A DNA stretch of 64,000 nucleotides from Elusimicrobia bacterium GWA2_56_46. Its GTDB lineage: Bacteria; Elusimicrobiota; Elusimicrobia; Elusimicrobiales; UBA9959. Below the pieces are notes generated by a model. It did not search any database, was not told where the DNA came from, and was given only the letters and a program-made list of their open reading frames with translations. Position 1 is the first letter of the stretch. Each line of letters starts with the position of its first letter. Made by a program: the position numbers and the translations under genes. Positions 1 through 64,000 of this stretch are shown here, piece by piece. The stretch is taken from the NCBI GenBank assembly GCA_001799575.1, contig MGTT01000028.1, forward strand, positions 79,274 to 143,273. The letters are read 5' to 3'.

Positions 1-1694
1 TTGACGCGCCGCTTACGGCGGAGATCTCCCTGGAGGAAGCTCTGGCGCGCGGAAAAAAAGACGGTTTTATCTGCCTGGCCCACTCCTCGGGCGCCGTCTG
101 CGCCGGTTCGGAACTGGGCGCGGCATATTTCGCCCCTGGGGAACTTAAAGGCGAAGACAAAGCCGGCCTTTCGGTGCTGGTGCAGGATGTCCGGATCTTC
201 AAGGTCGCGGCCGGCCTGAAAAGCGTTCTGCATCTCATCGATTTCGAGCCGGTCCGCGAAATGAACAATTTTTTCGAACTTGAGATCGCTCACTCGCTCC
301 TGAGCGCGCGCAAGAGCGATCTCTCCAGGCTGGTCTTTGAGAAGACCGGCGCCCTTCCGCGTGAAGAAGGTTCCAGGGAAGAGCTCCTCACCGCCGCCGG
401 GGCTATGCCTCGCCTCTACCCGGAGATAAAGAAAGAACTGGCGGCGGCCGGGATGGAAAAGGTCTATTCCGAACTGGAACTGCCGCTGATCCCCGCGATC
501 TACGCCATGGAGCGCGCCGGTTTTAAAGTGGATCTCGGCGTGCTTAAAGAGCTTTCCGCCGATTTTTCGGCCAAGCTGGCCGCCATAGAGGCGGAAGCGG
601 AGCGGCTGACCGGGCATAAGGTGAATCTCAATTCTCCCAAGCAGCTGGGCTGGCTTTTATACGAGAAATTGAATATCCAGCTGGACGACGCCCAGAAAAA
701 GATGTTTAAGACCAAGGACGGCTACTCGACCGCCGAGGAGGTGCTGACTTTCCTGAAACCGGCCCATCCAGTGATAGAAAAACTCCTGGAATTCCGCGAG
801 ATCTCGAAACTGAAGTCATCTTTCGTGGACAACCTCCTGGCCGCGGCCGACGGGGAGGGCAGGGTTCACAGCACCTTTGAACAGGCCGGCACGGCCACCG
901 GCAGGTTCTCAAGTTCGAAGCCCAATCTCCAGAATATCCCGGCGCGTTCGGCCTACGGTCAGCTGGTGCGCCGCGCTTTTTGCGCCCGCCGCGGGTTCTC
1001 TCTTATGAGCGCCGACTATTCGCAGATAGACCTGCGGGTGCTTGCCCATGTTTCAGGAGATAAAAATCTGGTTTCGGCGTTCCGCTCAAACGAAGACATA
1101 CACCTGCGCACGGCCTCTGAAGTTTTCCACGCCGCTCCGGAACTGGTCACCAGGGAAATGAGGCGCTCCGCCAAGGCTATCAATTTCGGCATCGTCTACG
1201 GCCAGACCGCCCAGGGGCTTGCCCGTGAACTGGGGATTCCCAGGCCGGAGGCGGCCAAATACATAAAGCACTATTTCGAGGTTTACTCCGGGGTTAAATC
1301 CTGGATAGACGGGACTATAGATGCCGCGAAAAAGAACGGCTGCGTGACGACTTTTACCGGCAGGCGACGGGGCGTGCCGGAGATCAACGGAGCTAACGGG
1401 AACCTGCGGGCTTTCGCGGAGCGCGTGGCTGTGAATACGCCTATACAGGGCGGTTCGGCCGATATCATAAAGAAAGCCATGATAGACATCCACGCGAAGA
1501 TAAAGGGTTCCGATAAGATCGTCCTGGTTCTGCAGGTGCACGACGAGCTGGTTTTTGAAGTAAAAGCCGGCCACGAAGCCGAAGCCGCGCGTCTGATCAG
1601 GGACGGCATGGAGAACGCTTTCAAGCTGGAAGTGCCCCTGCGCGCAGACATCAAAGCCGGCCCCAACTGGCAGGATATGGAGCCTGTTCTTTGA
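1..1694 (+). CDS. polA: DNA polymerase I, C-terminal polymerase domain. The reading frame is open from the window start (phase 3) with no stop before 1694, so the gene begins upstream of the window.
   Basis: The translation contains family-A polymerase motifs such as QIDLRVLAHVSGD, NTPIQGGSADIIK and LQVHDELVFEV. The frame is continuous from position 3. Confidence 0.93.
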   Translation, partial: DAPLTAEISLEEALARGKKDGFICLAHSSGAVCAGSELGAAYFAPGELKGEDKAGLSVLVQDVRIFKVAAGLKSVLHLIDFEPVREMNNFFELEIAHSLLSARKSDLSRLVFEKTGALPREEGSREELLTAAGAMPRLYPEIKKELAAAGMEKVYSELELPLIPAIYAMERAGFKVDLGVLKELSADFSAKLAAIEAEAERLTGHKVNLNSPKQLGWLLYEKLNIQLDDAQKKMFKTKDGYSTAEEVLTFLKPAHPVIEKLLEFREISKLKSSFVDNLLAAADGEGRVHSTFEQAGTATGRFSSSKPNLQNIPARSAYGQLVRRAFCARRGFSLMSADYSQIDLRVLAHVSGDKNLVSAFRSNEDIHLRTASEVFHAAPELVTREMRRSAKAINFGIVYGQTAQGLARELGIPRPEAAKYIKHYFEVYSGVKSWIDGTIDAAKKNGCVTTFTGRRRGVPEINGANGNLRAFAERVAVNTPIQGGSADIIKKAMIDIHAKIKGSDKIVLVLQVHDELVFEVKAGHEAEAARLIRDGMENAFKLEVPLRADIKAGPNWQDMEPVL

Positions 1695-1794
1695 ACAGGT
1701 TCCTGCCACAAACCGAATATGGAATTAATACAGATGCTTATGGAAGCGGCGCACGATAGAGCGGGGTCCTGCCGGGGGGCAACCTTTTCGCGTT
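1689..1794. repeat. Left copy of a ~105 bp direct repeat. It begins inside the polA stop codon and ends partway into the first arm of a palindromic element.
   Basis: Positions 1689-1794 (tttgaacaggtt ... atggaattaatacagatgcttatggaagcggcgcacgatagagcggggtcctgccggggg) are near-identical to 3527-3632. Confidence 0.8.
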
Positions 1795-1943
1795 TTTATA
1801 TAATATAAATATGGGTTCCAAATTAACTAAATATTCTTGCAGCCTTAACCAGGAGGAACTTGACTGGCTTCGTCTTTCTCCCGCAAAACGGATGATTGAG
1901 TCCGCGAAGCTGTGGAAGTTTTACCTGGCGATAGGAGGAAAAC

Positions 1944-2693
1944 TTGACTCTCAGCCCGATCCTCAAGGTCCTTTCAACTTTCCGAAAGCAAAAAGTTAAA
2001 TCCCTGCTTATAGGCGGGCAGGCATGTATCGTATACGGAGCCGCGGAATTCAGCCGTGATTCCGACTTTGTCGTGCTGGCTTCCCCGTCAAATCTTAAAG
2101 CGTTGGCCGGCGCATTAAAAGTGTTAAAAGCCGTTCCGGTATACTATCCCGAATTGACGATCCATTATCTGCTTAAGGGCCATGCCTGCCATTTTCGCTG
2201 TGGAGCGAGCGGGGTGGAGGGTTTGCGGGTTGATATTATGTCGAAACTGAAGGGTTGCGACGCCTTTGGGAAACTTTGGGCCCGGCGTAACCGCGTGAAA
2301 ATTTCAGGATTGGGCGCGGTAGATATAATTTCGCTTGCAGATCTTGTTCAAAGCAAAAAAACCCAGCGTGACAAGGACTGGTTTATGTTAAACCGTCTTG
2401 TGGAAAATGACATTTTTATAAATGAGGGCTCCGGTTCCGCCGCCAAAGTTAACTGGTGGCTTGCCCAATGCCGGGCGCCGGAAACGCTTGCGCGGCTTTG
2501 TTCTGATCATCCGGGACAGGCCCGCGGAGGTATCACGCGCAGGCCGCTTTTACGCGAAGCTGTGAAAAATAATTTAAAAAAGCTGTCTGAGCTGCTTAAA
2601 AAAGAAGAGGCTGCGGAAAGGGCAAAAGATTTAAGCTACTGGCTGCCATTAAAAAAAGAACTGGAAAAGCTCCGTCTGTCCCGTGAGCGATAA
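1944..2693 (+). CDS. Nucleotidyltransferase-fold protein, AbiEii/DUF1814-like (a putative type IV TA/Abi toxin). The assignment is by motif only.
   Basis: The N-terminus carries LIGGQACIVYGAAEFSRDSDFVV, which matches the hGG...(R)FSxDhDh nucleotidyltransferase signature of the AbiEii family. The ORF is 249 aa and is flanked by AT-rich DNA. Confidence 0.5.
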   Translation: MTLSPILKVLSTFRKQKVKSLLIGGQACIVYGAAEFSRDSDFVVLASPSNLKALAGALKVLKAVPVYYPELTIHYLLKGHACHFRCGASGVEGLRVDIMSKLKGCDAFGKLWARRNRVKISGLGAVDIISLADLVQSKKTQRDKDWFMLNRLVENDIFINEGSGSAAKVNWWLAQCRAPETLARLCSDHPGQARGGITRRPLLREAVKNNLKKLSELLKKEEAAERAKDLSYWLPLKKELEKLRLSRER

Positions 2694-2905
2694 GCGTTGG
2701 TGTGATCGGGTCAACGAAGCTCATATAGAGTAAAAAAGGTAGACGCTGCCTTTTCCTTAAAGCCGGCCACAAGTCGAGCGGTATTGAATTTTAACCCTTG
2801 ACGGCGCACTATATTTTGTATATACTATATGTAGCACAATAATGTAGTGCACGGATGTTTGCCGGCCATAGGCCGGATACGGCGCCGGTATGGACTGGGA
2901 GTCTC

Positions 2906-3175
2906 ATGAAAATCTCCGATTTTGAGTGGGATAGGGCCAACGAAGCTCATATTGCCAGGCACAATGTTACTCCGGCTGAGGCGGAAGAAGTTTTTCTTTC
3001 GGAATATTTTCTCCGTAAAACTCATTCAGGGCGTTACGGTCTCTATGGCCGGAGTTTTCATGGCCGCTGTTTATTTATCGTTTTCGAAAAACTTAAAGGT
3101 AATGTTGCCAGGATAATCACAGCCAGGGATATGGCGGACAAAGAGAAAATATTTTATCGGAGGGTGAAAAGATGA
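2906..3175 (+). CDS. brnT: BrnT-family toxin (DUF497 ribonuclease toxin).
   Basis: The start motif MKISDFEWDRANEAHIARHNVTPAEAEEVF is typical of BrnT/DUF497. The stop overlaps the downstream start as ATGA. Confidence 0.75.
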   Translation: MKISDFEWDRANEAHIARHNVTPAEAEEVFLSEYFLRKTHSGRYGLYGRSFHGRCLFIVFEKLKGNVARIITARDMADKEKIFYRRVKR

Positions 3176-3486
3176 AAAACCGCAAACTGCCGCATTTTAA
3201 AACAAGGGAAGAAGAGGCCGAATTCTGGGATACTCATTCCATGGCGGATTATCTGGGCGAGTTGGAATGTGCGGATGAGGTTTTTACCCTCGCGCCGTCT
3301 TTGGCGGAGAAAATCAAGGAGAGGGCAAAGACAAAGGCTGTTTCGCTAAGGCTTCCTCAATGGGAAATCGACGGGGCCAAAAGAGTCGCCAAAAAAGAGG
3401 GCGTAGGCTATCAGGTTTTAATCAATACCTGGATCGCCGAAGCTTTGAGACGTGAAGCGCACCGCACCCGCAGGGCCGGTACATAG
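3172..3486 (+). CDS. brnA: BrnA-family antitoxin (CopG/RHH-like).
   Basis: The gene is translationally coupled (ATGA) to the upstream brnT. Its size of 104 aa and its context fit BrnA, and the C-terminus is an RHH-like basic region. Confidence 0.65.
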   Translation: MKNRKLPHFKTREEEAEFWDTHSMADYLGELECADEVFTLAPSLAEKIKERAKTKAVSLRLPQWEIDGAKRVAKKEGVGYQVLINTWIAEALRREAHRTRRAGT

Positions 3487-3526
3487 CGATTAATGAATGG
3501 GAAAGGTAGTTGCTGCCTTTTTTATT

Positions 3527-3680
3527 TGAACAGGTTTAAGTCACAAGTCGAACATGGAATTGATACAGATACTTATGGAAGCGGCGCACGATAGAGCGGG
3601 GTCCTGCCGGGGGATAACCTTTTCGCGTTCCCTCGGCCGCCTGCGGGGTCGAAAAGGTTACGCCCCCGTCACCCCTTCCC
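3527..3680. repeat. Right copy of the ~105 bp direct repeat, followed by a complete palindromic hairpin element.
   Basis: Positions 3527-3632 match 1689-1794. The palindrome ggggataaccttttcg...cgaaaaggttacgcccc closes the element. Confidence 0.8.
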
Positions 3681-3888
3681 TGTTCCCTTATCCTGAGATC
3701 CTTAAAAAATATAATTGTTACCATCCAAATTATCTCTTAAATTATCCGCCCTTTAATAGTCGAGGAATGGGGGGGACGTAGCTCGGTTTCTTGATTATTT
3801 TTAATATGCTTGGATTCGCAATTATGCGCCCAGTAAAAATAGTTAGTCAACTAGTCAACAACGTCCCCGTACCCTCGGGAAGATATAA

Positions 3889-4085
3889 AATGGAGGGGGC
3901 GGCGGCGGGTTTTCTGCGCGCTCCATTTGAGGGTTTAAAACCGGAGTCTGGAGCAGTATCCCTCCGGGACGGCGAGGATGTTTGAGGGCAAAAGCTTTGT
4001 CTTTTGCCCGAGTTCCGGAGCCGGCGGAGGACTCCGGTTTTCTTCCCCGGAAACCCGAACCCGGAGCGCGCGGGAAACCCGGCGA
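3889..4085. ncRNA. Structured RNA, copy 1. It is a rod-like hairpin of ~180-195 nt with a long closing stem. The family is unassigned (6S-like is the working hypothesis) and the strand is undetermined.
   Basis: The closing helix pairs cgggttttctgcgcgctcc with ggagcgcgcgggaaacccg. An inner helix pairs ccggagtc with gactccgg, and there is a central hairpin gggcaaaag...cttttgccc. A second copy at 54805-55005 preserves these helices through compensatory changes. Confidence 0.55.
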
Positions 4086-4135
4086 CGACCCCGGACAGTG
4101 CAATCGTCTTTAACAGCGGGCATCGTATTGAGGAT

Positions 4136-4159
4136 CATTTTGCTGACGTCAGCAAAATG
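4136..4159. promoter_or_regulatory. 24 bp perfect palindrome, CATTTTGCTGACGTCAGCAAAATG, a candidate operator upstream of the rhomboid gene.
   Basis: The sequence is an exact inverted repeat centred on GACGTC. It lies ~100 bp upstream of the ATG at 4257 and ~70 bp upstream of an AT-rich -10-like stretch (tatataat). Confidence 0.35.
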
Positions 4160-4256
4160 GTGGATATTGGGAGTGGTGCGGAGCGATCCATTAAACCTCT
4201 GGCAGCTTAAACCGATTTGTGAGCATATATAATATAAAAAGATCGGATGGGCGGAG

Positions 4257-5060
4257 ATGACGCTGTCATTGCGCCCGCCCTCTTTGAATGACCTGCCGCC
4301 TGTGGCTCGGGGGGTGGTGGTGGCGTGTTTCTGCGGATGGGTGCTGGAACTGGCGTTCGGGGGGGCGCTGAACCATTATTTTGGCCTCGTGCCGGCTAAA
4401 GTTATCGGCTCCGGCTGGCTCTGGCAGCCTCTTACTTACATATTCATACACGCCGGTTTCTGGCACTTCCTCTTTAACGCCTTCATGATCTGGATGCTGG
4501 GCCCGGTAATAGAATCGGCCCTGGGTTCCAGGAAGTTCTTTGTTTATTTCCTGTTCTGCGGCGCGGCGGCGGGACTTTTTACGGTAGCCGTAAGTCCCGC
4601 CTCTCTCCGGCCCGTAATAGGCGCTTCCGGCGCCGTCTACGGGCTTATGTACGCTTTCGCCGCGCTTTATCCGGAGCAGATCGTATATATGTATTTCCTT
4701 TTCCCCATGACCGCGCGCCAACTGGTCGTCTTCCTGGCCGGTCTTTCGCTGATCCTCAGTTTCACCACCCCCAATTCCAGCGTGGCCAACTTCACCCATT
4801 TAAGCGGCCTCGCCGCTGGCTGGTTGTATTTCCACACCGCGGTGTGGCTGGAAAATAGCGCGGCAGGAAGAGTAGTGGCTAGAGGACTCGAGGGCTGGAG
4901 GACTCGCAGCGAGTCACGAGTCACGAGTCACGAAATACAAAACTCCAGAAGGGTTGACGCTATTCTCGAAAAAATTTCCAGTCAAGGCGAAGCCGCCCTT
5001 ACCTCCGCCGAGCGCCGCGAACTGGACGAATACGCCAAAACGCGCGGCGGCCGCGCGTAA
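4257..5060 (+). CDS. Rhomboid-family intramembrane serine protease.
   Basis: The protein has multiple TM helices, the rhomboid motif GASGAVYGL and a conserved His in a later TM. The C-terminal tail contains a (GAGTCAC)x3 repeat. Confidence 0.8.
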   Translation: MTLSLRPPSLNDLPPVARGVVVACFCGWVLELAFGGALNHYFGLVPAKVIGSGWLWQPLTYIFIHAGFWHFLFNAFMIWMLGPVIESALGSRKFFVYFLFCGAAAGLFTVAVSPASLRPVIGASGAVYGLMYAFAALYPEQIVYMYFLFPMTARQLVVFLAGLSLILSFTTPNSSVANFTHLSGLAAGWLYFHTAVWLENSAAGRVVARGLEGWRTRSESRVTSHEIQNSRRVDAILEKISSQGEAALTSAERRELDEYAKTRGGRA

Positions 5061-5201
5061 CAGGGCGGGTAATTACGCCGTACCATGATTGGGTGGGATT
5101 AAGATGCTATATTTTAAGGGAGCGCCGGGGATTTGATCTTAACCGGCATCCATTGCGTAAGTTTAATGGAGGGCCGCCGGCGGGTATAGTTGGAGGGGTG
5201 G

Positions 5202-5259
5202 CGGGACCATGCCTTTTCGTCCCGCAGGTTGCCGAGGGAAGCGGAAAGGCATGGTCCCG
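5202..5259. repeat. Palindromic hairpin element of the same family as 3590-3680 and 54528-54610, in inverted orientation.
   Basis: cgggaccatgccttttcg ... cggaaaggcatggtcccg forms a ~17 bp stem. The loop is approximately the reverse complement of the loop in the other copies. Confidence 0.6.
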
Positions 5260-5370
5260 ACAGGACCCCGAACTCGCAGCCGCCTGTGTCCCGACTGGGC
5301 ATCTCGCGGCTTTAAACCCAAAGTCAACTATCCCGGCGTTACATTGCGGTGAAAAGGTGAACGGGAATTT

Positions 5371-6009
5371 ATGAACATAAAAGACATATGTCGGGAATTC
5401 AGGAAGCTGAAGGGCAAGACCATTGTCGGCCTTACCGGCGCCCCCGCCTCCGGCAAAAGCGCCGTCCTCGACCGGTTCGGAAAGCTGGGCGCTTTTTGCG
5501 TTTCCACCGACGCCCTCGCAAAAGAAGTGTTGACATCCCGGGCCGGTTATAATAGAATTTCTAAGAGTTTTAGTTCCGGGGTATTCCTAAAAGACGGTTC
5601 AATCGACAGAAATAAACTTGCCAAAGAAGTTTTTTCTGACAAATCCAAAAGAAAACGGCTTGAACGCATACTTCACCCTCTAATTCTCGGCCGCGCGCTC
5701 GCTTTAATTGAAAAATCCAATGAAAAGCTGATTATCGTAGAAGTCCCGCTGCTGTTCGAAGCCGGCCTTGAAAAGTGCTTCGCTCTTACGGTATGCGTGG
5801 AGACCCCCGGCAAGCTGCGCCTCAGGCGCGCCGCCGCCAGGGGATGGAGTTCCGGAGAACTCAAGCGCCGAAGCGCGGCGCAGTTCACGGCCGGGAAAAA
5901 AGCGGCCCTGGCGGACGTACTGATAAGCAACGACGGTTCCCTGAAAGACCTTTGGAAGCGGGTGGACTGGCTTCACGGTTTTTTAAAGAACAGACCGGAG
6001 AAAAAATGA
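5371..6009 (+). CDS. coaE: Dephospho-CoA kinase.
   Basis: The P-loop is [11 protein letters not shown]. The size of 212 aa and the family fit CoaE. Confidence 0.85.
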
Positions 6010-7367
6010 CCGACAATTCCGCGGATACAAGGAGAAATCACAAGATGGAAAACAACAACAGCCAGGCCCATGGCCCGAGCAATAATCCCGCCGGCCAGCA
6101 GATGCCCAAAATGGATACCGCGATCCTCTCTAAGATGACCGTGGCGGAACTGCTCAAGATAGCCGACCAGTTCAAGCTTGAGGGCGTTTCCGGCATGCGC
6201 AAGCAGGAGCTTATCGGCAAGCTTATGGAGGCCCAGGCCAAACAGAACGGCATCGTAAAGGGCACGGGCGTGCTGGAGATCCTGCCGGACGGCTTCGGTT
6301 TTCTGCGCTCGCAGGAATACGACTACCTTTCGAGCCATGAGGACATCTATGTTTCTCCCTCCCAGATCAAGAAGCTCGGTCTCCGCAAGGGCGACGAGGT
6401 CACCGGCCTCATCAGACCGCCCAAGGAAGGCGAGAGATTCTTCGCCCTCTTACAGGTTAAAACCGTCAATGGAGTGGAAATAGAAAAGATAATCAACCGC
6501 GACCTTTTCGACAATCTGACCCCGCTGCATCCCAATAAACGTTTTGTGCTGGAAACCGCCAAGAACGAGATGACCGCGCGCGTCATAGACCTTATCTCGC
6601 CCATCGGCAAAGGCCAGCGCGCCCTTATCGTGGCCGCGCCCAAGACCGGCAAGACCATGATCCTCCAGCGCATAGCCAATTCGCTTACCACCAATCACCC
6701 CGACATCGAGCTCCTGGTTCTCCTTATCGACGAACGCCCCGAAGAAGTCACGGATATGAAGCGCTCCGTTAAAGGCACGGTGATCGCCTCCACCTTTGAC
6801 GAACCGGCTGACCGCCATGTGCAGGTGGCCGAGATCGTTCTGGAAAAAGCCAAGCGTCTGACCGAACTGAAGAAAGACGTCGTCATTCTGCTGGATTCGG
6901 TTACCAGGCTGGCCCGCGCCTATAATACCATCTCGCCCTCCAGCGGCAGGGTGCTCTCCGGCGGCCTTGAATCCACTTCCCTTCAGCGGCCCAAGCGGTT
7001 TTTCGGCGCCGCGCGCAACATCGAAGAGGGCGGATCCCTTACCATCATCGCAACCGCGCTGGTGGAAACCGGCAGCCGCATGGACGACGTCATCTTTGAA
7101 GAGTTCAAAGGCACCGGCAATTCGGAGATCTACCTGGATCGCAAACTTTCCGACCGCAGGATCTTCCCTGCCATAGACATCAATAAAACTTCCACCAGGA
7201 AAGAGGAACTGCTGATGAGCGAAGACGAGCTCAATAAGGTATGGATCCTGCGGAAAGTCCTGGCCCCGCTGTCTCCGGTGGACGCCCTGGAACTGCTCTA
7301 CACGAAGCTGGCGGCCACCAAATCGAACAAGGATTTCCTGAAATCCATGGAAATGGCGGGAATGTAA
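6006..7367 (+). CDS. rho: Transcription termination factor Rho.
   Basis: The N-terminal RNA-binding domain, the Walker A motif AAPKTGKT and the R-loop/Q-loop regions are all present. The ATG at 6006 overlaps the coaE stop. Confidence 0.93.
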
Positions 7368-7371
7368 CAGT

Positions 7372-7447
7372 AGTGGCCGGTGAATAGTGGATAGTGGTCA
7401 GTAGTTAAGAATTTTTTTGTTTGCTACTCACCACTTGTCACTGATCA
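7372..7447 (+). repeat. Tandem heptamer array (AGTGGCC GGTGAAT AGTGGAT AGTGGTC AGTAGTT) followed by an inverted partner (caccacttgtcactgatcactg). It lies downstream of rho and ~65 bp upstream of the M23 peptidase start.
   Basis: The 7-nt periodicity can be read directly. The motif recurs at 63785-63825 and, on the opposite strand, at 23522-23549. Confidence 0.7.
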
Positions 7448-7470
7448 CTGTTTTTAACGGGAGGCTGACA

Positions 7471-8394
7471 GTGCGGAAAGGCTATCTTATCGGGCTGCTT
7501 GGGTTGGCCGGGTTGGCCGCTATGGCCGCGGCCAGCCTGCCTTCGGCCCGGAACCTGGATTACGAAGGACTTTCCGTGCTGACGCCCGCCGGGCCCGCGG
7601 AACCTCCGCCTGAAGCTTTCCGCGGCATTCCCCGCCTCGTACACGCTCCGCATAAAATATTAAAAGGCGAAGATATCAGGATCATCGCGGCCAGATACGG
7701 CACCGATGTGCGTTCGCTCCAGAGCACTAATTTCAACGAGTTTATACTACCCCTTTCCAAAGGCCGCTCTATCAGGGTGCATAACGGCATCGGTTATCTT
7801 TATGAGGTGGCCGTAGACGGGGAGACCCTGGAGGGCATTGCCCGCCGTTTCAAACCTAAAGAAACCGGCCTCAAAGACTTCAAAGCCGCGATAATAAAGA
7901 GTAACGGTCTGCCCGCGGTGGATATGCTGGTGTCCCGCAAGTTAAAAAAAGGCGACCGTCTGCAGCTGCCCAATTTTTTTCAGAATCTGGATATGTACCG
8001 CATGCCGCTGCCTTATTATTCCGGAAGGATTAGTTCCAATTTCGGTATGAGGTATCATCCCGTTCTTAAGCGCCGGATTTTCCACAGCGGCTGCGACATC
8101 CCGATGCCCGTCGGCACGCCGGTGTATCCTTCCCGGTCAGGCACGGTAAGTTTCGCGGGTTGGAAAGAAGGTTATGGGAATACCGTGGAGTTGAAGCACC
8201 ATGATGGTTCGATGACGCGCTACGGGCATCTCTCAAAGGTTCTGGTCTCGGCGGGGGAGACGGTGCAGAAATCCAGAAGTATGCTGGGGAGGGTGGGATC
8301 CACCGGCATGTCCACCGGCCCTCATCTGCATTTTGAGATCATCACGCCCGGCGGAAGATCGGTGAATCCGCTCGCCAAGATCGGCAAGCGATAA
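7471..8394 (+). CDS. M23 family metallopeptidase with an N-terminal TM anchor or signal. The GTG start sits behind a GGGAGG RBS; an alternative upstream start is at 7417.
   Basis: The C-terminus HHDGSMTRYGHL...GSTGMSTGPHLHFEI is the M23/LytM signature. Confidence 0.8.
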   Translation: MRKGYLIGLLGLAGLAAMAAASLPSARNLDYEGLSVLTPAGPAEPPPEAFRGIPRLVHAPHKILKGEDIRIIAARYGTDVRSLQSTNFNEFILPLSKGRSIRVHNGIGYLYEVAVDGETLEGIARRFKPKETGLKDFKAAIIKSNGLPAVDMLVSRKLKKGDRLQLPNFFQNLDMYRMPLPYYSGRISSNFGMRYHPVLKRRIFHSGCDIPMPVGTPVYPSRSGTVSFAGWKEGYGNTVELKHHDGSMTRYGHLSKVLVSAGETVQKSRSMLGRVGSTGMSTGPHLHFEIITPGGRSVNPLAKIGKR

Positions 8395-8464
8395 ATAGAG
8401 GCAACGAAGCAATTTAGAAGCAAGGCGGATCAGTGCCCCGGAAGTTTCCCACGCGTCTTTTCTT

Positions 8465-8498
8465 CCGAGAGACTACGGCTTCGCGCATATGGTATAAT
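8465..8498 (+). promoter_or_regulatory. Putative sigma70-type promoter for rpmE with an extended -10 (TGgTATAAT).
   Basis: tggtataat lies at 8490-8498, ~37 bp upstream of the rpmE ATG. Confidence 0.35.
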
Positions 8499-8534
8499 TT
8501 GACTTATATCTCAGCCGTGCAAGGAAAACTAATT

Positions 8535-8888
8535 ATGAAAACCGATATTCATCCCAAATATGTTGTTTCAGAGGTTTCATGCGTCTGCGGGAACGCGTTT
8601 GTAACCCGCTCCACCAGACCCGCCATCAAAGTGGAGGTCTGTTCCGCCTGCCACCCCATGTACACCGGCAAGCAGAAGATGCTTGATACCGCGGGCAGGG
8701 TGGAGAAATTCAATAAGAAATTCTCCGCTACCGGCGGCAAGACGGTGGTACGGAAACCCAAAAAGGCGGCCAGAACCTCCGTGGCTCCCAAGCACGCCAA
8801 AAAGGTGCTTTCCTCCTCCCCAAAAGCCAAGACGGCCAAAGCCGTAAAGGCCGCGGCCAAAGCGGAGAAGAAGCCGGAAACCAAGTAG
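8535..8888 (+). CDS. rpmE: 50S ribosomal protein L31 with a ~45 aa Lys/Ala-rich C-terminal extension.
   Basis: The L31 core is MKTDIHPKY...[11 protein letters not shown]. The tail is [18 protein letters not shown]...[10 protein letters not shown]. Confidence 0.85.
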
Positions 8889-8904
8889 CGATCCGGATCC
8901 GATG

Positions 8905-8945
8905 AGCAGGCAAATCATGGCGTACATGTTTGCCTGCTTTTAATT
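8905..8945 (+). terminator. Rho-independent terminator downstream of rpmE.
   Basis: The stem agcaggcaaa...tttgcctgct is followed by tttaattt. Confidence 0.6.
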
Positions 8946-8953
8946 TGCGGATT

Positions 8954-10030
8954 ATGCTTGAAAAAGAACTGGAAAAAATAATTTCGGAACTGGCCGAGAC
9001 CGAATCCCGCCTGTCTTCCGGCGGACTTAAACCGGAAGAGATCGAAACCCTTTCACGCAAGCACGCGCGCCTTAAAACCATCCTTGATACCAGGCGGGAG
9101 CTTGAGGCCGCGCGCGCCGAACTCGCCCAGACCCAGAGTATGCTTACCGACACCGACCCCGCCATGGCGGAACTGGCCGGCGCCGAATTGGGCCCGCTCA
9201 AGGCCAAAACCGAAGCGCTCGAGAAAAAAATGGAACTCCTGATCCTGCCCCCGGATCCGCAGGATTCAAAGAACATCTTCCTGGAGATCCGCGCCGGAGT
9301 GGGCGGGGACGAATCCGCCCTGTTCGCGGCGGATCTGCTGAGGATCTACACCAGGTTCGCGGCCGCCATGGGCTGGAAAGCCGAACTGCGCGATCTGAAC
9401 TCCACCGGCCTTAAGGGCATAAAGAACGCGGTGCTGTTCATAGAGGGCGTTAACGCCTTTGCCTGGCTGAAATACGAGGGGGGCGTGCACCGTGTGCAGA
9501 GAGTGCCGCTCACCGAAGCTTCCGGGCGCATCCACACCTCCACCGTTACGGTGGCCATTATGCCCGAGCCGGAAGAGGTGGAGATAAAGATAGAGGCCAA
9601 AGACCTGAAAGTCGACACTTTCCGCGCCGGCGGCGCAGGCGGACAGAACGTCAATAAGGTTGAAACCGCCGTGCGCATCACCCATATTCCAACCGGCACC
9701 ATCACCCAGTGCCAGCAGGAGCGCTCCCAGGGGCAGAACAAGCAGAAAGCCCTTCAGCTCCTGGCGGCCAAGCTGATCCTGGTGGCCGAGGAAACCCAGG
9801 CGGCTTCGCTCGCCGGCGAGCGTAAGAAGCAGGTGGGCACGGGCGGCCGCACCGAAAAGATACGGACATATAATTTCCCGCAGAACCGCGTTACCGACCA
9901 CCGCATTCAGATGTCCTGGTACAACATGGACGAGATCATGGAGGGCGGCATAAAGAGCCTGCTGGAAGACGTTAAACTGAACATGGTTAAAAAAGGGAAC
10001 CTTGCAAACGACGAAGACCTTGCTGACTGA
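8954..10030 (+). CDS. prfA: Peptide chain release factor 1.
   Basis: The GGQ motif ([12 protein letters not shown]) is present and the protein has the RF1 family layout. Confidence 0.92.
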
Positions 10031-10856
10031 AGGCGCCAGGCGGCTTGAGGCCGCCGGCATTTCCGAGGCAGCCCTGAACTGTCAGTGGCTGCTGGCGCAT
10101 TTGTTGAAGACCGACAGGCTCTCCATGCTGGCCGACGGCGGGGCCCGCGTGCCGGCCAGGGCCGCGGCGGACTTTGAAAAGTTCGTGTCGCGCAAGGCGG
10201 AGGGAGAGCCCCTCGCTTACATACTCGGCTCCCAGCCTTTCTGCGGCCTGTCGCTTAAAGTGGATCATCGGGTTCTGGTTCCCAGGCCGGAAACCGAAGA
10301 ACTGGTGGGATTGGCCGTGGACTTCATACTTAAGGCGCGCATAGGCGGCGCCCCCGACGTGCTGGATTTCGGGGCCGGCTCCGGCGCTATAGCTTTGGCG
10401 CTGTCCGCCAGGTTTCCGGAGGCAAAGATCGCCGCGGCGGAAAAATCCGCGCGGGCGCTGGCCTGCGCCCGTGAAAACGCGCGCGCGCTCGGCCTGGCGA
10501 ACCGGCTGACTTTTCTGGCGGTGTCTTCCGTAAGCGCCGCCGGCGGCCCTTTCGATCTGATAGTTTCAAATCCGCCGTATATCCCGACGGGCGTTATAGC
10601 CGGGCTGGATAAAGAGGTTCTGGCGGAACCGCGGCTGGCCCTGGACGGCGGCGCCGACGGACTTGCCGTGGCCAGGGAGATAATCGCCCAGGCGCCGCGG
10701 GCGCTGAAAAAACGCGGCGCCCTTTTACTGGAACTGGGAGACACCCAGGGGCCGGCGGCCGTGAAGCTGCTGGACAAAAAGATCTGGAAGACGCGCGAGG
10801 TCGTTAACGACCTTAACGGCAGGCGCCGTTTTGTGCGCGCGGTAAAAGCAGGGTAG
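10002..10856 (+). CDS. prmC: Release factor glutamine N5-methyltransferase (HemK/PrmC).
   Basis: It carries the SAM-binding motif DFGAGSGAI and the NPPY motif. The gene overlaps the prfA 3' end, as is usual for this pair. Confidence 0.85.
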
Positions 10857-10869
10857 TTATTTTACAAAG

Positions 10870-10945
10870 CTGTCATTCCGGCAATCTGGCCGGGATCCAT
10901 TGAGAAAAACTTATGGATTCCCGCCAACAGCTGCGGGAATGACAG
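10870..10945. mobile_element. MITE-like miniature inverted-repeat element, copy 1. The termini are CTGTCATTCC / GGAATGACAG.
   Basis: ctgtcattccggcaatctggccgggatccattgagaaaaacttatggattcccgccaacagctgcgggaatgacag. The reverse complement aligns with 42405-42531. Confidence 0.7.
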
Positions 10946-10968
10946 ACAGCAGGGAGTAAATTTCATCT

Positions 10969-12225
10969 ATGGACAATTTTGTCATACAGGGCGGCGGGAA
11001 GCTGGCCGGCGAGATAAGGGTAAGCGGCTCCAAAAACTCGGCCCTGCCTATACTTGCCGCCACTATGCTGACCGGAGAAAAATCCGAGATCTCCAACGTC
11101 CCCGACCTGATGGACATTAGATCCACTCTCTCGCTTTTAAACTACATGGGCAAGACCTGTTCTTTCGGGTCAAATAACTTTACGGTACGGGAGACGTCCG
11201 TTCTCAAACATCACGCGCCGTACGAGCTGGTACGGAAAATGCGCGCCTCAATGCTGGTCGCCGGGCCGCTGCTCGCCCGCTTTAAAAAAGTCCGGTTCTC
11301 GCTGCCCGGGGGCTGTTCCATAGGCGTGCGCCCTATAGACATCCACCTGGAGGCTTTTAAAAAGCTGGGGGCCGAAGTGTTTTATGAGAAGGGCGACGTC
11401 ATACTGACCGCCGCGAAGCTCCGTCCCGCGCGTCTCAGGTTCCGTTTCCCGAGCGTGGGCGCGACCGAAAACCTTATGATGTGCGCTTCACTGGTCAAAG
11501 GATCCACCGTGCTGGAGAACTGCGCCCGCGAGCCGGAAATAGCGGATCTGGCTCGCGCGCTGAGGAAAATGGGCGCTTTCGTGGAAGGCGAAGGTACCTC
11601 CATAATTAAGATCTCCGGCGCGGAAGAACTGAAAGGTCTGAAGTACGAGGTGATGCCGGACAGGATAGAAACCGGCACTTTCATGCTTGTCGCGGCCGCC
11701 GCCGGCGGTACGCTGAAACTATCGGATACCGATATAGCCCTTGTGGAACCTCTGGCCCGCGCTTTGAAGAAAGCCGGGGTGGAGATCGTTTCCGGCAAAA
11801 ACACGATTCTAGTAAACTCATCCGGCGGACGCCCGCGGCCGGTGAACGTGGCCACCAAACCGCATCCGGGTTTCCCGACCGATCTGCAGGCGCCGTGGAT
11901 GGCTTTCATGGCGCGCGTCGATGGAAAGTGCGAGGTGCACGAGGCCATATTCGAGAACAGATTTATGCACGCGGCCGAACTTATGCGCATGGGCGCGGAG
12001 ATCATGGTCACGGATCGCAAGGCGGTGATAAAGGGCGTTGAGCGCCTTCTGGGCGCGCCGGTCATGGCTTCGGATATCCGGGCCGGCGCGGCGCTGATAG
12101 TCGCCGCGGCCGCCGCTAAGGGCGAAACCGTTATAAGAAGGGTGTATCACATAGACCGGGGCTACGAAAAAATAGAAGCCAAACTCCGCCGGGCCGGGTT
12201 AAGGATAGAACGGGTCAAAGCGTAA
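10969..12225 (+). CDS. murA: UDP-N-acetylglucosamine 1-carboxyvinyltransferase.
   Basis: The MurA family N-terminus and EPSP-synthase fold are recognisable, and the active-site Cys region is present. Confidence 0.92.
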   Translation: MDNFVIQGGGKLAGEIRVSGSKNSALPILAATMLTGEKSEISNVPDLMDIRSTLSLLNYMGKTCSFGSNNFTVRETSVLKHHAPYELVRKMRASMLVAGPLLARFKKVRFSLPGGCSIGVRPIDIHLEAFKKLGAEVFYEKGDVILTAAKLRPARLRFRFPSVGATENLMMCASLVKGSTVLENCAREPEIADLARALRKMGAFVEGEGTSIIKISGAEELKGLKYEVMPDRIETGTFMLVAAAAGGTLKLSDTDIALVEPLARALKKAGVEIVSGKNTILVNSSGGRPRPVNVATKPHPGFPTDLQAPWMAFMARVDGKCEVHEAIFENRFMHAAELMRMGAEIMVTDRKAVIKGVERLLGAPVMASDIRAGAALIVAAAAAKGETVIRRVYHIDRGYEKIEAKLRRAGLRIERVKA

Positions 12226-12314
12226 CTGGATTCAAGATTGCGGAGTGGTTTTTTTCTTAATCTTAAATCTGGAATCTTAAATCCGGAATCCGGCCGGATT
12301 TTGAATTTACTTTT

Positions 12315-13640
12315 ATGACTTTTAAACAGGCGTCCGAAATCTTGACGGCGCGGAATAACTTCGTGAAAAAGGACGTAGGGGAAACCGCTTATGCGGTTTC
12401 CACCTGTGGTTCAATCCCCGGGAAGGGGTACCGCCTGGAAAGGGTCTATGCGGCTCTTGGCAAGCTGGGGAATCCGCACGAAAAGATCCGGGCGGTGCAT
12501 GTGACGGGCACCAACGGCAAGGGCTCGGTCTGCGCGCTTTTCGATTCCGTGCTGCGGGCGGCCGGCTACAGAACCGGGCTCTTTATCAGCCCCCATCTGT
12601 CGAAGCTTACGGAACGCATAAAGATCGACGGCGGCGAGATAAGCGAAAATGAATTTGCCGCGTTATTGGAAGAGGTGTTAAAAGCCGGTCCGGATCTGAG
12701 TTTTTTTGAACTTTTGACCTGCATGGCTTTTCTTTATTTCGAGCGCGGCGGAACCGATATCGCGGTCATCGAAGTCGGCATAGGCGGGCGCTTTGACGCC
12801 ACCAATGTCCTGCCCCGGCCGGAGCTGGCCGTCATAACTTCGGTGGATTACGACCACGAAAAATACCTGGGCGGCGAGATCAAAGAGATCGCGGGGCAGA
12901 AAGCCGGCATTATAAAACGCGGCGGTATCTGTCTGGCGCCTCTTTTGCCCGAAGCCGCCCGCGGCCCGATCCTGCGGGAAGCGGCCGGGATGTCGGCGCA
13001 GGCGCATTTTTTCGCGCCTGTTTTTGAGATCACCGGCCATGACTGGACGCGCGGCCTGATGAAATTACGGCATAAGAAGACCGGTATGGAGTTGGAATTA
13101 GGGCTCCTGGGGGAAGCGCAGGTTTCCAACGCCACGCTGGTATACGAGGGGGCGGCCGTTCTGGCCGGCTCCGGCTTTAAAATAAGCGGGGAGCATCTCG
13201 CGGCGGGGTTCGCGCGCGTGAACTGGCCGGGCCGTTTCCAGATCCTTAACCGGGGCGGGGTCGTTTATATTCTGGACGGCGCGCATAATCCGGAGGCGGT
13301 AAGGGCTTTCGCCGCGACTTTTGAAAAATCCCCTTTCAAGGATAAGGACGCGGTGTTCGTGGCGGGTTTTCTCAACGACAAGGATCACGCGGCCATCCTG
13401 GGGACGCTGGCAGCCTGCGCCGCGAAAGCGGTGTTCACCAGGCCGCCTTCCCCGAGGGCGCTGGATCCATACGCGCTGGCTGATGAGTTTTGCGGCCTGC
13501 GGCCCGGCGCCGAGATAGAAGTTCAGGAAGATATAGAAGCGGCTCTCGCGGCCGGAGCGCGGACGGGAACGGCGGTGGTGCTTGGGTCTTTTTACCTGGT
13601 CGGCGCGGCGCTGGAGATTTTAAAAAAGGAGCGTTTATGA
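12315..13640 (+). CDS. folC: Folylpolyglutamate synthase / dihydrofolate synthase.
   Basis: The P-loop HVTGTNGKGS is present and the protein has Mur-ligase-family architecture. Confidence 0.85.
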   Translation: MTFKQASEILTARNNFVKKDVGETAYAVSTCGSIPGKGYRLERVYAALGKLGNPHEKIRAVHVTGTNGKGSVCALFDSVLRAAGYRTGLFISPHLSKLTERIKIDGGEISENEFAALLEEVLKAGPDLSFFELLTCMAFLYFERGGTDIAVIEVGIGGRFDATNVLPRPELAVITSVDYDHEKYLGGEIKEIAGQKAGIIKRGGICLAPLLPEAARGPILREAAGMSAQAHFFAPVFEITGHDWTRGLMKLRHKKTGMELELGLLGEAQVSNATLVYEGAAVLAGSGFKISGEHLAAGFARVNWPGRFQILNRGGVVYILDGAHNPEAVRAFAATFEKSPFKDKDAVFVAGFLNDKDHAAILGTLAACAAKAVFTRPPSPRALDPYALADEFCGLRPGAEIEVQEDIEAALAAGARTGTAVVLGSFYLVGAALEILKKERL

Positions 13641-14587
13641 AAGGTATCGGCATAGATATAGGCGGGACCAATACCAAGCTTATAGTCATGGACGACAGGA
13701 ACACGCTCCTGCACGCGGAAAGGTTCCATACCATGGCCGCGCGCGGCCGGGCCGATTTCACCCGGAGGCTGGCGGCGGCGGTCAAAAGGCTTAAAAAAGC
13801 GTGGGATCCGGTTTCCATCGGTATAGGCGCGGCGGGCGATGTAGACCCCGATAAAGGACTGATCCGCTTTTCCCCGAACCTGGCCGGGTGGCGCGGCGTC
13901 AGTCTGACGCGCCCTCTTGAAAAGGCCGCTGGTCTGCCTTGCGTGCTGGAAAATGACGCCAATATGGCCGCCTGGGGCGCTTACGAACTGGAACTTAAAA
14001 GGAAATACAGGAACGTCATCGCCGTGACCATGGGCACGGGCATAGGCTGCGGCATCATAATGGAGGGAAAACTTTATCACGGCGCGAACGGTTCGGCCGG
14101 GGAACTGGGGCACAGCAAACTGGACCGTTCGGGGGAGAGGTGCCATTGCGGCGGCAAAGGCTGCCTGGAGGCATACTGCGGCAGCTATGCCATAATGCGC
14201 GCGGCCCGGCGCGGGATAAAGGATCCGGGCGCTTTCACCGCCGCCTATTCGGAGCCCGGACGAAAAAAATTCAACACCATCTGTCTCACCAGGGCGGCCG
14301 ACCGGGGGCACAGGGCCGCGTGCGGGATCTGGCGGGATGTCGGAGAAAATCTGGGCCGCGGACTGGCCGGCGCCATACTGTTTTTTAATCCGGACTGCGT
14401 CGTGCTGACCGGCGGAGTTTCCAGGGCTTCCCGGCATTTTCTGGATCCGGTCAGGAAAGTTTTCTCCTCCCAGCAGATAAAGACGCCTTTCGCGCGATTA
14501 AAGCTGGTGGTGGCCGGGAACGCCGATCTGGGCGTTTACGGCGCGGCGCTGCTGGGGATGGACAATTTTTTACGCGGCAAAAAATAA
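13637..14587 (+). CDS. ROK family sugar kinase (glucokinase-like).
   Basis: IGIDIGGTNTKL, the ROK signature with the CxCGxxGCxE zinc motif, and the ATG overlapping the folC stop. Confidence 0.8.
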   Translation: MKGIGIDIGGTNTKLIVMDDRNTLLHAERFHTMAARGRADFTRRLAAAVKRLKKAWDPVSIGIGAAGDVDPDKGLIRFSPNLAGWRGVSLTRPLEKAAGLPCVLENDANMAAWGAYELELKRKYRNVIAVTMGTGIGCGIIMEGKLYHGANGSAGELGHSKLDRSGERCHCGGKGCLEAYCGSYAIMRAARRGIKDPGAFTAAYSEPGRKKFNTICLTRAADRGHRAACGIWRDVGENLGRGLAGAILFFNPDCVVLTGGVSRASRHFLDPVRKVFSSQQIKTPFARLKLVVAGNADLGVYGAALLGMDNFLRGKK

Positions 14588-14591
14588 ATTG

Positions 14592-16670
14592 ATGCGAATC
14601 ACGAATCTCGTTGTAATGATTGTTGCCTTATGCGCCGCGGCGGCGCGGGCATACGACCTGCCTTCGTCCACCGGCACGCACAGGATAGTGTTCTCCTCGG
14701 ATCAGGGCGATTTCAACGAGAATACCCGCATCATAAATCTTCAGGGCAACGTGCAGCTGGACGAGCTGGGCCCGGACGAAAAGCTGGTGAAAACCATCAA
14801 GGCCAGACGCCTGACGGTAAAGTCCTCCAGCAATACGGTCTACGCCCCGGAGGATTTTGTGATGAACAACGCTTCCGGAACCGTCTATGGCAAAAGCGGG
14901 GTTTTCGACTACGCTTCCAATACCGGCTATATAAATTACGGCCGGTTCGCTTATCAGGATTTTTTCTTCTCCGGTAAAAAAGTGGAACTGGATCCGCAGC
15001 GCTATCTTTACAAAAAGGCCGAGATCACTTCCTGCGACGAGACGCCGCCGCATTTCAAGATAAAATCCTCCCGGATCTATCTCGCTCCCGGTAAATACTT
15101 CCTGGCTTACAATAACTTTTTTTACCTGGGCCGGCTGCCGATCTTCTATTTCCCGGTGCTGTACAAGCCGCTGATCGGGGGGACGCCGTTCGTGAGCAGT
15201 TTCTACCCCGGTTACGATGAGCGCAGCGGGTTCTACATCAAATCCAACTACGCCTACAGGTTCAATTCCAGCGTGAGGGGGAAACTGTACCTGGATTATT
15301 TCACCAAGCTGGGCTTCGGCACAGGCGGCGAGGTGGATTATAACAAACCGGAAAAGACCATCTCGAATCTTTCCGTCTACCGCATCCGCGAGGCTGACAC
15401 GAAGAAAGAACGCTGGGGGCTTAACGGCGGTTTCTGGCACAGGCTCAACCGGTTCAGCGAGAGCGATAACGCCGCCTATTACGCCCAGTCCGCCTACCGC
15501 CTGCTTTCGGATCCGGAATTCAACAACGATTATTTCAGAACCAACCCTTTTGCCATAAGCCCGGACAAGCAGGCCAGCCTGGCTTTTACCCGGGCCTCCA
15601 ACACCACGGTCACCAGGGTAAGCGCTTCCACCAAATACTACCGCGCCGGCGACCGTAACGGTTTTTACAAGGCCTATGAATCCGCTCCGCGGGTTGATTT
15701 TCAGAAAATGCCGTTCGCCATAGGCAAGCTCCCCGTCCTCCACTCTTTCAGCGGATTTTTTGAGAGCGCCAAGGAAGTCGGCCTGCCGTATTACCAGCGC
15801 AAAGGCGCCGGTACCTGGACTGTTTCCCGGACGGTGCCGCTGACGCGCGGCCTCACGCTGCTCCCTTCGGTATTCTACAATCAGTCGCTTTTCATCGCCA
15901 CCAGCGCCCAGACCACCAACCAGTGGATAGGGCGCTACGGCACAAACGTGAATATGCGCTACGAGCGTCTCCTGGGCTCGCTGGATCTGAGCTACGCCTA
16001 CCAGGCGCGCATGGTAGTGAACCGCTTAGGCCGGGACCGGCTCGCGGCGGACAAAGGCGAGGAAGTAAAGTCCCTGTTCTCCCAGCTTTTTATCGCACCC
16101 GCTTACAACACTTACTTTAAGGCGTTCACCACCTACGATCTTCGCGACGGAGTGGGGGGGAGCCTGTCAAAGCGCCTCGCGCCGGTGAACCTGGAGCTTT
16201 ACCACGCGCCCAGAAAAAATCTGAACGTCTATTTGCAGGACTCTTATAAATTCGGCCAGGGGAACGAGAGTCTGGTGACGCAGCTCTACTCGGGGGACGA
16301 AAAAAATTACTTCGGCCTGGGTTTGGCTAATTACAGCAGCGAGCCCAACACCTATGTCGTGAACCAGATGATGGGCTTCCGGATGCCGTGGGCGCCGTCC
16401 TGGCGGGCCGAAGGCGTGCTGCGCTACAAGATAGTCCGGTTCGCCGGCCCGGAAGACAGGGGTTTTGTTTTTTTTGAAAAGGGCCTGACGCTGCACAAGA
16501 ATTTCCACGATTTCCATACAAGCTGGTTTTTCAAGGTACGGAAGGACGTGAAAGAATTTTTCTTCCTGGTAAGTCTGAAAATGAACGACCGGGGCAAGCG
16601 CGACGCGTTTGAGGACGTCTCCAGGAATTACTGGCACCCCTGGCGCAAAGAGGGGGATTTAAGGGACTGA
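14592..16670 (+). CDS. lptD: LPS-assembly outer-membrane protein LptD-like (OstA N-terminal domain plus beta-barrel).
   Basis: There is a signal peptide and an OstA-like N-terminal region. The remainder is aromatic-rich, beta-strand-rich barrel sequence, and the length is 690 aa. Confidence 0.65.
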   Translation: MRITNLVVMIVALCAAAARAYDLPSSTGTHRIVFSSDQGDFNENTRIINLQGNVQLDELGPDEKLVKTIKARRLTVKSSSNTVYAPEDFVMNNASGTVYGKSGVFDYASNTGYINYGRFAYQDFFFSGKKVELDPQRYLYKKAEITSCDETPPHFKIKSSRIYLAPGKYFLAYNNFFYLGRLPIFYFPVLYKPLIGGTPFVSSFYPGYDERSGFYIKSNYAYRFNSSVRGKLYLDYFTKLGFGTGGEVDYNKPEKTISNLSVYRIREADTKKERWGLNGGFWHRLNRFSESDNAAYYAQSAYRLLSDPEFNNDYFRTNPFAISPDKQASLAFTRASNTTVTRVSASTKYYRAGDRNGFYKAYESAPRVDFQKMPFAIGKLPVLHSFSGFFESAKEVGLPYYQRKGAGTWTVSRTVPLTRGLTLLPSVFYNQSLFIATSAQTTNQWIGRYGTNVNMRYERLLGSLDLSYAYQARMVVNRLGRDRLAADKGEEVKSLFSQLFIAPAYNTYFKAFTTYDLRDGVGGSLSKRLAPVNLELYHAPRKNLNVYLQDSYKFGQGNESLVTQLYSGDEKNYFGLGLANYSSEPNTYVVNQMMGFRMPWAPSWRAEGVLRYKIVRFAGPEDRGFVFFEKGLTLHKNFHDFHTSWFFKVRKDVKEFFFLVSLKMNDRGKRDAFEDVSRNYWHPWRKEGDLRD

Positions 16671-16737
16671 CGCTCCGTTCCGGCGGTTTTTTGATTTTTT
16701 CAAAAATGGTAAACTATAAGCGTACCGGGGAATTTAC

Positions 16738-17694
16738 ATGAAAAAACCTGTGTGGTTAGTGACCGGCGGGGCCGGCTTTATAGGCTCCAATATAGTGGAG
16801 GAACTGCTGCGCAGACGCTGCCGCGTGCGCGTCTTTGACAATTTTTCAACCGGCAAGAAAGAAAACCTGGAACCTTTCGCCGGTGAATTCGAGCTGGTGA
16901 AAGGCGACTTGCGCGACCCTAAACACCTGGTTAAGGCGATGAAAGGCGTTGCCTATGTGCTGCACCAGGCGGCTTTCCGGTCCGTGCCCAAGTCAGTGGA
17001 TAACCCGCGCGCGGCCCATGACAACAATGCCACGGGCACGCTCAACGCTCTTATGGCGGCTAGGGCGGCGGGGGTCAAGCGGTTCGTTTACGCCGCCACC
17101 AGTTCCGCTTACGGCGACTGTCCGATATTCCCTCAGAAAGAAACCCTTCCCACGGCTCCCATCTCGCCCTATGCCGTGAGCAAACTGGCCGGAGAGCATT
17201 ACTGCCGCGTATTCGCCAAAACTTACGGGCTTGAGACGGTGGCGCTGCGTTATTTTAATGTTTTCGGACCCAGGCAGAATCCGGAGGCTGTCTATTCGGC
17301 GGTCATCCCGCGCTTTATGGAACTGGTTATGCAGGGCAAGGCGCTTGAAATACACTGGGACGGCAGACAGTCGCGTGACTTTACGTTCGTGTCCAATGTG
17401 GTGGACGGCAATATCCGGGCGGCCCTGGCGCCGTCCAGGGTTTCCGGCCTGACCATAAATGTGGCCACCGGCACCAATATTTCACTTCTGGATATAGCGC
17501 GTGAACTTGAAAAAATAACCGGGCGCAGGATAGAAAAAACATTTTCCCCGAAGCGCCAGGGCGACATCCGTAAAACCTACTCCGACATCTCGCGCGCCCG
17601 CAGGGAGCTGGGATATAAGCCGCTGGTGAAGTTTCCGGAAGGACTCAGGTTTACCTGGGATTATTTTTCAGCTAAATTCAGGGGGGTAAAATGA
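16738..17694 (+). CDS. NAD-dependent epimerase/dehydratase (extended SDR; UDP-sugar 4-epimerase-like).
   Basis: The Rossmann motif TGGAGFIGS and the YxxxK catalytic pair are present. Confidence 0.85.
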   Translation: MKKPVWLVTGGAGFIGSNIVEELLRRRCRVRVFDNFSTGKKENLEPFAGEFELVKGDLRDPKHLVKAMKGVAYVLHQAAFRSVPKSVDNPRAAHDNNATGTLNALMAARAAGVKRFVYAATSSAYGDCPIFPQKETLPTAPISPYAVSKLAGEHYCRVFAKTYGLETVALRYFNVFGPRQNPEAVYSAVIPRFMELVMQGKALEIHWDGRQSRDFTFVSNVVDGNIRAALAPSRVSGLTINVATGTNISLLDIARELEKITGRRIEKTFSPKRQGDIRKTYSDISRARRELGYKPLVKFPEGLRFTWDYFSAKFRGVK

Positions 17695-18254
17695 TCTTTA
17701 ACGTCTCGAATTCTTCCGGCTGGATAGAGGTGGTCTGCGGGAGTATGTTCTCCGGCAAGACCCAGGAACTTATAAGGCGTCTGCGGCTTGCCAGTATCGC
17801 CAGACAGAAAGTGCAGGTTTTCAACTCGCATCTGGATGTGCGGTACGGCAAGGAACATCTCGTTTCCCACGACAAATCCATGCTTCCCTCCCGTCCCGTA
17901 AAGACGGCCAGGGACATCCTCAAAGAGGTGGATCACGACACCCAGGTTGTGGGCATAGACGAGGCGCATTTTTTCAAAGAGGATATAGTGGAGGTCTGCC
18001 AGAAGCTGGCTAACTCCGGGAAGCGCGTGATAGCGGCGGGCCTGGATCAGGATTACCGCGGGGAGCCTTTCGTTAATATGGCCAGCCTGATGGCGATTTC
18101 CGAGTTCGTCACAAAGAACCTCGCCATCTGCATGGTCTGCGGCAACCCGGCGCATTTCAGCCAGCGCCTTACCGACAGCTCCAGGCGCATAGAGGTCGGC
18201 GCCGCGGACAAGTATGAGGCGCGCTGCCGCAAATGCTTCACGCCGGAGAAGTAG
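17691..18254 (+). CDS. tdk: Thymidine kinase.
   Basis: The P-loop GSMFSGKT, the C-terminal zinc ribbon CxxC...CxxC and the ~190 aa size fit Tdk. Confidence 0.88.
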   Translation: MIFNVSNSSGWIEVVCGSMFSGKTQELIRRLRLASIARQKVQVFNSHLDVRYGKEHLVSHDKSMLPSRPVKTARDILKEVDHDTQVVGIDEAHFFKEDIVEVCQKLANSGKRVIAAGLDQDYRGEPFVNMASLMAISEFVTKNLAICMVCGNPAHFSQRLTDSSRRIEVGAADKYEARCRKCFTPEK

Positions 18255-18255
18255 C

Positions 18256-18753
18256 ATGTACCGTTCCGACAAGTCCAATGAGCCCATGCTTTTCCCCAGG
18301 CTTTTTCACCTCGGGGCCAGGCTGGACTATTCCAACCGCTGGCTGAAACTGGCCGAGGCCATGCCGTGGGAAAAACTGGACGAACTGTACGGGAAATATT
18401 TCGCGAAGAATTCCGGCCGCCCCGCCAAAGACTCCCGGCTCATAACGGGGCTTTTGACGGTGAAGCTGGTGAAGAATCTTTCAGACGAGGAAGCCGTTAG
18501 GGAATTCATGGAGAGTCCCTACATCCAGGCTTTCTGCGGCGCCGAATATTTCTCCGTGGAAGACGTCCTCAGTCCAAGCGTCCTCTCGGAACGCCGCAAG
18601 CGTCTCGGCGAGGATTTCTTCTCTTTCTTCGATTCGGAAGTAGTCCGCCTCCTCAAAGATTCAAAAGCCTTCCGCCTTAAATCCGTCAAAGACCCCGGAA
18701 ACGCCGGTCTGATCGCCCGTCTAATAACCGCAATAAAAAACATATTCGGTTGA
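18256..18753 (+). pseudogene. Transposase N-terminal fragment (DUF772 domain of IS5/IS1182-type transposases), truncated and lacking the DDE domain.
   Basis: SRLITGLLTVKLVKNLSDEEAVREFMESPYIQAFCG matches the conserved transposase N-terminal domain. The ORF stops after ~165 aa, and the next gene is on the other strand. Confidence 0.6.
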
Positions 18754-18831
18754 TTCCCGATATAAGGTAACGCCGGGCTGGTTGGCTTTGGGTTATGCTT
18801 CGCTATCCTGCGGTTCTATACCCAAAGCTGT

Positions 18832-20127
18832 TTACGGGCTCCAGTTGGGGGTGGTGGTGCGGCCTTTCAGGTCGGTCAGGGGGTGGGGGGCCGAACCGTC
18901 GGCGTCCATGATATACAGTTCCCGCCGGCCCCTCCGGCTGGACGTGAACGCGATGAACCGGCCGTCCGGCGACCAGGACGGATCCTCGTTGTCGCCGCTG
19001 TTGTTGGTCAGACGGCGTATCTGACCGCCCGTCAGATCCGTAAGGAAAATATTCAACTTTTCCTTAGCCGTCTCCCGCCCGGAAAAAACTATCCATTCCC
19101 CGGACGGAGACCAGTTGGGGGAGTCGCACCAGTTCAGACGCGTAAGTTTGCGTGTTTTCTTCGTCTCAAGATCCAGCACGTAGATCTGCGGGTTTCCGGC
19201 CAGATCGGAAATAAAGGCTATCTGCCGCCCATCGGGGGCGTAGGTCGGTGAAGAACTGACGCTGAAACGGGTCAGCAGCTTTTTCAATTCTTTCGTGACC
19301 ACGTTAAGGCTGTAAATATTGGGGTCGTCGCCCCTTGAAAGGGTCATCACCATGGTCAGGCCGTCGGGCGAGAAGCCGCCGGGGATGTTCAGGCCCTGGA
19401 AAACCGTGAAAGGCCTTATCTTTCCGGCTTTCAGGTCTATCTCAAACATATCCGGATTGCCGTAGCGGTAGGTCGTGTAATATATCCTGGAGGAGTCCTG
19501 CGACCACCTGGGCAGCAGCGCTATGGAGCGGTCGTCCGTGAGCTTCGTCAGGTTCTCTCCGTCGTAGTCCACGGAGTAGATCTCCTTGGAGCCGGTCGCG
19601 TTGTTGGAGAAAGCGATCTTTGAATGCGCGATACCCTTTCTTCCCGTCACCCGCAGGATCACGTCGTCCGAGAAAAGATGGGCGGCCCGCCGCATGGCTC
19701 TCGGCTCTCCCTGGTAGAATTTTTCCAGAAGGATCTTCCCGCTCTCCAGTTCGTGGAGACGGGCCGTGAAGGTCCAGACTTTTTCGTTTTGGGAGGCCTT
19801 GCCGCTCACCAGCCATCCGGCGCCAAGAGTTTTCCAGAATTTAAGGGCTTCGGGGGCCGTGGACAGGCTGGCCGGGTTAAGGGGCTCTTCCTTGATATCG
19901 AAGTACCGTGAATACATCAGATCCGCCCGGATGATGTCGCGGAACCGGCCTGCGAGCTCCAGGTCTTCCGGCTTTTCCGGTCTGGCCGGCAGGAAGTCGG
20001 CGATGGCCAGGGCGGTCTTATTGTATTCCTTGCCGGCGGCGACGCCGATATAGACGTCGGTCTGCGCCCCCACGCGGCCGGCTCCGGCCAGGCAAAGGAT
20101 CAGCACCGTTACGAAAGCTCTTTTCAT
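18832..20127 (-). CDS. tolB: Tol-Pal system beta-propeller protein TolB.
   Basis: There is a signal peptide, a TolB N-terminal domain and repeated PDG..IAF/YV propeller blades. Confidence 0.9.
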   Translation of the reverse strand: MKRAFVTVLILCLAGAGRVGAQTDVYIGVAAGKEYNKTALAIADFLPARPEKPEDLELAGRFRDIIRADLMYSRYFDIKEEPLNPASLSTAPEALKFWKTLGAGWLVSGKASQNEKVWTFTARLHELESGKILLEKFYQGEPRAMRRAAHLFSDDVILRVTGRKGIAHSKIAFSNNATGSKEIYSVDYDGENLTKLTDDRSIALLPRWSQDSSRIYYTTYRYGNPDMFEIDLKAGKIRPFTVFQGLNIPGGFSPDGLTMVMTLSRGDDPNIYSLNVVTKELKKLLTRFSVSSSPTYAPDGRQIAFISDLAGNPQIYVLDLETKKTRKLTRLNWCDSPNWSPSGEWIVFSGRETAKEKLNIFLTDLTGGQIRRLTNNSGDNEDPSWSPDGRFIAFTSSRRGRRELYIMDADGSAPHPLTDLKGRTTTPNWSP

Positions 20128-20138
20128 CAGGAGGAGGC

Positions 20139-20903
20139 TTATTTGGTTTTTTCGGTTCTGGCTTTAGGTTTTGACGTTTCCGCTTTCGGCGGACGCAGCT
20201 TCGTTATGTAGGCCCTGGCTGTGGCGGCTTCCTGCGACTTGGGGTAGTCGCGGGAAATGGATTCCAGATATTTTAACGCCTCGGTTTTCTTGTCTTCGGG
20301 GAACTTCAGTATGGAGAGGGCGTATTTCAGCCGGGCCGCGGGGATCCGGGGAGAGCCTGGAAATTTGTCCAGGATCGTGGCATAGCTGAGAGCGGCATCC
20401 TGCCACTTTTCCCTGAGATAAAGCGCCTCGCCGAGATAATAATAGGCCCCTTCGGCCATATCGCCCCCCGGGAATTTGGACAGGTAGGTCTTGAACCCGG
20501 TCGCGGCTCCGTCGAAGTTATTATTCAGGAAAGCGTTGTAGGAATCGTTGTAGATCTTCGCGGGCAGGAGGGCGGATTCCACGTCCTCCTGCTGTTTCTT
20601 GATGCTGGCTCCGATGGCGTTTACGCGCTTGTTCATCCCGCTGTCCACTTCGTCCAGCCGGGAGGAAAGACGGGTCATCTGCGCGGTGATATCTTTAAGG
20701 GTTTCGGAGAAAGCGTTGAGACTGGTGGAAAGGGTATCTATCTTGACCGCCAGATCGGCCTGGTTCTTCTGCATATTATTGATGTTGGTGTTCAGATCGT
20801 CCATCTGGCTCTGCATCTGGAGCATATCCTGCTGCGTCGCCACGCAGCCCCACAGAGGGGCGAGCGCGGCTAGGACGGCGGCGGTCTTTAAGAAAGTTTT
20901 CAT
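20139..20903 (-). CDS. cpoB: Tol-Pal associated coiled-coil/TPR protein YbgF (CpoB).
   Basis: There is a signal peptide, an N-terminal coiled coil and C-terminal TPR repeats. The gene lies between pal and tolB. Confidence 0.75.
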   Translation of the reverse strand: MKTFLKTAAVLAALAPLWGCVATQQDMLQMQSQMDDLNTNINNMQKNQADLAVKIDTLSTSLNAFSETLKDITAQMTRLSSRLDEVDSGMNKRVNAIGASIKKQQEDVESALLPAKIYNDSYNAFLNNNFDGAATGFKTYLSKFPGGDMAEGAYYYLGEALYLREKWQDAALSYATILDKFPGSPRIPAARLKYALSILKFPEDKKTEALKYLESISRDYPKSQEAATARAYITKLRPPKAETSKPKARTEKTK

Positions 20904-20915
20904 ATTGTTCCGGAC

Positions 20916-21458
20916 TTACTTCGCTTTCACCTTGGTGTCGGCCCGTCTGTTCTTCGCCCAGCAGTCGTCAGTTTCTTCCTCGCAAACGGGCTTTTCCTTG
21001 CCGTATGAAATGGTTCCGATAGAGGCCTCGGGTACGCCCAGGCGGAGGTAATACGCGCGCACTTCCTTGGCTCTTTTCTGGCCCAGGGCGAGATTGTATT
21101 CCACGGTTCCCCGGCTGTCGCAGCGGCCCTCCACCAGCACAACCCACTCTTTATGCGCTTTAAGAACGGCGGCGTTCTTCTGCAGGGTCTTGCGGATATT
21201 GTCGGAAAGGCCGTATTTGTCAAAATCAAAGTAAACGGGCTGGACGGTCTCCTGGGAAACGAATTCCCCTCCGCGGATGTCTCCCTCCGTGCTCATGGTG
21301 TCGGAGCTTCCCTGTATGTCCATGGACGGTTCCGCGGAAATATCGGTCGTCATGTCGGCTTTAAGGCCGTTGTTCTTGAGATTTTTCTTGCTGCAGGAAA
21401 CGGCGGCCAGCGCCACGAAAACGGAAAGCAGGCTTACGGACAGGGTCCTGAATTTCAT
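20916..21458 (-). CDS. pal: Peptidoglycan-associated lipoprotein (OmpA-family C-terminal domain).
   Basis: There is a lipobox (AVSCS). The OmpA-like domain has NLALGQKRA...NRRA. Confidence 0.88.
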   Translation of the reverse strand: MKFRTLSVSLLSVFVALAAVSCSKKNLKNNGLKADMTTDISAEPSMDIQGSSDTMSTEGDIRGGEFVSQETVQPVYFDFDKYGLSDNIRKTLQKNAAVLKAHKEWVVLVEGRCDSRGTVEYNLALGQKRAKEVRAYYLRLGVPEASIGTISYGKEKPVCEEETDDCWAKNRRADTKVKAK

Positions 21459-21531
21459 GTAATATCCTCCGGTCAAAGTGTAGCGTCAGTTATAATCTAT
21501 AAAAAAAACAGCGATAAAACAATCGGAAAGG

Positions 21532-22374
21532 TCAGATCCACAGGCCGGCGGAAAAAAGCAGGCCGAAGACGGCGACGAATTTTGCGGTTTCTCCGACCAG
21601 CGGCGGAAAATTTTCCCGGGCGCACATAGCGTCGAGTTTAAGGGCGGACGGGAGGGAGACCGCGGTGAAAACCGCCGGCCAAAGCCCGCCGAACAGGGCG
21701 AAAGCGTACGGGGCGTACAAAAGGGCGCGGTAAAAATTCTTGGACTTTTTCCGGCCCAGCGTCCCGGCCAGGGTCTTTATCCCCGAGCCGAGGTCGGAAT
21801 CCAGATCGCGCATATTATTAGCGTGCAGAATGGCCGCTATAAGCAGCCCCACCGGGGCGGAGGCCCACAGAGCTTCCGGGAGGAACCGGCCCGTCTGTAT
21901 GAGCGCCGTGCCGGCCACGATGAGGGGGCCGAAAGCCAGGAAAACGCCGAAATCGCCCAAAGCCTTGTACTTGTAACTTATCTTCCCCGCGGTATAAAAC
22001 CAGGCGAGCAGGAAACCGGCCGCGCCCAGACCGAGCAGCAGCGGGAGGCGGAGGCTGAACGCAAAGTAAACGCCTATCGCCGCCGCGGCGCCGAAGAGCG
22101 CCAGGGAGAGCTTCAGCGCGGCGGGAGGCGTTATCAGCCCGTCCACCAGCGCGCGGTCGTCGGAGAAGTCCGGCCGGTCTATACCGTTCCTGAAATCAAA
22201 GTATGTGTTGGCCAGGTTGGCGCCGGAATGAACCGCCAGGGCCGCGAGCAGCGTCAGGGCCAGGGCCGCCGGAGAAAAAGCCCCGGCATTGTACGCGATG
22301 ACCGTGCCGAGGACGACGGGCACGGCCGAGGCCGGCCAGGAATAAGCGCGAAGGATGACAAGTGTTCTTTTCAT
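21532..22374 (-). CDS. menA: UbiA-family prenyltransferase, MenA-like (1,4-dihydroxy-2-naphthoate polyprenyltransferase).
   Basis: It has multiple TM helices, the NTYFDFRNGID motif and a second Asp-rich motif (NNMRDLDSD). Confidence 0.75.
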   Translation of the reverse strand: MKRTLVILRAYSWPASAVPVVLGTVIAYNAGAFSPAALALTLLAALAVHSGANLANTYFDFRNGIDRPDFSDDRALVDGLITPPAALKLSLALFGAAAAIGVYFAFSLRLPLLLGLGAAGFLLAWFYTAGKISYKYKALGDFGVFLAFGPLIVAGTALIQTGRFLPEALWASAPVGLLIAAILHANNMRDLDSDLGSGIKTLAGTLGRKKSKNFYRALLYAPYAFALFGGLWPAVFTAVSLPSALKLDAMCARENFPPLVGETAKFVAVFGLLFSAGLWI

Positions 22375-22380
22375 AATCGG

Positions 22381-23367
22381 TTATTTTGTGCGCGTGGACA
22401 TGGTAAAAATAAAATCCTTGAAAACGCCTGCCGCTTCCCGTTCGGGCAGGAGGGAGATCTCTTTTTCAAGAGCGAGCGTTTTGGCGGCCGCCGCGGCGCG
22501 GGCACTTTCGGTGAAACCGTTCTCTTTTACAAGGGCGGCTACGCGGAGCGCCGGCGCCAGATCTCCGTTAGCGGCGGCTTTTAGCTCCGCGAGACCGGTT
22601 TCTATCTGTTCCGCGAAACGGGCGTCGTTAAGCGCCAGTATGAGCGGCAGCGTGGTTCTGCCCTCGGTGATGTCTTTGAGCGCTTCTTTGCCGGTAAATC
22701 CGGCCTCGCCCTCAAAATCCAGGATATCGTCCACGATCTGAAAAACTACCCCCGTGGTTCTGCCGATTTTTCCGCAGGCTTCGTAGAGATCCGGTCTTTT
22801 GGCTATTCCGGCCGCGGTAAGGGCGCACCAGCGGAAAAGTTCCCCGGTTTTAAGTTCCAGTATTCTTTCCGCCTGCGCGGCCGGGATCTTTTTGTAACGC
22901 AGATTTTCTTCCAGAAGGGCGCCCTCCGTCATCCTGCGCACCGACCTTACCAGATCCCCGGGCGCGCCGGGAGCGATACCCGCCGCGTAGTCAAAAGCGA
23001 AAGAGACCACCAGGTCGCCTGTCAGAATGGCGGTGTTTACGCCGCGCCTTTCGTTCAGGGTCGGGAGGCCCCTCCTGAGGGCCGCCCTGTCTATACAGTC
23101 GTCGTGCATCAGGGAAGCTGTGTGGACGAGTTCGGCCGCCGCGCTTATGCGCTCGGTCGCGCCGCGTTCCAGGCCCAGGGCGTCTCCGAGCAGCAGGGTG
23201 AACCGGGATCGGACGGCTTTCCCCACGAAAACAAACCCGTTATTGCCGTGATCGTATACGGTTTTGTCCACGCTGCCCAGAAGCGAATTTATTTCCCGGT
23301 TTATGCGGGCCAGGGAGTCGTCAAGAGGGCGCGGGATGTTCATATCGGCGAAAAAGTATTTTAGCAT
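22381..23367 (-). CDS. Polyprenyl diphosphate synthase (hepta/octaprenyl; IspB/HepT-like). The start is uncertain; 23424 is the alternative.
   Basis: The first DDxxD motif is LMHDDCID and the second is DDILD. Confidence 0.82.
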   Translation of the reverse strand: MLKYFFADMNIPRPLDDSLARINREINSLLGSVDKTVYDHGNNGFVFVGKAVRSRFTLLLGDALGLERGATERISAAAELVHTASLMHDDCIDRAALRRGLPTLNERRGVNTAILTGDLVVSFAFDYAAGIAPGAPGDLVRSVRRMTEGALLEENLRYKKIPAAQAERILELKTGELFRWCALTAAGIAKRPDLYEACGKIGRTTGVVFQIVDDILDFEGEAGFTGKEALKDITEGRTTLPLILALNDARFAEQIETGLAELKAAANGDLAPALRVAALVKENGFTESARAAAAAKTLALEKEISLLPEREAAGVFKDFIFTMSTRTK

Positions 23368-23521
23368 AAATCCATAACCGCCCAGGTCGCCAGGTTCATG
23401 GTTAATCTGAACAGCCGCTTTCAACCGGTCATTTAGGGTTTACACGGATTGCAATTGTTATATAATTGAGTGCGGGAATGTGGCTATGAGCGACCACTGC
23501 TATAAAACTTGATTTCTTGCC

Positions 23522-23549
23522 GCCCACTGACCACTGATCACTACCCACT
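23522..23549 (-). repeat. Tandem heptamer array. On the minus strand it reads AGTGGGT AGTGATC AGTGGTC AGTGGGC. It sits in the divergent promoter region between the polyprenyl synthase gene and the large membrane protein gene.
   Basis: The reverse complement of 23522-23549 shows the same AGTGGNN period as 7372-7406 and 63785-63825. Confidence 0.65.
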
Positions 23550-23558
23550 TCTTCAATC

Positions 23559-26500
23559 ATGTCCGTCTCGATCATCAGAAAAAAAGTATCCGCCTGGCGG
23601 GCCGCCTGGTTCTGCCTGCTGTCGGCCGGAGTTCTTCTCGATTGCCTGACGGCCGCCCTGTGGCTGGCCGCGTCGGTGGCCGGGGCGGTACTCCTTCTGG
23701 ACGTGACGCGGGAACAGCGCATTCTGTTCACCGCCCTCTCCGCCGCCTGGCTTGTATGGAAACTGGGTTCCGGCTTCTCGGTTTTTCTGCCCGGTCTGCG
23801 TCTCAGGCGTTTCGCCGCTCGCGTAGAGGCCGCTCTCCCGGAGCTGCGCGGCCGCCTGCTGACCGCCCTGGATCTTGCCGCCGGGGCGCCTCCGCCGGGA
23901 GCTTCTCCGGCTTTCGTGCGGCGGCATCTTGAGGATTCAGCGCGGCTGATCGGGGCCTCGCCGCGTCCGGCTTTTATTTCCTTTAAAAAGCTTTTGACCG
24001 CCGGCCGCCTGGCCGGACTCTCTTCGGGGCTTTTCGCCGCGGGCATGATCGCCTGGAGCGACCCGAAAGCTTTTTACTGGTTCCTGCGCCCGCTGGCCCT
24101 GCGGCCCCTGGAAGACGCGATGGAGATAAGTCCCGGCGACGCCGAAGTTCTGAGGGGCCGTCCTTTCAGGATCGAAGCGTCATTCAAACGCGGCGGAGAA
24201 GGGGAGCCGGCGCTGTTCCTCCGGGGCGCTGGCTCATCCTGGAACAGGGGTTTCATGGCGGCGGCCGGCCCCGGCCGGTTCGTTTACGCCGGCGCGGCCC
24301 TGGAGTCGGATCTTTCTTACCGTCTGGCGCACGGGGAACTTCAAAGCCGGGTCTACCGCCTGAAAGCGGCGGAGCCGCCGGTTCTGAAAGACCTCCTTTT
24401 TTCTGTCATTCCGCCGGCCTATACCGGTGAAAAAAGGCGCGATTATCCGTACCTGCCTTTTGAAAGCGCGGCGCTTAAAGGGAGCCTTGCGGTCGTTTCA
24501 GGCGCGGCGGCCGGGAAGCCCTTTTCGGCGGCCTTGGTATTTCAGGGAGCGCCGCCGCTGCCTCTCCGGCCGTACTCCGGAGGGAAGCTGGGGGCTGAAT
24601 TTACGGTTACAGGCGACGCTTCGTACCGGCTTGTATTGAAGACGGCGGACGGGGTTGAAGACGGGTCTGCCGAAACTCATTCCATAAAGGCCCTCTCGGA
24701 TCAGTCTCCCTCCGTGGAAGTCCTCTCTCCCGCGTTCGGGGCTCTGGAAGCCGCGCCGGAAGAGGAGATCACGGCGGTCTATGAGGCTTCCGACGATCTA
24801 GGTCTCAGGGAAGTACGTCTCAGGCGGTCGGTGTATTCCGCGGGCGCGCCGGTTCCCGCCCTCTCTTTCGAGCGAGGCGTTAAGGCCTTTACGGAATTTT
24901 CGGTCAGGAATTTTTCGGGAGAGGCCGCGCTCGATCTGTACGACCTGCCCGATGGGACGGAGGCCGAATTCTATTTTTCCGCCTGCGACCGTTCGCCCTC
25001 CGGCGTCTGCGCGAAAAGCGGGATCATTAAAATCAAAGCCGTGGATTTCTCCGCGCGGCACGCTTCCGCATACGCCGGGCTCGATGCTCTTAAAAAGGAA
25101 CTGGGCGCCCTTAAAGAGAGGGAGAACGGGATAATCGCGGATCTGGGTAAAGGCAAGGTGTTTACTTCGGAAGAGATGTCGGCTTATGCCGAAGCCTGGC
25201 GGAAAGCCGCCGCTTCCGCGGAACGGCTGGGCGCGGAAGTTAAAAAAGATCCCTATATGGCGTCCGGGACGCAGGCCCGTTACGAATTACTCGGGGACGA
25301 CATGGCTTACGGCGCCCGCACCGCCCGGGAAAAGGCCGTCCCGGAAACTTTGTCCGGGCCGTCCGCCGCGGCGGCAAAGACCCATGAAACTTTAAGGAAC
25401 TCGCTTGAAGCCGGAGAGCGGGATCTGGAGGCGGCCCTGCGTTTTGAAGGAGCCCGCTTGTCCGCGTTCGGTTTTGAAAGCATGGCGCGGAACGCTTCGG
25501 CAATGGCCGGGGAGTTATCGGCGTTCCCAGGCGCTTCGGAGAATTCGTCCGGCGGCGCGCCGGTGGACGAGGATTGGCGTAAACTGGAAAGAACTCTTGA
25601 GAAAATAAGCGCTGAACTCTCCAGAATAAACGCAATGCTCAAAGACCGTCCGCCCCGAAAATCCGACGGCAGGACTTTCGTCCTGCCCGCCGGAAGCGCT
25701 CTGACGGCCGCGGGAGAGCTGGCCGCCGCTATAAAAGCGAAAGACGCCGGCAAAGCCGCGGCGCTGGCCGCCGGACTCGCCGAAAAACTTTCGCAGATGC
25801 GACGGGTGATGGAGGAGTACGCGGCCTATCAGTCTTCCCCGGCCGGGGGGGAAAGCGGCGGAGATAAAACTTCGGAACTGTCCGGGCGCTGGAAAACCCT
25901 TTATGAGGAGCAGGGCGCGGAAACCGCCGCCGGCAGGGATCTGGCGGAAAAATTATTCCCCAAGACCGAACGGGCGCGAACCGCCCTGCTCGCGGAGCTG
26001 GAAGCCGCCCAGGCCGGAACCGCGGAACGTCTGCTTCCGTTCAGAAAGGAAGAGCCGGGTGTTTACGCGGCGATCCTGCGGGCGGGGGAAAAACTTAAAG
26101 TCCGCGACATGGATTCCGCCAGCGCGGCGCTCGGTGACGCGCTGGCGGAGATCAGGAAAAGCACCTGCGCCCCCTGCGCCGCCGTTTTGCGCGCGCTCCA
26201 GGCCGAAGTCGGCGGCAGTCTTGACGCTTTCTCCAGATTGAAATCGGACGCGGCCCTGCTGGGGCCGGACGACCTGTCCCTTTTCCCGCCGGCCGCCGGG
26301 AGGCAGGACAGGATCCGGCAGGAAAGCGGCGAATTATCGCGTCTGATAGAGCGGGAGTATTCCGGCGCCCTGGCCGGCCGGTTGCTGGAACGGCTTGAAA
26401 GAGCCGGTTCGCACATGGGTAAGGCCGTCGAAGCTCTTTCGGCCAAAGAAATAAGGCCGGCCGCGGAGGAGCAGCTGAAGGCGCTGGAGGAGCTTGAACT

Positions 26501-26756
26501 GGGCGGCCAGAGTCTCGACGAGATGCTTGAGAAAATGAAGTCGGCCGCTTCCGGGACGGATCCTTCTGCCAGGCCCCGGGGTGTGTTCGTCCGTCCGGCG
26601 CAGGGAGTGGACGCGGCGCCTGTAAAGCTGCCCAGGGCCGGAGATTACGTTCCGCCCGCGGAGCTGCGCAAAAAAGTAATGGAGTCGCTTAAAGAACGCT
26701 ACCCCGCCTCGCAAAAAGACCTGATAGAGGAATATCTCAAAAACGTGGCGAAATGA
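23559..26756 (+). CDS. Large (1065 aa) Ala-rich membrane-anchored hypothetical protein with two N-terminal TM helices. It may be DUF4175-like.
   Basis: It is a long uninterrupted ORF with GC-typical codon usage and N-terminal hydrophobic helices. The C-terminal tail ...ERYPASQKDLIEEYLKNVAK resembles DUF4175-type proteins. Confidence 0.6.
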   Translation: MSVSIIRKKVSAWRAAWFCLLSAGVLLDCLTAALWLAASVAGAVLLLDVTREQRILFTALSAAWLVWKLGSGFSVFLPGLRLRRFAARVEAALPELRGRLLTALDLAAGAPPPGASPAFVRRHLEDSARLIGASPRPAFISFKKLLTAGRLAGLSSGLFAAGMIAWSDPKAFYWFLRPLALRPLEDAMEISPGDAEVLRGRPFRIEASFKRGGEGEPALFLRGAGSSWNRGFMAAAGPGRFVYAGAALESDLSYRLAHGELQSRVYRLKAAEPPVLKDLLFSVIPPAYTGEKRRDYPYLPFESAALKGSLAVVSGAAAGKPFSAALVFQGAPPLPLRPYSGGKLGAEFTVTGDASYRLVLKTADGVEDGSAETHSIKALSDQSPSVEVLSPAFGALEAAPEEEITAVYEASDDLGLREVRLRRSVYSAGAPVPALSFERGVKAFTEFSVRNFSGEAALDLYDLPDGTEAEFYFSACDRSPSGVCAKSGIIKIKAVDFSARHASAYAGLDALKKELGALKERENGIIADLGKGKVFTSEEMSAYAEAWRKAAASAERLGAEVKKDPYMASGTQARYELLGDDMAYGARTAREKAVPETLSGPSAAAAKTHETLRNSLEAGERDLEAALRFEGARLSAFGFESMARNASAMAGELSAFPGASENSSGGAPVDEDWRKLERTLEKISAELSRINAMLKDRPPRKSDGRTFVLPAGSALTAAGELAAAIKAKDAGKAAALAAGLAEKLSQMRRVMEEYAAYQSSPAGGESGGDKTSELSGRWKTLYEEQGAETAAGRDLAEKLFPKTERARTALLAELEAAQAGTAERLLPFRKEEPGVYAAILRAGEKLKVRDMDSASAALGDALAEIRKSTCAPCAAVLRALQAEVGGSLDAFSRLKSDAALLGPDDLSLFPPAAGRQDRIRQESGELSRLIEREYSGALAGRLLERLERAGSHMGKAVEALSAKEIRPAAEEQLKALEELELGGQSLDEMLEKMKSAASGTDPSARPRGVFVRPAQGVDAAPVKLPRAGDYVPPAELRKKVMESLKERYPASQKDLIEEYLKNVAK

Positions 26757-26768
26757 AGCCCCGCCATT

Positions 26769-27452
26769 CTATCGTAAAAAATCCTGGTCGGGCCAGTCGC
26801 CGGGGCGGCCTTCCACCGAACTCAGGCGGAGGTCTTCGTTGGAGAGGGCGCTCATTCTCTGGAAAGATTCTTTCAGTTCCGTGAGCGAAATGTCCGATTT
26901 TTTCACTTTCATCAGGACGAGATAGGTGACCGCCGCCATGACCAGCGACAGCGGCAGGATCATAAGCCAGGCCGAAGCGTGCAGGCGGAAAAGCAGCCAT
27001 GCGCAGAGGAGAACCCAGAAGCTCAGGACGGCGCTGGAGCCGGAGATCACGTAGGAAATTATGATGTTGTGCTCGTCGTTTTTTGGCAGGGAAAGAAGTA
27101 TTACCATCAGGGCTATGTCCAGGAGCAGCAGATATACCGCCCTCGCCACCCAGTTCTTCCAGCGGTTTTTTGAAACCATGAACACTCCCTGGACGGGATC
27201 GTTTATCAGTTCGGCGTCGGCATAATCCACGGAAACGGTCTTTTGCTGCACCTCCGGCATTTCCGCTGGGGCCGGATTGTAGTCAAAGGCCTGCTGGCTT
27301 TCCTCGCTGCCGTACTGGGCCGAAACCGGGAGAGAGGCGGCAAAAAAAGCGAGCGTCAGCGCCGCCGCGGCAAGGCACCGGGGCGCAAAGCGACGGAGGA
27401 AAAGAGAGGCGGAACGTCCGCCCGGATAAAATTTTTTCCGGCTAATTGCCAT
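26769..27452 (-). CDS. Hypothetical membrane protein (signal peptide plus 3 TM helices).
   Basis: The ORF is 227 aa with hydrophobic segments. It lies between valS and the large gene. Confidence 0.5.
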   Translation of the reverse strand: MAISRKKFYPGGRSASLFLRRFAPRCLAAAALTLAFFAASLPVSAQYGSEESQQAFDYNPAPAEMPEVQQKTVSVDYADAELINDPVQGVFMVSKNRWKNWVARAVYLLLLDIALMVILLSLPKNDEHNIIISYVISGSSAVLSFWVLLCAWLLFRLHASAWLMILPLSLVMAAVTYLVLMKVKKSDISLTELKESFQRMSALSNEDLRLSSVEGRPGDWPDQDFLR

Positions 27453-27750
27453 TGTTTTCCTCAGGCAGGTCGGGGATAACGGGCAGGGCGCTTTTTTCCT
27501 CCAGCCTGTAATAACGCGTGGCGCCGACCTGGAGCTTGGGCGCGAAATATCCGACTTCCTTCAGTTTCTGGAACTCGGCCGTTCTGCTGATGCGCGGCTG
27601 TTGTATCCTGAAATTGCGCTGTACGCTTATACGGTCGGAAAAATGCCAGTAGGAGGAGACAAAGCCGGCTATCGCGCAGGTCACTATGGCTCCGCTCAGA
27701 AAATACTGCTCCCGGTCTTTTCGTATCCAGAACTTTCTGTTTAGGATCAT
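27442..27750 (-). CDS. Hypothetical small membrane protein (1 TM).
   Basis: The ORF is 102 aa. Its 3' end overlaps the next gene and its start abuts the valS stop. Confidence 0.45.
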   Translation of the reverse strand: MILNRKFWIRKDREQYFLSGAIVTCAIAGFVSSYWHFSDRISVQRNFRIQQPRISRTAEFQKLKEVGYFAPKLQVGATRYYRLEEKSALPVIPDLPEENNGN

Positions 27751-30464
27751 GAGCCCAGGTCCTTTATTATTTCTTTGAGCCGGCTTAACCTGCTGCCGGT
27801 GTCGGCTTTGCGCAGCGTTATCTTTTCAACTTCTTCCCTGGGCGCGTGGCTGATAAAATTCACGTTTTTAAGGCGCTCTTCCGAAACGGCCAGTTCTCCG
27901 GCGAGTTTTTCTATCTCCCCGGCCAGGCGCGCCCGTTCTTTGTTCAGATCTACCACGCCTTCCACCGGGATGTAGATGTTGAAAGCTCCCGAAAGGGCGG
28001 TCACGGCGCGGCGCGGTTTTGAGAGCCCGGCCGCTATCTCCAGCTTTTCTACTTTCGCCAGGCGGGTGATGTAGCCCGGGTATTTTTGAAGGAGGCCGAG
28101 TCCTGACGTGTCGGCGGAAGCGATAAGCGCGGTTATGTTCTTAGCCGGCGAGATCTCCAGCTGGGCCCGCACCATTCTTATCTGGGTGATGATATCCATG
28201 ATCTTTTTCATGTCCGCTTCGGCGGTTCCTCCGGAGGCGCCGCCGCTCCGCGGATAGGCCTCTTTCAGCAGGAAAGGTTTGTCTGAGCCCAGCCAGGGCT
28301 TGAGGCTGGAGAAAATCTCCTCGGTGACATAGGGCATGAAAGGATGAAGGGCTTTCAGGGTTCCGCCGAAGACGTGGAGAAGCAGGCCCAGGACGCGGTC
28401 TTTACCGTCCGCCGTTTCCAGGCGGGGTTTTGCCAGCTCCAGATACCAGTCGCAGAACTCGTCCCAGAGGAAACCGTAGAGAGCTCCCACGGCCTTTGGA
28501 ATGTCGTAATCCTCCATGGAGAGACGCGCTTCTTCCAGGGTTTTATTGTAGCGCTCAAGGATCCATTCATCGGCCAGTTCCAGATCCGCCGGCGCGGCCG
28601 CCGGGGCCGCCGGAGTTTCCGGCAGATGCATCTGGATGAACCGGGAAACGTTATAGATCTTGTTGACGAAATTCCTGCCGCCTACTATCGCCTCTTCGGA
28701 AAAAGGAATATCCTTGCCGCCGATGGCCTGGCTCAGGATGGTGAAGCGCATCGCGTCGGTCCCGTACTTGTCTATCATGGTCAGCGGGTCGATGACGTTG
28801 CCCAGCGATTTGGACATCTTTTTCCCGTGCTTGTCGCGCACGATGCCGTGCACGTAGACGCGGCCGAAGGGAACGCCGCCCATATGCTCCAGTCCGCTCA
28901 TGACCATCCTGGCCACCCATAGGTAAAGGATCTCATAGCCGGTCACCAGCACCGAGGTGGGATAGTAGTATTCAAGTTCTTTGGTCTTGTCCGGCCAGCC
29001 GAATACGGAAAAAGGCCAGAGGGCCGACGAGAACCAGGTGTCCAGCACGTCGGGATCCTGTATCAGGTTGTGCCCGCCGCACTTAGGGCATTTCTCCGGC
29101 TTGTCCATGCTCAGGATGGGGTTCGAGCCTTTTCTGGAGCCGGGCAGCAGCGTGCCGCCTTCCCCCGCCGTCCCCACGATATAAGGCAGGGCGTCCCGGT
29201 CGCAGCCGAGGCAGTACCAGACTGGTATGCGGTGGCCCCACCAGATCTGGCGGGAAACGCACCAGTCCTGGATGTTCCTGAGCCACTCTATAAAAGGTTT
29301 TTTCCAGGAGACCGGATAAAATTTAACCTCTTCTTTTTCGGCCGCGGCTATGGCCGGCGCGGCCAGGTCTTTCATTTTCACGAACCACTGCTCCGATACC
29401 AGCGGCTCGATGTGCTGGTTGCAGCGGTAACATTTATTTACGGAATGCTTGTAGTGTTCTTCTTTCTCCAGGAAGTTCCCGGCTTTAAGATCTTCCAGCA
29501 CCTCTTTTCTCGCCGCCTGGACGCTTTTGTCCTCGTATTTCCCGGGACAATTTATCATCTTGCCGTTGAAATCTATGACCTGCCTGGTTTCAAGTTTGTG
29601 CCGGCGGCCTATCTCAAAGTCCAGCGGGTCGTGGGCGGGGGTCACTTTAACCGCCCCGGTGCCGAAAGTTGTGTCCACTTCTTCGTCGCCGATCACCGGG
29701 ATAGGGCGGCCGGCAAGCGGGAGCAGCAGCGTTTTGCCGATGAGGCCTTTATACCTGGGGTCTTCCGGGTTCACGGCCACGGCGGTGTCGCCCAGCATGG
29801 TTTCAGGGCGCGTGGTGGCGACCACCAGGCCCCTTGAGCCGTTTTCCAGTGGGTAATGGATATGCCAGAGTTTTGACTTTTCCTCTTCGTATTCCACTTC
29901 TATGTCCGAGAGGGCGGTTTCGCAGCGCGTGCACCAGTTTATCATGCGTTCGTCGCGGTAGAGCAGGCCTTTCTCCCACAGGGATCTGAAAGCCTCAAAA
30001 ACGGCTTTGGCGCGTTGAGGATCCATGGTGAACCGGACATTATCTTTGTCGGTATCCAGGGCGCAGCCGAGTTTCCTGAGCTGGTTCAGTATGGTTCCGC
30101 CGCATTCTCCGTACCAGGCCCACATACGTTCCAGGAATCGTTCCCGTCCCAGGTCTTCCCTGGTTTTGCCTTCGGCCCTGAGCATCTTCTCCATGACGTT
30201 CTGCGTGGCTATGCCGCCGTGGTCGGTGCCGGGAACCCAGTAAGCTTCCTTGCCGGTCATGCGCTCATAGCGCACCAGCGAGTCCTGGAGGGAATTGTTC
30301 AGGGCGTGGCCCATGTGGAGCGCCCCCGTTATGTTGGGCGGGGGGATGACCACGACGAACGGCTTCTTGTTCTTGTCCGTCGTAGAGACGAAAAGTTTTT
30401 CTTTCTGCCAGACTTCGGACCACTTGGCCTCTACCGGTTTGGGATCGTAAACTTTTGGGAGCAT
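27747..30464 (-). CDS. valS: Valine--tRNA ligase.
   Basis: HIGH motif (PPPNITGALHMGHALN), KMSKS motif and a C-terminal coiled coil. The length is 905 aa. Confidence 0.95.
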   Translation of the reverse strand: MLPKVYDPKPVEAKWSEVWQKEKLFVSTTDKNKKPFVVVIPPPNITGALHMGHALNNSLQDSLVRYERMTGKEAYWVPGTDHGGIATQNVMEKMLRAEGKTREDLGRERFLERMWAWYGECGGTILNQLRKLGCALDTDKDNVRFTMDPQRAKAVFEAFRSLWEKGLLYRDERMINWCTRCETALSDIEVEYEEEKSKLWHIHYPLENGSRGLVVATTRPETMLGDTAVAVNPEDPRYKGLIGKTLLLPLAGRPIPVIGDEEVDTTFGTGAVKVTPAHDPLDFEIGRRHKLETRQVIDFNGKMINCPGKYEDKSVQAARKEVLEDLKAGNFLEKEEHYKHSVNKCYRCNQHIEPLVSEQWFVKMKDLAAPAIAAAEKEEVKFYPVSWKKPFIEWLRNIQDWCVSRQIWWGHRIPVWYCLGCDRDALPYIVGTAGEGGTLLPGSRKGSNPILSMDKPEKCPKCGGHNLIQDPDVLDTWFSSALWPFSVFGWPDKTKELEYYYPTSVLVTGYEILYLWVARMVMSGLEHMGGVPFGRVYVHGIVRDKHGKKMSKSLGNVIDPLTMIDKYGTDAMRFTILSQAIGGKDIPFSEEAIVGGRNFVNKIYNVSRFIQMHLPETPAAPAAAPADLELADEWILERYNKTLEEARLSMEDYDIPKAVGALYGFLWDEFCDWYLELAKPRLETADGKDRVLGLLLHVFGGTLKALHPFMPYVTEEIFSSLKPWLGSDKPFLLKEAYPRSGGASGGTAEADMKKIMDIITQIRMVRAQLEISPAKNITALIASADTSGLGLLQKYPGYITRLAKVEKLEIAAGLSKPRRAVTALSGAFNIYIPVEGVVDLNKERARLAGEIEKLAGELAVSEERLKNVNFISHAPREEVEKITLRKADTGSRLSRLKEIIKDLGS

Positions 30465-30472
30465 GGGGGTCC

Positions 30473-31564
30473 TTATACGAATTCGCGGAAGACGACGTTG
30501 GAAACGTAGAGTGCTTCTCTTTTTATCCTTATGCGCCGGCCCGAAACTTCCAGCAGGCCGCGGGCGGACAACCCGTCTATCCGTTCCTTAAATTCTATAA
30601 ATATATCCTCCGGCAGTTCAATTCCGCCGGTTTTGCGCAGGCCCAGCATTATTTTCTCAGCCCGGCGCCGGGCCGGAGTAAGGGTCTCGGAATATTCGAG
30701 AGCCGGGCCGCCGGGGCCGGCGGCCGTCCTTATGTAAAGTTCCGGGTCTTTGGTATTGGCCCGGCGGACGCCGCCGCTGTGCGAGGCCGCGGCGGAGCCA
30801 AGTCCCAGATAATCGCCCTGATCCCAGTAATTCAGGTTGTGCAGGGATTCCCTGCCGGGCCGCGCGAAATTGGAGATCTCGTAATGCCGGAAGCCTCCGG
30901 CCTCAAGGACGGGCAGGGCCAGCGCGAACATCTCGGCGGCCGCTTCGGGCGCTTCGCGGACGCCTTGCGCGGCGAAAGGCGTGCCCTCGTGCACTTCCAG
31001 GGCGTAAAAAGAGATGTGCTCCGGCTCCAGAGCCATGATTTCTTTCAGAGACGTCATGAAATCTTCCGGGCTCTGCTCCGGCAGCCCGGTCATAAGATCG
31101 ATGTTAATGTTGTCGAACCCCGACAGTCTTAAGTGTCTGAAGGCTTTTAAAAAATCCTCAAAGGACGCCAGGCGGCCCAGCCGGTCCAGAAGGCGATCCT
31201 GTGACGCCTGAAGCCCGAGGCTGACCCTGCCGATCCCCGCGGTTTTCAGCAGCGCCGCTTTTTCAGGAGTTAGGCTTTCCGGATTCGCCTCGAAGGAGGC
31301 CTCCCTGAGATCTTTTATCGGGCCGAACCCCGTTTCTATCAGGGAGAAAAGCGTTTGAAGCCGCTCCGGCCCCAGCAGGCTGGGCGTTCCGCCTCCGATA
31401 TAGAGGGTATCGGGTTTTGCGAAAACGGCTTTTGAGCGCCCGGCCTCCGCTTTTAAAGCCCGCAGGTAGGGGTCTATAAGTTCGTCCCTGCCCGCCAGTG
31501 AGGCAAAATCGCAGTAGCCGCACTTGCGTCTGCAAAAAGGTAAATGAACGTATAAACCGGGCAT
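30473..31564 (-). CDS. hemW: Radical SAM heme chaperone HemW (coproporphyrinogen III oxidase-like). The start is uncertain and may be as far upstream as 31621.
   Basis: CxxxCxxC appears as HLPFCRRKCGYCDF, and the HemN-like C-terminal domain is present. Confidence 0.82.
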   Translation of the reverse strand: MPGLYVHLPFCRRKCGYCDFASLAGRDELIDPYLRALKAEAGRSKAVFAKPDTLYIGGGTPSLLGPERLQTLFSLIETGFGPIKDLREASFEANPESLTPEKAALLKTAGIGRVSLGLQASQDRLLDRLGRLASFEDFLKAFRHLRLSGFDNINIDLMTGLPEQSPEDFMTSLKEIMALEPEHISFYALEVHEGTPFAAQGVREAPEAAAEMFALALPVLEAGGFRHYEISNFARPGRESLHNLNYWDQGDYLGLGSAAASHSGGVRRANTKDPELYIRTAAGPGGPALEYSETLTPARRRAEKIMLGLRKTGGIELPEDIFIEFKERIDGLSARGLLEVSGRRIRIKREALYVSNVVFREFV

Positions 31565-31625
31565 AGGAAGAAGGGGAGACGGCGCCAGACCGCCGCTCCC
31601 CTTTTGAACCATTCGCCGCACTACA

Positions 31626-32375
31626 CTAGCCCTGGTTCTTCTTGAGGAACATCTGTATCAGATCCATCGGCACTGGGAAGATGATGGTCGAGTTGTTGTC
31701 GGTCGCTATCTCGGTCAGGGTCTGCAGGTACCTGAGCTGGATGGCGGCGGGGTTGATGGCCATGATCTGCGCCGCGTCTGAGAGCTTCTGCGCCGCCTGG
31801 AATTCGCCTTCGGCGTGGATGACCTTGGCGCGGCGTTCGCGCTCGGCTTCCGCCTGTTTGGCGATGGCGCGCTGCATTTCCTGCGGCAGATCCACGTTCT
31901 TCACCTCCACGCTGGAGATCTTTATGCCCCAGGGCTCGGTGTGCAGATCCAGGATCTCCTGGAGGTTTTTATTGATCTTGTCGCGGTTGGCGAGCAGATC
32001 GTCCAGCTCCTGCTGGCCGAGGACGCTCCTGAGCGTGGTCTGCGCCAGCTGGCTGGTGGCGTACATATAATTTTCCACGTTCAGCACCGCGGCCTGGGGA
32101 TTGACCACCCTGAAATAAATGACGGCGTTGACTTTCACCGAGATATTGTCCCTGGTGATGACGTCCTGCGGCGGGACGTCCAGCACTACCACGCGGGTGC
32201 TCATGCGGAACATCTGCTGGAGGCCGGGTATGATGAACGCCAGGCCCGGACCTTTGACGCCGGTGAAGCGGCCTAGCGTCAGTACCACGCCTCTTTCGTA
32301 CTCGTTAAGCACTTTGATGCTGGTGAAGACCACCACGACGGCTATTATGATGAGCGGAGTCATTCCTACGAACAT
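31626..32375 (-). CDS. SPFH/band-7 (stomatin-like) membrane protein.
   Basis: There is an N-terminal TM helix, and the SPFH domain includes the EAERER...KAxAExE coiled region. Confidence 0.85.
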
Positions 32376-32537
32376 TGAAACCTCCCTTATCCTGTACCGG
32401 ATTTTTAGTGTAGTGAAACAAATCCTGTCCCGATTAAAGTCTACTACAAAAACCGCAACCCGTAAAGCGAAAAGAGCGGAGCGTCCCGGGAATTTTGTAT
32501 CATATTAACAGGATGGGTTCTCTATAACGGACAAAGT

Positions 32538-35004
<2,467 letters not shown>

Positions 35005-35020
35005 GGAACAGTTGCGTTTT

Positions 35021-36520
35021 ATGAACAAAACCGCTTACCTTAGCGTTTATGATAAGACCGGGATCGTGGATCTCGCCCGGGGCCTGGACGGCCTGGGCTT
35101 TGAGATCTACTCCTCCGGCTCCACTTTCAAGCTCCTTAAGGAATCCGGGATAGACGCGGAGGAAATACGCTACTCGCCTCCCGTGCCGGTATCGGTGCTG
35201 AAAGCCATTTCAGGTTTCCCGGCCGTCCTCTCGGAGAACGGCGTGGAAGTGCCCAAGCCTTATCTCGTGGCCGCGAACCTTTACCCCATCGCCAATATCG
35301 TGGGGCAGGAGGAATTCGCCGTGGAGGAACTGGCTGATTATCTCGATCAGGCCAACGCTTCCGTTCTGCGCGCCGCCGCGCGGGATTTTGAAAATATCAT
35401 AACGCTCTGCCGTCCCGAAGATTACGGGCCGGTTCTGGAAACGCTTGGAGAGGCGGGGGGGCTTGAGCCGGAGAAGAAGCGGCAGCTCTCCGCAAAGGCC
35501 TGGCAGTATATGGCCGCCTACGAGGCCACTGTCGCGCAGTATCTTTCCGAGACGCGGGATCTGCTGGGAGAGGAAGTGGTCATGAGCCTTAAGAAAGTCA
35601 TGGATCTCTCCTACGGGGAAAACCGCCACCAGAAAGCGGCTTTTTACGCCCTGAGCGGCGCCAGGCCGCGCGGCCTGAATTCCGCCAGGATACTTTCCGG
35701 CGGACAGTTCAACCTTAACCATTATCTGGATCTTAATACCGCGTTTGAGCTGGCCGCGGAATTCGAGGAGCCGGTCTGCGTTATCTCAAAACACGCCCGT
35801 CCGGCGGGGGTCTGCGCCGCGGCCAAACCGGTGGATTGTTTCCGCGGCGCGTTCAAGGCCGATCCCGCCGGGTCGGCCGGCGGCACCGCCGCGTTCAACC
35901 GGGCGGTGGACGAGGAAACGGCGCTTGCGCTGAAGGAAGTTTTTATCGAGAGCGTGGTGGCTCCGGATTACGGCAAGGAAGCGCTGGCGCTTCTGCGCGC
36001 CAAGGAGGGGCTCAGGGTCATCGCTCTTCCGGCCCCGGTTCTTTCGCCCCGCGAGGTGGAGCTTTATTCCGTGTCCGGAGGGCTGCTGGTCGAGATAAAG
36101 GATCAGGAGGTGCTGGGCTCCGGGCTCCAGTGCGTGACCAGGCGCAAACCGTCCGATGAAGAATTACGCTCGCTTAAACTGGCCTGGAAGATTTCCAAAT
36201 ACGCGAAAACTTACGCGGTGGCGCTGGCGTCCGGGGGAGCTTCCGTTTCCGTGAGCGCGGGAGAGAGTTCCACTTACGACGCGGTGCTCGGAGCGGTCGC
36301 GAAGCTCAGGGAAAAACACCCGATATTCGGGAATAAGGCGCCGCTGGTGATGGCTTGCGACGCCGCGCTGCCTTTAAAGACGCTGGAAGTCGCGCTGCTG
36401 GCGGGGGTGAACGCGGTGATCCAGCCCGGCGGCTGGCGCGAAGATCTCCTGTGCGCCCAATTCTGCGACCTGAAGAACGCCGCCATGCTCCTCACCGGCG
36501 TCCGCCACTTCAAACACTGA
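35021..36520 (+). CDS. purH: Bifunctional AICAR transformylase / IMP cyclohydrolase-like protein (PurH family). A TTG at 35012 is an alternative start.
   Basis: The N-terminus has an MGS-like fold (AYLSVYDKTGIVDLA...SSGST). A YGENRHQ motif is present and the C-terminus is AICARFT-like. Confidence 0.7.
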   Translation: MNKTAYLSVYDKTGIVDLARGLDGLGFEIYSSGSTFKLLKESGIDAEEIRYSPPVPVSVLKAISGFPAVLSENGVEVPKPYLVAANLYPIANIVGQEEFAVEELADYLDQANASVLRAAARDFENIITLCRPEDYGPVLETLGEAGGLEPEKKRQLSAKAWQYMAAYEATVAQYLSETRDLLGEEVVMSLKKVMDLSYGENRHQKAAFYALSGARPRGLNSARILSGGQFNLNHYLDLNTAFELAAEFEEPVCVISKHARPAGVCAAAKPVDCFRGAFKADPAGSAGGTAAFNRAVDEETALALKEVFIESVVAPDYGKEALALLRAKEGLRVIALPAPVLSPREVELYSVSGGLLVEIKDQEVLGSGLQCVTRRKPSDEELRSLKLAWKISKYAKTYAVALASGGASVSVSAGESSTYDAVLGAVAKLREKHPIFGNKAPLVMACDAALPLKTLEVALLAGVNAVIQPGGWREDLLCAQFCDLKNAAMLLTGVRHFKH

Positions 36521-36636
36521 GATATAAGATTTTTTATATTCCCGAGCCCCCCTTGCGGATTTTAATTTCCTCCGCTATACTATCGTAGCGGTTGCGCGTT
36601 GGTTTGAATGGTTCGGTTTGAGCGGAGGAAACTTGT

Positions 36637-37332
36637 ATGAAATGTAAAAAGATCATCGTTCTGGCTCTGGCAATGGCTGCCGCTAATACCGTCGCTTATG
36701 CCGGGGACGAATATTCGGTTACGCAATTGCCGGAGCTTGATTCGCAGTCGGTTGCCGTTGTGTCCCCTCCGGCCCCGCAGAAAGTAGCGGCTCCTATAAA
36801 GAACTTTGGGGTGGCGGTATGGAAAAATTCAGAACGGGGCCCGCGGGAAGGGCTGGTTTTCAGGGGCGGCACTCCCATGGGCGAAGCCGCGTTCAAGTTC
36901 CTTGCCGAACTGGGAATTAAAACCACGATTAATTTGCGCATGACGCACACGGATGACCAGCAATTGTGCGCCGCCAATGGTATAGAGTGCCTGGAATACG
37001 GAGTTATTCCCATTCCTGTCATCAACATCGTCTGGCATGTAGATTTCAGGCGGGCGTTTGCGCGAGCTGCGGCGGAGCTGGACGCGGGGCACAAGATTTT
37101 TATTTCCTGCCAGGGAGGGCGTCACCGCACCAGCGCGCTGGTGGCGGCGCTCACTATAAGAAATGCCGCCTGCGGCAAGGCCTTTGATAAAGAGGAGTTA
37201 CGCAAGCATCTGGAGCAGTCGCTTGAGGTCTTCGGTTTTCATAACTTCAACGGTAAGCTGCTCGGCTCCTGGGAACATGAAATACTCGAGTGGGTGGATG
37301 ATTTTGAGGAGAACCAGTGGCTCTGCGAGTGA
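36637..37332 (+). CDS. Secreted CX5R protein-tyrosine / dual-specificity phosphatase-like protein.
   Basis: There is a signal peptide and the P-loop FISCQGGRHRTSAL, a Cys-X5-Arg-(S/T) signature. Confidence 0.6.
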   Translation: MKCKKIIVLALAMAAANTVAYAGDEYSVTQLPELDSQSVAVVSPPAPQKVAAPIKNFGVAVWKNSERGPREGLVFRGGTPMGEAAFKFLAELGIKTTINLRMTHTDDQQLCAANGIECLEYGVIPIPVINIVWHVDFRRAFARAAAELDAGHKIFISCQGGRHRTSALVAALTIRNAACGKAFDKEELRKHLEQSLEVFGFHNFNGKLLGSWEHEILEWVDDFEENQWLCE

Positions 37333-37393
37333 ACGAAAATTTTTAACCAGGATTTTTTCACCCCGCTCCGCCCTGTCGACGGCCGGTCGTGTT

Positions 37394-38791
37394 TCAATTC
37401 GCCGTTATCCACTTGACAAAATCGTCCCATCCGCCCTCTTTGGCCCAGGCGAGTTCGTCGTAGGCCGGCTCGTATCTGTAAGAGGGAAGATAGGCGGCTA
37501 CGCCGTAGGCGTTCGCGAACCTGGCCCCGGTGGCGCCGTTGTGCAGGATCACTCTGCTGCGCAGATGGTCTATAACGGCAGAAGTCCTTGCCTTTAGATC
37601 GGCGGACGCGGTTGCGGCGCGTACAAGTTCCAGGAAATGTATCAGGTCGCGGGAACCGGCGGTTCCGCGGAAACCGGTGGAGGAGTCACGCGCCTTTTTT
37701 ATCAGGGCGGGATTTTCTTTCATGGCCGGTTCGGCCCACTGGTCCAGCAGGATCCGGAAAACCTCCAGCCCCGAGGCTCGCAGCGCGGACTGGGTTGCGG
37801 CTACGCCTTGCTCTTCATAGAAGGCTTTGTAGCCATCTACCGCCGCGGCGGCCATTACTTCCGGAGTCAGGCCGGTTTTGTTGGCGTGCACTTGGGCCAG
37901 GAAGTGGTCGTAAGACCAGCCGTCAGCCGGTTCAGTTTCCTCCGATCCTACGATGATCCCGGCCGCGTCCTTCAGCTCGTATGCGACTTCGGCCATTTGC
38001 ATCAGGCAGGCGTCGGAGGCGTAGATGTCCACGCCGCCCATCCCGCGCACGGCGCGGCCCAGGTCGACGGTGCTGATGGCGTTGCCAGTCTCGTAGTCGT
38101 AGGAGATGCCTCTCGCCGGCGGCGGGCCGGGAATTCTGTCTTTCCAGCCGGTGCCGTGGTTCCAGACTATGAGCATATACCTTTTAGCGGGGTAGTTCCG
38201 TTTGGCCCAGTTGCCGAAGTCGATCAACTGTCTGTAGTCTCCCATATCAACTTTCCCCAGGTCCGCCAGCATGGTGGAACTGAGGGCGGGGTTATCGCCG
38301 TCGCCAGCCACCAGATACCGGCGTACTCCGGTCCAGTTGGCGGAGGCGTCCGGGACGCCGACTTCACGCGCATCCCGGGAGACGGAAAGCCAATTAGGAC
38401 TGGGCCAGCCGGGATGCGGTATGGTCGGGCCTCCCCCCGGGAAAGTGTCGTCATAACCGCCGCCGGGATAGTAGGACGGAACCTCCCTCATGCGGCCGGC
38501 CTGGGTGACTATATTGATGTTTTCGGTCGGGCCGAACTTTTCCATTTCGTTCATATCGCTTGTGACGTATCCGGAAAGGTCGTTCTTGCCGTTCATGAAA
38601 ACCATGATGGTCCACTGTTTCTGGGCGCGCGTATTTTTGGGGCGAAACGGGATGGGGACTGAAATTTCAGCGCTTTTGATCCGGATTGCGATGTCTTTTA
38701 CGGAAAGCAGACCGTCCAGATTCTGCGCGGCGGCGGATGTGGTCAGCAGGGTCGAGATCAGCAGCAGTTCGTTCATGCAGGTCTTTTTCAT
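37394..38791 (-). CDS. Secreted clostripain-like cysteine peptidase (C11 family).
   Basis: There is a signal peptide, and the motifs WTIMVFMNGKNDL, IVWNHGTGW and YASDACLM contain the catalytic His and Cys. Confidence 0.7.
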   Translation of the reverse strand: MKKTCMNELLLISTLLTTSAAAQNLDGLLSVKDIAIRIKSAEISVPIPFRPKNTRAQKQWTIMVFMNGKNDLSGYVTSDMNEMEKFGPTENINIVTQAGRMREVPSYYPGGGYDDTFPGGGPTIPHPGWPSPNWLSVSRDAREVGVPDASANWTGVRRYLVAGDGDNPALSSTMLADLGKVDMGDYRQLIDFGNWAKRNYPAKRYMLIVWNHGTGWKDRIPGPPPARGISYDYETGNAISTVDLGRAVRGMGGVDIYASDACLMQMAEVAYELKDAAGIIVGSEETEPADGWSYDHFLAQVHANKTGLTPEVMAAAAVDGYKAFYEEQGVAATQSALRASGLEVFRILLDQWAEPAMKENPALIKKARDSSTGFRGTAGSRDLIHFLELVRAATASADLKARTSAVIDHLRSRVILHNGATGARFANAYGVAAYLPSYRYEPAYDELAWAKEGGWDDFVKWITAN

Positions 38792-39082
38792 TAATTGTTC
38801 CCCTTTTACAGGTCTGGAAGCCGCTTGTTATAATGATACTCCATTTCGGGCTTTTGTTTATGGGTTTATGTGCCCACTCCGCCGAAGTTATTCGGCCTGC
38901 CCGCAAAGGGGACTTTAGTCCTACGCGTGTGCGGGACAGCGGCCTGTGAAAAAATTCATGGTTGCTGGGGGGGTGGGGATAGACGCCGCGCAGCGGAAGC
39001 CGCGGCCGCGGCCGGACAGATCATGGAAAATATGAAAAAGACTGTTAGTGCTTTCATCGGTTCCCCGGTGTGAGTCGGTTTT

Positions 39083-40264
39083 TCAGATAATCCCCAGTTC
39101 TTTGCCGGCTTTTTTGAATTTTTCGATCGAGAATTCCAGATCCTTTATCGTGTGTCCCGCGGTCACTATTGTGCGCAGCCTTTCCTTGCCGCGCGGCACC
39201 GTCGGAAAGCCGAGGGCGAGCGCGAACACGCCCTCTTCGAACAGCCGGCCTGAGAATTCAGCGGCCTTGGGCGTCATTATCGGGGTTATCGGCGTCACCG
39301 AGGCGCCGGTATCGAATCCCGCCTTTCGGAGTTCTTCCTTTAAAAAAGCGGTATTGTCCCAAAGATTCTTAAGGTGCCGCGGATCCGTGAGCAGGATGTC
39401 CAGCACGGCCAGGCAGGAGGCCGCGACCGAAGGCGGCTGGGAGCTGGAGAAGAGGTAGGGCCTGGCCACGGAACCCAGGTAATCGCGAAGCTCCCTGGTC
39501 GTGGCCGCGTAACCGCCGACGGCGGCGAAAGCTTTCGAAAGAGTGCCTATCTGGATCTCCACTTTGCCGTCCAGGCCGAAATGACTGACGGTGCCGCGGC
39601 CTTCCTTGCCGATGACGCCGCTGGCGTGCGCGTCGTCCACCATCACAAAAGCGCCGTATTTATGCGCCACGGCCACGACCTCGTCGAGCTGCGCGATATC
39701 CCCGTCCATGGAAAACACGCCGTCGGTGACCACCATTTTGCGCCGCGCTTTTTTCGCTTCGGGGGTTTCCAGGATCTCCGCGAGGTGTTTCATATCCTTG
39801 TGGCGGTAGATCTTCCTGGGGGCCTTGGCCAGGCGGGCGCCGTCTATGATCGACGCATGGTTGAGTTCGTCGGAGATGAGAAGATCGTTCTCGCTGGACA
39901 TCAGCGACTGGCAGACCGCGACGTTGGAGGTGAAACCGGACTGGAAGAGGATGGAAGCGTCGGCGTGTTTGAAAGCCGCGAATTTTTTTTCCAGCTCTTC
40001 ATGAAGGGACATGGTGCCGATTATCGTGCGCACCGCGGCGGAGCCTACGCCGTATTTTTCTATGGCCTCGATGGCGGCTTTCTTCACTTTCGGGTTGTTG
40101 GCCATCGCCAGGTAGTTGTTGGAGGTGAGGTTCACCACTTTTTTGCCGTCTATGACGGAAACCGGTTCCTGGGCGGATTCGAGAACGCGGGGTTTCAGGA
40201 AGCGGTTCTCCTTTTTAAGCGCGGCGACTTCTTCTTCGGCGAACTTCAGGGTGTCAAAGTGCAT
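39083..40264 (-). CDS. kbl: PLP-dependent alpha-oxoamine synthase (glycine C-acetyltransferase Kbl / BioF family).
   Basis: It has an AAT-I fold and a PLP-lysine region (TLSKAF). The length is 393 aa. Confidence 0.8.
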   Translation of the reverse strand: MHFDTLKFAEEEVAALKKENRFLKPRVLESAQEPVSVIDGKKVVNLTSNNYLAMANNPKVKKAAIEAIEKYGVGSAAVRTIIGTMSLHEELEKKFAAFKHADASILFQSGFTSNVAVCQSLMSSENDLLISDELNHASIIDGARLAKAPRKIYRHKDMKHLAEILETPEAKKARRKMVVTDGVFSMDGDIAQLDEVVAVAHKYGAFVMVDDAHASGVIGKEGRGTVSHFGLDGKVEIQIGTLSKAFAAVGGYAATTRELRDYLGSVARPYLFSSSQPPSVAASCLAVLDILLTDPRHLKNLWDNTAFLKEELRKAGFDTGASVTPITPIMTPKAAEFSGRLFEEGVFALALGFPTVPRGKERLRTIVTAGHTIKDLEFSIEKFKKAGKELGII

Positions 40265-40387
40265 GGGTTGGGCTCCTTTTCTCCGTCTCCTTTATAATAT
40301 AAAAAAAGAAACCGTAAAAAAATGTTTTTAATGCGGGGGAAATTTAGTAGATTATTCTTAAACAGGCTCCTGATCCGCATCCGCCTT

Positions 40388-40783
40388 ATGTCTGACAAAA
40401 CTAATTTAATCCTTTCAACCGACAAGGTTTATCTCCTGCCCAGGAACCCGTCCGCCTTTTTTATCTGCTGGACCTGGGGCAGATCCAGGGCGGAGGCTTT
40501 CGAGGCCCGGGAGTATGAGTCCGAAATACTTGTCAGGCTTTCCGTCTGCGAGGATAAGGCCGTTTCCGGGGAAGCCTCAGTCCGGTGGGATTCCGGCAAG
40601 CTTTACATGAAGCCGCCGGCCGAAGGCCGCACCTGCTCCGTGTCCGTTTACGGACGCAGGAAAGACGGCGCTCAGGAAAAACTGCTGGAGAGCAACTCCG
40701 TAGCCGCGCCCGTCCCGGCTCCGGCGCCGGAAACCTCGTCCGGTTATTCGAGCGCCGAATTTTTCCGTAAGGAACCGGTATGA
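40388..40783 (+). CDS. Small protein often paired with GH57 enzymes (DUF4912-like). This is a tentative call.
   Basis: It is positioned immediately upstream of the GH57 gene and overlaps it. The N-terminal motif is LLPRNPSAFFICW. An alternative start is at 40322. Confidence 0.45.
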   Translation: MSDKTNLILSTDKVYLLPRNPSAFFICWTWGRSRAEAFEAREYESEILVRLSVCEDKAVSGEASVRWDSGKLYMKPPAEGRTCSVSVYGRRKDGAQEKLLESNSVAAPVPAPAPETSSGYSSAEFFRKEPV

Positions 40784-42384
40784 GCTCCAAGGGATCCCTG
40801 ATTTTTCTTCTGCACGCGCATCTGCCTTACGTCAACCACCCCGAACATACCGATTTTCTTGAGGAGAACTGGTTTTTTGAAGGCGTGGTCGAGACTTATA
40901 TCCCGCTCATCTCCGTGCTGGACAGGCTGGTGCGCGACGGTATCCGGCCCGGTATCGCCATTTCCGTTTCCCCGACCCTTGGCGCGATGCTGGAAAACGA
41001 ACAGCTGGAAAAGAAGCTGGCCCGGTATATAGACTCCCGCCTGGAGTTGATAGAAAAAGAACTTCTCCGGACGGAGAATGATCCCGTCCTCTCAAAGATC
41101 GTGCGTCTTTACGCCCGGCTTTACGAGGAAGCCGCGGCGATGATCCATAAATACAGCGGCGATCTCATAACCCCTTTGAAACAGCTTCAGCACGCCGGGC
41201 ACATAGAGATCATCACCACTTCGGCCACGCACGCGGTTCTTCCGCTGCTGGCGCATCCGGAAGCGCTGCGCGCCCAGATAGCGGCGGCGGCCGACGATTA
41301 CTTCGACAGGTTCAATATCAAGGCGTCGGGTTTCTGGCTGCCGGAGTGCGCCTATGATCCGCGTGTGCAGACTTATCTCAAGCTTTCCGGTTTCGAATAT
41401 ATCTTTACGGAATCGCACGCGGTTAATTTCGCCGATCCCGCGCCTGGAACAGGGGTCTATGCCTCCTATCGCACCCAGAACGGGATAAATATTTTCGCCC
41501 GCGACGCCGACTCCTCCAGGGAGGTGTGGAGCGCCAAGTTCGGCTATCCCGGCGACCCGTCCTACCGGGAGTTTTACCGCGACATGGGCTATGACGCGGA
41601 CTACGATTATATAAAACCGTATTTAAGCGCCGACGGCCTGCGCCGGTCGCTGGGCCTGAAATACCACCGCATTACAGGCGAGGTGGATCTTTCCAAAAAA
41701 CTTTATTACGATCCAGACGAGGCCATGGCTACCGTGGAGCGCCACGCCGCGGATTTCCTGGACCGGCGCATGAGGCAGGTGGAAGAGCTGCATTCCTCTA
41801 AAGGCATCCGGCCTGTGATCGTAGGTTGTTATGATGCCGAGCTGTTCGGCCACTGGTGGTTCGAAGGTCCAGCTTTTCTGGAAAGCGTTTTGAGGAAGAT
41901 CCGGGCCGACCGGCTGCCTTTGCAGTTCGTTACGCCGGGCGAATATCTCAATTCCTGCCACGAGCCGGCCGGGCTCAATCCGCAGATTTCATCCTGGGGG
42001 GAGAACGGTTATTTCGATCCCTGGGTGAACGAAACCAACGACGCCATCTACCCCAGGGTGCTGGATCTGACGGACAGGATGATAGAGACCGCCAACCGTT
42101 TCCGCAGCCAGGATCTGTCCAGCGTGACGCTGAGGGCCCTTAACCAGGCCGCCCGCGAAGTGCTGCTGGCCCAGAGTTCGGATTGGCCTTTCCTTATGTA
42201 CATCGGCTCCCATTCCCAGTACGCCGCCTCCAGAGTGGACGGCCACGCGGCCAACGCCGCCCGGCTGCTCTCCGAGGTGCTGGAGAGGTGCGTGGACGAA
42301 AAATTCCTCGGCGACCTGGAAAAAAAGAACAATCTGTTCCACAGACTGGATTTCCGCCTCTTCGCCTCCGTCTCAAAATTCTAA
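40780..42384 (+). CDS. Glycoside hydrolase family 57 enzyme (1,4-alpha-glucan branching enzyme type).
   Basis: The N-terminus LHAHLPYVNHPE and the catalytic region are typical of GH57. The length is 534 aa. Confidence 0.82.
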   Translation: MSSKGSLIFLLHAHLPYVNHPEHTDFLEENWFFEGVVETYIPLISVLDRLVRDGIRPGIAISVSPTLGAMLENEQLEKKLARYIDSRLELIEKELLRTENDPVLSKIVRLYARLYEEAAAMIHKYSGDLITPLKQLQHAGHIEIITTSATHAVLPLLAHPEALRAQIAAAADDYFDRFNIKASGFWLPECAYDPRVQTYLKLSGFEYIFTESHAVNFADPAPGTGVYASYRTQNGINIFARDADSSREVWSAKFGYPGDPSYREFYRDMGYDADYDYIKPYLSADGLRRSLGLKYHRITGEVDLSKKLYYDPDEAMATVERHAADFLDRRMRQVEELHSSKGIRPVIVGCYDAELFGHWWFEGPAFLESVLRKIRADRLPLQFVTPGEYLNSCHEPAGLNPQISSWGENGYFDPWVNETNDAIYPRVLDLTDRMIETANRFRSQDLSSVTLRALNQAAREVLLAQSSDWPFLMYIGSHSQYAASRVDGHAANAARLLSEVLERCVDEKFLGDLEKKNNLFHRLDFRLFASVSKF

Positions 42385-42404
42385 AAACGAGGGTTAAAAG
42401 CTTT

Positions 42405-42531
42405 TGTCATTCCCGCAGGCTGTTAGCGGGAATCCATAAATCTTTACTCAATGGATCCCGGCCAACAATACCTGCGTAGGTGCCGTTTCAGGGGCTATGC
42501 CCCTCAGACGGCCAGATCGCCGGGATGACAG
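42405..42531. mobile_element. MITE-like element, copy 2 (127 bp, with an internal ~45 bp insertion relative to copy 1). It lies between the convergent GH57 and rluD genes.
   Basis: tgtcattcccgcaggctgttagcgggaatccataaatctttactcaatggatcccggcc...gccgggatgacag has the same termini as the element at 10870-10945. Confidence 0.7.
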
Positions 42532-42537
42532 AGCTTT

Positions 42538-43455
42538 CTATTTTTCCGCTTTCTTGATTTTTGTCCATTCGCGGCGGAAATCTTCCGGGAGGTCCGCTTT
42601 TAACGTCATCTTCTTGTTCTTCGAGGGGTGGAGGAAAGTGATCTCCCGGGAGTGGAGCAGCAGGCGGGAAGATCTTTCCCCGCCGTAAAGCCTGTCTCCG
42701 ACCAGCGGATGGCCGATGAACTCAAGGTGGATCCTTATCTGATTCGTGCGGCCGGTGCGGGGATAGATCTCCAGCAGAGCGTGTTTCTTTGTTTTTTCCG
42801 TTATAAGGAAGTCGGTCTGCGCGGCCCGGCCGTATTCCCAGACCTTTATTTTCTTGAAGCCGGAAGCCCGGCCGATCGGTGCGTCTATTGTCCCGGATTT
42901 TTTGGCCGGCACGCCGCCGACGACTCCCACATACGTTTTTTCCACCAGCCTTTCGCGGAACTGGGTCTGCAGGGCTGTTTGCGCCTCAAGCGTCTTTGCC
43001 ACCAGCATAAGACCGCTGGTGTCCCTGTCCAGGCGGTGCACCAGGCCCATGCGGGGCAGCATATTATCTCCGAGCGCCGGCCGGGCCTTCAACAGCATGG
43101 AGACCAGCGTTTCCTCGCTGACCAGGCAGGTTTCGGGGCGGCGTTCCCAGTTGGAGTCGTTGGGGTGCACGGGTATGCCGGCGGGTTTATCAACGGCCAG
43201 CAGGTCTTTGTCCTCGTAGATTATGATGGAGTCCAGGGGGGCCGTCTCCTTTTTTCCCATGGCGGGCAGATCCAGCGCCACCGAGTCGCCGGGGCTGAGC
43301 AGGAAAGAGGGTTTCCTGGGCTTGCCGTTGACCAGCGCCCTGCCGTCATTTATCAGCCGTTTTACGAACTCCCGCGAGAGCCCGGTTTCCGAGCGGGTTA
43401 TGAAGATGTCCAGCCTCTCCGGCGCGCCTTCGAAGATCATTGCCTGTGGTTTCAT
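42538..43455 (-). CDS. rluD: RluA-family 23S rRNA pseudouridine synthase (RluD-like) with an S4 domain.
   Basis: The HRLDxxTSG motif appears as HRLDRDTSGLM, and there is an S4-like N-terminus. Confidence 0.85.
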   Translation of the reverse strand: MKPQAMIFEGAPERLDIFITRSETGLSREFVKRLINDGRALVNGKPRKPSFLLSPGDSVALDLPAMGKKETAPLDSIIIYEDKDLLAVDKPAGIPVHPNDSNWERRPETCLVSEETLVSMLLKARPALGDNMLPRMGLVHRLDRDTSGLMLVAKTLEAQTALQTQFRERLVEKTYVGVVGGVPAKKSGTIDAPIGRASGFKKIKVWEYGRAAQTDFLITEKTKKHALLEIYPRTGRTNQIRIHLEFIGHPLVGDRLYGGERSSRLLLHSREITFLHPSKNKKMTLKADLPEDFRREWTKIKKAEK

Positions 43456-44234
43456 TTTTTTATCCTGACTATCATAAATACCGCGGCCAACGCCGCGGCG
43501 GCCGACACCGCCTGGGCGGGTGAAAGCCCCAGCCAAACTCCGCCCCTGTCGTCGCCCCGCAGGAACTCAAGGGAGAACCGCAGTACGGAGTACGCCAGGA
43601 TGTAGGCGGAGAGAATCATTCCCGCGGCGGAGGTCTTTTCCCGGCGGGATAACCAGACCAGCCCTCCGAATATGAGAAAATTTCCGGCGGATTCGTAAAT
43701 CTGAACCGGGTGGAGGGGTACGTCGAGCCAGGCGGCCGGCACTTCGCATCTTGGGTCAGTAAAAATCACGCCGAAACTGTTTCCTGAAGGCCGCCCGTAG
43801 CAGCAGCCGGCCAGGAAGCACCCCAGCCGCCCGAATCCGTGCGCCAGAGCCAGTGCCGGGGCGAAGTGATCGGCTGTCATTAAAAAATCAAGTTTATGGC
43901 GCCGGCAATAAAAGAAAAATGCCGCGGCTCCGGCCGCAAGACCCCCGTAAAATACGAAACCGTACGGGAATGATTTGAAAATGTAGATAAGACGTGAGAG
44001 CGTATCAGGGCCAAGTTCGGGCCAATAAGTGAGCGCGTAAGCCGCTTTCGCGCCCAGGATGCCTGCCAGGGCGGAGTAAAATACCAGATCCGCCGCCCGA
44101 TCCCGGTTTAAAACGGCGCCTGCCCGGCTTTTAACGGTCATCAGATAGAGAATGGCGGCCGCGTAGCCGAGGGCTATCATGAATCCGTAAGCGGGCAGTT
44201 TGAAACCGCCGATATGGAATAAAACAGGGTGCAT
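43452..44234 (-). CDS. lgt: Prolipoprotein diacylglyceryl transferase.
   Basis: The Lgt signature GRLGCFLAGCCYG is present, along with multiple TM helices. Confidence 0.9.
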   Translation of the reverse strand: MHPVLFHIGGFKLPAYGFMIALGYAAAILYLMTVKSRAGAVLNRDRAADLVFYSALAGILGAKAAYALTYWPELGPDTLSRLIYIFKSFPYGFVFYGGLAAGAAAFFFYCRRHKLDFLMTADHFAPALALAHGFGRLGCFLAGCCYGRPSGNSFGVIFTDPRCEVPAAWLDVPLHPVQIYESAGNFLIFGGLVWLSRREKTSAAGMILSAYILAYSVLRFSLEFLRGDDRGGVWLGLSPAQAVSAAAALAAVFMIVRIKK

Positions 44235-44247
44235 AAGGATTCCGCGC

Positions 44248-44892
44248 TCACACTGCCGCTTTCAGGAACTCCGCTTCGCTTTTGGCGGCTAGTTTCATAT
44301 ATATATTATATTCCTTTTGTGCGCCGATGGTGGAAGTGTCTCCATTGTATGAGTGGCCGGGGTAGAGCTCCGTCCCGTCCGGCAGAGCGGCCAGTTTTAG
44401 AAGGCTGCGGCGCAGCGCCCGCGGATCCGAGCCCGGCAGATCCGCGCGGCCGCACGCTCCGACGAAAAGCGTATCTCCGGAGAAGACGGCTCCCTCCGCC
44501 AGGTAGCAGACCGAGCCGGGGGTATGCCCCGGAGTGTGGATGACCTCTATTTTAACACGTCCGATCTCCAGCTCTTCGTCCCCGGCCAGCAGAGTCAGAG
44601 GGCCGATGCCCGGCTCCAGAAGAAAAGTATCTTCCTTATGTACGGTCAACGCCAGTCCCTTATCTTTTCCGAGAAAATAACGCGCGGCATTTGCATGATC
44701 CGGATGGGCGTGCGTGAGCAGGAGGAGCCTGACGGAAAGTTTCTCTTTCCGCAGGAATTCTTCCACGGTCTCCGGCTGCCAGGCCGGGTCGATGACAGCG
44801 GCCTCTTTCAGACCCTTATCCCAGACAATGTAGGAGAAATTGTCCATGGGGCCGAGCTTCAGCTGTTTTATTCTTACTGTTTTTTCCCTCAT
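44248..44892 (-). CDS. MBL-fold metallo-hydrolase (glyoxalase II-like).
   Basis: HAHPDH motif. The start codon is embedded in a heptamer repeat. Confidence 0.82.
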   Translation of the reverse strand: MREKTVRIKQLKLGPMDNFSYIVWDKGLKEAAVIDPAWQPETVEEFLRKEKLSVRLLLLTHAHPDHANAARYFLGKDKGLALTVHKEDTFLLEPGIGPLTLLAGDEELEIGRVKIEVIHTPGHTPGSVCYLAEGAVFSGDTLFVGACGRADLPGSDPRALRRSLLKLAALPDGTELYPGHSYNGDTSTIGAQKEYNIYMKLAAKSEAEFLKAAV

Positions 44893-44912
44893 CCTTCATC
44901 CTTCATCCCTCC
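44889..44912. repeat. Heptamer simple-sequence repeat. On the plus strand it is (TCATCCY)x3; on the minus strand it is GGATGAA GGATGAA GGATGAG. It overlaps the start codon and RBS of the MBL hydrolase gene.
   Basis: Read on the minus strand: aagggaggg ATGAAGG ATGAAGG ATGAGGGAAAAA. This gives three ATGs 7 nt apart, and only the third is in frame with the ORF. Confidence 0.7.
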
Positions 44913-44913
44913 C

Positions 44914-45192
44914 TTATTTGGGAGGGGGGAAACGGTATTCGATTTCGTCGGGTCTGACCAGGCCGAGTTCTTTGCGGGCCATGTGTTCGATCCGGCCGGG
45001 TTCTTTCATTGTCCTAAGCCGTGTTTCCAGACGGATCTTTTCCGCCTCGAACTTCACTTTCTGGTTTTTCAGCCGGCGGTACTCCAGCGAGTTCCGGATC
45101 AGGGTTCTGAATCCTCTGTTGGACAGCAGGAAGAGGGCCATCAGGAGCAGGACGGCGTATTTCAGCCTGGCGCTGTGTTTTTTTAACTGCAT
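44914..45192 (-). CDS. ftsB: Septum formation initiator family protein (FtsB/DivIC-like).
   Basis: The protein is ~92 aa with an N-terminal TM helix followed by a coiled coil (EYRRLKNQKVKFEAEKIRLE...). Confidence 0.7.
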   Translation of the reverse strand: MQLKKHSARLKYAVLLLMALFLLSNRGFRTLIRNSLEYRRLKNQKVKFEAEKIRLETRLRTMKEPGRIEHMARKELGLVRPDEIEYRFPPPK

Positions 45193-45249
45193 GGCGGGAG
45201 AATCAGCTAAAGGCACGCGGGAATGACAGGGATTCGCCGCGTCCCGCTA

Positions 45250-46530
45250 TTAGAACCTGAAGACCATGTCTTTCGCGTACCGGGCCTTATTGCCCAGTTC
45301 TTCCTCTATCCTGATGAGCTGGTTGTATTTACAGAGGCGTTCCGAGCGGCAGGGGGCGCCGGTCTTGATCGCGCCGGCGTTGGTGGCCACGGCCAGATCC
45401 GAGATGAAAGCGTCTTCCGTTTCTCCGGAGCGGTGCGAGATGATGGTCGCGAAGCCGGCCTTGTGGGCCATCTCTATGACGCGTACGGTCTCGGTCAGGG
45501 AGCCTATCTGGTTAAGCTTGATAAGGATAGCGTTGGCGATGCCCTCTTCGATTCCCCGTTTAAGGCGCACGGGGTTGGTCACGAAAAGATCGTCTCCCAC
45601 GATGCGGGCTTTTTTTCCAAGATGTTTGGTCATGTGTTCCCAGCCGTCCCAGTCATCCTCGGCAAGAGGATCCTCATAGGAGACGATGGGAAAATGTTTT
45701 TTCCATTCCGAGTATTTGGCGGTCAGTTCCTGGTAGGTGAGATTGGAACTTTCAAAAACGTAGCGGTCGTTCTGGTAGAATTCGCTAGCGGCGGAGTCCA
45801 GCGCTATCTGCACTTCCTTGAACGTGTACCCGGCGTCCTTGATCGCCTTGCAGATGGTTTCGATGACCGCCTCATGGGTGAAGATCTTGGGAGCAAAGCC
45901 GCCCTCGTCGCCCACGGAGACGGTGTAGCCGCCCTTGGAGAGGATGCTCTTGAGCGTATGATAGATCTCGGAGCCGACGCGGATGGCCTCGGAAAATTTC
46001 GCCGCCCCGGTCGGCACTATCATGAATTCCTGGATGTTGATGCCGCTGTCGGCGTGCTTGCCGCCGTTCACGATGTTGAGCATCGGGGCCGGAATGATGA
46101 AATTTTTGTGTTTCAATCCGTAGGCCTTGCGGATGTAGGCGTAAAGCGGCAGGCGGGCCGAGGCGGCCGCCGCGCGCGCCAGCGCCATGGAAACCGAGAG
46201 GATGGCGTTCGCCCCCAGCTTGGATTTGGTATGGGTGCCGTCCAATTCTATCATCAGCCCGTCTATCTTGACCGGATCGGCTTTGAGCCCGGCTATTTCG
46301 GGGGCGATCAGATCCGCTACGTTCTCCACGGCCTTGACCACGCCTTTGCCCATGTAACGTTTGCCGCCGTCGCGGAGTTCCAGGGCCTCGTGGGCGCCCG
46401 TGGAGGCGCCGCTGGGCACCGCGGCGCGGCCGAAAGAACCGTCCGTCAGGTAAATATCGGTTTCCACGGTGGGGAACCCCCTGGAATCAAGGATTTCCCT
46501 GGAAATGACTTTTTTTATTTTGGCGTCCAT
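45250..46530 (-). CDS. eno: Enolase.
   Basis: The N-terminus is [23 protein letters not shown] and the rest is full-length enolase. Confidence 0.95.
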
Positions 46531-46599
46531 AATTTTCTCCTTTCAAAATCCGGCCCCGTACGCCTCAGGCGGACGGTGTCGTTCCGACCAGCTGTTGTT

Positions 46600-48096
46600 C
46601 TAAAATTTTCCGTTCACGATCTTTTTTCCGGAATCTATGAGCGCGTCCATCCTCGGCTTAGTGGCGGCCTCGGCGTAGATCCCGACCGTTTGTCCCGCGC
46701 CGGAGGGATGAAGGCCCAGCCAGCTGCCGTCTTTCATGATGAACTTGAAACCGTCCGTATGGTCTATTCTCCAGACCGAGGCGCCGGCCAGGGTCAGCGG
46801 AGGGCGGTGCGTCAGTTTCTCTATGACGGCGGCGAAGTTCACGCCTTCGTCCACCCTCAGTTCCATTCTGGTGTTCACGAAATCCCCGACTTTTTTATTG
46901 AGTTCCGCCAGCAGCTTTTTTATGGGTTTGCGTTCGTAGGCCGCCATTTCCGCCATAAGCAGGCAGGCCAGTATACCGTCCTGTTCCGGAGTGTGGCCCA
47001 GGATTGAAAGTCCGCCGGAGTCGTCTCCGCCGATCAGGTACTGGCCGGTGCGCAGCAGATTCCCGATGTGCCTGAAGCCGACCGGGGTTTCTCTTACCGC
47101 AAGACCGTAATGGCGGGCGATGGAATCCACGAAATGCGAGGTCATCAGCGACCGGGCCACCTTGCCTTTGAGGCCGCGGTTCTTTACCAGGTGTTCCAGC
47201 GCCAGGCCCAGCACCAGGTTGGGATGTATCCACGTCCCGTCGGAATCTATTACGCCGTAGCGGCCGGCGTCGCAATCGCAGGCCAGGCCCAGGTGAAGGC
47301 GGTTCCCGGTCACAGTTTCCCTCAGGACTCTGAGGTTTTCCGCGTCGGTATCGGGAGCCGCGCCGCCGAACAGCACATCCCGGTTTTCCCGCAGGGGGAT
47401 GACCCTGACGCCGAGCTTCTCAAGCGCCGGCCGCAGATAAGCGCGGGCGGCGCCATGACTGGAATCGGCCGCGACTTTAAGGCCGGCTTTTTTTATGGCT
47501 CCCGCGTCCAGCAGGGAGTAAAGCTGGTTGAGATAACTTTCGCGAAAATCCAGAATTTTTATGACTCCGGCGGAGAGAGCCTGGTCGAACGGAACGATCT
47601 TTTCGGCTTCGGCTATGGTGAGGCCTTGCGCGCGGGCATCAAGATCGTCCGCTATCTGCGGGAGGGCCGGCCCGCCCCAGTAGGGGATCCATTTGAAGCC
47701 GCTATAGTGGGCGGGGAAATGGCCCGCTGTCACCGTTACTCCGCCCGCCGCGAAAGTTTTCATGACCGTCCAGGCCACCGCGGGGGTCGGCGCGTCCGCG
47801 TTCGACAGCAGCACCGTCAGGCCTTCCGCGGCGAACGCTTCCGCGGTGTTTTTGGCGAATTCCTCTGAAAAGTAGCGCGTATCGTAGCCCACCGCCACGT
47901 GCTGGATCTTTGGGGCGGTTTTTCCGTTATTTTTCAAATGCAGGAGATATTCTTCGCTTTTATAGCCGTATTCCCGGTTTTCCTTTATGTGCTCGGCGGC
48001 GGCATGGGCGGCTCTGCGCAGATTGGTCACGTTAAAACCGTCGGCGATAACGGCCCTCCAGCCCGAGGCGCCGAATCTTATATTTGCGGTTGCCAT
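46600..48096 (-). CDS. Alpha-D-phosphohexomutase family protein (phosphoglucomutase / phosphomannomutase).
   Basis: It has the four-domain PGM/PMM architecture, the sugar-binding loop and a metal-binding DxDxDR-like motif (ACDCDAGR). Confidence 0.75.
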   Translation of the reverse strand: MATANIRFGASGWRAVIADGFNVTNLRRAAHAAAEHIKENREYGYKSEEYLLHLKNNGKTAPKIQHVAVGYDTRYFSEEFAKNTAEAFAAEGLTVLLSNADAPTPAVAWTVMKTFAAGGVTVTAGHFPAHYSGFKWIPYWGGPALPQIADDLDARAQGLTIAEAEKIVPFDQALSAGVIKILDFRESYLNQLYSLLDAGAIKKAGLKVAADSSHGAARAYLRPALEKLGVRVIPLRENRDVLFGGAAPDTDAENLRVLRETVTGNRLHLGLACDCDAGRYGVIDSDGTWIHPNLVLGLALEHLVKNRGLKGKVARSLMTSHFVDSIARHYGLAVRETPVGFRHIGNLLRTGQYLIGGDDSGGLSILGHTPEQDGILACLLMAEMAAYERKPIKKLLAELNKKVGDFVNTRMELRVDEGVNFAAVIEKLTHRPPLTLAGASVWRIDHTDGFKFIMKDGSWLGLHPSGAGQTVGIYAEAATKPRMDALIDSGKKIVNGKF

Positions 48097-48171
48097 AGAC
48101 TGAGAATATAGCAAAAAATCCGGAGTAAAGCAAAAAAACCACAGCGGGTATTTTGCTAGAATGTTCTACCA

Positions 48172-48600
48172 ATGAAAAGCATCTCCGCCAAATCCACGGT
48201 TTACCTTATAGACGGTTCCAATTTCTCCAGGAGTTTCTGGGATCGGAGGCAGGGGGAGAAGCCGGACGCGCTTGAGGCCGAGTTTCTCGACTGGCTGGAT
48301 GAGGTCTCCAGACTTGAACCCCTGAGCGCCTCGTGTTTCCGGGTCATCTTTGACGGCGGTTTCCGGCCCGTGCGGAGCCTGGCCAATCCGGCCATCAGCG
48401 TTCATTTCAGCGGGGACGAGCCGGCGGACGATTTTCTGCTGGAGCGGTCTTATTTCCTGGTCACCGAGGGCGCGCGGTGCGTAATCGTTTCGAATGACCG
48501 GGAGATAAGGGAAAAGGCCGCGGCCGAGAAAGTGAAGTCCATGCCCTGCGAAGTTTTCTACCGCCTCTGCGACGTGGAGCTGAAGAAAGGAAACAGGTAA
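48172..48600 (+). CDS. NYN-domain protein, YacP/Rae1-like predicted RNase.
   Basis: The motifs LIDGSNF and VIFDGG, plus acidic residues, match the YacP-like NYN fold. Confidence 0.6.
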   Translation: MKSISAKSTVYLIDGSNFSRSFWDRRQGEKPDALEAEFLDWLDEVSRLEPLSASCFRVIFDGGFRPVRSLANPAISVHFSGDEPADDFLLERSYFLVTEGARCVIVSNDREIREKAAAEKVKSMPCEVFYRLCDVELKKGNR

Positions 48601-48630
48601 GGCGTGCCTCAAAAGTTCACGTAATTTTTC

Positions 48631-48690
48631 TGTCATTCCTGCAATTTGTTGGCAGGAATCCAAACAACGTTTATGGGGATTGCTTTTGGA
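48631..48690. mobile_element. MITE-like element, copy 3 (divergent and partial).
   Basis: tgtcattcctgcaatttgttggcaggaatccaaacaacgtttatgggg shares the terminus and first hairpin with copies 1 and 2. Confidence 0.5.
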
Positions 48691-48795
48691 CGCCCTCAAA
48701 AGCCTAACTTTCCGCAGTAACTGACACAGGGAACACCGCTATGCGGCGTTCCCTGTGTGTGTCCTCAAATGGTCGGAACCTGTTGTTTTCTAATC

Positions 48796-49236
48796 TTACT
48801 TCCCGACTACACCACACAGTATTCTAACCAGGCCCTCAGCAGCTGTGTGCATACTCAGCGATGCGGGATCTCCGAGCTTGGGCAAAGCCATCATGGCCGT
48901 GCCGCCGAAGTCCCTGTCACCAGTACGACTGATCATTAATACCAAACCAGCCTCTTCCTTAATAGCGCTGAACCGGAAAGAGCGTATGACCCCGGTGCTG
49001 GCAACACTCTCAGTCAACACTCCTAGTTCCACTTCTGCCATGTTGGCGCCAAAACCTAAATACCCATTGCACGAATATTTTTCACTGGCTACGGCCTTAA
49101 CACCGACCACTGCGGGAACCGGGGTGACACCATCGGTTCCAGAAGAGCTATTAAGCTGTTCCACCACAGGCCCGGCATAAACTCCGCCAGAGAGCCCAAG
49201 CAACACTGTCGCCATCGCTATTATCTTTTTCATTTT
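48796..49236 (-). CDS. Hypothetical secreted protein, lying in a local low-GC patch.
   Basis: There is a signal peptide (MKKIIAMATVLLGLSGGVYA) and a strong RBS (GGAGGA). The local GC is about 50%, compared with ~62% for the window. Confidence 0.55.
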   Translation of the reverse strand, partial: KMKKIIAMATVLLGLSGGVYAGPVVEQLNSSSGTDGVTPVPAVVGVKAVASEKYSCNGYLGFGANMAEVELGVLTESVASTGVIRSFRFSAIKEEAGLVLMISRTGDRDFGGTAMMALPKLGDPASLSMHTAAEGLVRILCGVVGK

Positions 49237-49639
49237 ATTTTCTCCTCTAAGTTTAAGTTCCACATCTTGTTTTGATATCTGTCGCCCATAGTAAACCTTG
49301 TTGCGTTACTATAGTTTAGCCTGTAAAGAAGTTCCCACCAAGAGTCATAAGACCCAATCGTTTTTTTTTGACTAATTTCACCTGGGCCTTTCGGTCCGTA
49401 AAATATAGGTGCACAAACATGGTTGTCGGGTTAGTTGCCTCGTCACACCGGCGCAAGTCGTTCGGCATACCGGCGAAAGCCGCTATCCAGCATTAGGAAT
49501 ACCTGGATTCCGGCTTGCGCCGGAAAGACGACTTGGGCTTATGTGAGCTTTTGGGGATAACAGGTAAGGCAAAATCTCCTTGGCGGGAAAAATGCTAAAA
49601 TAAATCGTAGATTTTGTGCGCTAAATAGTGGGAAGAGAG

Positions 49640-49724
49640 CCCGGGTGCTGTAACTGGTAGCCAGAGCTGACTTAAAATCAGCTGGAGGTTTCCTCCGTGT
49701 GGGTTCGAGTCCCACCCCGGGCAT
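49640..49724 (+). tRNA. tRNA-Leu (anticodon UAA), type II with a long variable arm.
   Basis: Acceptor GCCCGGG/CCCGGGC, anticodon loop CTTAAAA, variable stem GGAGG/CCTCC, T-loop GTGGGTTCGAGTCCCAC. There is no encoded CCA. Confidence 0.85.
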
Positions 49725-49808
49725 TATAGGCGTTTTTTGAAAGGATATCAGCGAGAAATTTGAGGATTAAAGGGTCATAAAACTTGATCCGCAAAGAGGT
49801 GAAAAATT

Positions 49809-50435
49809 ATGGGTATAGTCCCCGAAGGCGTAAAACTTATCTGGATCGGAGCCGCGGCCGCCGTAGTGGGCGGCGTGGCGTCTTTCTGGCTGAAGTGGCT
49901 GGGCGTGCCGGTGCTGGCCCTGGGCGTTTTTTTCGCGGTGTTCTCGGCTTATTTTTTTCGCGACCCCGACAGGGACAAGATCTTCGCCCCGGGCGAGATC
50001 GTCTGCCCCGCCGACGGTAAAGTGCTGAGCGTGAGGACCGAGGACGATCCCAATGTCACCGTGGTGCGGATCTTCCTTTCCGTTTTCAACGTGCATCTCC
50101 AGCGGTCGCCGATGGAGGGAAAAGTTGAGAGCGTCACTTATACAAAGGGTAAATTCGCCATCGCTTACAAGCCGGAAGCTTCGGAAAACGAACGCAACCT
50201 TATAAAAATAACGGGCGCAAACGGGCGTTTCGCGCACGTCGAGCAGCTTACCGGCTCGATAGCCAGGCGCATAGTCGCTTATGTCAAGGCCGGAGAGGAA
50301 GTAAAGGCCGGGGCTAAAATAGGCATGATCTATTTCGGTTCCCAGGTGGCGGTGTATCTGCCCAAGGACGTCCGCGTCCTTGTGAAGCCCGGAGATAAAG
50401 TCCGCGGCGCTGAAACTATACTGGGACTTTGGTAG
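49809..50435 (+). CDS. psd: Phosphatidylserine decarboxylase (short, archaeal/bacterial Psd type).
   Basis: It has the FGSQV self-cleavage (GS) motif and N-terminal TM helices. Confidence 0.82.
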   Translation: MGIVPEGVKLIWIGAAAAVVGGVASFWLKWLGVPVLALGVFFAVFSAYFFRDPDRDKIFAPGEIVCPADGKVLSVRTEDDPNVTVVRIFLSVFNVHLQRSPMEGKVESVTYTKGKFAIAYKPEASENERNLIKITGANGRFAHVEQLTGSIARRIVAYVKAGEEVKAGAKIGMIYFGSQVAVYLPKDVRVLVKPGDKVRGAETILGLW

Positions 50436-50443
50436 GAGGCGAC

Positions 50444-51262
50444 ATGGAACAGAACGAGCGGCCGCGCGGCGGGATAGACATACAGAAGCTCAAGAAGACG
50501 GGGGCTGTGGTGCTCCCTTCTCTTTTCACTATCGCCAATATGGGTTTCGGTTTCTTTTCCATAATCTCGGCTTCCGAACGCAATTACGTTCTGGCGGCCT
50601 GGTTCGTCATCATGTCTTATGTGATGGATATGCTGGACGGCCGCATCGCCCGTCTGGTGCATGGGGAGAGTTCTTTCGGCGTGGAGATAGATTCGCTGTC
50701 CGACTGGATCTCGTTCGGCATAGCGCCCGCCTATCTGATGTACAATCTTGTGCTGAAAGACTACGGTTTCTGGGCCTATCCCGTGGCCTTTCTTTACGTT
50801 CTGTGCGGGGCGCTGCGCCTGGCGCGTTTCAACGTCAAGGCCCATTTAGGGGAGAGTTCAAAATCCTACTTCCAGGGTCTGCCTATTCCGGCGGCGGCCG
50901 GCATCCTCGTCTCTTTTGTCCTGGCGTACAGCCTGCTGGAGGCGGAGGGCAGCGTCAGGAACATAAAACTGATCATGAATCAGATGCCTTTTGTCTACGG
51001 TATCGCGCCGTTTATTATGATAGCGTTGTCCCTGCTGATGGTCTCCTCCGTACCCTACGCCGCTTTCAAACAGGGCGGCTTCTTCAAGCCCGCTTCCATA
51101 AAGGGCATGCTTCTGATCCTGAGCGTGATCTTTCTTATAGCGGCTTATCCGCAGGACGCGCTGTTCCTTTTCTTCTCGCTGTACGCTTTGTCGGGCCTGT
51201 TTATCGGTCTGTTCAAAGCCGCGTATTCCATAGGAAAGGCGAAAGCCGACAGTAAACCATAA
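50444..51262 (+). CDS. pssA: CDP-diacylglycerol--serine O-phosphatidyltransferase.
   Basis: It has the CDP-alcohol phosphatidyltransferase motif D(x)2DG(x)2AR...G(x)3D(x)3D. An AGGAGG RBS sits 5 nt upstream. Confidence 0.85.
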   Translation: MEQNERPRGGIDIQKLKKTGAVVLPSLFTIANMGFGFFSIISASERNYVLAAWFVIMSYVMDMLDGRIARLVHGESSFGVEIDSLSDWISFGIAPAYLMYNLVLKDYGFWAYPVAFLYVLCGALRLARFNVKAHLGESSKSYFQGLPIPAAAGILVSFVLAYSLLEAEGSVRNIKLIMNQMPFVYGIAPFIMIALSLLMVSSVPYAAFKQGGFFKPASIKGMLLILSVIFLIAAYPQDALFLFFSLYALSGLFIGLFKAAYSIGKAKADSKP

Positions 51263-51319
51263 ACGACGGGCAGCCCGCCAGTCAGCCTCTTCTTCCGTTC
51301 TCCCGGATCCGGGATCCTG

Positions 51320-52690
51320 TTATTTCTTTTTCGGGAACAGCGCCGCCGCCTTTTGCGTTTCAAAGCCGGCGGCGGAAGTCCTGGCTACCGCCAGGCCCAG
51401 CTGCATTCTGGTGGCGGTATCGGGCATGAAGGGGTAGATCCAGCCGGCGATGGCCCGCAGGGACCAGACAAGGTCGTATAGAAAAAGTTTAAGAGTTTCC
51501 GGTTCCGTATCGGCCAGTTTCCAGGGTTGTTTTTCTTCTATGGCCTTGTTGAGCAGCGCCACGGCCCGCCGGACATCGTCCAGCGCTTCCGAAAATCTAA
51601 GAGCGTCTATCTTCCTGTCCAGCTCCGGGCCGCCGGCCGAGATCTTTCCGAAGAGCTCCGCGTCGCCGGGACGGTCGGGCAGGCGGTCGGCCAGGTATTT
51701 CCGGACCATGCCCAGAACCCTGGAGAAAAGATTGCCCAGGCCGCCGGCCAGATCCGAGTTGTAGCGCCGCTTCAAAGTTTCAGGGGAAAAATTCCCATCG
51801 GCGGCGAAAGGGACTTCGCAGAACAGATAGTAACGGAGCGCGTCCGCCCCGTATTCCCGGATGATCTCTTCCGGCTCGATAAAGCCGCTTTCCGTTCCGG
51901 CCGCGCGGGCTGCGAACATCTTGCGCCCGTGGAGGTGGATCGTCTTTGGCGGTTCCAGGCCCAGCGCCAGAAGGAGGGCTGGCCAGAGAACCGCGTGAAA
52001 ATGGAGGGACTCTTTCCCCGTCACGTGCGCGTCCGCGGGCCATTTCATCTGGAAATTATCGGAGGGAGCGTCCGGATCATAGCCCGCCCCTGTGGCGTAA
52101 CCGAGCAGCGTGTCGAACCACGCTGAGATGGTGAGCCTCGGGTTTGCGGGTATTGTTATTCCCCAGCCGGTTTTGGCGCTGGAAACCGGGATATCTTTGA
52201 GACCCGATCCGACGAAGTTCGCCGCTTCCCGGGCAAAGCGGCCGGGCGTGAGGAACATCGGGTTGTCCGCGTAATGCGCGAGCAGCGCTTTCCCGTACCC
52301 GGAGAGCCGGAAGAAGCAGGCGTCCTTTCCGTAATAGATGTCCCCGGTCTTAACCAGTTTTTCAAAAGCCGCGCGCACCGCTTTTTCGTGCGCCCGGCCG
52401 CTGGTTCCGGTGAACAGGTCGCGGCTGATTCCCAGCGATTTCCAGAGCTTGTCTAATTTTCCGGAGACCGAGCCGCACCAGGCTTCCGCGGTCAGGCCTT
52501 TTTCCGCGGCCGCCCTTTCGACCCCGGCGCCGTGTTCCGCGGCCACGGTCTGAAAAAAAACGGGGATCTGGCGCGCGCGCTTGTGCCGGGCCAGGATATC
52601 GGCGGCCAGGGCGGAGTAAATGTGGCCGAGATCGGGAGCGCCGGTCACGGAACAGGGCGCGCTGGTGATATAAAAATAGATCTTCGGCAT
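51320..52690 (-). CDS. Methionyl-tRNA synthetase-like protein with degenerate catalytic motifs: HIGH reads DLGH and KMSKS reads KMFAA.
   Basis: It aligns to short-type MetRS along its whole length, including AAD..ARxKR, WFDxL, HxxGKD..FHAVxWP and the C-terminal anticodon-binding domain. The two class-I signature motifs are not conserved. It lies 1 nt after the holB stop. Confidence 0.7.
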   Translation of the reverse strand: MPKIYFYITSAPCSVTGAPDLGHIYSALAADILARHKRARQIPVFFQTVAAEHGAGVERAAAEKGLTAEAWCGSVSGKLDKLWKSLGISRDLFTGTSGRAHEKAVRAAFEKLVKTGDIYYGKDACFFRLSGYGKALLAHYADNPMFLTPGRFAREAANFVGSGLKDIPVSSAKTGWGITIPANPRLTISAWFDTLLGYATGAGYDPDAPSDNFQMKWPADAHVTGKESLHFHAVLWPALLLALGLEPPKTIHLHGRKMFAARAAGTESGFIEPEEIIREYGADALRYYLFCEVPFAADGNFSPETLKRRYNSDLAGGLGNLFSRVLGMVRKYLADRLPDRPGDAELFGKISAGGPELDRKIDALRFSEALDDVRRAVALLNKAIEEKQPWKLADTEPETLKLFLYDLVWSLRAIAGWIYPFMPDTATRMQLGLAVARTSAAGFETQKAAALFPKKK

Positions 52691-52691
52691 T

Positions 52692-53744
52692 TCAGCGGTT
52701 CCGGAGACCGTCCAGGGATACCGACAGTTTGTCGCTTTCAAGCAGCGCCGCTTCCAGCACCAGTCCGTGAGAAACGTTCTGGTTCAGGAACCGGCGGTAT
52801 TCCATAAGTTTACCGATCAGGGCCGCATAGGCGCGCGCGCTCCCGCCGGGGGGCTGCGCCAGCCAGCGTTTTCTGGCGGAAACCAGCAGCATCTCCAGCA
52901 TGAGCTTCGCTTCCTCGCGCGCCAGATAGGGTTCGCGGGGAAGGCTTGAGACCAGTTTGAAAATTTTGGCCGGGCCGGAAGCCGCGATGCCTGCAAGCCG
53001 GTCGCGGACCTTTTTGATATCGACGGCTTTTTTTACCGAGCCACCCGACAGTTCGCTCAGGACGGAAGCTTCGTCCAGCGTCATGCCGTCCCTTTCCAGA
53101 AGCTCTTCCACCGCCGCGGCGGAAAGCCGCGTGAATTCCACGGCGTAGCTCCGGGAGATGATGGTCGGAAGGAGCAGGTTTTTCTTGGCGGCGATAAGGA
53201 GGAAAACGGTGCCGGGGGGCGGTTCCTCAAGAACCTTTAACATCGCGTTCTGGGCGTTCGCGTTAAGCGTGTGGGCGTCGTTTATAATAAAGATCTTCCA
53301 CTCGGAGAGAATGGCTTTTTGGTAGACATGGCGCGTGAATTCCCTTACGGTGTCGATGCGCAGGGTCTTCTGTTTCCGGGCGTCCTCTTCAAGAAGGAGC
53401 CCCTGGAATTCGGAGTCTATGATCCTCACGTCGGGGTGCACACCTTTGTCGATCTGCGAGCAGGAAACGCACCGGCCGCAGGCGTCTTCAGAGGGATGAG
53501 GGATGAGGGATGAGGGATGAAGGGGGGAGCCGGAGGAGGGGGCGAAAAGGTCGTCTTCGGGTTTTGGTTCCTGCCGGGGGGTGTGGGTGCAGTTAAGAGC
53601 TTTGGCGAATTCTTTCGCCGCCAGGAATTTACCGGTCCCTTCGGGGCCTGAGAACAGAAGCGCGGGCGGTACGCGCCCGCCGGAGACGAGGGCCTTAAGT
53701 TTTTTTATCGCGCTTTCGTGGCCGAGGATGTTGTTGAAAGACAT
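52692..53744 (-). CDS. holB: DNA polymerase III delta-prime subunit.
   Basis: There is an AAA+ N-terminus (LLFSGPEGTGK) and a Zn module. A Pro/Ser-rich insertion is encoded by a heptamer repeat. Confidence 0.85.
   Translation of the reverse strand: MSFNNILGHESAIKKLKALVSGGRVPPALLFSGPEGTGKFLAAKEFAKALNCTHTPRQEPKPEDDLFAPSSGSPLHPSSLIPHPSEDACGRCVSCSQIDKGVHPDVRIIDSEFQGLLLEEDARKQKTLRIDTVREFTRHVYQKAILSEWKIFIINDAHTLNANAQNAMLKVLEEPPPGTVFLLIAAKKNLLLPTIISRSYAVEFTRLSAAAVEELLERDGMTLDEASVLSELSGGSVKKAVDIKKVRDRLAGIAASGPAKIFKLVSSLPREPYLAREEAKLMLEMLLVSARKRWLAQPPGGSARAYAALIGKLMEYRRFLNQNVSHGLVLEAALLESDKLSVSLDGLRNR
53493..53520. repeat. Heptamer tandem repeat (GGGATGA)x4 inside the holB coding sequence.
   Basis: gggatgagggatgagggatgagggatga. 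On the coding (minus) strand it encodes ...HPSSLIPHPS... Confidence 0.8.
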
Positions 53745-53808
53745 GGTTGTTTGAAAGAGACAGGGACGTAAAGTAATTCAGTTCGCAGACTTTACGTCCT
53801 TGTCCAGA

Positions 53809-54432
53809 TCACTTTGCAGCTATCCCAAACCTTGCCGCCAGCCTGGCGGTTATGGCCGCGTGTATTTTCTCCACGGATCCGGCGGCGTCGATCCTGAAAG
53901 AGCCTGGACGCGCGGCCAGAGCCGAGTAGGCCTTGTTGACCCTGAGCCTGAAAGCGGTGTCCTGGCGTTCCATCCTGTCCGATCCAAGGTTCCTGCCGCG
54001 CTTGAAAAACTCGCTGTCAGGCATGGTGAAAACGATGGTCAGATCCGGCTTGAGGCCGGCGGTGGCTATGCGGTTCAGTGTCGCGACCATTTTGAGATCC
54101 AGTTTTCTGCCGTAGCCCTGGTAGGCCGTGGTGGCCATGGTGAAGCGGTCGGAGATGATTATTCTCCCGGCTTTCAGGGCGGGCCTGATTATGTCGGCGG
54201 TATGCTGCGCCCTGGCGGCCTCGTAAAGCAGGAGTTCGGTCAGGGGGCTGATCTTGTTTTCAGGGTCGAGGAGAATCTCGCGGATGGCCTCGGAAATGCG
54301 CGCCCCTCCGGGTTCGCGGGTTAAAACCGTTTTGAGGCCTTTTTTCTTCAGCCAGGCGGCCAGAAGTCCGGCCTGGGTGGATTTGCCGGAGCGATCCGGT
54401 CCCTCGAAGACTATAAAGAGGCCTCTTTTCAT
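53809..54432 (-). CDS. tmk: Thymidylate kinase.
   Basis: The P-loop FIVFEGPDRSGKST, the DRF motif and the position upstream of holB fit Tmk. Confidence 0.9.
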   Translation of the reverse strand: MKRGLFIVFEGPDRSGKSTQAGLLAAWLKKKGLKTVLTREPGGARISEAIREILLDPENKISPLTELLLYEAARAQHTADIIRPALKAGRIIISDRFTMATTAYQGYGRKLDLKMVATLNRIATAGLKPDLTIVFTMPDSEFFKRGRNLGSDRMERQDTAFRLRVNKAYSALAARPGSFRIDAAGSVEKIHAAITARLAARFGIAAK

Positions 54433-54527
54433 ACCTATATGATAGCAACAGAAAGCTAAAGAAAGCAACGGAACGCCAATCGAAGTAATGTAACGCCGAG
54501 CCAGTGGATTTTGGGTGAAGCTCCGCA

Positions 54528-54610
54528 GGATAGTAAAGCGGGGGCCTGCCGGGGTGAGGCCTTTTCGCGTTCCGTCGGCGGCCTGCCGGGTCGAAAAGGC
54601 CTCACCCCGG
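54528..54610. repeat. Palindromic hairpin element of the same family as 3590-3680.
   Basis: ggggtgaggccttttcgcgttccgtcggcggcctgccgggtcgaaaaggcctcacccc is a perfect 17 bp stem. It is preceded by a gatagtaaagcgggggcctgccgggg leader similar to the one at 3590. Confidence 0.75.
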
Positions 54611-54804
54611 CACCCCGCATAAGGCTTACGCGCTTGATGGTCGCTCGACTAAATTTCCCGGCGCTCGCCTCAACCCCAAGCCACTTATAAAACAAAGCCG
54701 CCGGTTTCCCGGCAATGGTGGTAAATGCACTGTATCTTAAAAAGGGCGGGATAATGATGTTGTGTTTTAGGTCGTAACGTGAGGAACTACAATACGCGTA
54801 AGTT

Positions 54805-55005
54805 TTAGGGAGGGGCGGCGCCGGGTTTTCTGTGCGCTCCATTCGGAGGGTTTTAAGACCGGGGTCTGGAGCGTATCCCTCCGGGACGGCGGTGAATGTT
54901 TGAGGCAAAAAACTTTGCTTTTTTGCCGAGTTCGCACGCCGACGGAAGACCCCGGTCTTCTTCTCCATAAAACCCGAACCCGGAGCGCGCGGGAAACCCG
55001 GCGCC
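54805..55005. ncRNA. Structured RNA, copy 2. It is paralogous to 3889-4085, and its helices are maintained by compensatory substitutions.
   Basis: The closing helix pairs ccgggttttctgtgcgctcc with ggagcgcgcgggaaacccgg. The inner helix pairs ccggggtc with gaccccgg, compared with ccggagtc/gactccgg in copy 1. The central hairpin is ggcaaaaaac...ttttttgcc. Confidence 0.55.
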
Positions 55006-55417
55006 GCCCCGACTCCGCTATCCTGCGGTTCGTAACTCAAAGTCAATCAGCCATGCGCAAGTTTACGAACATCCGGAGCGGCCGCAGTCGTGGCAGGTGG
55101 GGCCGGAACAGCCGGGATTCATAACTTGCATGGGAGGACTCCCAGGCGATGCCGACGCTGGCCGGTGATACGTGATGTTTTGCCGAGCCGCGAAATTAAA
55201 CTATAATCTGGAGATGTCAATGAGGACAGGTGTGGCGATGATTTTAACCGCTAATATACCTTTAGGCAATATTTATGCAACACGGAAATACTAAAGTCAG
55301 TCTGGAGGCGCGGCAATCTGGAAGCGGGGCAATTTATAGCCTTACATCCCGAACCTGAACCGCTTTACGCCTTTGCCTCTAAGCGGTTTTGCATCTATAT
55401 AACGGAGCGAATAAAAT

Positions 55418-57844
55418 ATGCCCGATCAATTCGACGAGTCCTCGCTTAACGAGGAAGCCATAACCGACGTGGAAACGGCCAGGCTGGCTTTACGCTGGGC
55501 ACTGGACAAGATCCGCGCTTTGCAGGAAGAGGCCATGCGTTCCAGGCAGAATCTGCAGGAGAAGTCTTCCCAGGCGGCGTTCATTGAGAACCAGCTGAAA
55601 GGGAAGAACTCGGAGATCGAAAGGATCCTGCGCACCCACGAAGAGGAGCTGAAGTCCACCCAGAATTCGCTGGAGTACCAGTTCCGCTCAAAACTGGAGC
55701 GGCTCGCCGAAAGAGAAAAGGAACTGGAAGACAAGTCCTCCAGGCAGGAGGAGATCCTTAAGCAGAAAGAGACCAGACTGCTTGACGATTATCAGAAAAA
55801 ATCTGACGAGCTGCGCGCCCGCTGGGCCCAGGTGGAAGCCGAGCTCTGGCGGCTGCGCCAGGAACATATGCTCAAGCAGCAGGAATTCGAGAAGCTTTAT
55901 GCCGCCAGGCTTGAGGACGAGCGCGCCAAGGCCGCCGCTGAAATGGAGAACGTCCGCGCCGGGTTCGAGAAGACTTACGCCGACAGGATCGCGGATCTGG
56001 AAAAAAGGGAACGCGCCGCCGCCGACGAACTGAAAAAGCAGGAAGCCATGCTCAAGTGGTCCAAAGACAGCTTCCAGGCCGAGGCGGCGGAGCGCGAAAA
56101 AGCTTTAAAGCAGAAAGACCTGGATATCGAAAAAAAATTGATGGAGAAAAACCAGGAGATAGAGGATTACAGGGTAAAAGAGGGCCTGCTTCAGAAGCAG
56201 TTGTCTGATCTGCCCGAGGCTGTCCGCAAGCGCGATGAAGATCTGAACAGGTACAAGCAGGCCATGGAGAGCCTCGAAAGCGTCATCCGCACCCTCGAAA
56301 ACGAGAAAAAAAACCTGCGGGCCGAGCTGGAACAGAAGGTGTCGCGCCTGAACGAGGCCCTGGAGGCGGAGAAGAAAAAGTACGGAGAAATGGAGGCTGA
56401 GATCCCCAAGCGGCTCAAGATCGCCGTAGAGCACGAGCGCGGCCGGCTGACCGAACGGCTTGCCGGCGTGGAGGCCGGTTACAAGGAGGATCTGCGCCGC
56501 CGCCAGGAAGAGGCGGCGTATCTTGAAAGAACCCTTAAGACCCTGGAGGAGAACAACAAGACCCTGCAGGCGGAGCGGGACTCTTTTTCGTACAAGATAG
56601 AGCAGTTACAGACCCAGTACGGCATAAAACAGGAGGAATTTTCTTTCAGGGAAAAGCAGCTTCAGTCCGAATATGACGTCAGGCTCAAGGTGGAACTGGA
56701 AAAACAGTCGGAGGCCATGAGGAACGAGCTTGAGTCGGCCCGGCGTATTTACGAGGACAATCTGCGCCTGAAAATAGAGGAGATAGCGCACCTGCGCCGG
56801 GAACTGGAGGGGGCCGTAAACGACAGGATGTCTTTCCAGACCCAGGCCGCCGAATTACGCCGCGCCGTGGACGCCGTCAAGGCCAAAGGCGAGAACGAAC
56901 TGTCCGCCCTCCGGGCGCAGCTTAAAGGCGCGTATGAACGGCAGCTTTCCGCGGAGCTTGCGGAAGCCGGGGATCGCCAGGCCGCGGAAAAGCAGAAGCT
57001 CGCCGCGGCTTTCGACGCGCGGCTCAAAGAAGAGGGGCTTGAAGTTTCCAGAAAAGAGGAGGAACTTCAGCGCCTCAGGAACGACATGAACAGGCTGGAA
57101 GCGGCCGGCAGGGAGGCCCTGGCCGCGGAGCGCCAGCGCGGGAAGACTGAGCTCCAGGTCCAGGCGGCGTCGTTCGCCGATACGGTGAAGATCTACGAGG
57201 ACAAGGTGAGCAACCTTAACAAGGCGATGGAGTCGCTGAAAGTGGAAAGAGAGGAGATGATCCTCCTGGAACGGGAGCGGCTTGAGAGGTTATATTCCGA
57301 AAAAGAGAAAGATTTCGACGAAAGGCTTTACCGGAAAGATCAGGAAGCGGTGCGTCTGCGGGAAGAGGCCTCCGGCCTGCGCAACGAGCGCGCCAATCTC
57401 GCCGCCGAACTGGCCAGGGAAAAAGAGCTGGGGAATGGGCGGATCCGCGTTCTCAACGAGAAACTGACGGGCAAGGAAGCGGAATTCCAGGGCCGCCTGG
57501 ACGAAGCCCTCGGGAAAGAGATGCGGCGGGCGGGGGAAACGCTTGACAAAAAGAATCAGGAACTGGACGCTCTGCTTCAGGCGAAAGAGACCCAGGAAAA
57601 TATGTACCGTAAGTCGCTGGAGGAGTTCCGGGCCAGGCTTTCCGAGGCCGTGACCAGGCTTGAGACGCTTAAAAAACTGGCTGATGAACGGGGCGCGCGC
57701 GTGGACGCCCTGGAGCGGGAACTGGATCAGATCCGGAAGTTCTCTTCCGAAGAGAACTCCTCCCTCGCCGCCAGGCTGGCCGCAAAGGAAAAGGACTGGC
57801 GCGAGCTGAGGGCCGAGTATGAGAAGCTGAAGAATGGGGGATGA
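55418..57844 (+). CDS. 808-aa protein that is coiled-coil for nearly its whole length (cytoskeletal or scaffold-like, with no recognisable enzymatic domain).
   Basis: It is extremely rich in E, K, R, L and A, with heptad-like periodicity throughout. There is no TM helix or signal peptide, and the ORF is long and uninterrupted. Confidence 0.7.
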   Translation: MPDQFDESSLNEEAITDVETARLALRWALDKIRALQEEAMRSRQNLQEKSSQAAFIENQLKGKNSEIERILRTHEEELKSTQNSLEYQFRSKLERLAEREKELEDKSSRQEEILKQKETRLLDDYQKKSDELRARWAQVEAELWRLRQEHMLKQQEFEKLYAARLEDERAKAAAEMENVRAGFEKTYADRIADLEKRERAAADELKKQEAMLKWSKDSFQAEAAEREKALKQKDLDIEKKLMEKNQEIEDYRVKEGLLQKQLSDLPEAVRKRDEDLNRYKQAMESLESVIRTLENEKKNLRAELEQKVSRLNEALEAEKKKYGEMEAEIPKRLKIAVEHERGRLTERLAGVEAGYKEDLRRRQEEAAYLERTLKTLEENNKTLQAERDSFSYKIEQLQTQYGIKQEEFSFREKQLQSEYDVRLKVELEKQSEAMRNELESARRIYEDNLRLKIEEIAHLRRELEGAVNDRMSFQTQAAELRRAVDAVKAKGENELSALRAQLKGAYERQLSAELAEAGDRQAAEKQKLAAAFDARLKEEGLEVSRKEEELQRLRNDMNRLEAAGREALAAERQRGKTELQVQAASFADTVKIYEDKVSNLNKAMESLKVEREEMILLERERLERLYSEKEKDFDERLYRKDQEAVRLREEASGLRNERANLAAELAREKELGNGRIRVLNEKLTGKEAEFQGRLDEALGKEMRRAGETLDKKNQELDALLQAKETQENMYRKSLEEFRARLSEAVTRLETLKKLADERGARVDALERELDQIRKFSSEENSSLAARLAAKEKDWRELRAEYEKLKNGG

Positions 57845-57862
57845 GGTAAATTTGGCTGAAAA

Positions 57863-57908
57863 CAAAAATTCCCCGTCCGCTTTAAGCGGACGGGGAATTT
57901 TATTTTTA
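57863..57908. terminator. Bidirectional rho-independent terminator between the convergent coiled-coil and pilin genes.
   Basis: ccccgtccgc-tttaa-gcggacgggg is flanked by A-run and T-run tracts on both strands. Confidence 0.7.
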
Positions 57909-57925
57909 CCCTGAAATTTTCCAGG

Positions 57926-58396
57926 TTAATCCAGCAGTTCGGCGCAGTTGGCCGCGCCGCCGGGGCAGGCCGATATTACGACAGCCGGCGAGTCTGGAAC
58001 CGTGGCGCTTATGGCGTAGGCGCCGTACCGGGGGGCCACGGTGGGCGTGGTGCGGCGCGTCATCGTGATCCTGTATCCGGGGCCGCCGCCCGCGGCGACC
58101 ACGAGCGCCAGGCTGCCTGTGAAAAACTTGGTGGGCAGGACTGTCGCGGTCATTGGAACCCCGGAGTAGGAGTAGGAGATGTCCAATTGCGTAAAATCGG
58201 CGGTATATACGCCGCCCTTGGCGAGAAAGCGCTCTTCCGCGGATTTTATGGTGGAGATGACGCTCATGGCCTCGGAAACGCGCGCTTTTTCCACCACTTT
58301 AAAGTACTGCGGTATGGCGATGGACGCCAGGATGCCGATGATCAGCACCACGACCAGCAACTCGATGAGTGTAAAACCCTTTTTATTCGCGGTCAT
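57926..58396 (-). CDS. Type IV pilin / pseudopilin with a prepilin N-terminal methylation motif.
   Basis: KGFTLIELLVVVLIIGILA is the classic class III signal and hydrophobic alpha-1 helix. Confidence 0.88.
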   Translation of the reverse strand: MTANKKGFTLIELLVVVLIIGILASIAIPQYFKVVEKARVSEAMSVISTIKSAEERFLAKGGVYTADFTQLDISYSYSGVPMTATVLPTKFFTGSLALVVAAGGGPGYRITMTRRTTPTVAPRYGAYAISATVPDSPAVVISACPGGAANCAELLD

Positions 58397-58423
58397 AGTC
58401 CCCCTGCCGAGAGAATTTTGTTT

Positions 58424-58495
58424 TGCGCCCGGCGCGATTCGAACGCGCGGCCACTCGCTTAAAAGGCGAATGCTCTACCCCTGAGCTACGGGCGC
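58424..58495 (-). tRNA. tRNA-Lys (anticodon UUU).
   Basis: The reverse complement is GCGCCCGTAGCTCAGGGGTAGAGCATTCGCCTTTTAAGCGAGTGGCCGCGCGTTCGAATCGCGCCGGGCGCA, with anticodon loop CTTTTAA. Confidence 0.85.
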
Positions 58496-58570
58496 AAAGT
58501 GCTACGGATTGATTATACCAAAATACGGCCGCCTTGCAAATTTTGCGATCTTTTGAAATTACACGGGGTA

Positions 58571-59476
58571 ATGAAATATAATGTACGGATGGCTCCGGCG
58601 AAAAAGTACAGAGTTAAGGTGCGTCTGAAAATCCGGAACCGGATTTTCAGGAATGCCGGGTTTGCGCTGTCCTCGTTCGCCGCAGCCGCCGTCCTCGCGT
58701 ACTGTTGTTTCAGCGCCGCCCGGTTCGCCGCCGCGCGTTTCCCCGGACATTTTTTTGCTTTCACTTTTAAAAGCCTGTCGGTGGAGGCTCCTTCCGGAGA
58801 GATCTCCGCGGAGATTTCCCGACGCCTTGACGGGAAGCTGGGCGGGACTTTTTCCACGGGGGAGGCGGCGGAGTTCGCCGCCGGCCTGAAAAAAAACTAT
58901 CCCGCCTTGAGCCGGGTGGAAGTCAGCCGGAATTTTATCAGCGGACGAGTGAGCGTTCGCGCAGAGGCCGAGAAAGTGGTGGCAAAAGTCCGGCTTAACG
59001 GCGGGGAAACTTTTTATCTTTCGGAGAACGGGCGCCTTCTCAGGGAATACTGCGGCGTCGGGCCGGAAGACAGCTTTGAAACCGAGATCTACGCCGGTCC
59101 GGCCGCCGGCCTGGGGCCGTTCGCCGTTTTTTTGAGGGAACTTAAGACCATGACTCCGGATTTCTTTTCCCGGCCGGTAAGGCTGGAATACCGCCTCCCG
59201 GGCGCGGAGGGCCGTTCAGGAACAAGCCCGGGATCCCCGGCCCCGGCGGCCCCCGATCCCCGCATCCCGCGTCCTCCGGACGGCGGATACTGCCGGCTTA
59301 CTCTTGAAAACAGCGCGCTGGTGCTGTGGGGGGAATTGGGATTTACGAAATCCAAGATCTCGCGGCTTAACGAGGTTCTCGGCGACGCCGCGCGCAGGAT
59401 AAACGGCCCCCTGAAAGTGGACTTCCGTTATTTCCGGGACGGAAAAGTTTTTGTTTCTAAACTGGCCGGTATTTAA
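58571..59476 (+). CDS. ftsQ: Cell division protein FtsQ/DivIB-like (TM plus POTRA). The start is uncertain; the longest ORF begins at 58499.
   Basis: There is a single TM helix, a POTRA-like region, and a position immediately upstream of ftsA-ftsZ. Confidence 0.6.
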   Translation: MKYNVRMAPAKKYRVKVRLKIRNRIFRNAGFALSSFAAAAVLAYCCFSAARFAAARFPGHFFAFTFKSLSVEAPSGEISAEISRRLDGKLGGTFSTGEAAEFAAGLKKNYPALSRVEVSRNFISGRVSVRAEAEKVVAKVRLNGGETFYLSENGRLLREYCGVGPEDSFETEIYAGPAAGLGPFAVFLRELKTMTPDFFSRPVRLEYRLPGAEGRSGTSPGSPAPAAPDPRIPRPPDGGYCRLTLENSALVLWGELGFTKSKISRLNEVLGDAARRINGPLKVDFRYFRDGKVFVSKLAGI

Positions 59477-59566
59477 GTAGAATAAAGGAAGACGCCGGAT
59501 TCGCGCGGCTCCGCGGATTTGGCGCCCCTTTTCGCGGCAATTTTCTGATAAAACTGGAGCTCTCAT

Positions 59567-60799
59567 ATGGCAAAGTCAGACATCATCGCCGGACTTGACA
59601 TGGGGTCAAGCCGGGTAACCTGCGTTTTGGCCGAGCACGATCCCGGATCGGAGAAAATAAGGATCCTCGCCGGCGCCTCGGCGCCCTGTAAGGGGCTCAA
59701 AGGCGGCGTGGTCGTCAATATCGCCGAAACGCAGCGCGCGATAGCCAATGTCATGGAGGCCGCCGAGGAAAAGGCCAAAGAGATCGTCGGAGAGGTTTAT
59801 CTCGGCGTGCGCGGCGGACATTTTCAGACTTTCAATAACCGCGGAGCTTACAATATCGCCCGCGCCGACAAGGAAATCACCGCCGAGGACGTTTCCAACG
59901 TCATAGAGAACGCCAAAGCGATACCTATTCCGTCCGACCGCGAGATCCTGCACGTCATTCCCCAGGGATTTTCGCTTGACCGCCAGCGCGGCGTGCCCAA
60001 CCCGGTGGGGATGGAGGGCGCGCTTCTGGAAGTCGGGGTTCACATCGTCACCGCCCAAAGTTCTCACATCAACAACCTTATGAAGTCGGTGTCGCAGGCC
60101 GGTTTCCGGGTGGTCGATACCGTTTATAATCTGCTGGCTATAGGAGAGCTCGTGGTCTCGCCCGAGGAGAAAGATCTCGGCTGCCTGCTTATCGATATCG
60201 GCGGCCAGACCACCGCCGTGGGGGTTTATTACGAGGGCAGCCTGCATTTCTCCAGCGAGATCCCGCTGGGAGGGGATCACGTGACGCGCGACATCGCTTA
60301 CGGCCTGGGAACCTCCATGTCCACGGCCCAGGAGATAAAGGAGAAATACGGCGCCGTCCTTTCAAGTCTGGTGGATGGCGACCGGATTCTGAACATAACC
60401 GGTCTGGACGCCAGAACCAAGAAAGAGATAAAGGCCCGCGATCTGCTGGATTATGTGCAGCCCAGAACCGAGGAGATGTTCGAGCGCGTGAATACTTTCC
60501 TGCAAAACTGTAATTCTTCCGACCTTCCCGGCGGGGCCATTCTCACCGGCGGCGGAGCCCTGCTGAAAGGCATGAACGAAGCCGCGGAGCAGCTGCTGGA
60601 GCTCAAGCAGGCCCGGTACGGGTTCGCCCGGCCCGACATTATAGAATGTCCAGAGGAGTATCTCAGCCAGACTTATACTTCGGCGATAGGCCTGGTATGC
60701 TATCAGTACCTTAAACCCTGGGCCAACGAACCCTCGGCCGCGCGCCGTCCGCCCATGATCCCGGCGGCCTGGTGGCGCTGGGTAAAGGATTTGTTTTAA
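59567..60799 (+). CDS. ftsA: Cell division protein FtsA.
   Basis: The actin-like ATPase fold begins GLDMGSS, continues with LIDIGGQTT, and ends in a C-terminal amphipathic tail. Confidence 0.92.
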   Translation: MAKSDIIAGLDMGSSRVTCVLAEHDPGSEKIRILAGASAPCKGLKGGVVVNIAETQRAIANVMEAAEEKAKEIVGEVYLGVRGGHFQTFNNRGAYNIARADKEITAEDVSNVIENAKAIPIPSDREILHVIPQGFSLDRQRGVPNPVGMEGALLEVGVHIVTAQSSHINNLMKSVSQAGFRVVDTVYNLLAIGELVVSPEEKDLGCLLIDIGGQTTAVGVYYEGSLHFSSEIPLGGDHVTRDIAYGLGTSMSTAQEIKEKYGAVLSSLVDGDRILNITGLDARTKKEIKARDLLDYVQPRTEEMFERVNTFLQNCNSSDLPGGAILTGGGALLKGMNEAAEQLLELKQARYGFARPDIIECPEEYLSQTYTSAIGLVCYQYLKPWANEPSAARRPPMIPAAWWRWVKDLF

Positions 60800-60806
60800 G
60801 GTTTTT

Positions 60807-61961
60807 ATGACCGACGCAAGAATCAGATATAACGGGGATTTTCAGGACCGGGAAGCCAGGATAAAGGTCATTGGCGTGGGAGGCGGAGGCGGAAACGCCG
60901 TCAACCGCATGGTGGAAGCGGATATCCGCATGGTTGACTTTATTTCCCTCAACACCGACGCGCAGGATCTCCGCCGCAATAAAGCCCCGAGCCGCGTGCA
61001 GATAGGGGAAACTCTCACCAAAGGTCTCGGGGTCGGCGGCGATCCGGCAAGAGGGCGTCAGGCGGCGCTGGAATCGGAGGAACTGGTAAAGGAAGCCGTT
61101 TCCGACGCCGACCTGATCTTTATCACCGCCGGCATGGGGGGCGGAACCGGCACCGGCGCCGCTCCCGTGGTCGCCCAGCTGGCAAAGGAGACTTCCTCGG
61201 CGCTGGTCATCGGCGTGGTCACCCGCCCGTTCGAATTCGAAGGTACAGTCAGGGCCAACCAGGCCGACCAGGGGATCCATGAGATGCGCAAGCACGTGGA
61301 TTCCCTCCTTGTGATCCCCAATGACCGTCTCCGCGACATAGTCGGGAGCGATACGGCGGCGACCGAGGCCTACCGCATAGCCGACGACGTGCTGAGGCAG
61401 GCTATCCAGGGCATCGCCGATGTTATAACCACCGCCGGTCTCATTAACGTGGATTTTCAGGATGTCCGCAAGATCATGACCAAGTCGGGAGAGGCTTTGA
61501 TCGGCATCGGCCAGGCTTCCGGCGAGAAGCGCCACCTGGACGCGGCTTCCCAGGCCATACACTCCCCGATGCTGGAGAACGCCGTTATAGACGGGGCCAA
61601 AGGCATCCTGGTGAATTTCACCAGCGCCAGGAACCTGAAGCTCTCGGAGATCCAGGAAGCCATGGAATATATCAGGAAGTCCTCCAACCCCGACGCGTTC
61701 ATAAAATTCGGGCAGGCGGACGACGACGCCGTGGGCGACGCCCTGAAGATAACCGTGATCGCGACCGGGTTCCCGTCGCGTCCCAAGACCGACCTGAGCA
61801 TAGATCTGGAAAGGCACCGCCATAAAAAACGGCCGCGTCCCGCGGGGGATTTTTTCGACAGTATCGACGGCCCGAACATGATCAATTCCGGTATGCCGGA
61901 CGAGGATCTGGACAGGCCCGCCTTTATGAGGCGTAAAACCGGAGGCCGGAGACTGAAATAA
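60807..61961 (+). CDS. ftsZ: Cell division GTPase FtsZ.
   Basis: The tubulin signature GGGTGTG appears as AGMGGGTGTGAAP, preceded by IGVGGGGGNAVNRM. Confidence 0.95.
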   Translation: MTDARIRYNGDFQDREARIKVIGVGGGGGNAVNRMVEADIRMVDFISLNTDAQDLRRNKAPSRVQIGETLTKGLGVGGDPARGRQAALESEELVKEAVSDADLIFITAGMGGGTGTGAAPVVAQLAKETSSALVIGVVTRPFEFEGTVRANQADQGIHEMRKHVDSLLVIPNDRLRDIVGSDTAATEAYRIADDVLRQAIQGIADVITTAGLINVDFQDVRKIMTKSGEALIGIGQASGEKRHLDAASQAIHSPMLENAVIDGAKGILVNFTSARNLKLSEIQEAMEYIRKSSNPDAFIKFGQADDDAVGDALKITVIATGFPSRPKTDLSIDLERHRHKKRPRPAGDFFDSIDGPNMINSGMPDEDLDRPAFMRRKTGGRRLK

Positions 61962-61971
61962 ATCCAAATTT

Positions 61972-63060
61972 ATGGCTATAAATCTTAATATGCTGCTGAA
62001 AGTGATGGTGCAGAACAAGGCGAGCGATACGCATATAAGGGGCGGCTCTCCCGTGTTCCTGCGCATAGACGGCCGGATCACGCAGATCAACGACTCTTCC
62101 ATGACTCCCAAAGAAGTGGAAGATATGATTTTCCCGCTGATGAACCCGCGCCTCCGGTCGGTGTTTAACGAGAAACACGAGGTTGATTTTTCGGTGGACG
62201 GCGGGGACACGGGCCGCTTCCGTTTCAATGTCTACGTTCAGAAAGGCAGGATCTGCGTGGCCATCCGGCATATTCCCCTGAAGATCCCCACATTTGAAGA
62301 GCTCCGGCTCCCCGTCGACCCCGTAAAGAAGCTGCTTGTGAACGAACGCGGCCTCATCCTGGTGACGGGTATTACCGGTTCCGGCAAGACCTCCACCCTG
62401 GCCGCCATGGTGGAATACCTGAACCAGAGCTGGGAGAGCCACATCATAACCATCGAGGATCCGATAGAATTCGTTTTTACGGACAAGAAAAGCATAATCA
62501 GCCAGCGCGAGATCGGAACCGATACCAATAGTTTCGTGGACGCCCTGCGCGCGGCCATGCGTCAGGATCCCGACATTATCCTTGTGGGAGAGATGCGCGA
62601 CCTGGTGACCACGCAGGCGGCTATAACCGCCGCGGAGACGGGACACCTGGTTTTCGCCACAATGCACACCGTCAACGCCGTTCAGACCCTTTCCCGGATC
62701 GTGGATCTTTATCCGCCGCACCAGCAGCCGCAGGTGCGTATGCAGCTGTCGGAAACTCTCAGGGGCGTAGTTTCCCAGCGCCTGCTGCCCTGCACCGGCG
62801 GCGGGCGTATCCCGGCCGTGGAGATTCTCACCGGCACGGCGCACATAAAGAAGATGATCGCCGAGAATAATATGGATTCGATAAGCCAGGCGATAGCGAA
62901 AGGCGCCTTTTACGGAATGCAGTCTTTCAATCAGTCCCTGGTCGGGCTGCATAAAAAAGGCCTGGCGAAACTTGACGACATTATCCAGGCGGCTTCTAAC
63001 CCGGACGATGTTCTGCTGGCCATCAAAGGCATAGAGCAGGAAATAGAGACGAAACATTAG
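61972..63060 (+). CDS. pilT: Type IV pilus retraction ATPase PilT.
   Basis: Walker A GITGSGKT, Asp box, Walker B and His box are present. The length is 362 aa. Confidence 0.88.
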   Translation: MAINLNMLLKVMVQNKASDTHIRGGSPVFLRIDGRITQINDSSMTPKEVEDMIFPLMNPRLRSVFNEKHEVDFSVDGGDTGRFRFNVYVQKGRICVAIRHIPLKIPTFEELRLPVDPVKKLLVNERGLILVTGITGSGKTSTLAAMVEYLNQSWESHIITIEDPIEFVFTDKKSIISQREIGTDTNSFVDALRAAMRQDPDIILVGEMRDLVTTQAAITAAETGHLVFATMHTVNAVQTLSRIVDLYPPHQQPQVRMQLSETLRGVVSQRLLPCTGGGRIPAVEILTGTAHIKKMIAENNMDSISQAIAKGAFYGMQSFNQSLVGLHKKGLAKLDDIIQAASNPDDVLLAIKGIEQEIETKH

Positions 63061-63069
63061 GAGATAATT

Positions 63070-63789
63070 ATGTTCGCAGAGGGTTATATCGGCGTGGCGG
63101 GTCTTATCGGCGTGGGAAAGTCCACTCTCACCATGGAGCTGGCCAAGGCCCTCAATTTCGAGCCCGTGCTTGAGGAAGTGGGCGGCAATCCCTACCTGGA
63201 AAATTTTTACGGCGACATGAAAAAATACGGAACCATCATGCAGATCTGGCTTCTGAACCACCGCTTCCGACAGCACCGGGAGTTCGTTTCCAGGATAAGT
63301 CTCGGCAAGATCCGCGGCGTGGTGCAGGACCGCACCATCTGGGAAGACACGATCTTCGCGCGCATGCTGAACCAGCATCCCGACAAGATCATAAGCGACA
63401 TGGATTATAACACCTACCTGGATCTCTTCGACAACATGGTTCTGCGCGAGCTGGTGTTTCCGCAGCTGCTGATCTTCCTGGATTGCCGCGTGGAGACGTC
63501 CATAGAACGGATAAATTCCCGCGGCCGCAACATGGAAAAAGCGATCGAAGCGGACTATCTGAAGAGTCTCCAGGAGAACTATTACCAGTTCATCGAAGAG
63601 ATGGAGTCCGCCGGCGTCAGGATCCTGCGGCTCAACTGGGAAAATTTCCAGCCGATAAGCGAAGTGGTGCGCCTCGTGAACGAGTACTCGCTTAAACCGT
63701 CCAATTTTACGAAGTGGGTCCGTCCGTTGAGGAAGATGGGGATGGAAAATAAGGCCAACCTGCCCAATAAGATCACGGTGGCTAAGTGA
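63070..63789 (+). CDS. Deoxynucleoside kinase (dGK/dCK family).
   Basis: The P-loop GLIGVGKST, an ERS-like motif and the dNK fold are present. Confidence 0.78.
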   Translation: MFAEGYIGVAGLIGVGKSTLTMELAKALNFEPVLEEVGGNPYLENFYGDMKKYGTIMQIWLLNHRFRQHREFVSRISLGKIRGVVQDRTIWEDTIFARMLNQHPDKIISDMDYNTYLDLFDNMVLRELVFPQLLIFLDCRVETSIERINSRGRNMEKAIEADYLKSLQENYYQFIEEMESAGVRILRLNWENFQPISEVVRLVNEYSLKPSNFTKWVRPLRKMGMENKANLPNKITVAK

Positions 63790-63825
63790 GAGTGGTCAGT
63801 GATTAGTGGATAGTGGTCGGTGGGG
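63785..63825 (+). repeat. Tandem heptamer array (AGTGAG AGTGGTC AGTGATT AGTGGAT AGTGGTC GGTGGGG). It overlaps the dNK stop and lies ~42 bp upstream of cmk.
   Basis: The 7-nt periodicity can be read directly, and the motif is the same as at 7372-7406. Confidence 0.7.
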
Positions 63826-63866
63826 AAATAGAAACCGCTTACCCGGGTAACGACAGAATAATTCAC

Positions 63867-64000
63867 ATGGGAAAACGTCCGAAAGGCATCATTGTGGCGA
63901 TAGACGGGCCGGCCGGTGTCGGCAAGTCCACCATAGGCAGGATGGTGGCCTCAAGCCTTGGCTACAGCTTTATAAGCACCGGGAAAATGTACAGGGCGCT
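63867..64000 (+). CDS. cmk: Cytidylate kinase, 5' part (the gene continues past the window end).
   Basis: [20 protein letters not shown] is the CMP kinase P-loop. Confidence 0.85.

What the first reader, a model, noticed from the sequence alone, without database searches (positions are those of the whole stretch)
51320..52690. MetRS-like gene in the canonical tmk-holB-metG position with both class-I catalytic motifs degenerate
The protein aligns along its full length with short-type methionyl-tRNA synthetases. Conserved elements include AADxxARxKR, WFDTL, HVTGKESLHFHAVLWP and the C-terminal anticodon-binding helices. However, the HIGH motif reads PDLGH in place of PHLGH, the YVN residues are SVT, and TGTDEHG is TVAAEHG. 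The KMSKS loop is replaced by KMFAARAAGTES, so the second lysine is absent and 5 residues are inserted. Re-reading the other two frames of the DNA does not rescue KMSKS, so this is not a simple frameshift. Two readings are possible. It may be a catalytically impaired MetRS paralog retained as a tRNA-binding protein, with the real metG elsewhere. Alternatively it may be a highly unusual functional MetRS.
Basis: partly seen in the sequence, partly recalled or inferred. Interest (0 to 1): 0.7.

Follow-up and report, generated by a model that had tools for sequence, protein, structure and literature searches.

The report
Dead ancestral MetRS kept beside replacement
This gene is the bacterium's original methionyl-tRNA synthetase, which has lost every part needed for catalysis after a second, horizontally acquired synthetase took over, yet it is still conserved by selection, so it probably now has a non-enzymatic role.

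Summary
Window 51320-52690 (-) encodes a 456-aa type-1 MetRS homologue in the tmk-holB-metG position. HIGH reads DLGH, the Met-binding Tyr and Asp are gone (SVT, TVAAEHG), and the KMSKS loop reads RAAGT. The claimed 5-residue insertion is wrong.

The DNA is identical in independent assemblies of Elusimicrobia bacterium GWA2_56_46, so this is not a sequencing error. Synteny shows it is the vertically inherited MetRS1 orthologue, not a paralogue.

The real MetRS is P0180, a canonical type-2 enzyme (HFGH, QFSKS, two knuckles). It passes the NCBIfam cut-offs and occurs in the same four assemblies. In related genomes both genes lie on one contig.

MetRS1 has decayed in at least three separate clades of this order. 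Every tested genome with a degenerate copy also carries MetRS2.

The relic is not a free-running pseudogene:
- Its ORF is intact in about 10 species.
- dN/dS is about 0.25, against 0.08-0.14 for canonical copies.
- The AlphaFold model is confident (pLDDT 89).

Its present role is not established. tRNA binding is plausible in this genome but is not conserved in all lineages. This is a pseudo-synthetase, a new variant of a known kind, and of moderate interest.

The parts
51320..52690 (-). CDS of the catalytically dead type-1 MetRS relic (456 aa). It equals NCBI OGR41055.1, locus tag A2X28_06935, annotated 'hypothetical protein'.
   Evidence: ORF. Pfam PF09334 at E=2.4e-58, but below both NCBIfam metG cut-offs: 360<598 and 278<336. 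Exact match to P0121. AF2 model pLDDT 89; Foldseek TM 0.85-0.90 to MetRS1 structures.
52643..52651 (-). S14-V15-T16 in place of Y-V-N. The Tyr is the methionine-pocket lid, equivalent to E. coli Y15.
   Evidence: Y is at least 95% conserved in 88 canonical clade members and kept in 9% of degenerate ones.
52622..52633 (-). HIGH remnant D20-L-G-H23, with the first His replaced by Asp.
52529..52549 (-). TVAAEHG in place of TGTDEHG. The Asp that binds the methionine amino group (E. coli D52 equivalent) is Ala51.
52322..52330 (-). G121-K-D123, the junction left by deletion of the 36-residue zinc knuckle of the CP domain.
   Evidence: Alignment gap against P0003 and others. Two-segment HMMER alignment to 2csx, skipping chain residues 124-157.
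51893..51907 (-). R262-A-A-G-T266, the positions equivalent to KMSKS. They lie inside a loop (residues 259-269) predicted to be disordered.
   Evidence: K265 is conserved 100% in canonical copies, 9% in degenerate ones. (pLDDT <50 for residues 259-269).
51323..51742 (-). Anticodon-binding helical domain. The recognition residues N320, R324 (GLGNLFSR) and W390 (QPW) are still present, as is the clade-specific WIYPFMPD...LFPKKK tail.
   Evidence: This is the domain with the lowest dN/dS (0.18-0.20).
52692..53744 (-). holB (DNA polymerase III delta'). Its stop lies one base before the relic's ATG.
   Evidence: Pfam PF13177 at 6.8e-44. Junction sequence.
53809..54432 (-). tmk (thymidylate kinase), first gene of the tmk-holB-MetRS1 unit.
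   Evidence: Pfam PF02223 at 5.7e-44. ATG start.
51264..51280 (-). Terminator-like hairpin followed by a T-rich tail, just after the relic's stop. Weak evidence: a consensus scan only.

Best explanation
The gene is the vertically inherited type-1 methionyl-tRNA synthetase of an Elusimicrobiales bacterium (MAG GWA2_56_46).

An ancestor of this group acquired a type-2 MetRS, probably by horizontal transfer. In this organism that enzyme is P0180 (OGR43157.1), which sits on another contig and charges tRNA-Met.

The old enzyme was then free of its essential job and lost everything needed to make methionyl-adenylate:
- the first His of HIGH;
- the Asp and Tyr that hold methionine;
- the whole KMSKS loop;
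- the zinc knuckle.

It is therefore a pseudo-synthetase and cannot aminoacylate tRNA.

It was not discarded. It remains an intact ORF, translationally coupled to holB and predicted to fold well, and it is still under purifying selection. It most likely serves a non-catalytic role. In this genome the most plausible mechanism is binding of tRNA-Met, or another RNA, through the still intact anticodon-binding domain, as a binder, adaptor or buffer.

Shown: homology, motif loss, orthology, presence of the second MetRS, and selection.
Inferred: loss of activity and transfer of the essential function.
Speculative (about 0.3): the tRNA-binding role.
For: 1. Motif loss and knuckle deletion. The protein differs at 43 of 144 positions that are at least 95% invariant in 88 canonical clade members. 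It keeps none of 8 conserved positions in the KMSKS loop.
2. It fails the NCBIfam metG cut-offs (360<598, 278<336). Its canonical sister P0003 passes (642>598).
3. Orthology is shown by synteny: tmk-holB-X-pssA-psd in L001, L004, L091 and about 60 GTDB loci, with one copy per genome.
4. A second MetRS exists in the same organism. P0180 is named 'methionine--tRNA ligase [Elusimicrobia bacterium GWA2_56_46]'. Its accessions HBB68164, HBW21829, OGR43157 and OGR55370 pair with HBB66847, HBW23393, OGR41055 and OGR54815 for the relic.
   - It passes NF001100 (629>587) and TIGR00398 (565>336).
   - It has HFGH, GTDEHG, 8 knuckle Cys and QFSKS.
   - Its contig has GC 0.57 and a tetranucleotide correlation of 0.97 with the window.
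   - Both genes appear in run SRR6482411.
5. In relatives the two genes are physically linked as RNR-MetRS2-tmk-holB-MetRS1 (L019, L038, L098-L100).
6. Other degenerate lineages also carry MetRS2: HNW43083 with HNW43741, and two JAVVFK01 contigs.
7. Purifying selection persists. NG86 dN/dS is 0.16-0.28 for degenerate-versus-degenerate pairs, all p<=1e-5 against neutrality. Canonical pairs give 0.08-0.14. Simulated neutral drift at 0.1 or more substitutions per site leaves the ORF open in under 1% of runs.
8. The lineage evolves about 7 times faster than its canonical sister, with 107 versus 15 unique changes (p=8e-17).
9. The AF2 model has pLDDT 89 and pTM 0.90. Only the ex-KMSKS loop and part of the tail are disordered. 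Foldseek gives TM 0.85-0.90 to MetRS1 structures.
10. N320, R324 and W390 are retained, and the anticodon domain has the lowest dN/dS.
Against: - No biochemical data exist. Loss of activity is inferred from motifs alone.
- The proposed tRNA-binding role is weak. The closest orthologue, L006/P0006, has D and K at the N320 and R324 positions. Across 22 degenerate sequences N320 is kept in 27% and W390 in 45%. Anticodon recognition is therefore not what is generally conserved.
- dN/dS is 2-3 times higher than in canonical copies, so much of the protein is relaxed.
- NG86 at dS near 1 is approximate.
- Co-occurrence in GWA2_56_46 rests on MAG binning, although four assemblies and contigs of about 250 kb agree.
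- I could not scan the whole genome for further MetRS genes, or for loss of this gene in sister lineages.
Confidence: 0.75

Rival explanations
1. The gene is a functionless relic. After MetRS2 took over it is simply decaying slowly. The apparent constraint reflects selection against misfolded or toxic products, or too little time for deletion.
For: - Evolution is about 7 times faster than in the canonical sister.
- dN/dS is 2-3 times that of canonical copies.
- Decay is progressive and differs by lineage. It reaches the anticodon-recognition residues in many lineages.
- No partner or new conserved motif was found.
Against: - dN/dS of about 0.25 is far below 1, even for pairs whose whole divergence lies inside the degenerate state. 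Examples are L058/L061 (p=1e-5) and L064/L075 (0.155).
- The ORF is intact, with no frameshift or stop, in about 10 GTDB species from at least 3 clades and in further metagenomic sequences. Neutral simulation predicts stops quickly.
- The gene is last in its operon, so no polarity argument explains keeping the ORF open.
- Bacterial genomes usually delete useless genes (established knowledge).
Confidence: 0.2
2. The protein is a repurposed ligand-binding or regulatory protein that does not act through tRNA. One possibility is a methionine- or analogue-sensing subunit, in the way HisZ uses a dead HisRS fold. Another is an enzyme with different chemistry in the remodelled pocket.
For: - The side-chain pocket residues W191, Y198, H232 and W236 (E. 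coli W253, Y260, H301, W305 equivalents) are kept, while the ATP-site residues are lost.
- Four pocket-lining positions (Y14, Y189, V190, I228) are replaced in at least 91% of degenerate sequences from independent clades. This holds even in mildly degenerate proteins that keep HIGH. The pattern looks directional rather than random.
- Precedent: HisZ and YadB (PMC7373986).
Against: - The replacing residues at those positions are heterogeneous (S, A, D, T, G, R, H...), as expected for loss of constraint rather than a new shared specificity.
- D51 and Y14, needed to hold an amino acid, are gone.
- No conserved partner gene lies next to it apart from the ancestral tmk and holB.
Confidence: 0.12
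3. The protein is a highly divergent but still active MetRS.
For: - Some class I synthetases tolerate variant signature motifs. Examples are ArgRS enzymes lacking the canonical KMSKS lysine (own knowledge) and QFSKS in the MetRS2 clade here.
- The fold and the anticodon domain are intact.
Against: - All five catalytic elements are lost at once.
- The lost sites vary freely among orthologues (RAAGT, KMPGS, KISGT, ETAGQ...) instead of converging on an alternative solution.
- A canonical MetRS2 is present in the same genome.
- The protein scores below both curated metG cut-offs.
Confidence: 0.02
4. The degenerate motifs are a sequencing, assembly or frameshift artefact.
For: The source is a metagenome-assembled genome.
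Against: - The DNA is identical in independent assemblies from different runs.
- There are four NCBI accessions and 16 contigs.
- Alternative frames do not restore the motifs.
- Orthologues at 61-66% identity in other species share the knuckle deletion and KMSKS loss.
- ValRS in the same window has intact HMGH and KMSKS.
Confidence: 0.01

Closest known systems
Type-1 (single-knuckle) bacterial MetRS, e.g. Aquifex aeolicus (PDB 2CSX/2CT8), Staphylococcus aureus (7WPx) and Brucella (4DLP)
   Same: It has the same Rossmann catalytic fold, stem-contact fold and helical anticodon-binding domain. HMMER gives E=5e-81 to 2csx, and Foldseek gives TM 0.85-0.90. It occupies the same tmk-holB-metG genomic position as its canonical orthologues.
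   Different: It lacks the first His of HIGH, the Met-binding Tyr and Asp, KMSKS and the knuckle itself. It scores below the curated family cut-offs. It is not the organism's MetRS.
Coexisting MetRS1 and MetRS2 in Gram-positive bacteria (MetRS2 makes cells insensitive to MetRS1 inhibitors; PMC8165550; S. pneumoniae and B. anthracis examples from my own knowledge)
   Same: A native type-1 enzyme coexists with an acquired type-2 enzyme in one genome. Some relatives here (L007, L019, L038) also keep both copies canonical.
   Different: In the known cases both enzymes are active. Here the native type-1 copy has lost catalysis but is retained, and this has happened in at least three clades.
NmLeuRS2 of Natrialba magadii and other dysfunctional duplicate synthetases (ScGlyRS2, SLIMP) discussed in PMC4005665
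   Same: One of two same-specificity synthetase genes carries a broken KMSKS (Lys to Ser) and has very low activity. It keeps tRNA affinity and is proposed to have another, tRNA-dependent role.
   Different: Those proteins are paralogues with milder lesions, and their activity was measured. Here the decayed copy is the ancestral orthologue, its lesions cover every catalytic element plus a domain deletion, and no biochemistry exists.
HisZ (HisRS-like regulatory subunit of ATP-phosphoribosyltransferase) and YadB/GluQRS (PMC7373986)
   Same: A full synthetase catalytic-domain fold is reused without canonical tRNA aminoacylation.
   Different: HisZ and YadB have defined partners or substrates and form old, separate families. 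No partner or substrate is known here, and the anticodon domain is retained.
DALRD3, an ArgRS-anticodon-domain protein that targets tRNA-Arg to METTL2 (PMC7237682)
   Same: It offers a possible working analogy: a non-catalytic synthetase-derived anticodon-binding module acting as a tRNA-specificity adaptor.
   Different: It is eukaryotic and consists of the anticodon domain only. No modifying enzyme is associated with the relic here. This is an analogy only, and it was not tested.

Membership tests
Methionyl-tRNA synthetase (EC 6.1.1.10), type 1 | Sequence and fold homology to the MetRS catalytic and anticodon-binding domains | tested here: met
   PF09334 at E=2.4e-58. PDB MetRS hits down to 5e-81. 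Foldseek TM 0.85-0.90.
Methionyl-tRNA synthetase (EC 6.1.1.10), type 1 | Score above the curated equivalog cut-offs (NF008900, TIGR00398) | tested here: not met
   359.9 against 598, and 278 against 336.35. The canonical sister P0003 scores 642 and 504.
Methionyl-tRNA synthetase (EC 6.1.1.10), type 1 | HIGH signature (H-[ILVM]-G-H) for ATP binding | tested here: not met
   The motif reads D20-L-G-H23.
Methionyl-tRNA synthetase (EC 6.1.1.10), type 1 | KMSKS loop with the catalytic second lysine | tested here: not met
   The equivalent positions read R-A-A-G-T. None of 8 conserved loop positions is kept.
Methionyl-tRNA synthetase (EC 6.1.1.10), type 1 | Methionine-binding Tyr (E. coli Y15) and Asp (E. 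coli D52) | tested here: not met
   S14 and A51 occupy these positions. The residue equivalences to E. coli come from established MetRS literature (own knowledge).
Methionyl-tRNA synthetase (EC 6.1.1.10), type 1 | [quoted passage not shown] | tested here: not met
   A 36-residue deletion removes the knuckle.
Methionyl-tRNA synthetase (EC 6.1.1.10), type 1 | Anticodon CAU recognition residues (E. coli N391, R395, W461 equivalents) | tested here: met
   N320, R324 and W390 are present. Binding itself was not tested.
Methionyl-tRNA synthetase (EC 6.1.1.10), type 1 | Met-AMP formation and tRNA-Met aminoacylation | not testable with these tools
   This needs ATP-PPi exchange and aminoacylation assays, or complementation.
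Methionyl-tRNA synthetase (EC 6.1.1.10), type 1 | It is the genome's provider of Met-tRNA (sole or essential metG) | tested here: not met
   A canonical MetRS2, P0180, is present in the same four assemblies.
Pseudo-synthetases / aaRS-like non-catalytic proteins (HisZ, SLIMP, NmLeuRS2-like) | Synthetase fold with the catalytic signature residues lost | tested here: met
Pseudo-synthetases / aaRS-like non-catalytic proteins (HisZ, SLIMP, NmLeuRS2-like) | Maintained by purifying selection rather than being a pseudogene | tested here: met
   dN/dS is 0.16-0.28, p<=1e-5. ORFs are intact in at least 3 clades. This is a pairwise NG86 estimate only; no branch model was run.
Pseudo-synthetases / aaRS-like non-catalytic proteins (HisZ, SLIMP, NmLeuRS2-like) | A defined non-catalytic function or partner | not testable with these tools
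   No partner gene is apparent in the neighbourhoods. Binding experiments are needed.

The most novel reading that the evidence does not exclude
In this order of Elusimicrobia, type-1 MetRS has a second function that does not depend on catalysis and predates the arrival of MetRS2. One possibility is an RNA- or tRNA-binding or regulatory role tied to the tmk-holB replication operon. Once MetRS2 supplies Met-tRNA, selection keeps only that second function. The same enzyme has therefore been stripped to a pseudo-synthetase repeatedly, in at least three clades. This would define a new family of bacterial pseudo-synthetases and offer a natural dissection of a synthetase's moonlighting role.
Probability: 0.4. 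Interest if true: 0.65.

Novelty: new variant of a known kind. Interest (0 to 1): 0.5.

Why it matters
1. It is a clean natural example of what happens to an essential synthetase after a xenologue displaces it. The gene is not lost. It is repeatedly reduced to a conserved non-catalytic protein, which points to an unrecognised second role for bacterial MetRS1 and gives a direct way to find that role.

2. It is an annotation hazard.
   - JGI and Prokka-style pipelines call these proteins methionyl-tRNA synthetase.
   - Degenerate copies such as P0006 (339.6) and P0037 (370) still pass the TIGR00398 cut-off of 336.35.
   - Genomes in this clade can therefore score two metG markers. One is dead and the other was probably horizontally acquired.
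   - TIGR00398 is, to my knowledge, one of the single-copy markers used for genome-quality estimates and phylogenomics. That point is unverified here. If correct, both contamination estimates and marker trees can be misled.

3. It shows that synteny (tmk-holB-metG) is not a safe proxy for function.

Tried and rejected
- A second metG inside the window: none found. The only other class I hit is ValRS at 27747-30464, which has intact motifs.
- A within-clade paralogue (duplication): rejected. All 80 GTDB loci come from different genomes, with one MetRS1 each, and all are syntenic.
- The window's own genome is not in the genome-contig collection. I therefore could not scan it directly. The second MetRS was found indirectly: a tblastn of the flanks of relatives turned up MetRS2 next to MetRS1 in L019 and L038, and a homologue search then found it in this organism.
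- The metagenome-contig scan with a holB alignment was meant to find lineages that had deleted the relic. It was a dead end. The patterns were too generic and only three relevant short contigs were returned.
- P0002 versus P0122 as a close pair for dN/dS: their CDS are identical, so the pair is uninformative.
- Population variation within the window's species: all assemblies are identical at the DNA level, so no polymorphism test was possible.
- Literature searches for a described MetRS pseudo-enzyme, or for Elusimicrobia synthetase oddities, found nothing specific.
- Rfam on 48000-56000 found only tRNA-Leu and one sub-threshold chance hit.
- Promoter and terminator scans give only weak consensus matches.
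Full report
**Observation**

Window 51320-52690 (-) is an intact ORF of 456 codons. It extends to a TTG at 52741, but the ATG at 52690 lies one base after the holB stop and matches the NCBI gene model.

It matches Pfam tRNA-synt_1g at E=2.4e-58. Its closest solved relatives are type-1 MetRS structures (2csx, 4.9e-81).

- HIGH is D20-L-G-H23.
- Y-V-N is S14-V-T16.
- TGTDEHG is T-V-A-A51-E-H-G.
- The region that should read HGWWTxNGEKMSKSRGNxI reads HGRKMFAARAAGTESGFI.

In alignment this loop is one residue shorter than normal, not five longer. The KMSKS-equivalent residues are R262-A-A-G-T266.

It removes the single zinc knuckle of the connective-peptide domain, the feature that defines MetRS1 (PMC8165550).

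The other reading frames restore nothing. ValRS in the same window (27747-30464) has normal HMGH and KMSKS.

The protein scores 360 and 278 bits against NCBIfam metG models whose cut-offs are 598 and 336.

**Source and sequence accuracy**

The exact protein is P0121, 'hypothetical protein A2X28_06935 [Elusimicrobia bacterium GWA2_56_46]'. It has four NCBI accessions (OGR41055, OGR54815, HBB66847, HBW23393) and occurs on 16 contigs. Independent ENA and Logan assemblies are identical at the DNA level. Sequencing error is excluded.

**Orthology**

The closest relatives are all Elusimicrobia MetRS. P0006 (61% identity), P0002 (66%) and P0005 (59%) lie in the same tmk-holB-X-(orf)-pssA-psd context.

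A scan of GTDB species genomes returned 80 loci from 80 genomes. Each has one copy, and 61 carry all four neighbour genes. The gene is therefore the vertically inherited MetRS1 orthologue, not a paralogue.

**Degeneration is recurrent**

Motif tables for about 140 clade members show a sharp split.

- About 110 sequences have essentially invariant PLYYVN, PHIGH, TGTDEHG, the knuckle and KMSKS.
- 22 non-redundant sequences are degenerate to varying degrees.

The degenerate sequences fall into four groups.

| Group | Members | State |
|---|---|---|
| A | window, P0002, P0006 | Knuckle deleted; KMSKS reads RAAGT, KMPGS or KISGT. P0005 is an intermediate (PNIGH, TGTEEHG, KISKS). |
| B | six GTDB species | Knuckle kept; KMSKS replaced by ETAGQ, GTAGP, GMSGT and others. 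|
| C | P0008, P0009 | KMSNS, KMSGA. |
| D | P0029, P0036, L043, L045 and others | KMSTL, KISRT and TGTGEHG. |

A tree built from the four neighbour genes places the degenerate genomes in at least three separate clades.

- Clade X contains the window, L006, L004 and L009, with canonical L007 nested inside (92% support).
- Clade B has 100% support.
- L043 and L045 are sister to canonical L024 (100% support).

**The real MetRS**

A tblastn of the flanks of the 80 loci found a second MetRS gene 2.4 kb upstream of MetRS1 in L019 and L038. The arrangement is RNR-MetRS2-tmk-holB-MetRS1, and it is repeated in L098-L100. This second gene is a 560-aa type-2 enzyme.

Searching with it returned a tight elusimicrobial clade (P0157-P0192, at least 74% identity). 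Identity then drops to 54-56% for enzymes from other phyla, which carry an extra C-terminal PF01588 domain. This pattern suggests a horizontal acquisition.

One member, P0180, is 'methionine--tRNA ligase [Elusimicrobia bacterium GWA2_56_46]'. Several lines place it in the window's organism:

- Its accessions come from the same four series as the window protein.
- It passes NF001100 (629>587) and TIGR00398 (565>336).
- It has HFGH, GTDEHG, eight knuckle cysteines and QFSKS. QFSKS is also the motif of the outgroup enzymes.
- It lies on a contig of about 200-250 kb with GC 0.57 and a tetranucleotide correlation of 0.97 to the window.
- It is found in the same run, SRR6482411, as the relic.

Other pairings were found:

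- Group D: HNW43083 with HNW43741.
- Group B: L059 with P0184, both on JAVVFK01 contigs.
- The canonical L007 genome with P0277.

All three degenerate groups I could test carry MetRS2. Some genomes keep both enzymes canonical.

**Selection**

| Comparison | NG86 dN/dS |
|---|---|
| Degenerate versus degenerate pairs (e.g. L058/L061: 0.25, p=1e-5 against neutrality) | 0.16-0.28 |
| Window versus L006 or L091 (p about 1e-18 to 1e-20) | 0.26-0.28 |
| Canonical pairs | 0.08-0.14 |

Within the window protein the anticodon domain is the most constrained (0.18-0.20). The N-terminal Rossmann half is among the least constrained (0.31-0.41; the 216-330 block reaches 0.44 in one of the two comparisons).

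Tajima tests give 107 unique changes in the window lineage against 15 in the canonical sister P0003 (p=8e-17).

Neutral simulation at 0.1 or more substitutions per site leaves the ORF open in under 1% of runs. Constraint is therefore relaxed but clearly persists.

**Structure**

AlphaFold2 with the clade alignment gives pLDDT 89 and pTM 0.90. Only residues 259-269 (the former KMSKS loop) and 436-445 fall below 50. Foldseek matches MetRS1 structures at TM 0.85-0.90.

**What is kept and what is lost**

Of 144 positions that are at least 95% invariant in canonical copies, the window protein differs at 43.

Losses across the degenerate set concentrate on these positions:

- Y14, N16 and D51.
- Y189, V190 and N197.
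- I228 and F231.
- K262 to K265.
- N316, N320 and W390.

Y14, Y189, V190 and I228 are replaced in at least 91% of degenerate sequences, even the mild ones. The methionine pocket therefore seems to go first.

The window protein keeps the anticodon residues N320, R324 and W390. Its orthologue L006 has D and K at the first two positions, and groups B and D mostly lack the Trp.

**Mechanism**

The best-supported account is displacement. A type-2 MetRS entered an ancestor of this clade. The two enzymes coexisted. In several lineages the ancestral type-1 enzyme lost catalysis. In GWA2_56_46 it is catalytically dead and P0180 is the working MetRS.

Retention under selection implies a remaining non-catalytic role. 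In this genome an RNA- or tRNA-binding role is plausible but unproven, and it is not generalisable across lineages.

The rivals are:

- a functionless relic in slow decay (about 0.2);
- a ligand-binding or regulatory protein like HisZ (about 0.12);
- a divergent but active MetRS (about 0.02);
- an artefact (about 0.01).

**Comparison with known systems**

- The protein is homologous to MetRS1 but fails six of the defining features tested.
- Coexisting MetRS1 and MetRS2 are known in Gram-positive bacteria, but there both are active (PMC8165550).
- Weak or dysfunctional duplicate synthetases, some retaining tRNA affinity (NmLeuRS2, ScGlyRS2, SLIMP), and repurposed paralogues (HisZ, YadB) are known (PMC4005665, PMC7373986).
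- I found no description of a MetRS1-derived pseudo-synthetase, or of recurrent decay of the ancestral copy.

I therefore rate it a new variant of a known kind, with moderate interest (0.5).

**Dead ends**

- The window's genome is absent from the genome collection.
- The metagenome scan with holB was uninformative.
- No close pair or polymorphism exists for the window's own lineage.
- No Rfam element lies in the locus.

Noticed in passing
window 55066-55125 (-), within the roughly 950-bp gap between tmk (ends 54432) and the gene starting at 55418: A short remnant encodes ..NPGCSGPTCHDCGRSGCS* followed by a stop. It matches the last 19 residues of the ribonucleotide reductase that sits directly upstream of tmk (L004) or of MetRS2-tmk (L019) in relatives. 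The tblastn match is 74% identical at E=7e-4, and the DNA aligns to the 3' end of the L004 RNR gene. The RNR gene seems to have been cut away here by a rearrangement. About 30 bases just upstream of the tmk ATG are also conserved with L004.
   Followed up: partly
L019:6119-7801 (+), L038, L098-L100; P0157-P0192: All elusimicrobial type-2 MetRS are 554-570 aa and lack the C-terminal PF01588 tRNA-binding and dimerisation domain. Their nearest non-elusimicrobial relatives (54-56% identity, about 686 aa) carry it. Between the same genome pairs MetRS2 is 76-85% identical, while canonical MetRS1 is only 65%.
   Followed up: partly
alignment positions equivalent to window residues 14, 189, 190 and 228 (nt 52649-52651, 52121-52126, 52007-52009): Four methionine-pocket positions are replaced in 91-100% of 22 degenerate MetRS1 sequences from independent clades. 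This includes proteins that still have HIGH and a near-normal KMSKS. The replacing residues are heterogeneous. It is unexplained whether this is the first step of decay or selection against methionine activation.
   Followed up: partly
L004:9502-10122 (+), L091:1555-2271 (+), L092:1546-2262 (+): In the P0005 and P0002 genomes an extra ORF of 206-238 aa with no Pfam hit lies between the degenerate MetRS1 and pssA. It is absent from the window, where the gap is 57 bp, and from L001.
   Followed up: no
window 55418-57844 (+) and 14589-16670 (+): There are two large ORFs with no Pfam match at E<=1e-5. One is 808 aa and very rich in E, K, R, L and A, so it looks like a coiled coil. The other is 693 aa.
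   Followed up: no
window 27747-30464 (-): This is a canonical ValRS (905 aa) with intact HMGH and KMSKS. I used it as an internal control showing that class I motifs are not generally degraded in this genome.
   Followed up: yes
window 49639-49723 (+) and 58423-58496 (-): tRNA-Leu(UAA) and tRNA-Lys(UUU) genes. There is no tRNA-Met gene in the window.
   Followed up: no
P0006, P0037; names: Degenerate copies still exceed the TIGR00398 cut-off (339.6 and 370 against 336.35), and some pipelines label them methionyl-tRNA synthetase. PGAP labels others 'class I tRNA ligase family protein' or 'hypothetical protein'. Genomes of this clade can therefore appear to hold two metG marker genes.
   Followed up: partly

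Follow-up and report, generated by a model that had tools for sequence, protein, structure and literature searches.

A covariation-supported candidate RNA family and its miniature relatives in the noncoding gap upstream of tmk in an Elusimicrobia bacterium

Introduction

What fills the long noncoding gap between tmk and the gene for a coiled-coil protein in the genome of Elusimicrobia bacterium GWA2_56_46? A preliminary description of this locus had placed a structured RNA in the gap, with a palindromic hairpin upstream of it, and proposed that the two parts travel or function together. Elusimicrobiota are nearly all uncultured, and in the literature on 6S RNA, noncoding RNA and RNA motifs of Elusimicrobia, we found no description of such RNAs in the phylum. 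Here, we analyze the gap within its surrounding DNA (64,000 nucleotides in all, hereafter the window) and compare it with related loci, which are referred to by number (L010 and the like).

Materials and methods

A 20-mer scan of species-representative genomes gave nine loci, three of them in Elusimicrobiota MAGs; the other six, from unrelated taxa, had no match to our covariance model R1 or a weak one (E 0.8). Metagenomes were scanned with a degenerate 27-mer, which gave 19 loci. Profile searches then led to 16 distinct full-length copies of the long RNA and several truncated ones. As the collection scans relied on exact patterns, the sample is biased to close relatives, and copy numbers are minimum estimates. 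R1 was quickly calibrated, and its E-values are rough.

Results

The gap extends from 54433 to 55417 (985 bp). The preliminary description had recognized it as a long intergenic region but had let it begin at 54456, giving about 960 bp. To its left, metG, holB, and tmk occupy 51320-54432 on the minus strand, with the tmk start at 54432. To its right, the coiled-coil gene (55418-57844, plus strand) encodes a protein of 808 amino acids without any Pfam match. Another assembly of the same organism (L002) has genes for 368 and 221 amino acids in place of this single gene, which is probably a frameshift or an assembly difference.

Reading from tmk, the gap holds a promoter-like site of tmk, then the trailer, hairpin, and leader of a first cassette (all on the minus strand), a spacer with two promoter regions, the leader, body, and trailer of the long RNA (plus strand), about 100 nt of unassigned sequence, and finally the promoter-like site and 5′ region of the coiled-coil gene. 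This last part (55178-55417, plus strand) comprises a sigma70-like site at 55180-55207, a conserved block at about 55240-55275, and a hairpin at 55358-55388; the promoter-like site and the 5′ region are kept in relatives. The hairpin had been listed before among the sequences downstream of the RNA. It is present, but we assign it to the 5′ region of the coiled-coil gene, outside the RNA cassettes. We treat the two short direct repeats at 55311-55336 as probable chance, since they agree in no more than some 10 of 12 bases, need an indel to be aligned, and have a different sequence at the corresponding place in a sister species.

At the other edge of the gap, a conserved TATCAT box lies 6 nt ahead of the tmk ATG (window 54433-54488; L019 2655-2705; L010 about 560-620), and in the window and L019 a TTGCTT/TTGCCT box is found 18 nt upstream. 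From its sequence, tmk appears to be leaderless or nearly so.

Copy B of the long RNA spans 54812-55010 on the plus strand (covariance-model score 229 bits, E 1e-63), which bears out the second copy of a structured RNA previously placed at 54805-55005. Its twin, copy A, lies at 3896-4092 on the same strand (195 bits). Both RNA copies, which are about 85% identical, lie some 190-225 nt downstream of a palindrome of about 80 nt. The palindrome given as 54528-54610 was located at 54534-54612, with a twin at 3592-3666, and the mirrored arrangement of palindrome, spacer, and RNA near 3590-4085 was found as described. In a pairwise alignment of the two sites, the palindrome and RNA blocks are conserved, whereas the spacer of about 200 nt between them cannot be aligned. 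A 34-mer of the RNA 3′ arm and a 40-mer of the palindrome each occur exactly twice in the 64 kb of the window, with none expected from shuffles.

The fold of copy B begins with a closing helix, P1, in which a 29-nt 5′ strand (54812-40) pairs with the 3′ strand 54982-55010. An internal loop follows, then P2a and P2b with a 9-nt bulge on the 3′ side, and a three-way junction from which a hairpin (P3) and an arm (P4-P5) emerge. The folding energy is -135.9 kcal/mol on the plus strand (z = -10.9) versus -115.9 kcal/mol on the minus strand; for copy A, it is -116.1 (z = -5.9). When the 16 distinct full-length copies from Elusimicrobiota MAGs and metagenomes were folded singly, each gave the identical architecture: a P1 of 26-29 bp with a small internal loop behind it, P2a formed by GGGUUUU with AAAACCC, a bulge of 9-10 nt, rich in pyrimidines, on the 3′ side between P2a and P2b (in L010, L036, and L038, additional hairpins take its place or stand opposite it), and a junction with an invariant UGGAGCGNA strand, a P3 hairpin of 4-5 bp with a variable loop, and the P4-P5 arm.

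In the alignment of these 16 sequences, 93.3% of the cells of the 67 pairs are paired, and 35 of the 67 pairs have changes on both sides. None of 500 shuffles attained any of five measures, and sliding the partner by 1-3 columns lowered pairing to 38-53%. The outer P1 sequences of L035a and L032a are quite divergent and still perfectly paired. At wobble pairs in P1, U is nearly always on the 5′ strand, and G-U cells outnumber A-C cells (49 versus 21). R1 scores the sense copies at 141-239 bits and the antisense copies at 28-73 bits. The placement and excess of G-U pairs and the model scores point to the plus strand of the window as the functional strand.

Copies A and B differ by indels of 1-2 nt within the RNA. 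No ORF is conserved across the long-RNA copies, and the ATG of copies A and B is missing from the other clade. As the indels would break any frame and no ORF is conserved, the long RNA is not coding. With Rfam 15 at the gathering threshold, the window contains two tRNAs only and no family matches the long RNA; at E ≤ 10, there were merely spurious pairings of long GC-rich hairpins with eukaryotic microRNA-precursor models. No intrinsic terminator was found downstream of the long RNA. The covariation and the strand asymmetry, together with a promoter-like block conserved upstream, back the earlier view of the element as a structured RNA, and there is strong evidence that these ~200 nt form a real structured RNA with a selected fold on a defined strand.

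The promoter-like block and leader of copy B (54712-54811, plus strand) consist of a degenerate box 1 (GGTGGTAAAT), GTATCT, a G-box (GGGCGGGA, 54744-54751), an AT-rich box, TACAAT (54788-54793), and the leader acgcgtaagttttaggga. Cassette-wide, the block reads AGGGCGGGYAAT (box 1, GGGCGGG), GTAYCRT, 5-6 bases, GGGYGGGG, and an AT-rich box, and the left edge of the homology between loci coincides with box 1. In a search for the double G-box, those of the matches listed that fall in Elusimicrobiota loci sit at cassettes. Two matches occur in the window (Markov mean 0.4), of which one belongs to the third mini cassette described below and the other lies away from known cassettes; a single G-box match at 13253 is intragenic and was put down to chance. 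The block is unlike a canonical sigma70 promoter, which a tRNA gene in the window does have. This implies either that a dedicated factor reads the block or that the promoter is of an unusual type.

The trailer of copy B (55011-55070, plus strand) reads GACUCCG CUAUCCUGCGG UUCGUAACUCAAAG ... GUUUACGAAC. While the leader is conserved across cassettes, the trailer is conserved in one clade. The leader segment AGCGCCGGGG is complementary to the trailer segment CCCGGCGUU, and in one clade, the predicted first transcribed bases, (A)AGGNAGCGCCGGGG, pair with the trailer CCCGGCGUU(AC). This helix is part of the minimum-energy folds of the third mini cassette and of one cassette in L036, and copies vary between G-U and A-U pairs in it. 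The pairing of leader with trailer would hold the ends of the primary transcript together. Within the trailer, 9 nt (CCUGCGGUU) are identical to the 3′ end of E. coli 16S rRNA; we regard this as coincidence.

The same leader and trailer explain the palindrome. Its 3′ flank (cataaggcttacgcgcttgat) is the reverse complement of the long-RNA leader (cgcgtaagtttaatGGAGGGG), and its 5′ flank is the reverse complement of the trailer common behind long RNAs, GACUNNN-CUAUCCUGCGG-N6-ACCCAAAGC-N4-CAGCCCGGCGUUAC. With an inverted leader and trailer as its flanks, the palindrome reads as the body of a second cassette on the minus strand, directed toward tmk. The leader of this mini cassette (reverse complement ...GAGCGCCGGGAAAUUUAGUCGAGCGACCAUCAAGCGCGUAAGCCUUAU) occupies 54613-54666 on the minus strand. 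The body, a near-perfect hairpin of about 80 nt (54534-54612), is matched by R1 on the minus strand with an E-value of 2.6e-5. The trailer (54489-54533, also minus strand), an inverted copy of the trailer of the long RNA, contains the CUAUCCUGCGG core, ACCCAAAA, and GGCUCGGCGUUACAU and ends about 55 nt upstream of the tmk ATG. Leader GAGCGCCGGG pairs with trailer CUCGGCGUU in a helix that we call P0.

Two further mini cassettes lie in the window. One (3584-3675, minus strand; palindrome 3592-3666) is divergent from copy A of the long RNA. The third (5063-5345, plus strand) is solitary, located between the rhomboid gene and coaE without an adjoining long RNA. It has the full upstream block, with a double G-box at 5063-5098, a leader, a hairpin at 5198-5274, and, immediately ahead of coaE, a trailer with CCCGGCGUUACAU at its end. 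The preliminary description had overlooked this third palindrome copy as well as a half copy at 1748-1794.

R1 gives weak but correctly oriented matches to mini cassettes at 54537-54623 (minus), 5164-5298 (plus), and L024 487-571 (minus), and the apical part of the minis repeats the GCCGNCGGAA motif of the long RNA. These matches and the shared motif lead us to regard the minis as relatives of the long RNA that have been shortened. Five minis have a common 20-bp stem in which six consecutive pairs vary, compensated in each copy and flanked by invariant pairs. L014 and L036 contain further hairpin bodies with the same leader, base (GGGGUGGC ... GACAGGNCCCC-GAC), and trailer. Judged by the leader and trailer that it shares and by the promoter block common to the family, the palindrome is a predicted miniature member of the cassette family of the long RNA on the opposite strand, not an accessory of that RNA.

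Several observations in the surroundings of the minis are reported here in their own right. In L036, two more minis (1700-1975, minus; 3583-3800, plus), which have double G-box blocks and hairpin bodies of new types, lie no more than 2 kb from a long copy, so that three cassettes are contained in 2.3 kb, adjoining an ORF6N-domain gene. Between polA and mini cassette A of the window, a 108-nt direct repeat (1687-1794 and 3522-3629, 89% identical), which takes in the trailer and half of the mini hairpin, surrounds a 1.7-kb insert. This insert contains a toxin-antitoxin pair of the BrnT/CopG type (2855-3486) and an ORF of 249 amino acids for which Pfam gave no match. The insert looks as if it had integrated into a mini small-RNA gene, by analogy with islands in tRNA genes. 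At 18767-18828, a short intergenic region holds a solitary trailer-like hairpin without an RNA body: GTAACGCCGGGCTG gttg GCTTTGGGT ... CTATCCTGCGG ttctat ACCCAAAGC.

Among the collections scanned, sequences recognizable as the cassette family were found only in Elusimicrobiota-type genomes and metagenome contigs; IMG/VR and the plasmid and phage collections gave nothing similar to the long RNA. A mini and a long copy stand back to back at copies A and B and in L024. Other back-to-back types are a different hairpin with a long copy in L014, a remnant in L016, and two long copies in L035 and L032. Long copies without a palindromic partner occur in L010, L036, and L038, and truncated ones in L019, L023b, and L030. 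Back-to-back pairing is recurrent but not obligatory. Of the proposal that palindrome and RNA travel or function together, the recurrence stands (A, B, L024, and, with the other hairpin type, L014), but the parts are separable: independent distribution in the full genome had been named as evidence against the proposal, and each part is also found alone, which weakens it in part.

The genes next to the copies vary by locus. They include tmk, the coiled-coil gene, the rhomboid gene, and polA as well as hydrogenase, ABC transporter, xanthine dehydrogenase-like, transposase, tRNA methyltransferase, ORF6N, priA, and pheT genes. Such unlike neighbors at each locus argue against a dedicated cis-regulator. 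A separate observation is that DNA-metabolism genes (polA, tmk-holB, a ribonucleotide reductase gene, priA) adjoin long copies in the window, L010, and L030, i.e., at 3-4 independent loci of about 12, which may be chance. Rfam also reports a 2′-dG-II purine riboswitch (L030 411-484) and an AdoCbl riboswitch (L027 4572-4712) on related contigs; both are unrelated to the long RNA.

Cis action on the downstream gene (tmk, coaE, the coiled-coil gene, or the rhomboid gene), with the element serving as a 5′ leader, as an attenuator, or as a signal for processing, is a very improbable explanation. It would account for the position of the minis 25-55 nt upstream of tmk and coaE in the same orientation, for the long copy directly ahead of tmk in L010 and L019, and for the co-orientation of long copies with the next gene in L022, L023, L038, and L039. 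Yet the downstream genes are unrelated, and copies are convergent with the neighboring gene in L014, L016, and L032a. Moreover, tmk has its own sigma70-like promoter beside the ATG, downstream of the mini trailer, and L042 and L041 are without the element at the tmk site. Copy B is about 400 nt away from the coiled-coil gene and lies upstream of that gene's own promoter-like site.

The content of the tmk site, a hot spot, differs in each genome examined. In the window, a mini points toward tmk and a long copy away from it. L010 has a full long copy and L019 a 5′-truncated long copy directed at tmk, so that the orientation at this locus flips between species. L042 has no cassette. The more distant relative L041 carries a different hairpin of about 150 nt between a ribonucleotide reductase gene and tmk (2943-3213; GGGGCCUGCCCCGGGG ... 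CCCCGGGACAGGCCCCGAC), the base of which resembles that of the minis. L043 and L044, whose coiled-coil protein is 94-95% identical to that of the window, keep the mini upstream of tmk, and the long RNA is absent. Here, 46 nt replace a strain-specific segment of 511 nt (54667-55177, plus strand) that holds the entire long-RNA cassette; the breakpoints lie outside the cassette and exceed it on both sides. No target-site duplication was seen at the indel between the window and L044. The truncated copies, the flip of orientation at the tmk locus, and the presence or absence of copy B among strains are more in keeping with an element that is dispensable or mobile than with a core regulatory RNA.

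The main rival to an RNA gene is a hairpin-forming, non-autonomous mobile or selfish repeat of the MITE, REPIN, or Correia kind. Its ends would be terminal inverted repeats, its hairpin would act at the level of DNA or single-stranded DNA or be incidental once transcribed, and the minis would be deletion derivatives that keep the ends. We hold this to be unlikely, although a good deal agrees with it. The ends are inverted: the left one reads GTAAT(T)ACGCCG..., the right one ...CGGCGTTACAT, and the leader is complementary to the trailer. Internally shortened derivatives retain both ends. There are truncated copies, and the surroundings are varied and often rich in mobile DNA (a transposase in L028, ORF6N in L036, the toxin-antitoxin insert beside copy A). 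The changing orientation at tmk, the missing element in L042 and L043/L044, and the solitary trailer hairpin at 18767-18828 also agree. Polymorphism of presence and absence in close relatives, a trait of MITEs and REPINs, is found in L043 and L044, which lack copy B.

The leader-trailer pairing with the GTAAT(T)ACGCCG / CGGCGTTAC ends is also readable as an RNA helix with G-U pairs. Copy number is low, with two long copies in 64 kb and one or two exact 20-mer matches in the two genomes of Elusimicrobiota that were hit among the species representatives. In these sequences, the many near-identical copies per genome expected of a mobile repeat were not seen; the identity of about 85% between A and B, together with their unalignable spacers, speaks against recent transposition. 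The strain indel has no target-site duplication and is bigger than the cassette on both sides. Orthologous positions are retained, both at the tmk site and in L022/L023, where long copies stand ahead of the same dehydrogenase gene. A multi-helix junction whose loop nucleotides are invariant, combined with a promoter-like block that is conserved, is unlike the ends that a transposase recognizes, and no transposase is consistently near the copies. The two readings are compatible: possibly, the cassette is a domesticated or RNA-level selfish element.

Discussion

On balance, we lean toward RNA genes: the gap would consist of two back-to-back small-RNA genes of one Elusimicrobiota-type cassette family, giving rise to a processed, trans-acting, protein-binding RNA. 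A selected fold on a defined strand and a conserved upstream block are the reasons to call them candidate RNA genes. The right-hand gene (plus strand) would specify a rod-like RNA of about 200 nt, closed by a helix of 29 bp and continued by a small internal loop, another helix from which a pyrimidine-rich stretch bulges, and a three-way junction. The left-hand gene (minus strand, toward tmk) would specify a hairpin of about 80 nt, apparently a relative of the long RNA that has been shortened internally. The AT-rich spacer between palindrome and long RNA is best read as a divergent promoter region, and both genes would be transcribed from their promoter-like blocks.

The paired termini and long helices, together with invariant nucleotides that cluster at the junction and at the internal loop, suggest that the RNA is processed, stable, and trans-acting and binds protein. 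The long perfect helices may be trimmed by a double-strand RNase, e.g., RNase III, and the mature RNA may act in trans, binding a protein via the invariant nucleotides in the manner of 6S and Y RNAs. Neither tmk nor the coiled-coil gene would be regulated in cis by the RNA. Several points count against this gene model: the upstream block departs from a canonical sigma70 promoter, the long RNA has no intrinsic terminator behind it, long perfect helices are unusual among stable bacterial RNAs, and among the loci compared, no partner protein was identified and no neighboring gene is conserved.

Its size of about 200 nt, rod shape, paired termini, long closing helix, and conserved nucleotides at interior loops raise the question of whether the long RNA is the divergent 6S RNA of this lineage (possibly with paralogues), an open-promoter mimic that sequesters RNA polymerase. 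Like 6S RNA (RF00013 and the related 6S-Flavo), it is apparently encoded by a gene of its own, sometimes with paralogues. No canonical 6S RNA was found in the window (64 kb) or in related loci totaling 127 kb, a weak argument as most of each genome is outside this sample. 6S RNA has a large central bubble of about 10-20 nt on each strand, while the largest two-sided loop of the long RNA is about 7 x 6 nt and the opening at mid-molecule is a three-way junction with P3. Neither copy is matched by an Rfam 6S model at the gathering threshold or at E ≤ 10, copy B is missing from close strains, and leader and trailer are shared with plain hairpin genes. Given the lack of a model match and of a central bubble, the strain variability, and the common leader and trailer, a 6S identity is quite unlikely.

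The candidate RNA genes resemble other known systems in part. Families of the Y RNA type have a constant terminal helix and flanks with different internal bodies, as do the cassettes, and such a constant base with varied bodies suggests a common partner that recognizes the base of the molecule. In contrast to Y RNAs, no Ro/TROVE gene was seen nearby, and there is no tRNA-like module and no sequence relation. With Correia/NEMIS, ERIC, and REPIN elements, the cassettes share inverted ends, internal deletion derivatives, and presence or absence among strains; Correia elements are transcribed as hairpins that can be cut by RNase III. The cassettes differ from these elements in being few, old, and diverged, without target-site duplication, and in having a complex junction fold and their own conserved upstream block. 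As in the processing stems of rRNA precursors, leader and trailer pair (P0) and enclose the mature RNA, but P0 encloses non-ribosomal RNAs of 80-250 nt and is here a predicted pairing. The terminal inverted repeats closing a highly structured RNA of about 200 nt also recall retron msr-msd. No reverse transcriptase gene adjoins any copy examined, however (flanking genes: tmk, coiled-coil, rhomboid, polA, hydrogenase, xanthine dehydrogenase-like, and others), and a retron ncRNA was rejected.

Further identities were considered and rejected. A cis leader or riboswitch is contradicted by the inconstant position relative to homologous genes and by several convergent neighbors. A type I toxin mRNA (hok-like) would share the 5′-3′ pairing, but a conserved ORF is absent. 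For an Omega/HEARO-type guide RNA, there is neither an Rfam HEARO match nor an IscB/TnpB neighbor. The window shows no switch in GC skew as at a replication origin, and the phage, plasmid, and virus collections gave no match that would indicate an origin from one of these. By eye, the spacing does not fit a sigma54 promoter, nor does the order of junction strands fit a hammerhead-like junction. For integron attC sites, the unit is much too long and arrays are missing. In a CsrA-type sponge, the GGA motifs would be expected in loops and preceded by A, whereas here they stand at helix ends without the usual preceding A.

The structured bodies are of two kinds, a junction rod of 200-250 nt and long perfect hairpins in which a short hypervariable box is compensated throughout, and the cassette units differ between strains and cluster near mobile DNA. 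This would also suit a modular RNA system in which a common chassis (double G-box block, leader, and end-pairing trailer) carries interchangeable structured bodies. Such a system might have an accessory role, e.g., hairpins diced into small specific RNAs, or decoys against mobile elements, rather than being a housekeeping regulator or a plain repeat. We put it forward tentatively and think it rather doubtful.

To return to the reading as RNA genes, the long RNA, at about 200 nt, is a covariation-supported candidate family without a match in Rfam 15. Its gene architecture is unusual: one promoter block and one leader and trailer serve two kinds of structured body. If the RNA is a protein-binding regulator, it may replace a 6S-like function in the lineage. 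Should it instead be a mobile hairpin element, a bacterial repeat would be clearly under selection for a complex RNA fold. In practical terms, an apparently empty gap of 1 kb is explained, and R1 can be used for annotating other Elusimicrobiota genomes.

What the first reader, a model, noticed from the sequence alone, without database searches (positions are those of the whole stretch)
55418..57844. 808-aa all-coiled-coil protein next to a pilin gene and the ftsQAZ-pilT cluster
The ORF is almost entirely E/K/R/L/A/Q-rich heptad sequence with no TM segment, signal peptide or enzymatic motif. Proteins of this composition and size behave as bacterial intermediate-filament-like or scaffold proteins, for example the crescentin, FilP and Scy type. 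It is convergently arranged with a type IV pilin gene and shares a bidirectional terminator with it. It sits just upstream of the tRNA-Lys/ftsQ-ftsA-ftsZ/pilT block, a neighbourhood that suggests a role in cell shape, division or pilus positioning. The ~960 bp regulatory-looking gap upstream adds to the interest.
Basis: partly seen in the sequence, partly recalled or inferred. Interest (0 to 1): 0.55.

Follow-up and report, generated by a model that had tools for sequence, protein, structure and literature searches.

The report
Orphaned Elusimicrobia coiled-coil kinase-partner protein
The 808-residue all-helical protein is real and under selection, but it belongs to none of the known cytoskeletal families: it is a shortened member of an undescribed family, found only in Elusimicrobia, that normally works with (or is fused to) a giant soluble histidine kinase which this genome's locus has lost.

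Summary
ORF 55418-57844(+) encodes an 808-aa protein that is 43% charged and about 93% helical, with no TM segment, signal peptide or enzymatic domain. It is convergent with a type IV pilin over a 17-bp-stem bidirectional terminator, upstream of tRNA-Lys, an ftsQ-like gene, ftsA, ftsZ and pilT.

The protein fails the sequence tests for IF/crescentin, FilP/Scy/DivIVA-like and SMC/Rad50.

It belongs to a narrow family found only in Elusimicrobiota (12 clusters at E<=1e-30 among 1.84 billion representatives). The family has a conserved N-terminal head (DVETARLALRWAL) and a 470-aa N-module. In about 35 of 58 species the gene sits in a larger cluster: secreted proteins, a LysM protein, the coiled-coil gene (CC), a giant soluble coiled-coil histidine kinase overlapping its stop codon, a REC-TM response regulator, and a convergent pilin. 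Five deep-branching homologues are direct fusions to a kinase core.

The window's lineage lost the kinase, the regulator, the envelope genes and the CC C-terminal tail. This loss happened in at least 3 clades. The remaining gene stays under purifying selection (dN/dS 0.115).

The "regulatory" gap is a deletion scar: a ribonucleotide reductase remnant plus two hairpin repeats.

Most likely function: an elongated scaffold or adaptor, now uncoupled from its kinase.

The parts
55418..57844 (+). Coiled-coil protein gene (808 aa plus stop). It is a C-terminally shortened member of the Elusimicrobiota 'head + N-module' coiled-coil family.
   Evidence: ORF. 100% identical to a hypothetical protein of Elusimicrobia bacterium GWA2_56_46, with 77 homologues, all Elusimicrobia. 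dN/dS 0.115 against L070. About 93% helix in the AF2 model.
55418..55537 (+). N-terminal head (residues 1-40), with the motif D17-VETARLALRWAL starting 13-19 residues from the N-terminus in all members.
   Evidence: Nearly invariant columns. The same head is found in a second Elusimicrobia coiled-coil subfamily and in kinase fusions.
55418..56827 (+). Conserved N-module (residues 1-470). It contains invariant W27/136/144/214, P266, P330 and H74/339, and is the most conserved part of the protein.
   Evidence: Top-residue frequency is 0.63-0.85 here against 0.52-0.69 in the C-terminal part. dN/dS 0.076. Only 12 clusters at E<=1e-30 among 1.84 billion representatives. No PDB or Pfam relative.
56828..57841 (+). 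Variable coiled-coil C-part (residues 471-808). It ends where homologues continue for another 100-450 residues to the conserved '...LVEQLKEKLxxWKxK' end, which is missing here.
   Evidence: Alignment to P0004. C-terminal motif table. dN/dS 0.187.
57865..57901 (.). Bidirectional intrinsic terminator hairpin (17-bp stem, 9 G-C pairs, 3-nt loop) shared with the pilin gene.
   Evidence: The stem is conserved in L070.
57926..58396 (-). Type IV pilin or pseudopilin gene, convergent with the coiled-coil gene and orthologous in all Elusimicrobiales loci.
   Evidence: N_methyl 35.2 bits. 45-69% full-length identity to the pilins in L001, L003, L004 and L008. Synteny.
58423..58496 (-). tRNA-Lys (UUU).
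58589..63060 (+). An ftsQ-like gene (by position only), then ftsA (59567-60799), ftsZ (60807-61961) and pilT (61972-63060).
   Evidence: ORFs. Pfam labels of orthologues in L001 and L070. Synteny. The ftsQ-like gene has no Pfam hit.
54469..55417 (.). Intergenic gap between tmk and the coiled-coil gene. It is a deletion scar rather than an extended regulatory region.
   Evidence: The gap is only 357 bp in L001.
54536..54620 (.). 85-nt palindromic hairpin repeat, with related copies near 1743-1794, 3609-3666 and 5199-5262.
54812..55010 (.). ~200-nt MITE-like element with 29-nt terminal inverted repeats, 84% identical to the copy at 3895-4092.
55063..55138 (-). Remnant of the 3' end of a class II ribonucleotide reductase gene: the last ~16 codons ('GCSGPTCHDCGRSGCS') plus the stop.
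   Evidence: A 76-nt block conserved at 76-95% identity in 9 genomes, where it is the end of an intact 836-aa RNR gene. Ribonuc_red_lgC 432 bits.
55178..55417 (+). Probable true promoter and 5' leader of the coiled-coil gene, with sigma-70-like sites at 55180-55207 and 55388-55417.
   Evidence: Consensus scan. 55178-55374 is 83% identical to the region upstream of the L070 gene. Function is inferred.
52692..54468 (-). holB (DNA polymerase III delta') and tmk, the divergent upstream neighbours that characterise the 'reduced' configuration.
   Evidence: Pfam: 150 bits each. Synteny.

Best explanation
The gene encodes a soluble, elongated, all-alpha-helical scaffold or adaptor protein. It belongs to an undescribed family restricted to Elusimicrobiota.

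The family is built from three parts:
- a short conserved N-terminal head (DVETARLALRWAL);
- a highly conserved ~470-residue helical N-module;
- a variable coiled-coil tail.

In the family's usual state the protein is the non-catalytic partner of a giant, TM-less coiled-coil histidine kinase. In deep branches it is the N-terminal input region of such a kinase. The kinase phosphorylates a membrane-anchored REC-TM-(beta-propeller-like) response regulator, inside a cluster that also encodes secreted and LysM envelope proteins. The conserved C-terminal tail of the coiled-coil protein is the likely coupling element to that kinase module.

In the window's lineage the kinase, the regulator, the envelope genes and the tail have all been deleted. 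What remains is the head plus N-module plus ~340 residues of rod. It is still under purifying selection. It therefore most likely keeps a kinase-independent role as a positional scaffold anchored through its head and N-module. Its persistent neighbours (pilin, ftsQAZ, pilT) suggest the type IV pilus or division machinery as the partner.

Shown: the family, its architecture, the synteny, the fusions, the co-loss and the selection. Inferred: physical interaction with the kinase, the scaffold role, and any pilus or division connection.
For: - Architecture: about 93% helix, no globular domain and no TM segment. Periodicity is far above shuffles.
- Family: 77 homologues and 58 species loci, all Elusimicrobiota. 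The exhaustive profile search finds only 12 clusters at E<=1e-30 and 53 at E<=1e-3, and every named one is Elusimicrobia.
- Kinase link: the CC gene overlaps the downstream 1088-1192-aa HisKA/HATPase_c gene by 16 nt in independent loci (domains). That kinase has a ~980-aa coiled-coil-like region and no TM segment.
- Fusions of the head and N-module to a kinase core: P0076, P0162, P0185, P0167 and P0164. The P0076 fusion is followed by an orthologue of the same regulator.
- Co-evolution: every locus with the kinase and regulator downstream (28 in the table) keeps the C-terminal '...EQLKEK[LMF]KxWKxK' end. Among the ~17 loci without them, only 2 keep it.
- The loss occurred in at least 3 clades, and again recently within the window's own clade (L068 against L001).
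- The CC gene survives each loss. dN/dS is 0.115 overall and 0.076 for the N-module, compared with 0.036 for ftsZ.
- The pilin is orthologous and convergent in all Elusimicrobiales loci.
Against: - No direct evidence of protein-protein interaction, oligomeric state or localisation. AF2 gives pTM 0.23-0.24, so the geometry is undefined.
- The 16-nt overlap means part of the C-terminal motif's conservation could reflect the kinase gene's ribosome-binding site and start codon rather than a protein interface.
- The pilin and ftsQAZ adjacency could be inherited gene order without a functional link. The pilin is convergent, not co-transcribed. The E. minutum-like loci (L056, L057) lack it.
- A bulk filament-forming (IF-like) role is not excluded by anything tested.
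- The kinase and regulator might exist elsewhere in the GWA2_56_46 genome. Only the 64-kb window and name-based evidence argue against this.
Confidence: 0.55

Rival explanations
1. It is a bacterial intermediate-filament-like cytoskeletal protein, functionally like crescentin, FilP or Scy. It would self-assemble into filaments and contribute to cell shape, division-site organisation or pilus placement.
For: - Long rod-like helices with short non-helical ends.
- A mixed heptad/hendecad core, as described for FilP and Scy (PMC9858780).
- Weak sub-threshold similarity to lamin (19.7 bits) and to Pfam Filament (13 bits; 3 of 8 members at E>=0.007).
- Conserved position next to ftsQAZ.
- Retention after loss of the kinase shows it has a kinase-independent role.
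Against: - The sequence-level membership tests fail: Filament is below its cut-off, and the DivIVA-like motif is found in 0 of 77 members.
- There is no lag-51 Scy-type repeat.
- Conservation is unusually high and position-specific for a structural rod, with many invariant W, H and P residues and 38-70% identity across an order.
- Kinase fusions and co-evolution point to signalling.
- Filament formation cannot be tested here.
Confidence: 0.25
2. It is a decaying remnant: a gene that lost its function with the kinase module and is on its way to pseudogenisation. The C-terminal truncation would be the first step.
For: - The C-terminal ~200 residues and the terminal motif are deleted.
- All partner genes are gone from the locus.
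- Truncations to 701-758 aa occurred in other kinase-less lineages.
- The surrounding region shows deletion scars and repeat insertions.
Against: - The reading frame is intact and the same 808-aa form occurs in two relatives (P0002, P0003).
- dN/dS is 0.115 overall and 0.076 in the N-module.
- The N-module's invariant positions are kept in all kinase-less lineages.
- A clean terminator follows the new stop codon and is conserved.
Confidence: 0.05
3. It is an SMC/MukB/Rad50-type or other ATPase-associated chromosome-organisation protein. Some source annotations call homologues 'chromosome segregation ATPase'.
For: - JGI names several homologues 'chromosome segregation ATPase'.
- Weak NCBIfam hits to Rad50 and SMC coiled-coil arms at 18-24 bits.
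- An SMC2-arm hit with the family profile at E=7.6e-8, confined to the variable C-terminal half.
Against: - Scores are 20-30 times below the family cut-offs of 300-729 bits.
- The hits cover only coiled-coil arms.
- There are no N- or C-terminal ATPase heads. A Walker A-like string occurs in only 5 of 77 members, inside the coiled coil.
- There is no hinge and no zinc hook (0 Cys).
- AF2 shows no globular domain.
Confidence: 0.03

Closest known systems
DivIVA-like domain proteins (DivIVA, GpsB, FilP, Scy; Martinez-Goikoetxea & Lupas 2023, PMC9858780)
   Same: - The layout is the same: a short conserved N-terminal motif immediately before a long coiled coil.
- Coiled-coil length varies between subfamilies.
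- The hydrophobic core is partly non-heptad (hendecad-containing).
- Members sit in cell-division gene neighbourhoods.
   Different: - The motif is different: D-V-E-T-A-R-L-A-L-R-W-A-L rather than RGYDxxEVD, with 0 of 77 matches to the defining pattern.
- There is no Pfam DivIVA hit.
- The family is in a different phylum (diderm Elusimicrobiota rather than Gram-positives).
- It has a 470-residue highly conserved N-module.
- It is associated with, and sometimes fused to, a histidine kinase.
Crescentin and other bacterial IF-like coiled-coil-rich proteins (CCRPs)
   Same: It is a soluble, elongated, nearly all-helical protein without enzymatic domains, and it lies near division genes.
   Different: - There is no significant similarity to the IF rod (13 bits against a cut-off of 40).
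- Sequence conservation is much higher.
- It has kinase partnerships and fusions.
- Filament formation is unknown.
Coiled-coil scaffolds coupled to two-component signalling and type IV pili or motility (such as Myxococcus AglZ and FrzS, which have a receiver domain plus a long coiled coil, and Pseudomonas FimV or Vibrio HubP). This comparison rests on my own knowledge and was not tested here.
   Same: - A long coiled coil is combined with phosphorelay components.
- The genes sit next to pilus genes (pilin, pilT).
- LysM-containing envelope partners are present in the full cluster.
   Different: - No sequence relationship was detected.
- Here the coiled coil is joined to the kinase side, not to a receiver domain.
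- The protein itself has no TM segment or LysM domain.
- The window's copy has lost all of its signalling partners.
SMC/Rad50/MukB coiled-coil arms
   Same: Long helices with generic coiled-coil sequence similarity.
   Different: It has no ATPase heads, no hinge and no zinc hook, and scores are far below the cut-offs.

Membership tests
Eukaryote-type IF / crescentin-like (IF-like) proteins | A recognisable IF rod domain (Pfam PF00038 Filament) or significant similarity to lamin or keratin rods. | tested here: not met
   Filament scores 13 bits against a cut-off of 40. Three of 8 N-modules hit at E>=0.007. Lamin A/C scores 15-19.7 bits, E 0.0026-0.045.
Eukaryote-type IF / crescentin-like (IF-like) proteins | A tripartite head-rod-tail layout with a segmented coiled-coil rod. 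| tested here: inconclusive
   There are five long helices separated by short breaks at P266, P330, G540 and G672, and a 17-residue non-helical head, but no tail. This is compatible with the layout but not specific to it.
Eukaryote-type IF / crescentin-like (IF-like) proteins | Nucleotide-independent self-assembly into filaments. | not testable with these tools
   Requires purified protein.
DivIVA-like class (FilP, Scy, DivIVA, GpsB) | The N-terminal motif GY[DN]xx[QE]V[DN] (RGYDxxEVD) before the coiled coil (PMC9858780). | tested here: not met
   0 of 77 family proteins match. A relaxed pattern in the first 60 residues also gives 0 of 77. No Pfam DivIVA hit at E<=1.
DivIVA-like class (FilP, Scy, DivIVA, GpsB) | Extended hendecad or 51-residue repeat periodicity (FilP, Scy). 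| tested here: inconclusive
   Autocorrelation peaks fall at lags 7, 11, 18, 14 and 25, with a mean period of 3.60. Lag 51 is not among the top 14 lags.
SMC / MukB / Rad50 / RecN | N-terminal Walker A and C-terminal Walker B/signature ATPase head halves. | tested here: not met
   There is no globular domain. A Walker A-like string occurs in only 5 of 77 members and lies inside the coiled coil. NCBIfam SMC and Rad50 score 18-24 bits against cut-offs of 567-729.
SMC / MukB / Rad50 / RecN | A central hinge or CxxC zinc hook. | tested here: not met
   0 Cys. No non-helical central domain.
Sensor histidine kinase | A HisKA (H-box) dimerisation domain and a HATPase_c catalytic domain. | tested here: not met
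   Both are absent from the window protein. They are present in the homologues P0076, P0162 and P0185 (HisKA plus HATPase_c) and in P0164 and P0167 (HATPase_c only). The window protein is therefore homologous to the input region of such kinases but is not a kinase.
Pfam DUF7491 (coiled-coil region of unknown function) | A score at or above the gathering cut-off of 30 bits. | tested here: not met
   18.9-19.8 bits for residues 353-407. Six of 8 relatives hit, with a best E of 2.2e-6. P0004 carries a precomputed hit. This is borderline and uninformative about function.
Elusimicrobiota head + N-module coiled-coil family (defined here) | The N-terminal head D[VLIM][EDA]T[AG][RK]..[LFI][RK]W[AS][LV] starting 13-19 residues from the N-terminus. 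| tested here: met
   The motif starts at residue 17. The columns are nearly invariant.
Elusimicrobiota head + N-module coiled-coil family (defined here) | The full-length conserved N-module (~470 aa). | tested here: met
   37-95% identity over 100% of the query. Profile scores are 688-778 bits for the full-length representatives of the core family and 290-340 bits for the distant kinase fusions P0162 and P0164.
Elusimicrobiota head + N-module coiled-coil family (defined here) | The C-terminal '...LVEQLKEK[LMF]KxWKxK' end and a translationally coupled downstream kinase plus regulator. | tested here: not met
   The protein ends at the equivalent of P0004 residue 823. No kinase or regulator is present anywhere in the window. 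This is the derived 'reduced' state shared by about 17 of 58 loci.

The most novel reading that the evidence does not exclude
The head + N-module proteins may define a new, phylum-specific class of cytoskeletal signalling element. In this reading, a ~100-nm coiled-coil 'ruler' is anchored by its head to a fixed cellular structure such as the pilus base or the divisome. In the full system it positions or mechanically gates a giant soluble histidine kinase. The phosphoryl output goes to a receiver domain tethered through the membrane to a periplasmic beta-propeller, so this would be an inside-out trans-envelope relay linked to secreted CHU_C and LysM envelope proteins. The window's orphan copy would then be the kinase-independent structural core, showing that the scaffold function is the ancestral and essential one.
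Probability: 0.15. Interest if true: 0.8.

Novelty: new variant of a known kind. Interest (0 to 1): 0.45.

Why it matters
Bacterial coiled-coil-rich proteins are hard to classify, and they are often labelled 'IF-like' or 'SMC-like' from composition alone. In this case comparative genomics gives a more specific and testable picture.

- It is a family confined to one little-studied phylum, with a conserved N-terminal head and a conserved 470-residue module.
- The module recurs as the input region or partner of TM-less giant histidine kinases.
- A natural experiment has happened at least three times: the kinase module was deleted, the scaffold was kept, and its coupling tail decayed.

If confirmed, this would add a new head-plus-coiled-coil class analogous to DivIVA-like proteins in a diderm phylum. 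It would also point to an unusual signalling design: a soluble coiled-coil kinase acting on a membrane-tethered receiver with a periplasmic domain.

For genome annotation, the result corrects the 'chromosome segregation ATPase' labels and shows that the large upstream gap is a deletion scar. The window's own copy is a reduced orphan from an uncultured organism, which limits the immediate impact.

Tried and rejected
- Missing N-terminal coding sequence in the upstream gap: rejected. The extra length in homologues is C-terminal.
- A structured RNA or riboswitch in the gap: rejected. There is no Rfam hit at gathering threshold. The sub-threshold 'miRNA' hits are only long hairpins. The conserved 76-nt block is the 3' end of a deleted ribonucleotide reductase gene.
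- The 196-aa minus-strand ORF at 54456-55046: no Pfam hit, and it runs across the repeats, so I treated it as spurious.
- Partner kinase as a paralogue of the CC protein: rejected. There is no BLASTP similarity, and the kinase lacks the head.
- Kinase, regulator, TraF/LysM or CHU_C genes, or remnants of them, elsewhere in the window: none found.
- Fold-level homology: Foldseek against the PDB gave 0 hits. Modelling the N-module alone did not raise pTM (0.24), so hairpin versus extended geometry is unresolved. I ran no further search on a low-pTM model.
- A 51-residue Scy-type repeat: not seen.
- The Walker A-like 'AERQRGKT' at residue 570: a chance match. Such a string occurs in only 5 of 77 members.
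- Literature: no paper links Elusimicrobia to this protein family.
- P0196, an apparent fusion to half of an FtsQ POTRA domain, is a single contig and a partial domain. I treated it as a possible chimeric gene call, not as evidence.
Full report
**1. Observation**

The window matches Elusimicrobia bacterium GWA2_56_46; the protein is 100% identical to one of its hypothetical proteins.

ORF 55418-57844(+) encodes 808 residues. E, L, A, R and K each make up 10-18% of the sequence, and 43% of residues are charged. There are three prolines and no cysteine. The most hydrophobic 19-residue window averages only 0.32 on the Kyte-Doolittle scale, so there is no TM segment or signal peptide. Nothing in Pfam or NCBIfam reaches a curated cut-off. 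The best hits are coiled-coil arms of Rad50 and SMC (18-24 bits against cut-offs of 300-729) and IF 'Filament' (13 bits against 40).

The amphipathic periodicity is real. The hydrophobic-position spectrum peaks at 4.2, against a 99th percentile of 1.96 for composition-matched shuffles. Of the 808 residues, 563 lie in 28-residue windows above the shuffle 95th percentile.

The period is 3.60 rather than 3.50. On the family alignment the conserved hydrophobic core autocorrelates at lags 7, 11 and 18, which indicates a heptad/hendecad mix.

AlphaFold2 with a 63-sequence alignment gives mean pLDDT 77. It predicts five long helices (18-262, 305-327, 331-535, 543-669, 674-807), broken at the invariant P266 and P330 and at G540 and G672. 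There is no globular domain.

The neighbourhood claims also hold:
- A prepilin-type pilin lies at 57926-58396(-).
- A 17-bp-stem hairpin at 57865-57901 scores as a terminator in both directions.
- tRNA-Lys lies at 58423-58496(-).
- An ftsQ-like gene, ftsA, ftsZ and pilT follow.

**2. The family**

The word-indexed search found 77 homologues at 37-95% identity, and every named one is from Elusimicrobia. A scan of species-representative genomes found 58 loci, all Elusimicrobiota, including an Elusimicrobium minutum MAG at 37%.

An exhaustive HMMER profile search with the N-terminal 470 residues covered 1.84 billion representative proteins. It found only 12 clusters at E<=1e-30 and 53 at E<=1e-3.

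Conservation is concentrated in residues 1-470, where many columns are invariant, including W27, W136, W144, W214, P266, P330, H74 and H339.

The weak tail of the exhaustive search is informative. Dozens of proteins align only through their extreme N-terminus to residues ~3-100 of the query. They share a head motif, D-(V/L)-(E/D)-T-A-(R/K)-L-A-L-R-W-(A/S)-(L/V), that begins 13-19 residues from the start. All the named ones are again Elusimicrobia.

**3. Genomic context**

A tblastn panel run over the 58 loci shows two configurations.

- The 'full' configuration occurs in about 35 loci. In gene order it has a secreted 895-aa protein, a CHU_C-domain protein, a TraF_2/LysM protein, and then the coiled-coil gene (CC). 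Next come a 1088-1192-aa kinase, a response regulator, a convergent pilin, an ftsQ-like gene, ftsA, ftsZ and pilT.
- The 'reduced' configuration occurs in about 17 loci, including the window. In gene order it has holB and tmk (both convergent with CC), then CC, a convergent pilin, and the same ftsQ-like, ftsA, ftsZ and pilT genes.

In the full loci the kinase gene overlaps the CC stop codon by 16 nt. The kinase has HisKA and HATPase_c domains only at its C-terminus. These follow ~980 residues of coiled-coil-like sequence, and there is no TM segment.

The regulator has a REC domain, a Pro/Ala linker, one TM helix and a ~200-residue repeat domain. That domain shows only faint SGL/YvrE-like similarity.

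The window contains no trace of the kinase, the regulator, TraF/LysM or CHU_C. The pilin is a true orthologue across all configurations, at 45-69% identity over its full length.

**4. Link to the kinase**

Three independent lines connect the coiled-coil protein to the kinase.

- Translational coupling: the 16-nt overlap described above.
- Rosetta-stone fusions: P0076 (1347 aa), P0162 (1336 aa) and P0185 (625 aa) are head plus coiled coil plus HisKA plus HATPase_c. P0164 (702 aa; locus L061) and P0167 (580 aa) are head plus coiled coil plus HATPase_c. The P0076 fusion is followed by an orthologue of the same regulator.
- Co-evolution: every locus with the kinase and regulator downstream (28 in the table) keeps the CC C-terminal end '...LVEQLKEK(L/M/F)KxWKxK'.
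  - Among the ~17 loci without the kinase and regulator, only L011 and L042 keep the motif.
  - In the rest it is either degenerate (L010, L041, L045-L048, L053, L060) or deleted. The deleted cases are the window at 808 aa, L012 and L013 at 744-745 aa, L015 and L017 at 701 aa, and L044 at 758 aa.

A neighbour-joining tree of the N-module places the kinase-less loci in at least three clades. Within the window's own clade, P0005 still has the kinase and regulator, while its close relative P0004 does not. The module has therefore been lost repeatedly, the coiled-coil gene has been kept each time, and its tail has then decayed.

One caveat applies. The last few codons overlap the kinase gene's start region, so nucleotide-level constraint may explain part of the motif's conservation.

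**5. Is the window's shortened copy functional?**

Two relatives at 94-95% identity also encode 808 residues. Against one of them (L070), dS is 0.23 and dN/dS is 0.115. The ratio is 0.076 for the N-module and 0.19 for the C-part. For comparison, ftsZ gives 0.036 and pilT 0.038. The terminator after the new stop codon is conserved. The gene is therefore maintained by selection and is not a pseudogene.

**6. The upstream gap**

The 949-bp gap is only 357 bp in L001. In the window it contains three identifiable elements.

- An 85-nt near-perfect hairpin at 54536-54620.
- A ~200-nt element with terminal inverted repeats at 54812-55010. Both this and the hairpin have copies elsewhere in the window (around 1.7-5.3 kb) and in other Elusimicrobia genomes.
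- A 76-nt block at 55063-55138 that is 76-95% identical across nine genomes. In those genomes the block is the 3' end of an intact 836-aa class II ribonucleotide reductase gene lying between tmk and the CC cluster. In the window only the last ~16 codons and the stop survive.

No Rfam family matches at the gathering threshold. Only the last ~240 nt (55178-55417) is conserved with the close relative, and it carries sigma-70-like sites. The gap is a deletion scar with repeat insertions, not an unusually large regulatory region.

**7. Comparison with known families**

- IF-like: the rod-domain test fails, and filament assembly cannot be tested here.
- FilP/Scy/DivIVA-like: the class is defined by an N-terminal RGYDxxEVD motif before the coiled coil (PMC9858780). 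None of the 77 family members has it, and there is no 51-residue repeat.
  - The layout, however, is strikingly analogous: a conserved N-terminal motif followed by a variable coiled coil with a partly hendecad core.
- SMC/Rad50: there are no ATPase heads, hinge or hook.
- Solved structures: profile searches against PDB sequences hit only generic coiled coils. For the full-length profile these hits lie in the variable half. The N-module profile gives nothing better than lamin at 19.7 bits. Foldseek found nothing.
- Literature: the searchable library contains no description of this family.

**8. Interpretation**

The best-supported reading (confidence about 0.55) is an elongated scaffold or adaptor. 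Ancestrally it couples to a giant soluble histidine kinase, or forms the input region of one. In this lineage it has been uncoupled from that kinase and retains a kinase-independent role through its head and N-module.

Repeated retention after loss of the module shows that such a role exists. Its nature is an inference drawn only from the persistent neighbourhood, which suggests pilus-base or divisome anchoring. A filament-forming IF-like role (about 0.25) is not excluded and is not mutually exclusive with the scaffold reading. The pseudogene and SMC-type readings are effectively refuted.

**9. Verdict**

The feature is real and its description was accurate.

The more interesting result lies outside the window's copy: an undescribed head-plus-coiled-coil family restricted to Elusimicrobiota, and its kinase-regulator-envelope cluster. 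The window carries a reduced orphan of that system.

Interest is moderate (0.45). I classify it as a new variant of a known kind, namely bacterial coiled-coil-rich scaffold proteins.

Noticed in passing
window 54536-54620, 54812-55010; also ~1743-1794, 3578-3675, 3895-4092, 5195-5270: There are two families of palindromic intergenic repeats: an ~85-nt hairpin and a ~200-nt MITE-like element with 29-42-nt terminal inverted repeats (84% identity between copies). Copies also occur in other Elusimicrobia genomes (L010, L042, L060). They produce spurious sub-threshold Rfam 'miRNA precursor' hits.
   Followed up: partly
window 55063-55138 (-): This is a remnant of the last ~16 codons plus the stop of a class II ribonucleotide reductase gene ('GCSGPTCHDCGRSGCS*'). 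The gene is intact between tmk and the coiled-coil cluster in at least 10 related genomes, and the rest of it is absent from the window.
   Followed up: yes
L003 7506-12309; L006 8407-13137; L008 11195-15688; L068 3814-8866: In 'full' loci a TM-less histidine kinase of 1045-1192 aa carries up to ~980 residues of coiled coil. It is followed by an unusual response regulator made of REC, a Pro/Ala linker, one TM helix and a ~200-aa repeat domain that is faintly SGL/YvrE beta-propeller-like. The receiver's output domain would then lie outside the cytoplasm.
   Followed up: partly
L008 1567-7964; L003 901-3986; L006 1680-4819: Upstream of the coiled-coil gene in full loci are a secreted 895-aa protein, a protein with a CHU_C (type IX secretion-type sorting) domain at 31 bits, and a TraF_2/LysM protein. 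All have N-terminal hydrophobic segments. They are lost together with the kinase and regulator, which suggests a single trans-envelope module.
   Followed up: partly
window 61972-63060 and most loci L011-L060: A pilT-type ATPase gene (T2SSE) follows ftsZ directly, in the same orientation, across the order. This is an unusual and conserved juxtaposition of division and pilus-retraction genes.
   Followed up: no
It is conserved in position in all loci (37-61% identity), so it is FtsQ by position only.
   Followed up: partly
P0203/P0212 (1034 aa), P0170-P0184; loci L064-L067: A second Elusimicrobia coiled-coil subfamily shares only the N-terminal head ('LDPSAITDVETAKLALRWAVEKIH'), followed by a 'WQGTIKTWEENWK' block. 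It is not next to the pilin or ftsQAZ in the available flanks.
   Followed up: partly
P0196 (826 aa, Elusimicrobia MAG HBL17182.1): This protein has the head and coiled coil, and ends in the second half of an FtsQ-type POTRA_1 domain (24 bits against a cut-off of 23) with no TM segment. It is either a genuine fusion to FtsQ or a chimeric or frameshifted gene call. Only a single contig carries it.
   Followed up: partly
L019, L025, L028, L029, L036, L041-L047, L053, L054: In many loci an OmpR-type response regulator and a HAMP histidine kinase (both on the minus strand) lie between the pilin and the ftsQ-like gene. In the window that position is occupied by tRNA-Lys alone.
   Followed up: no
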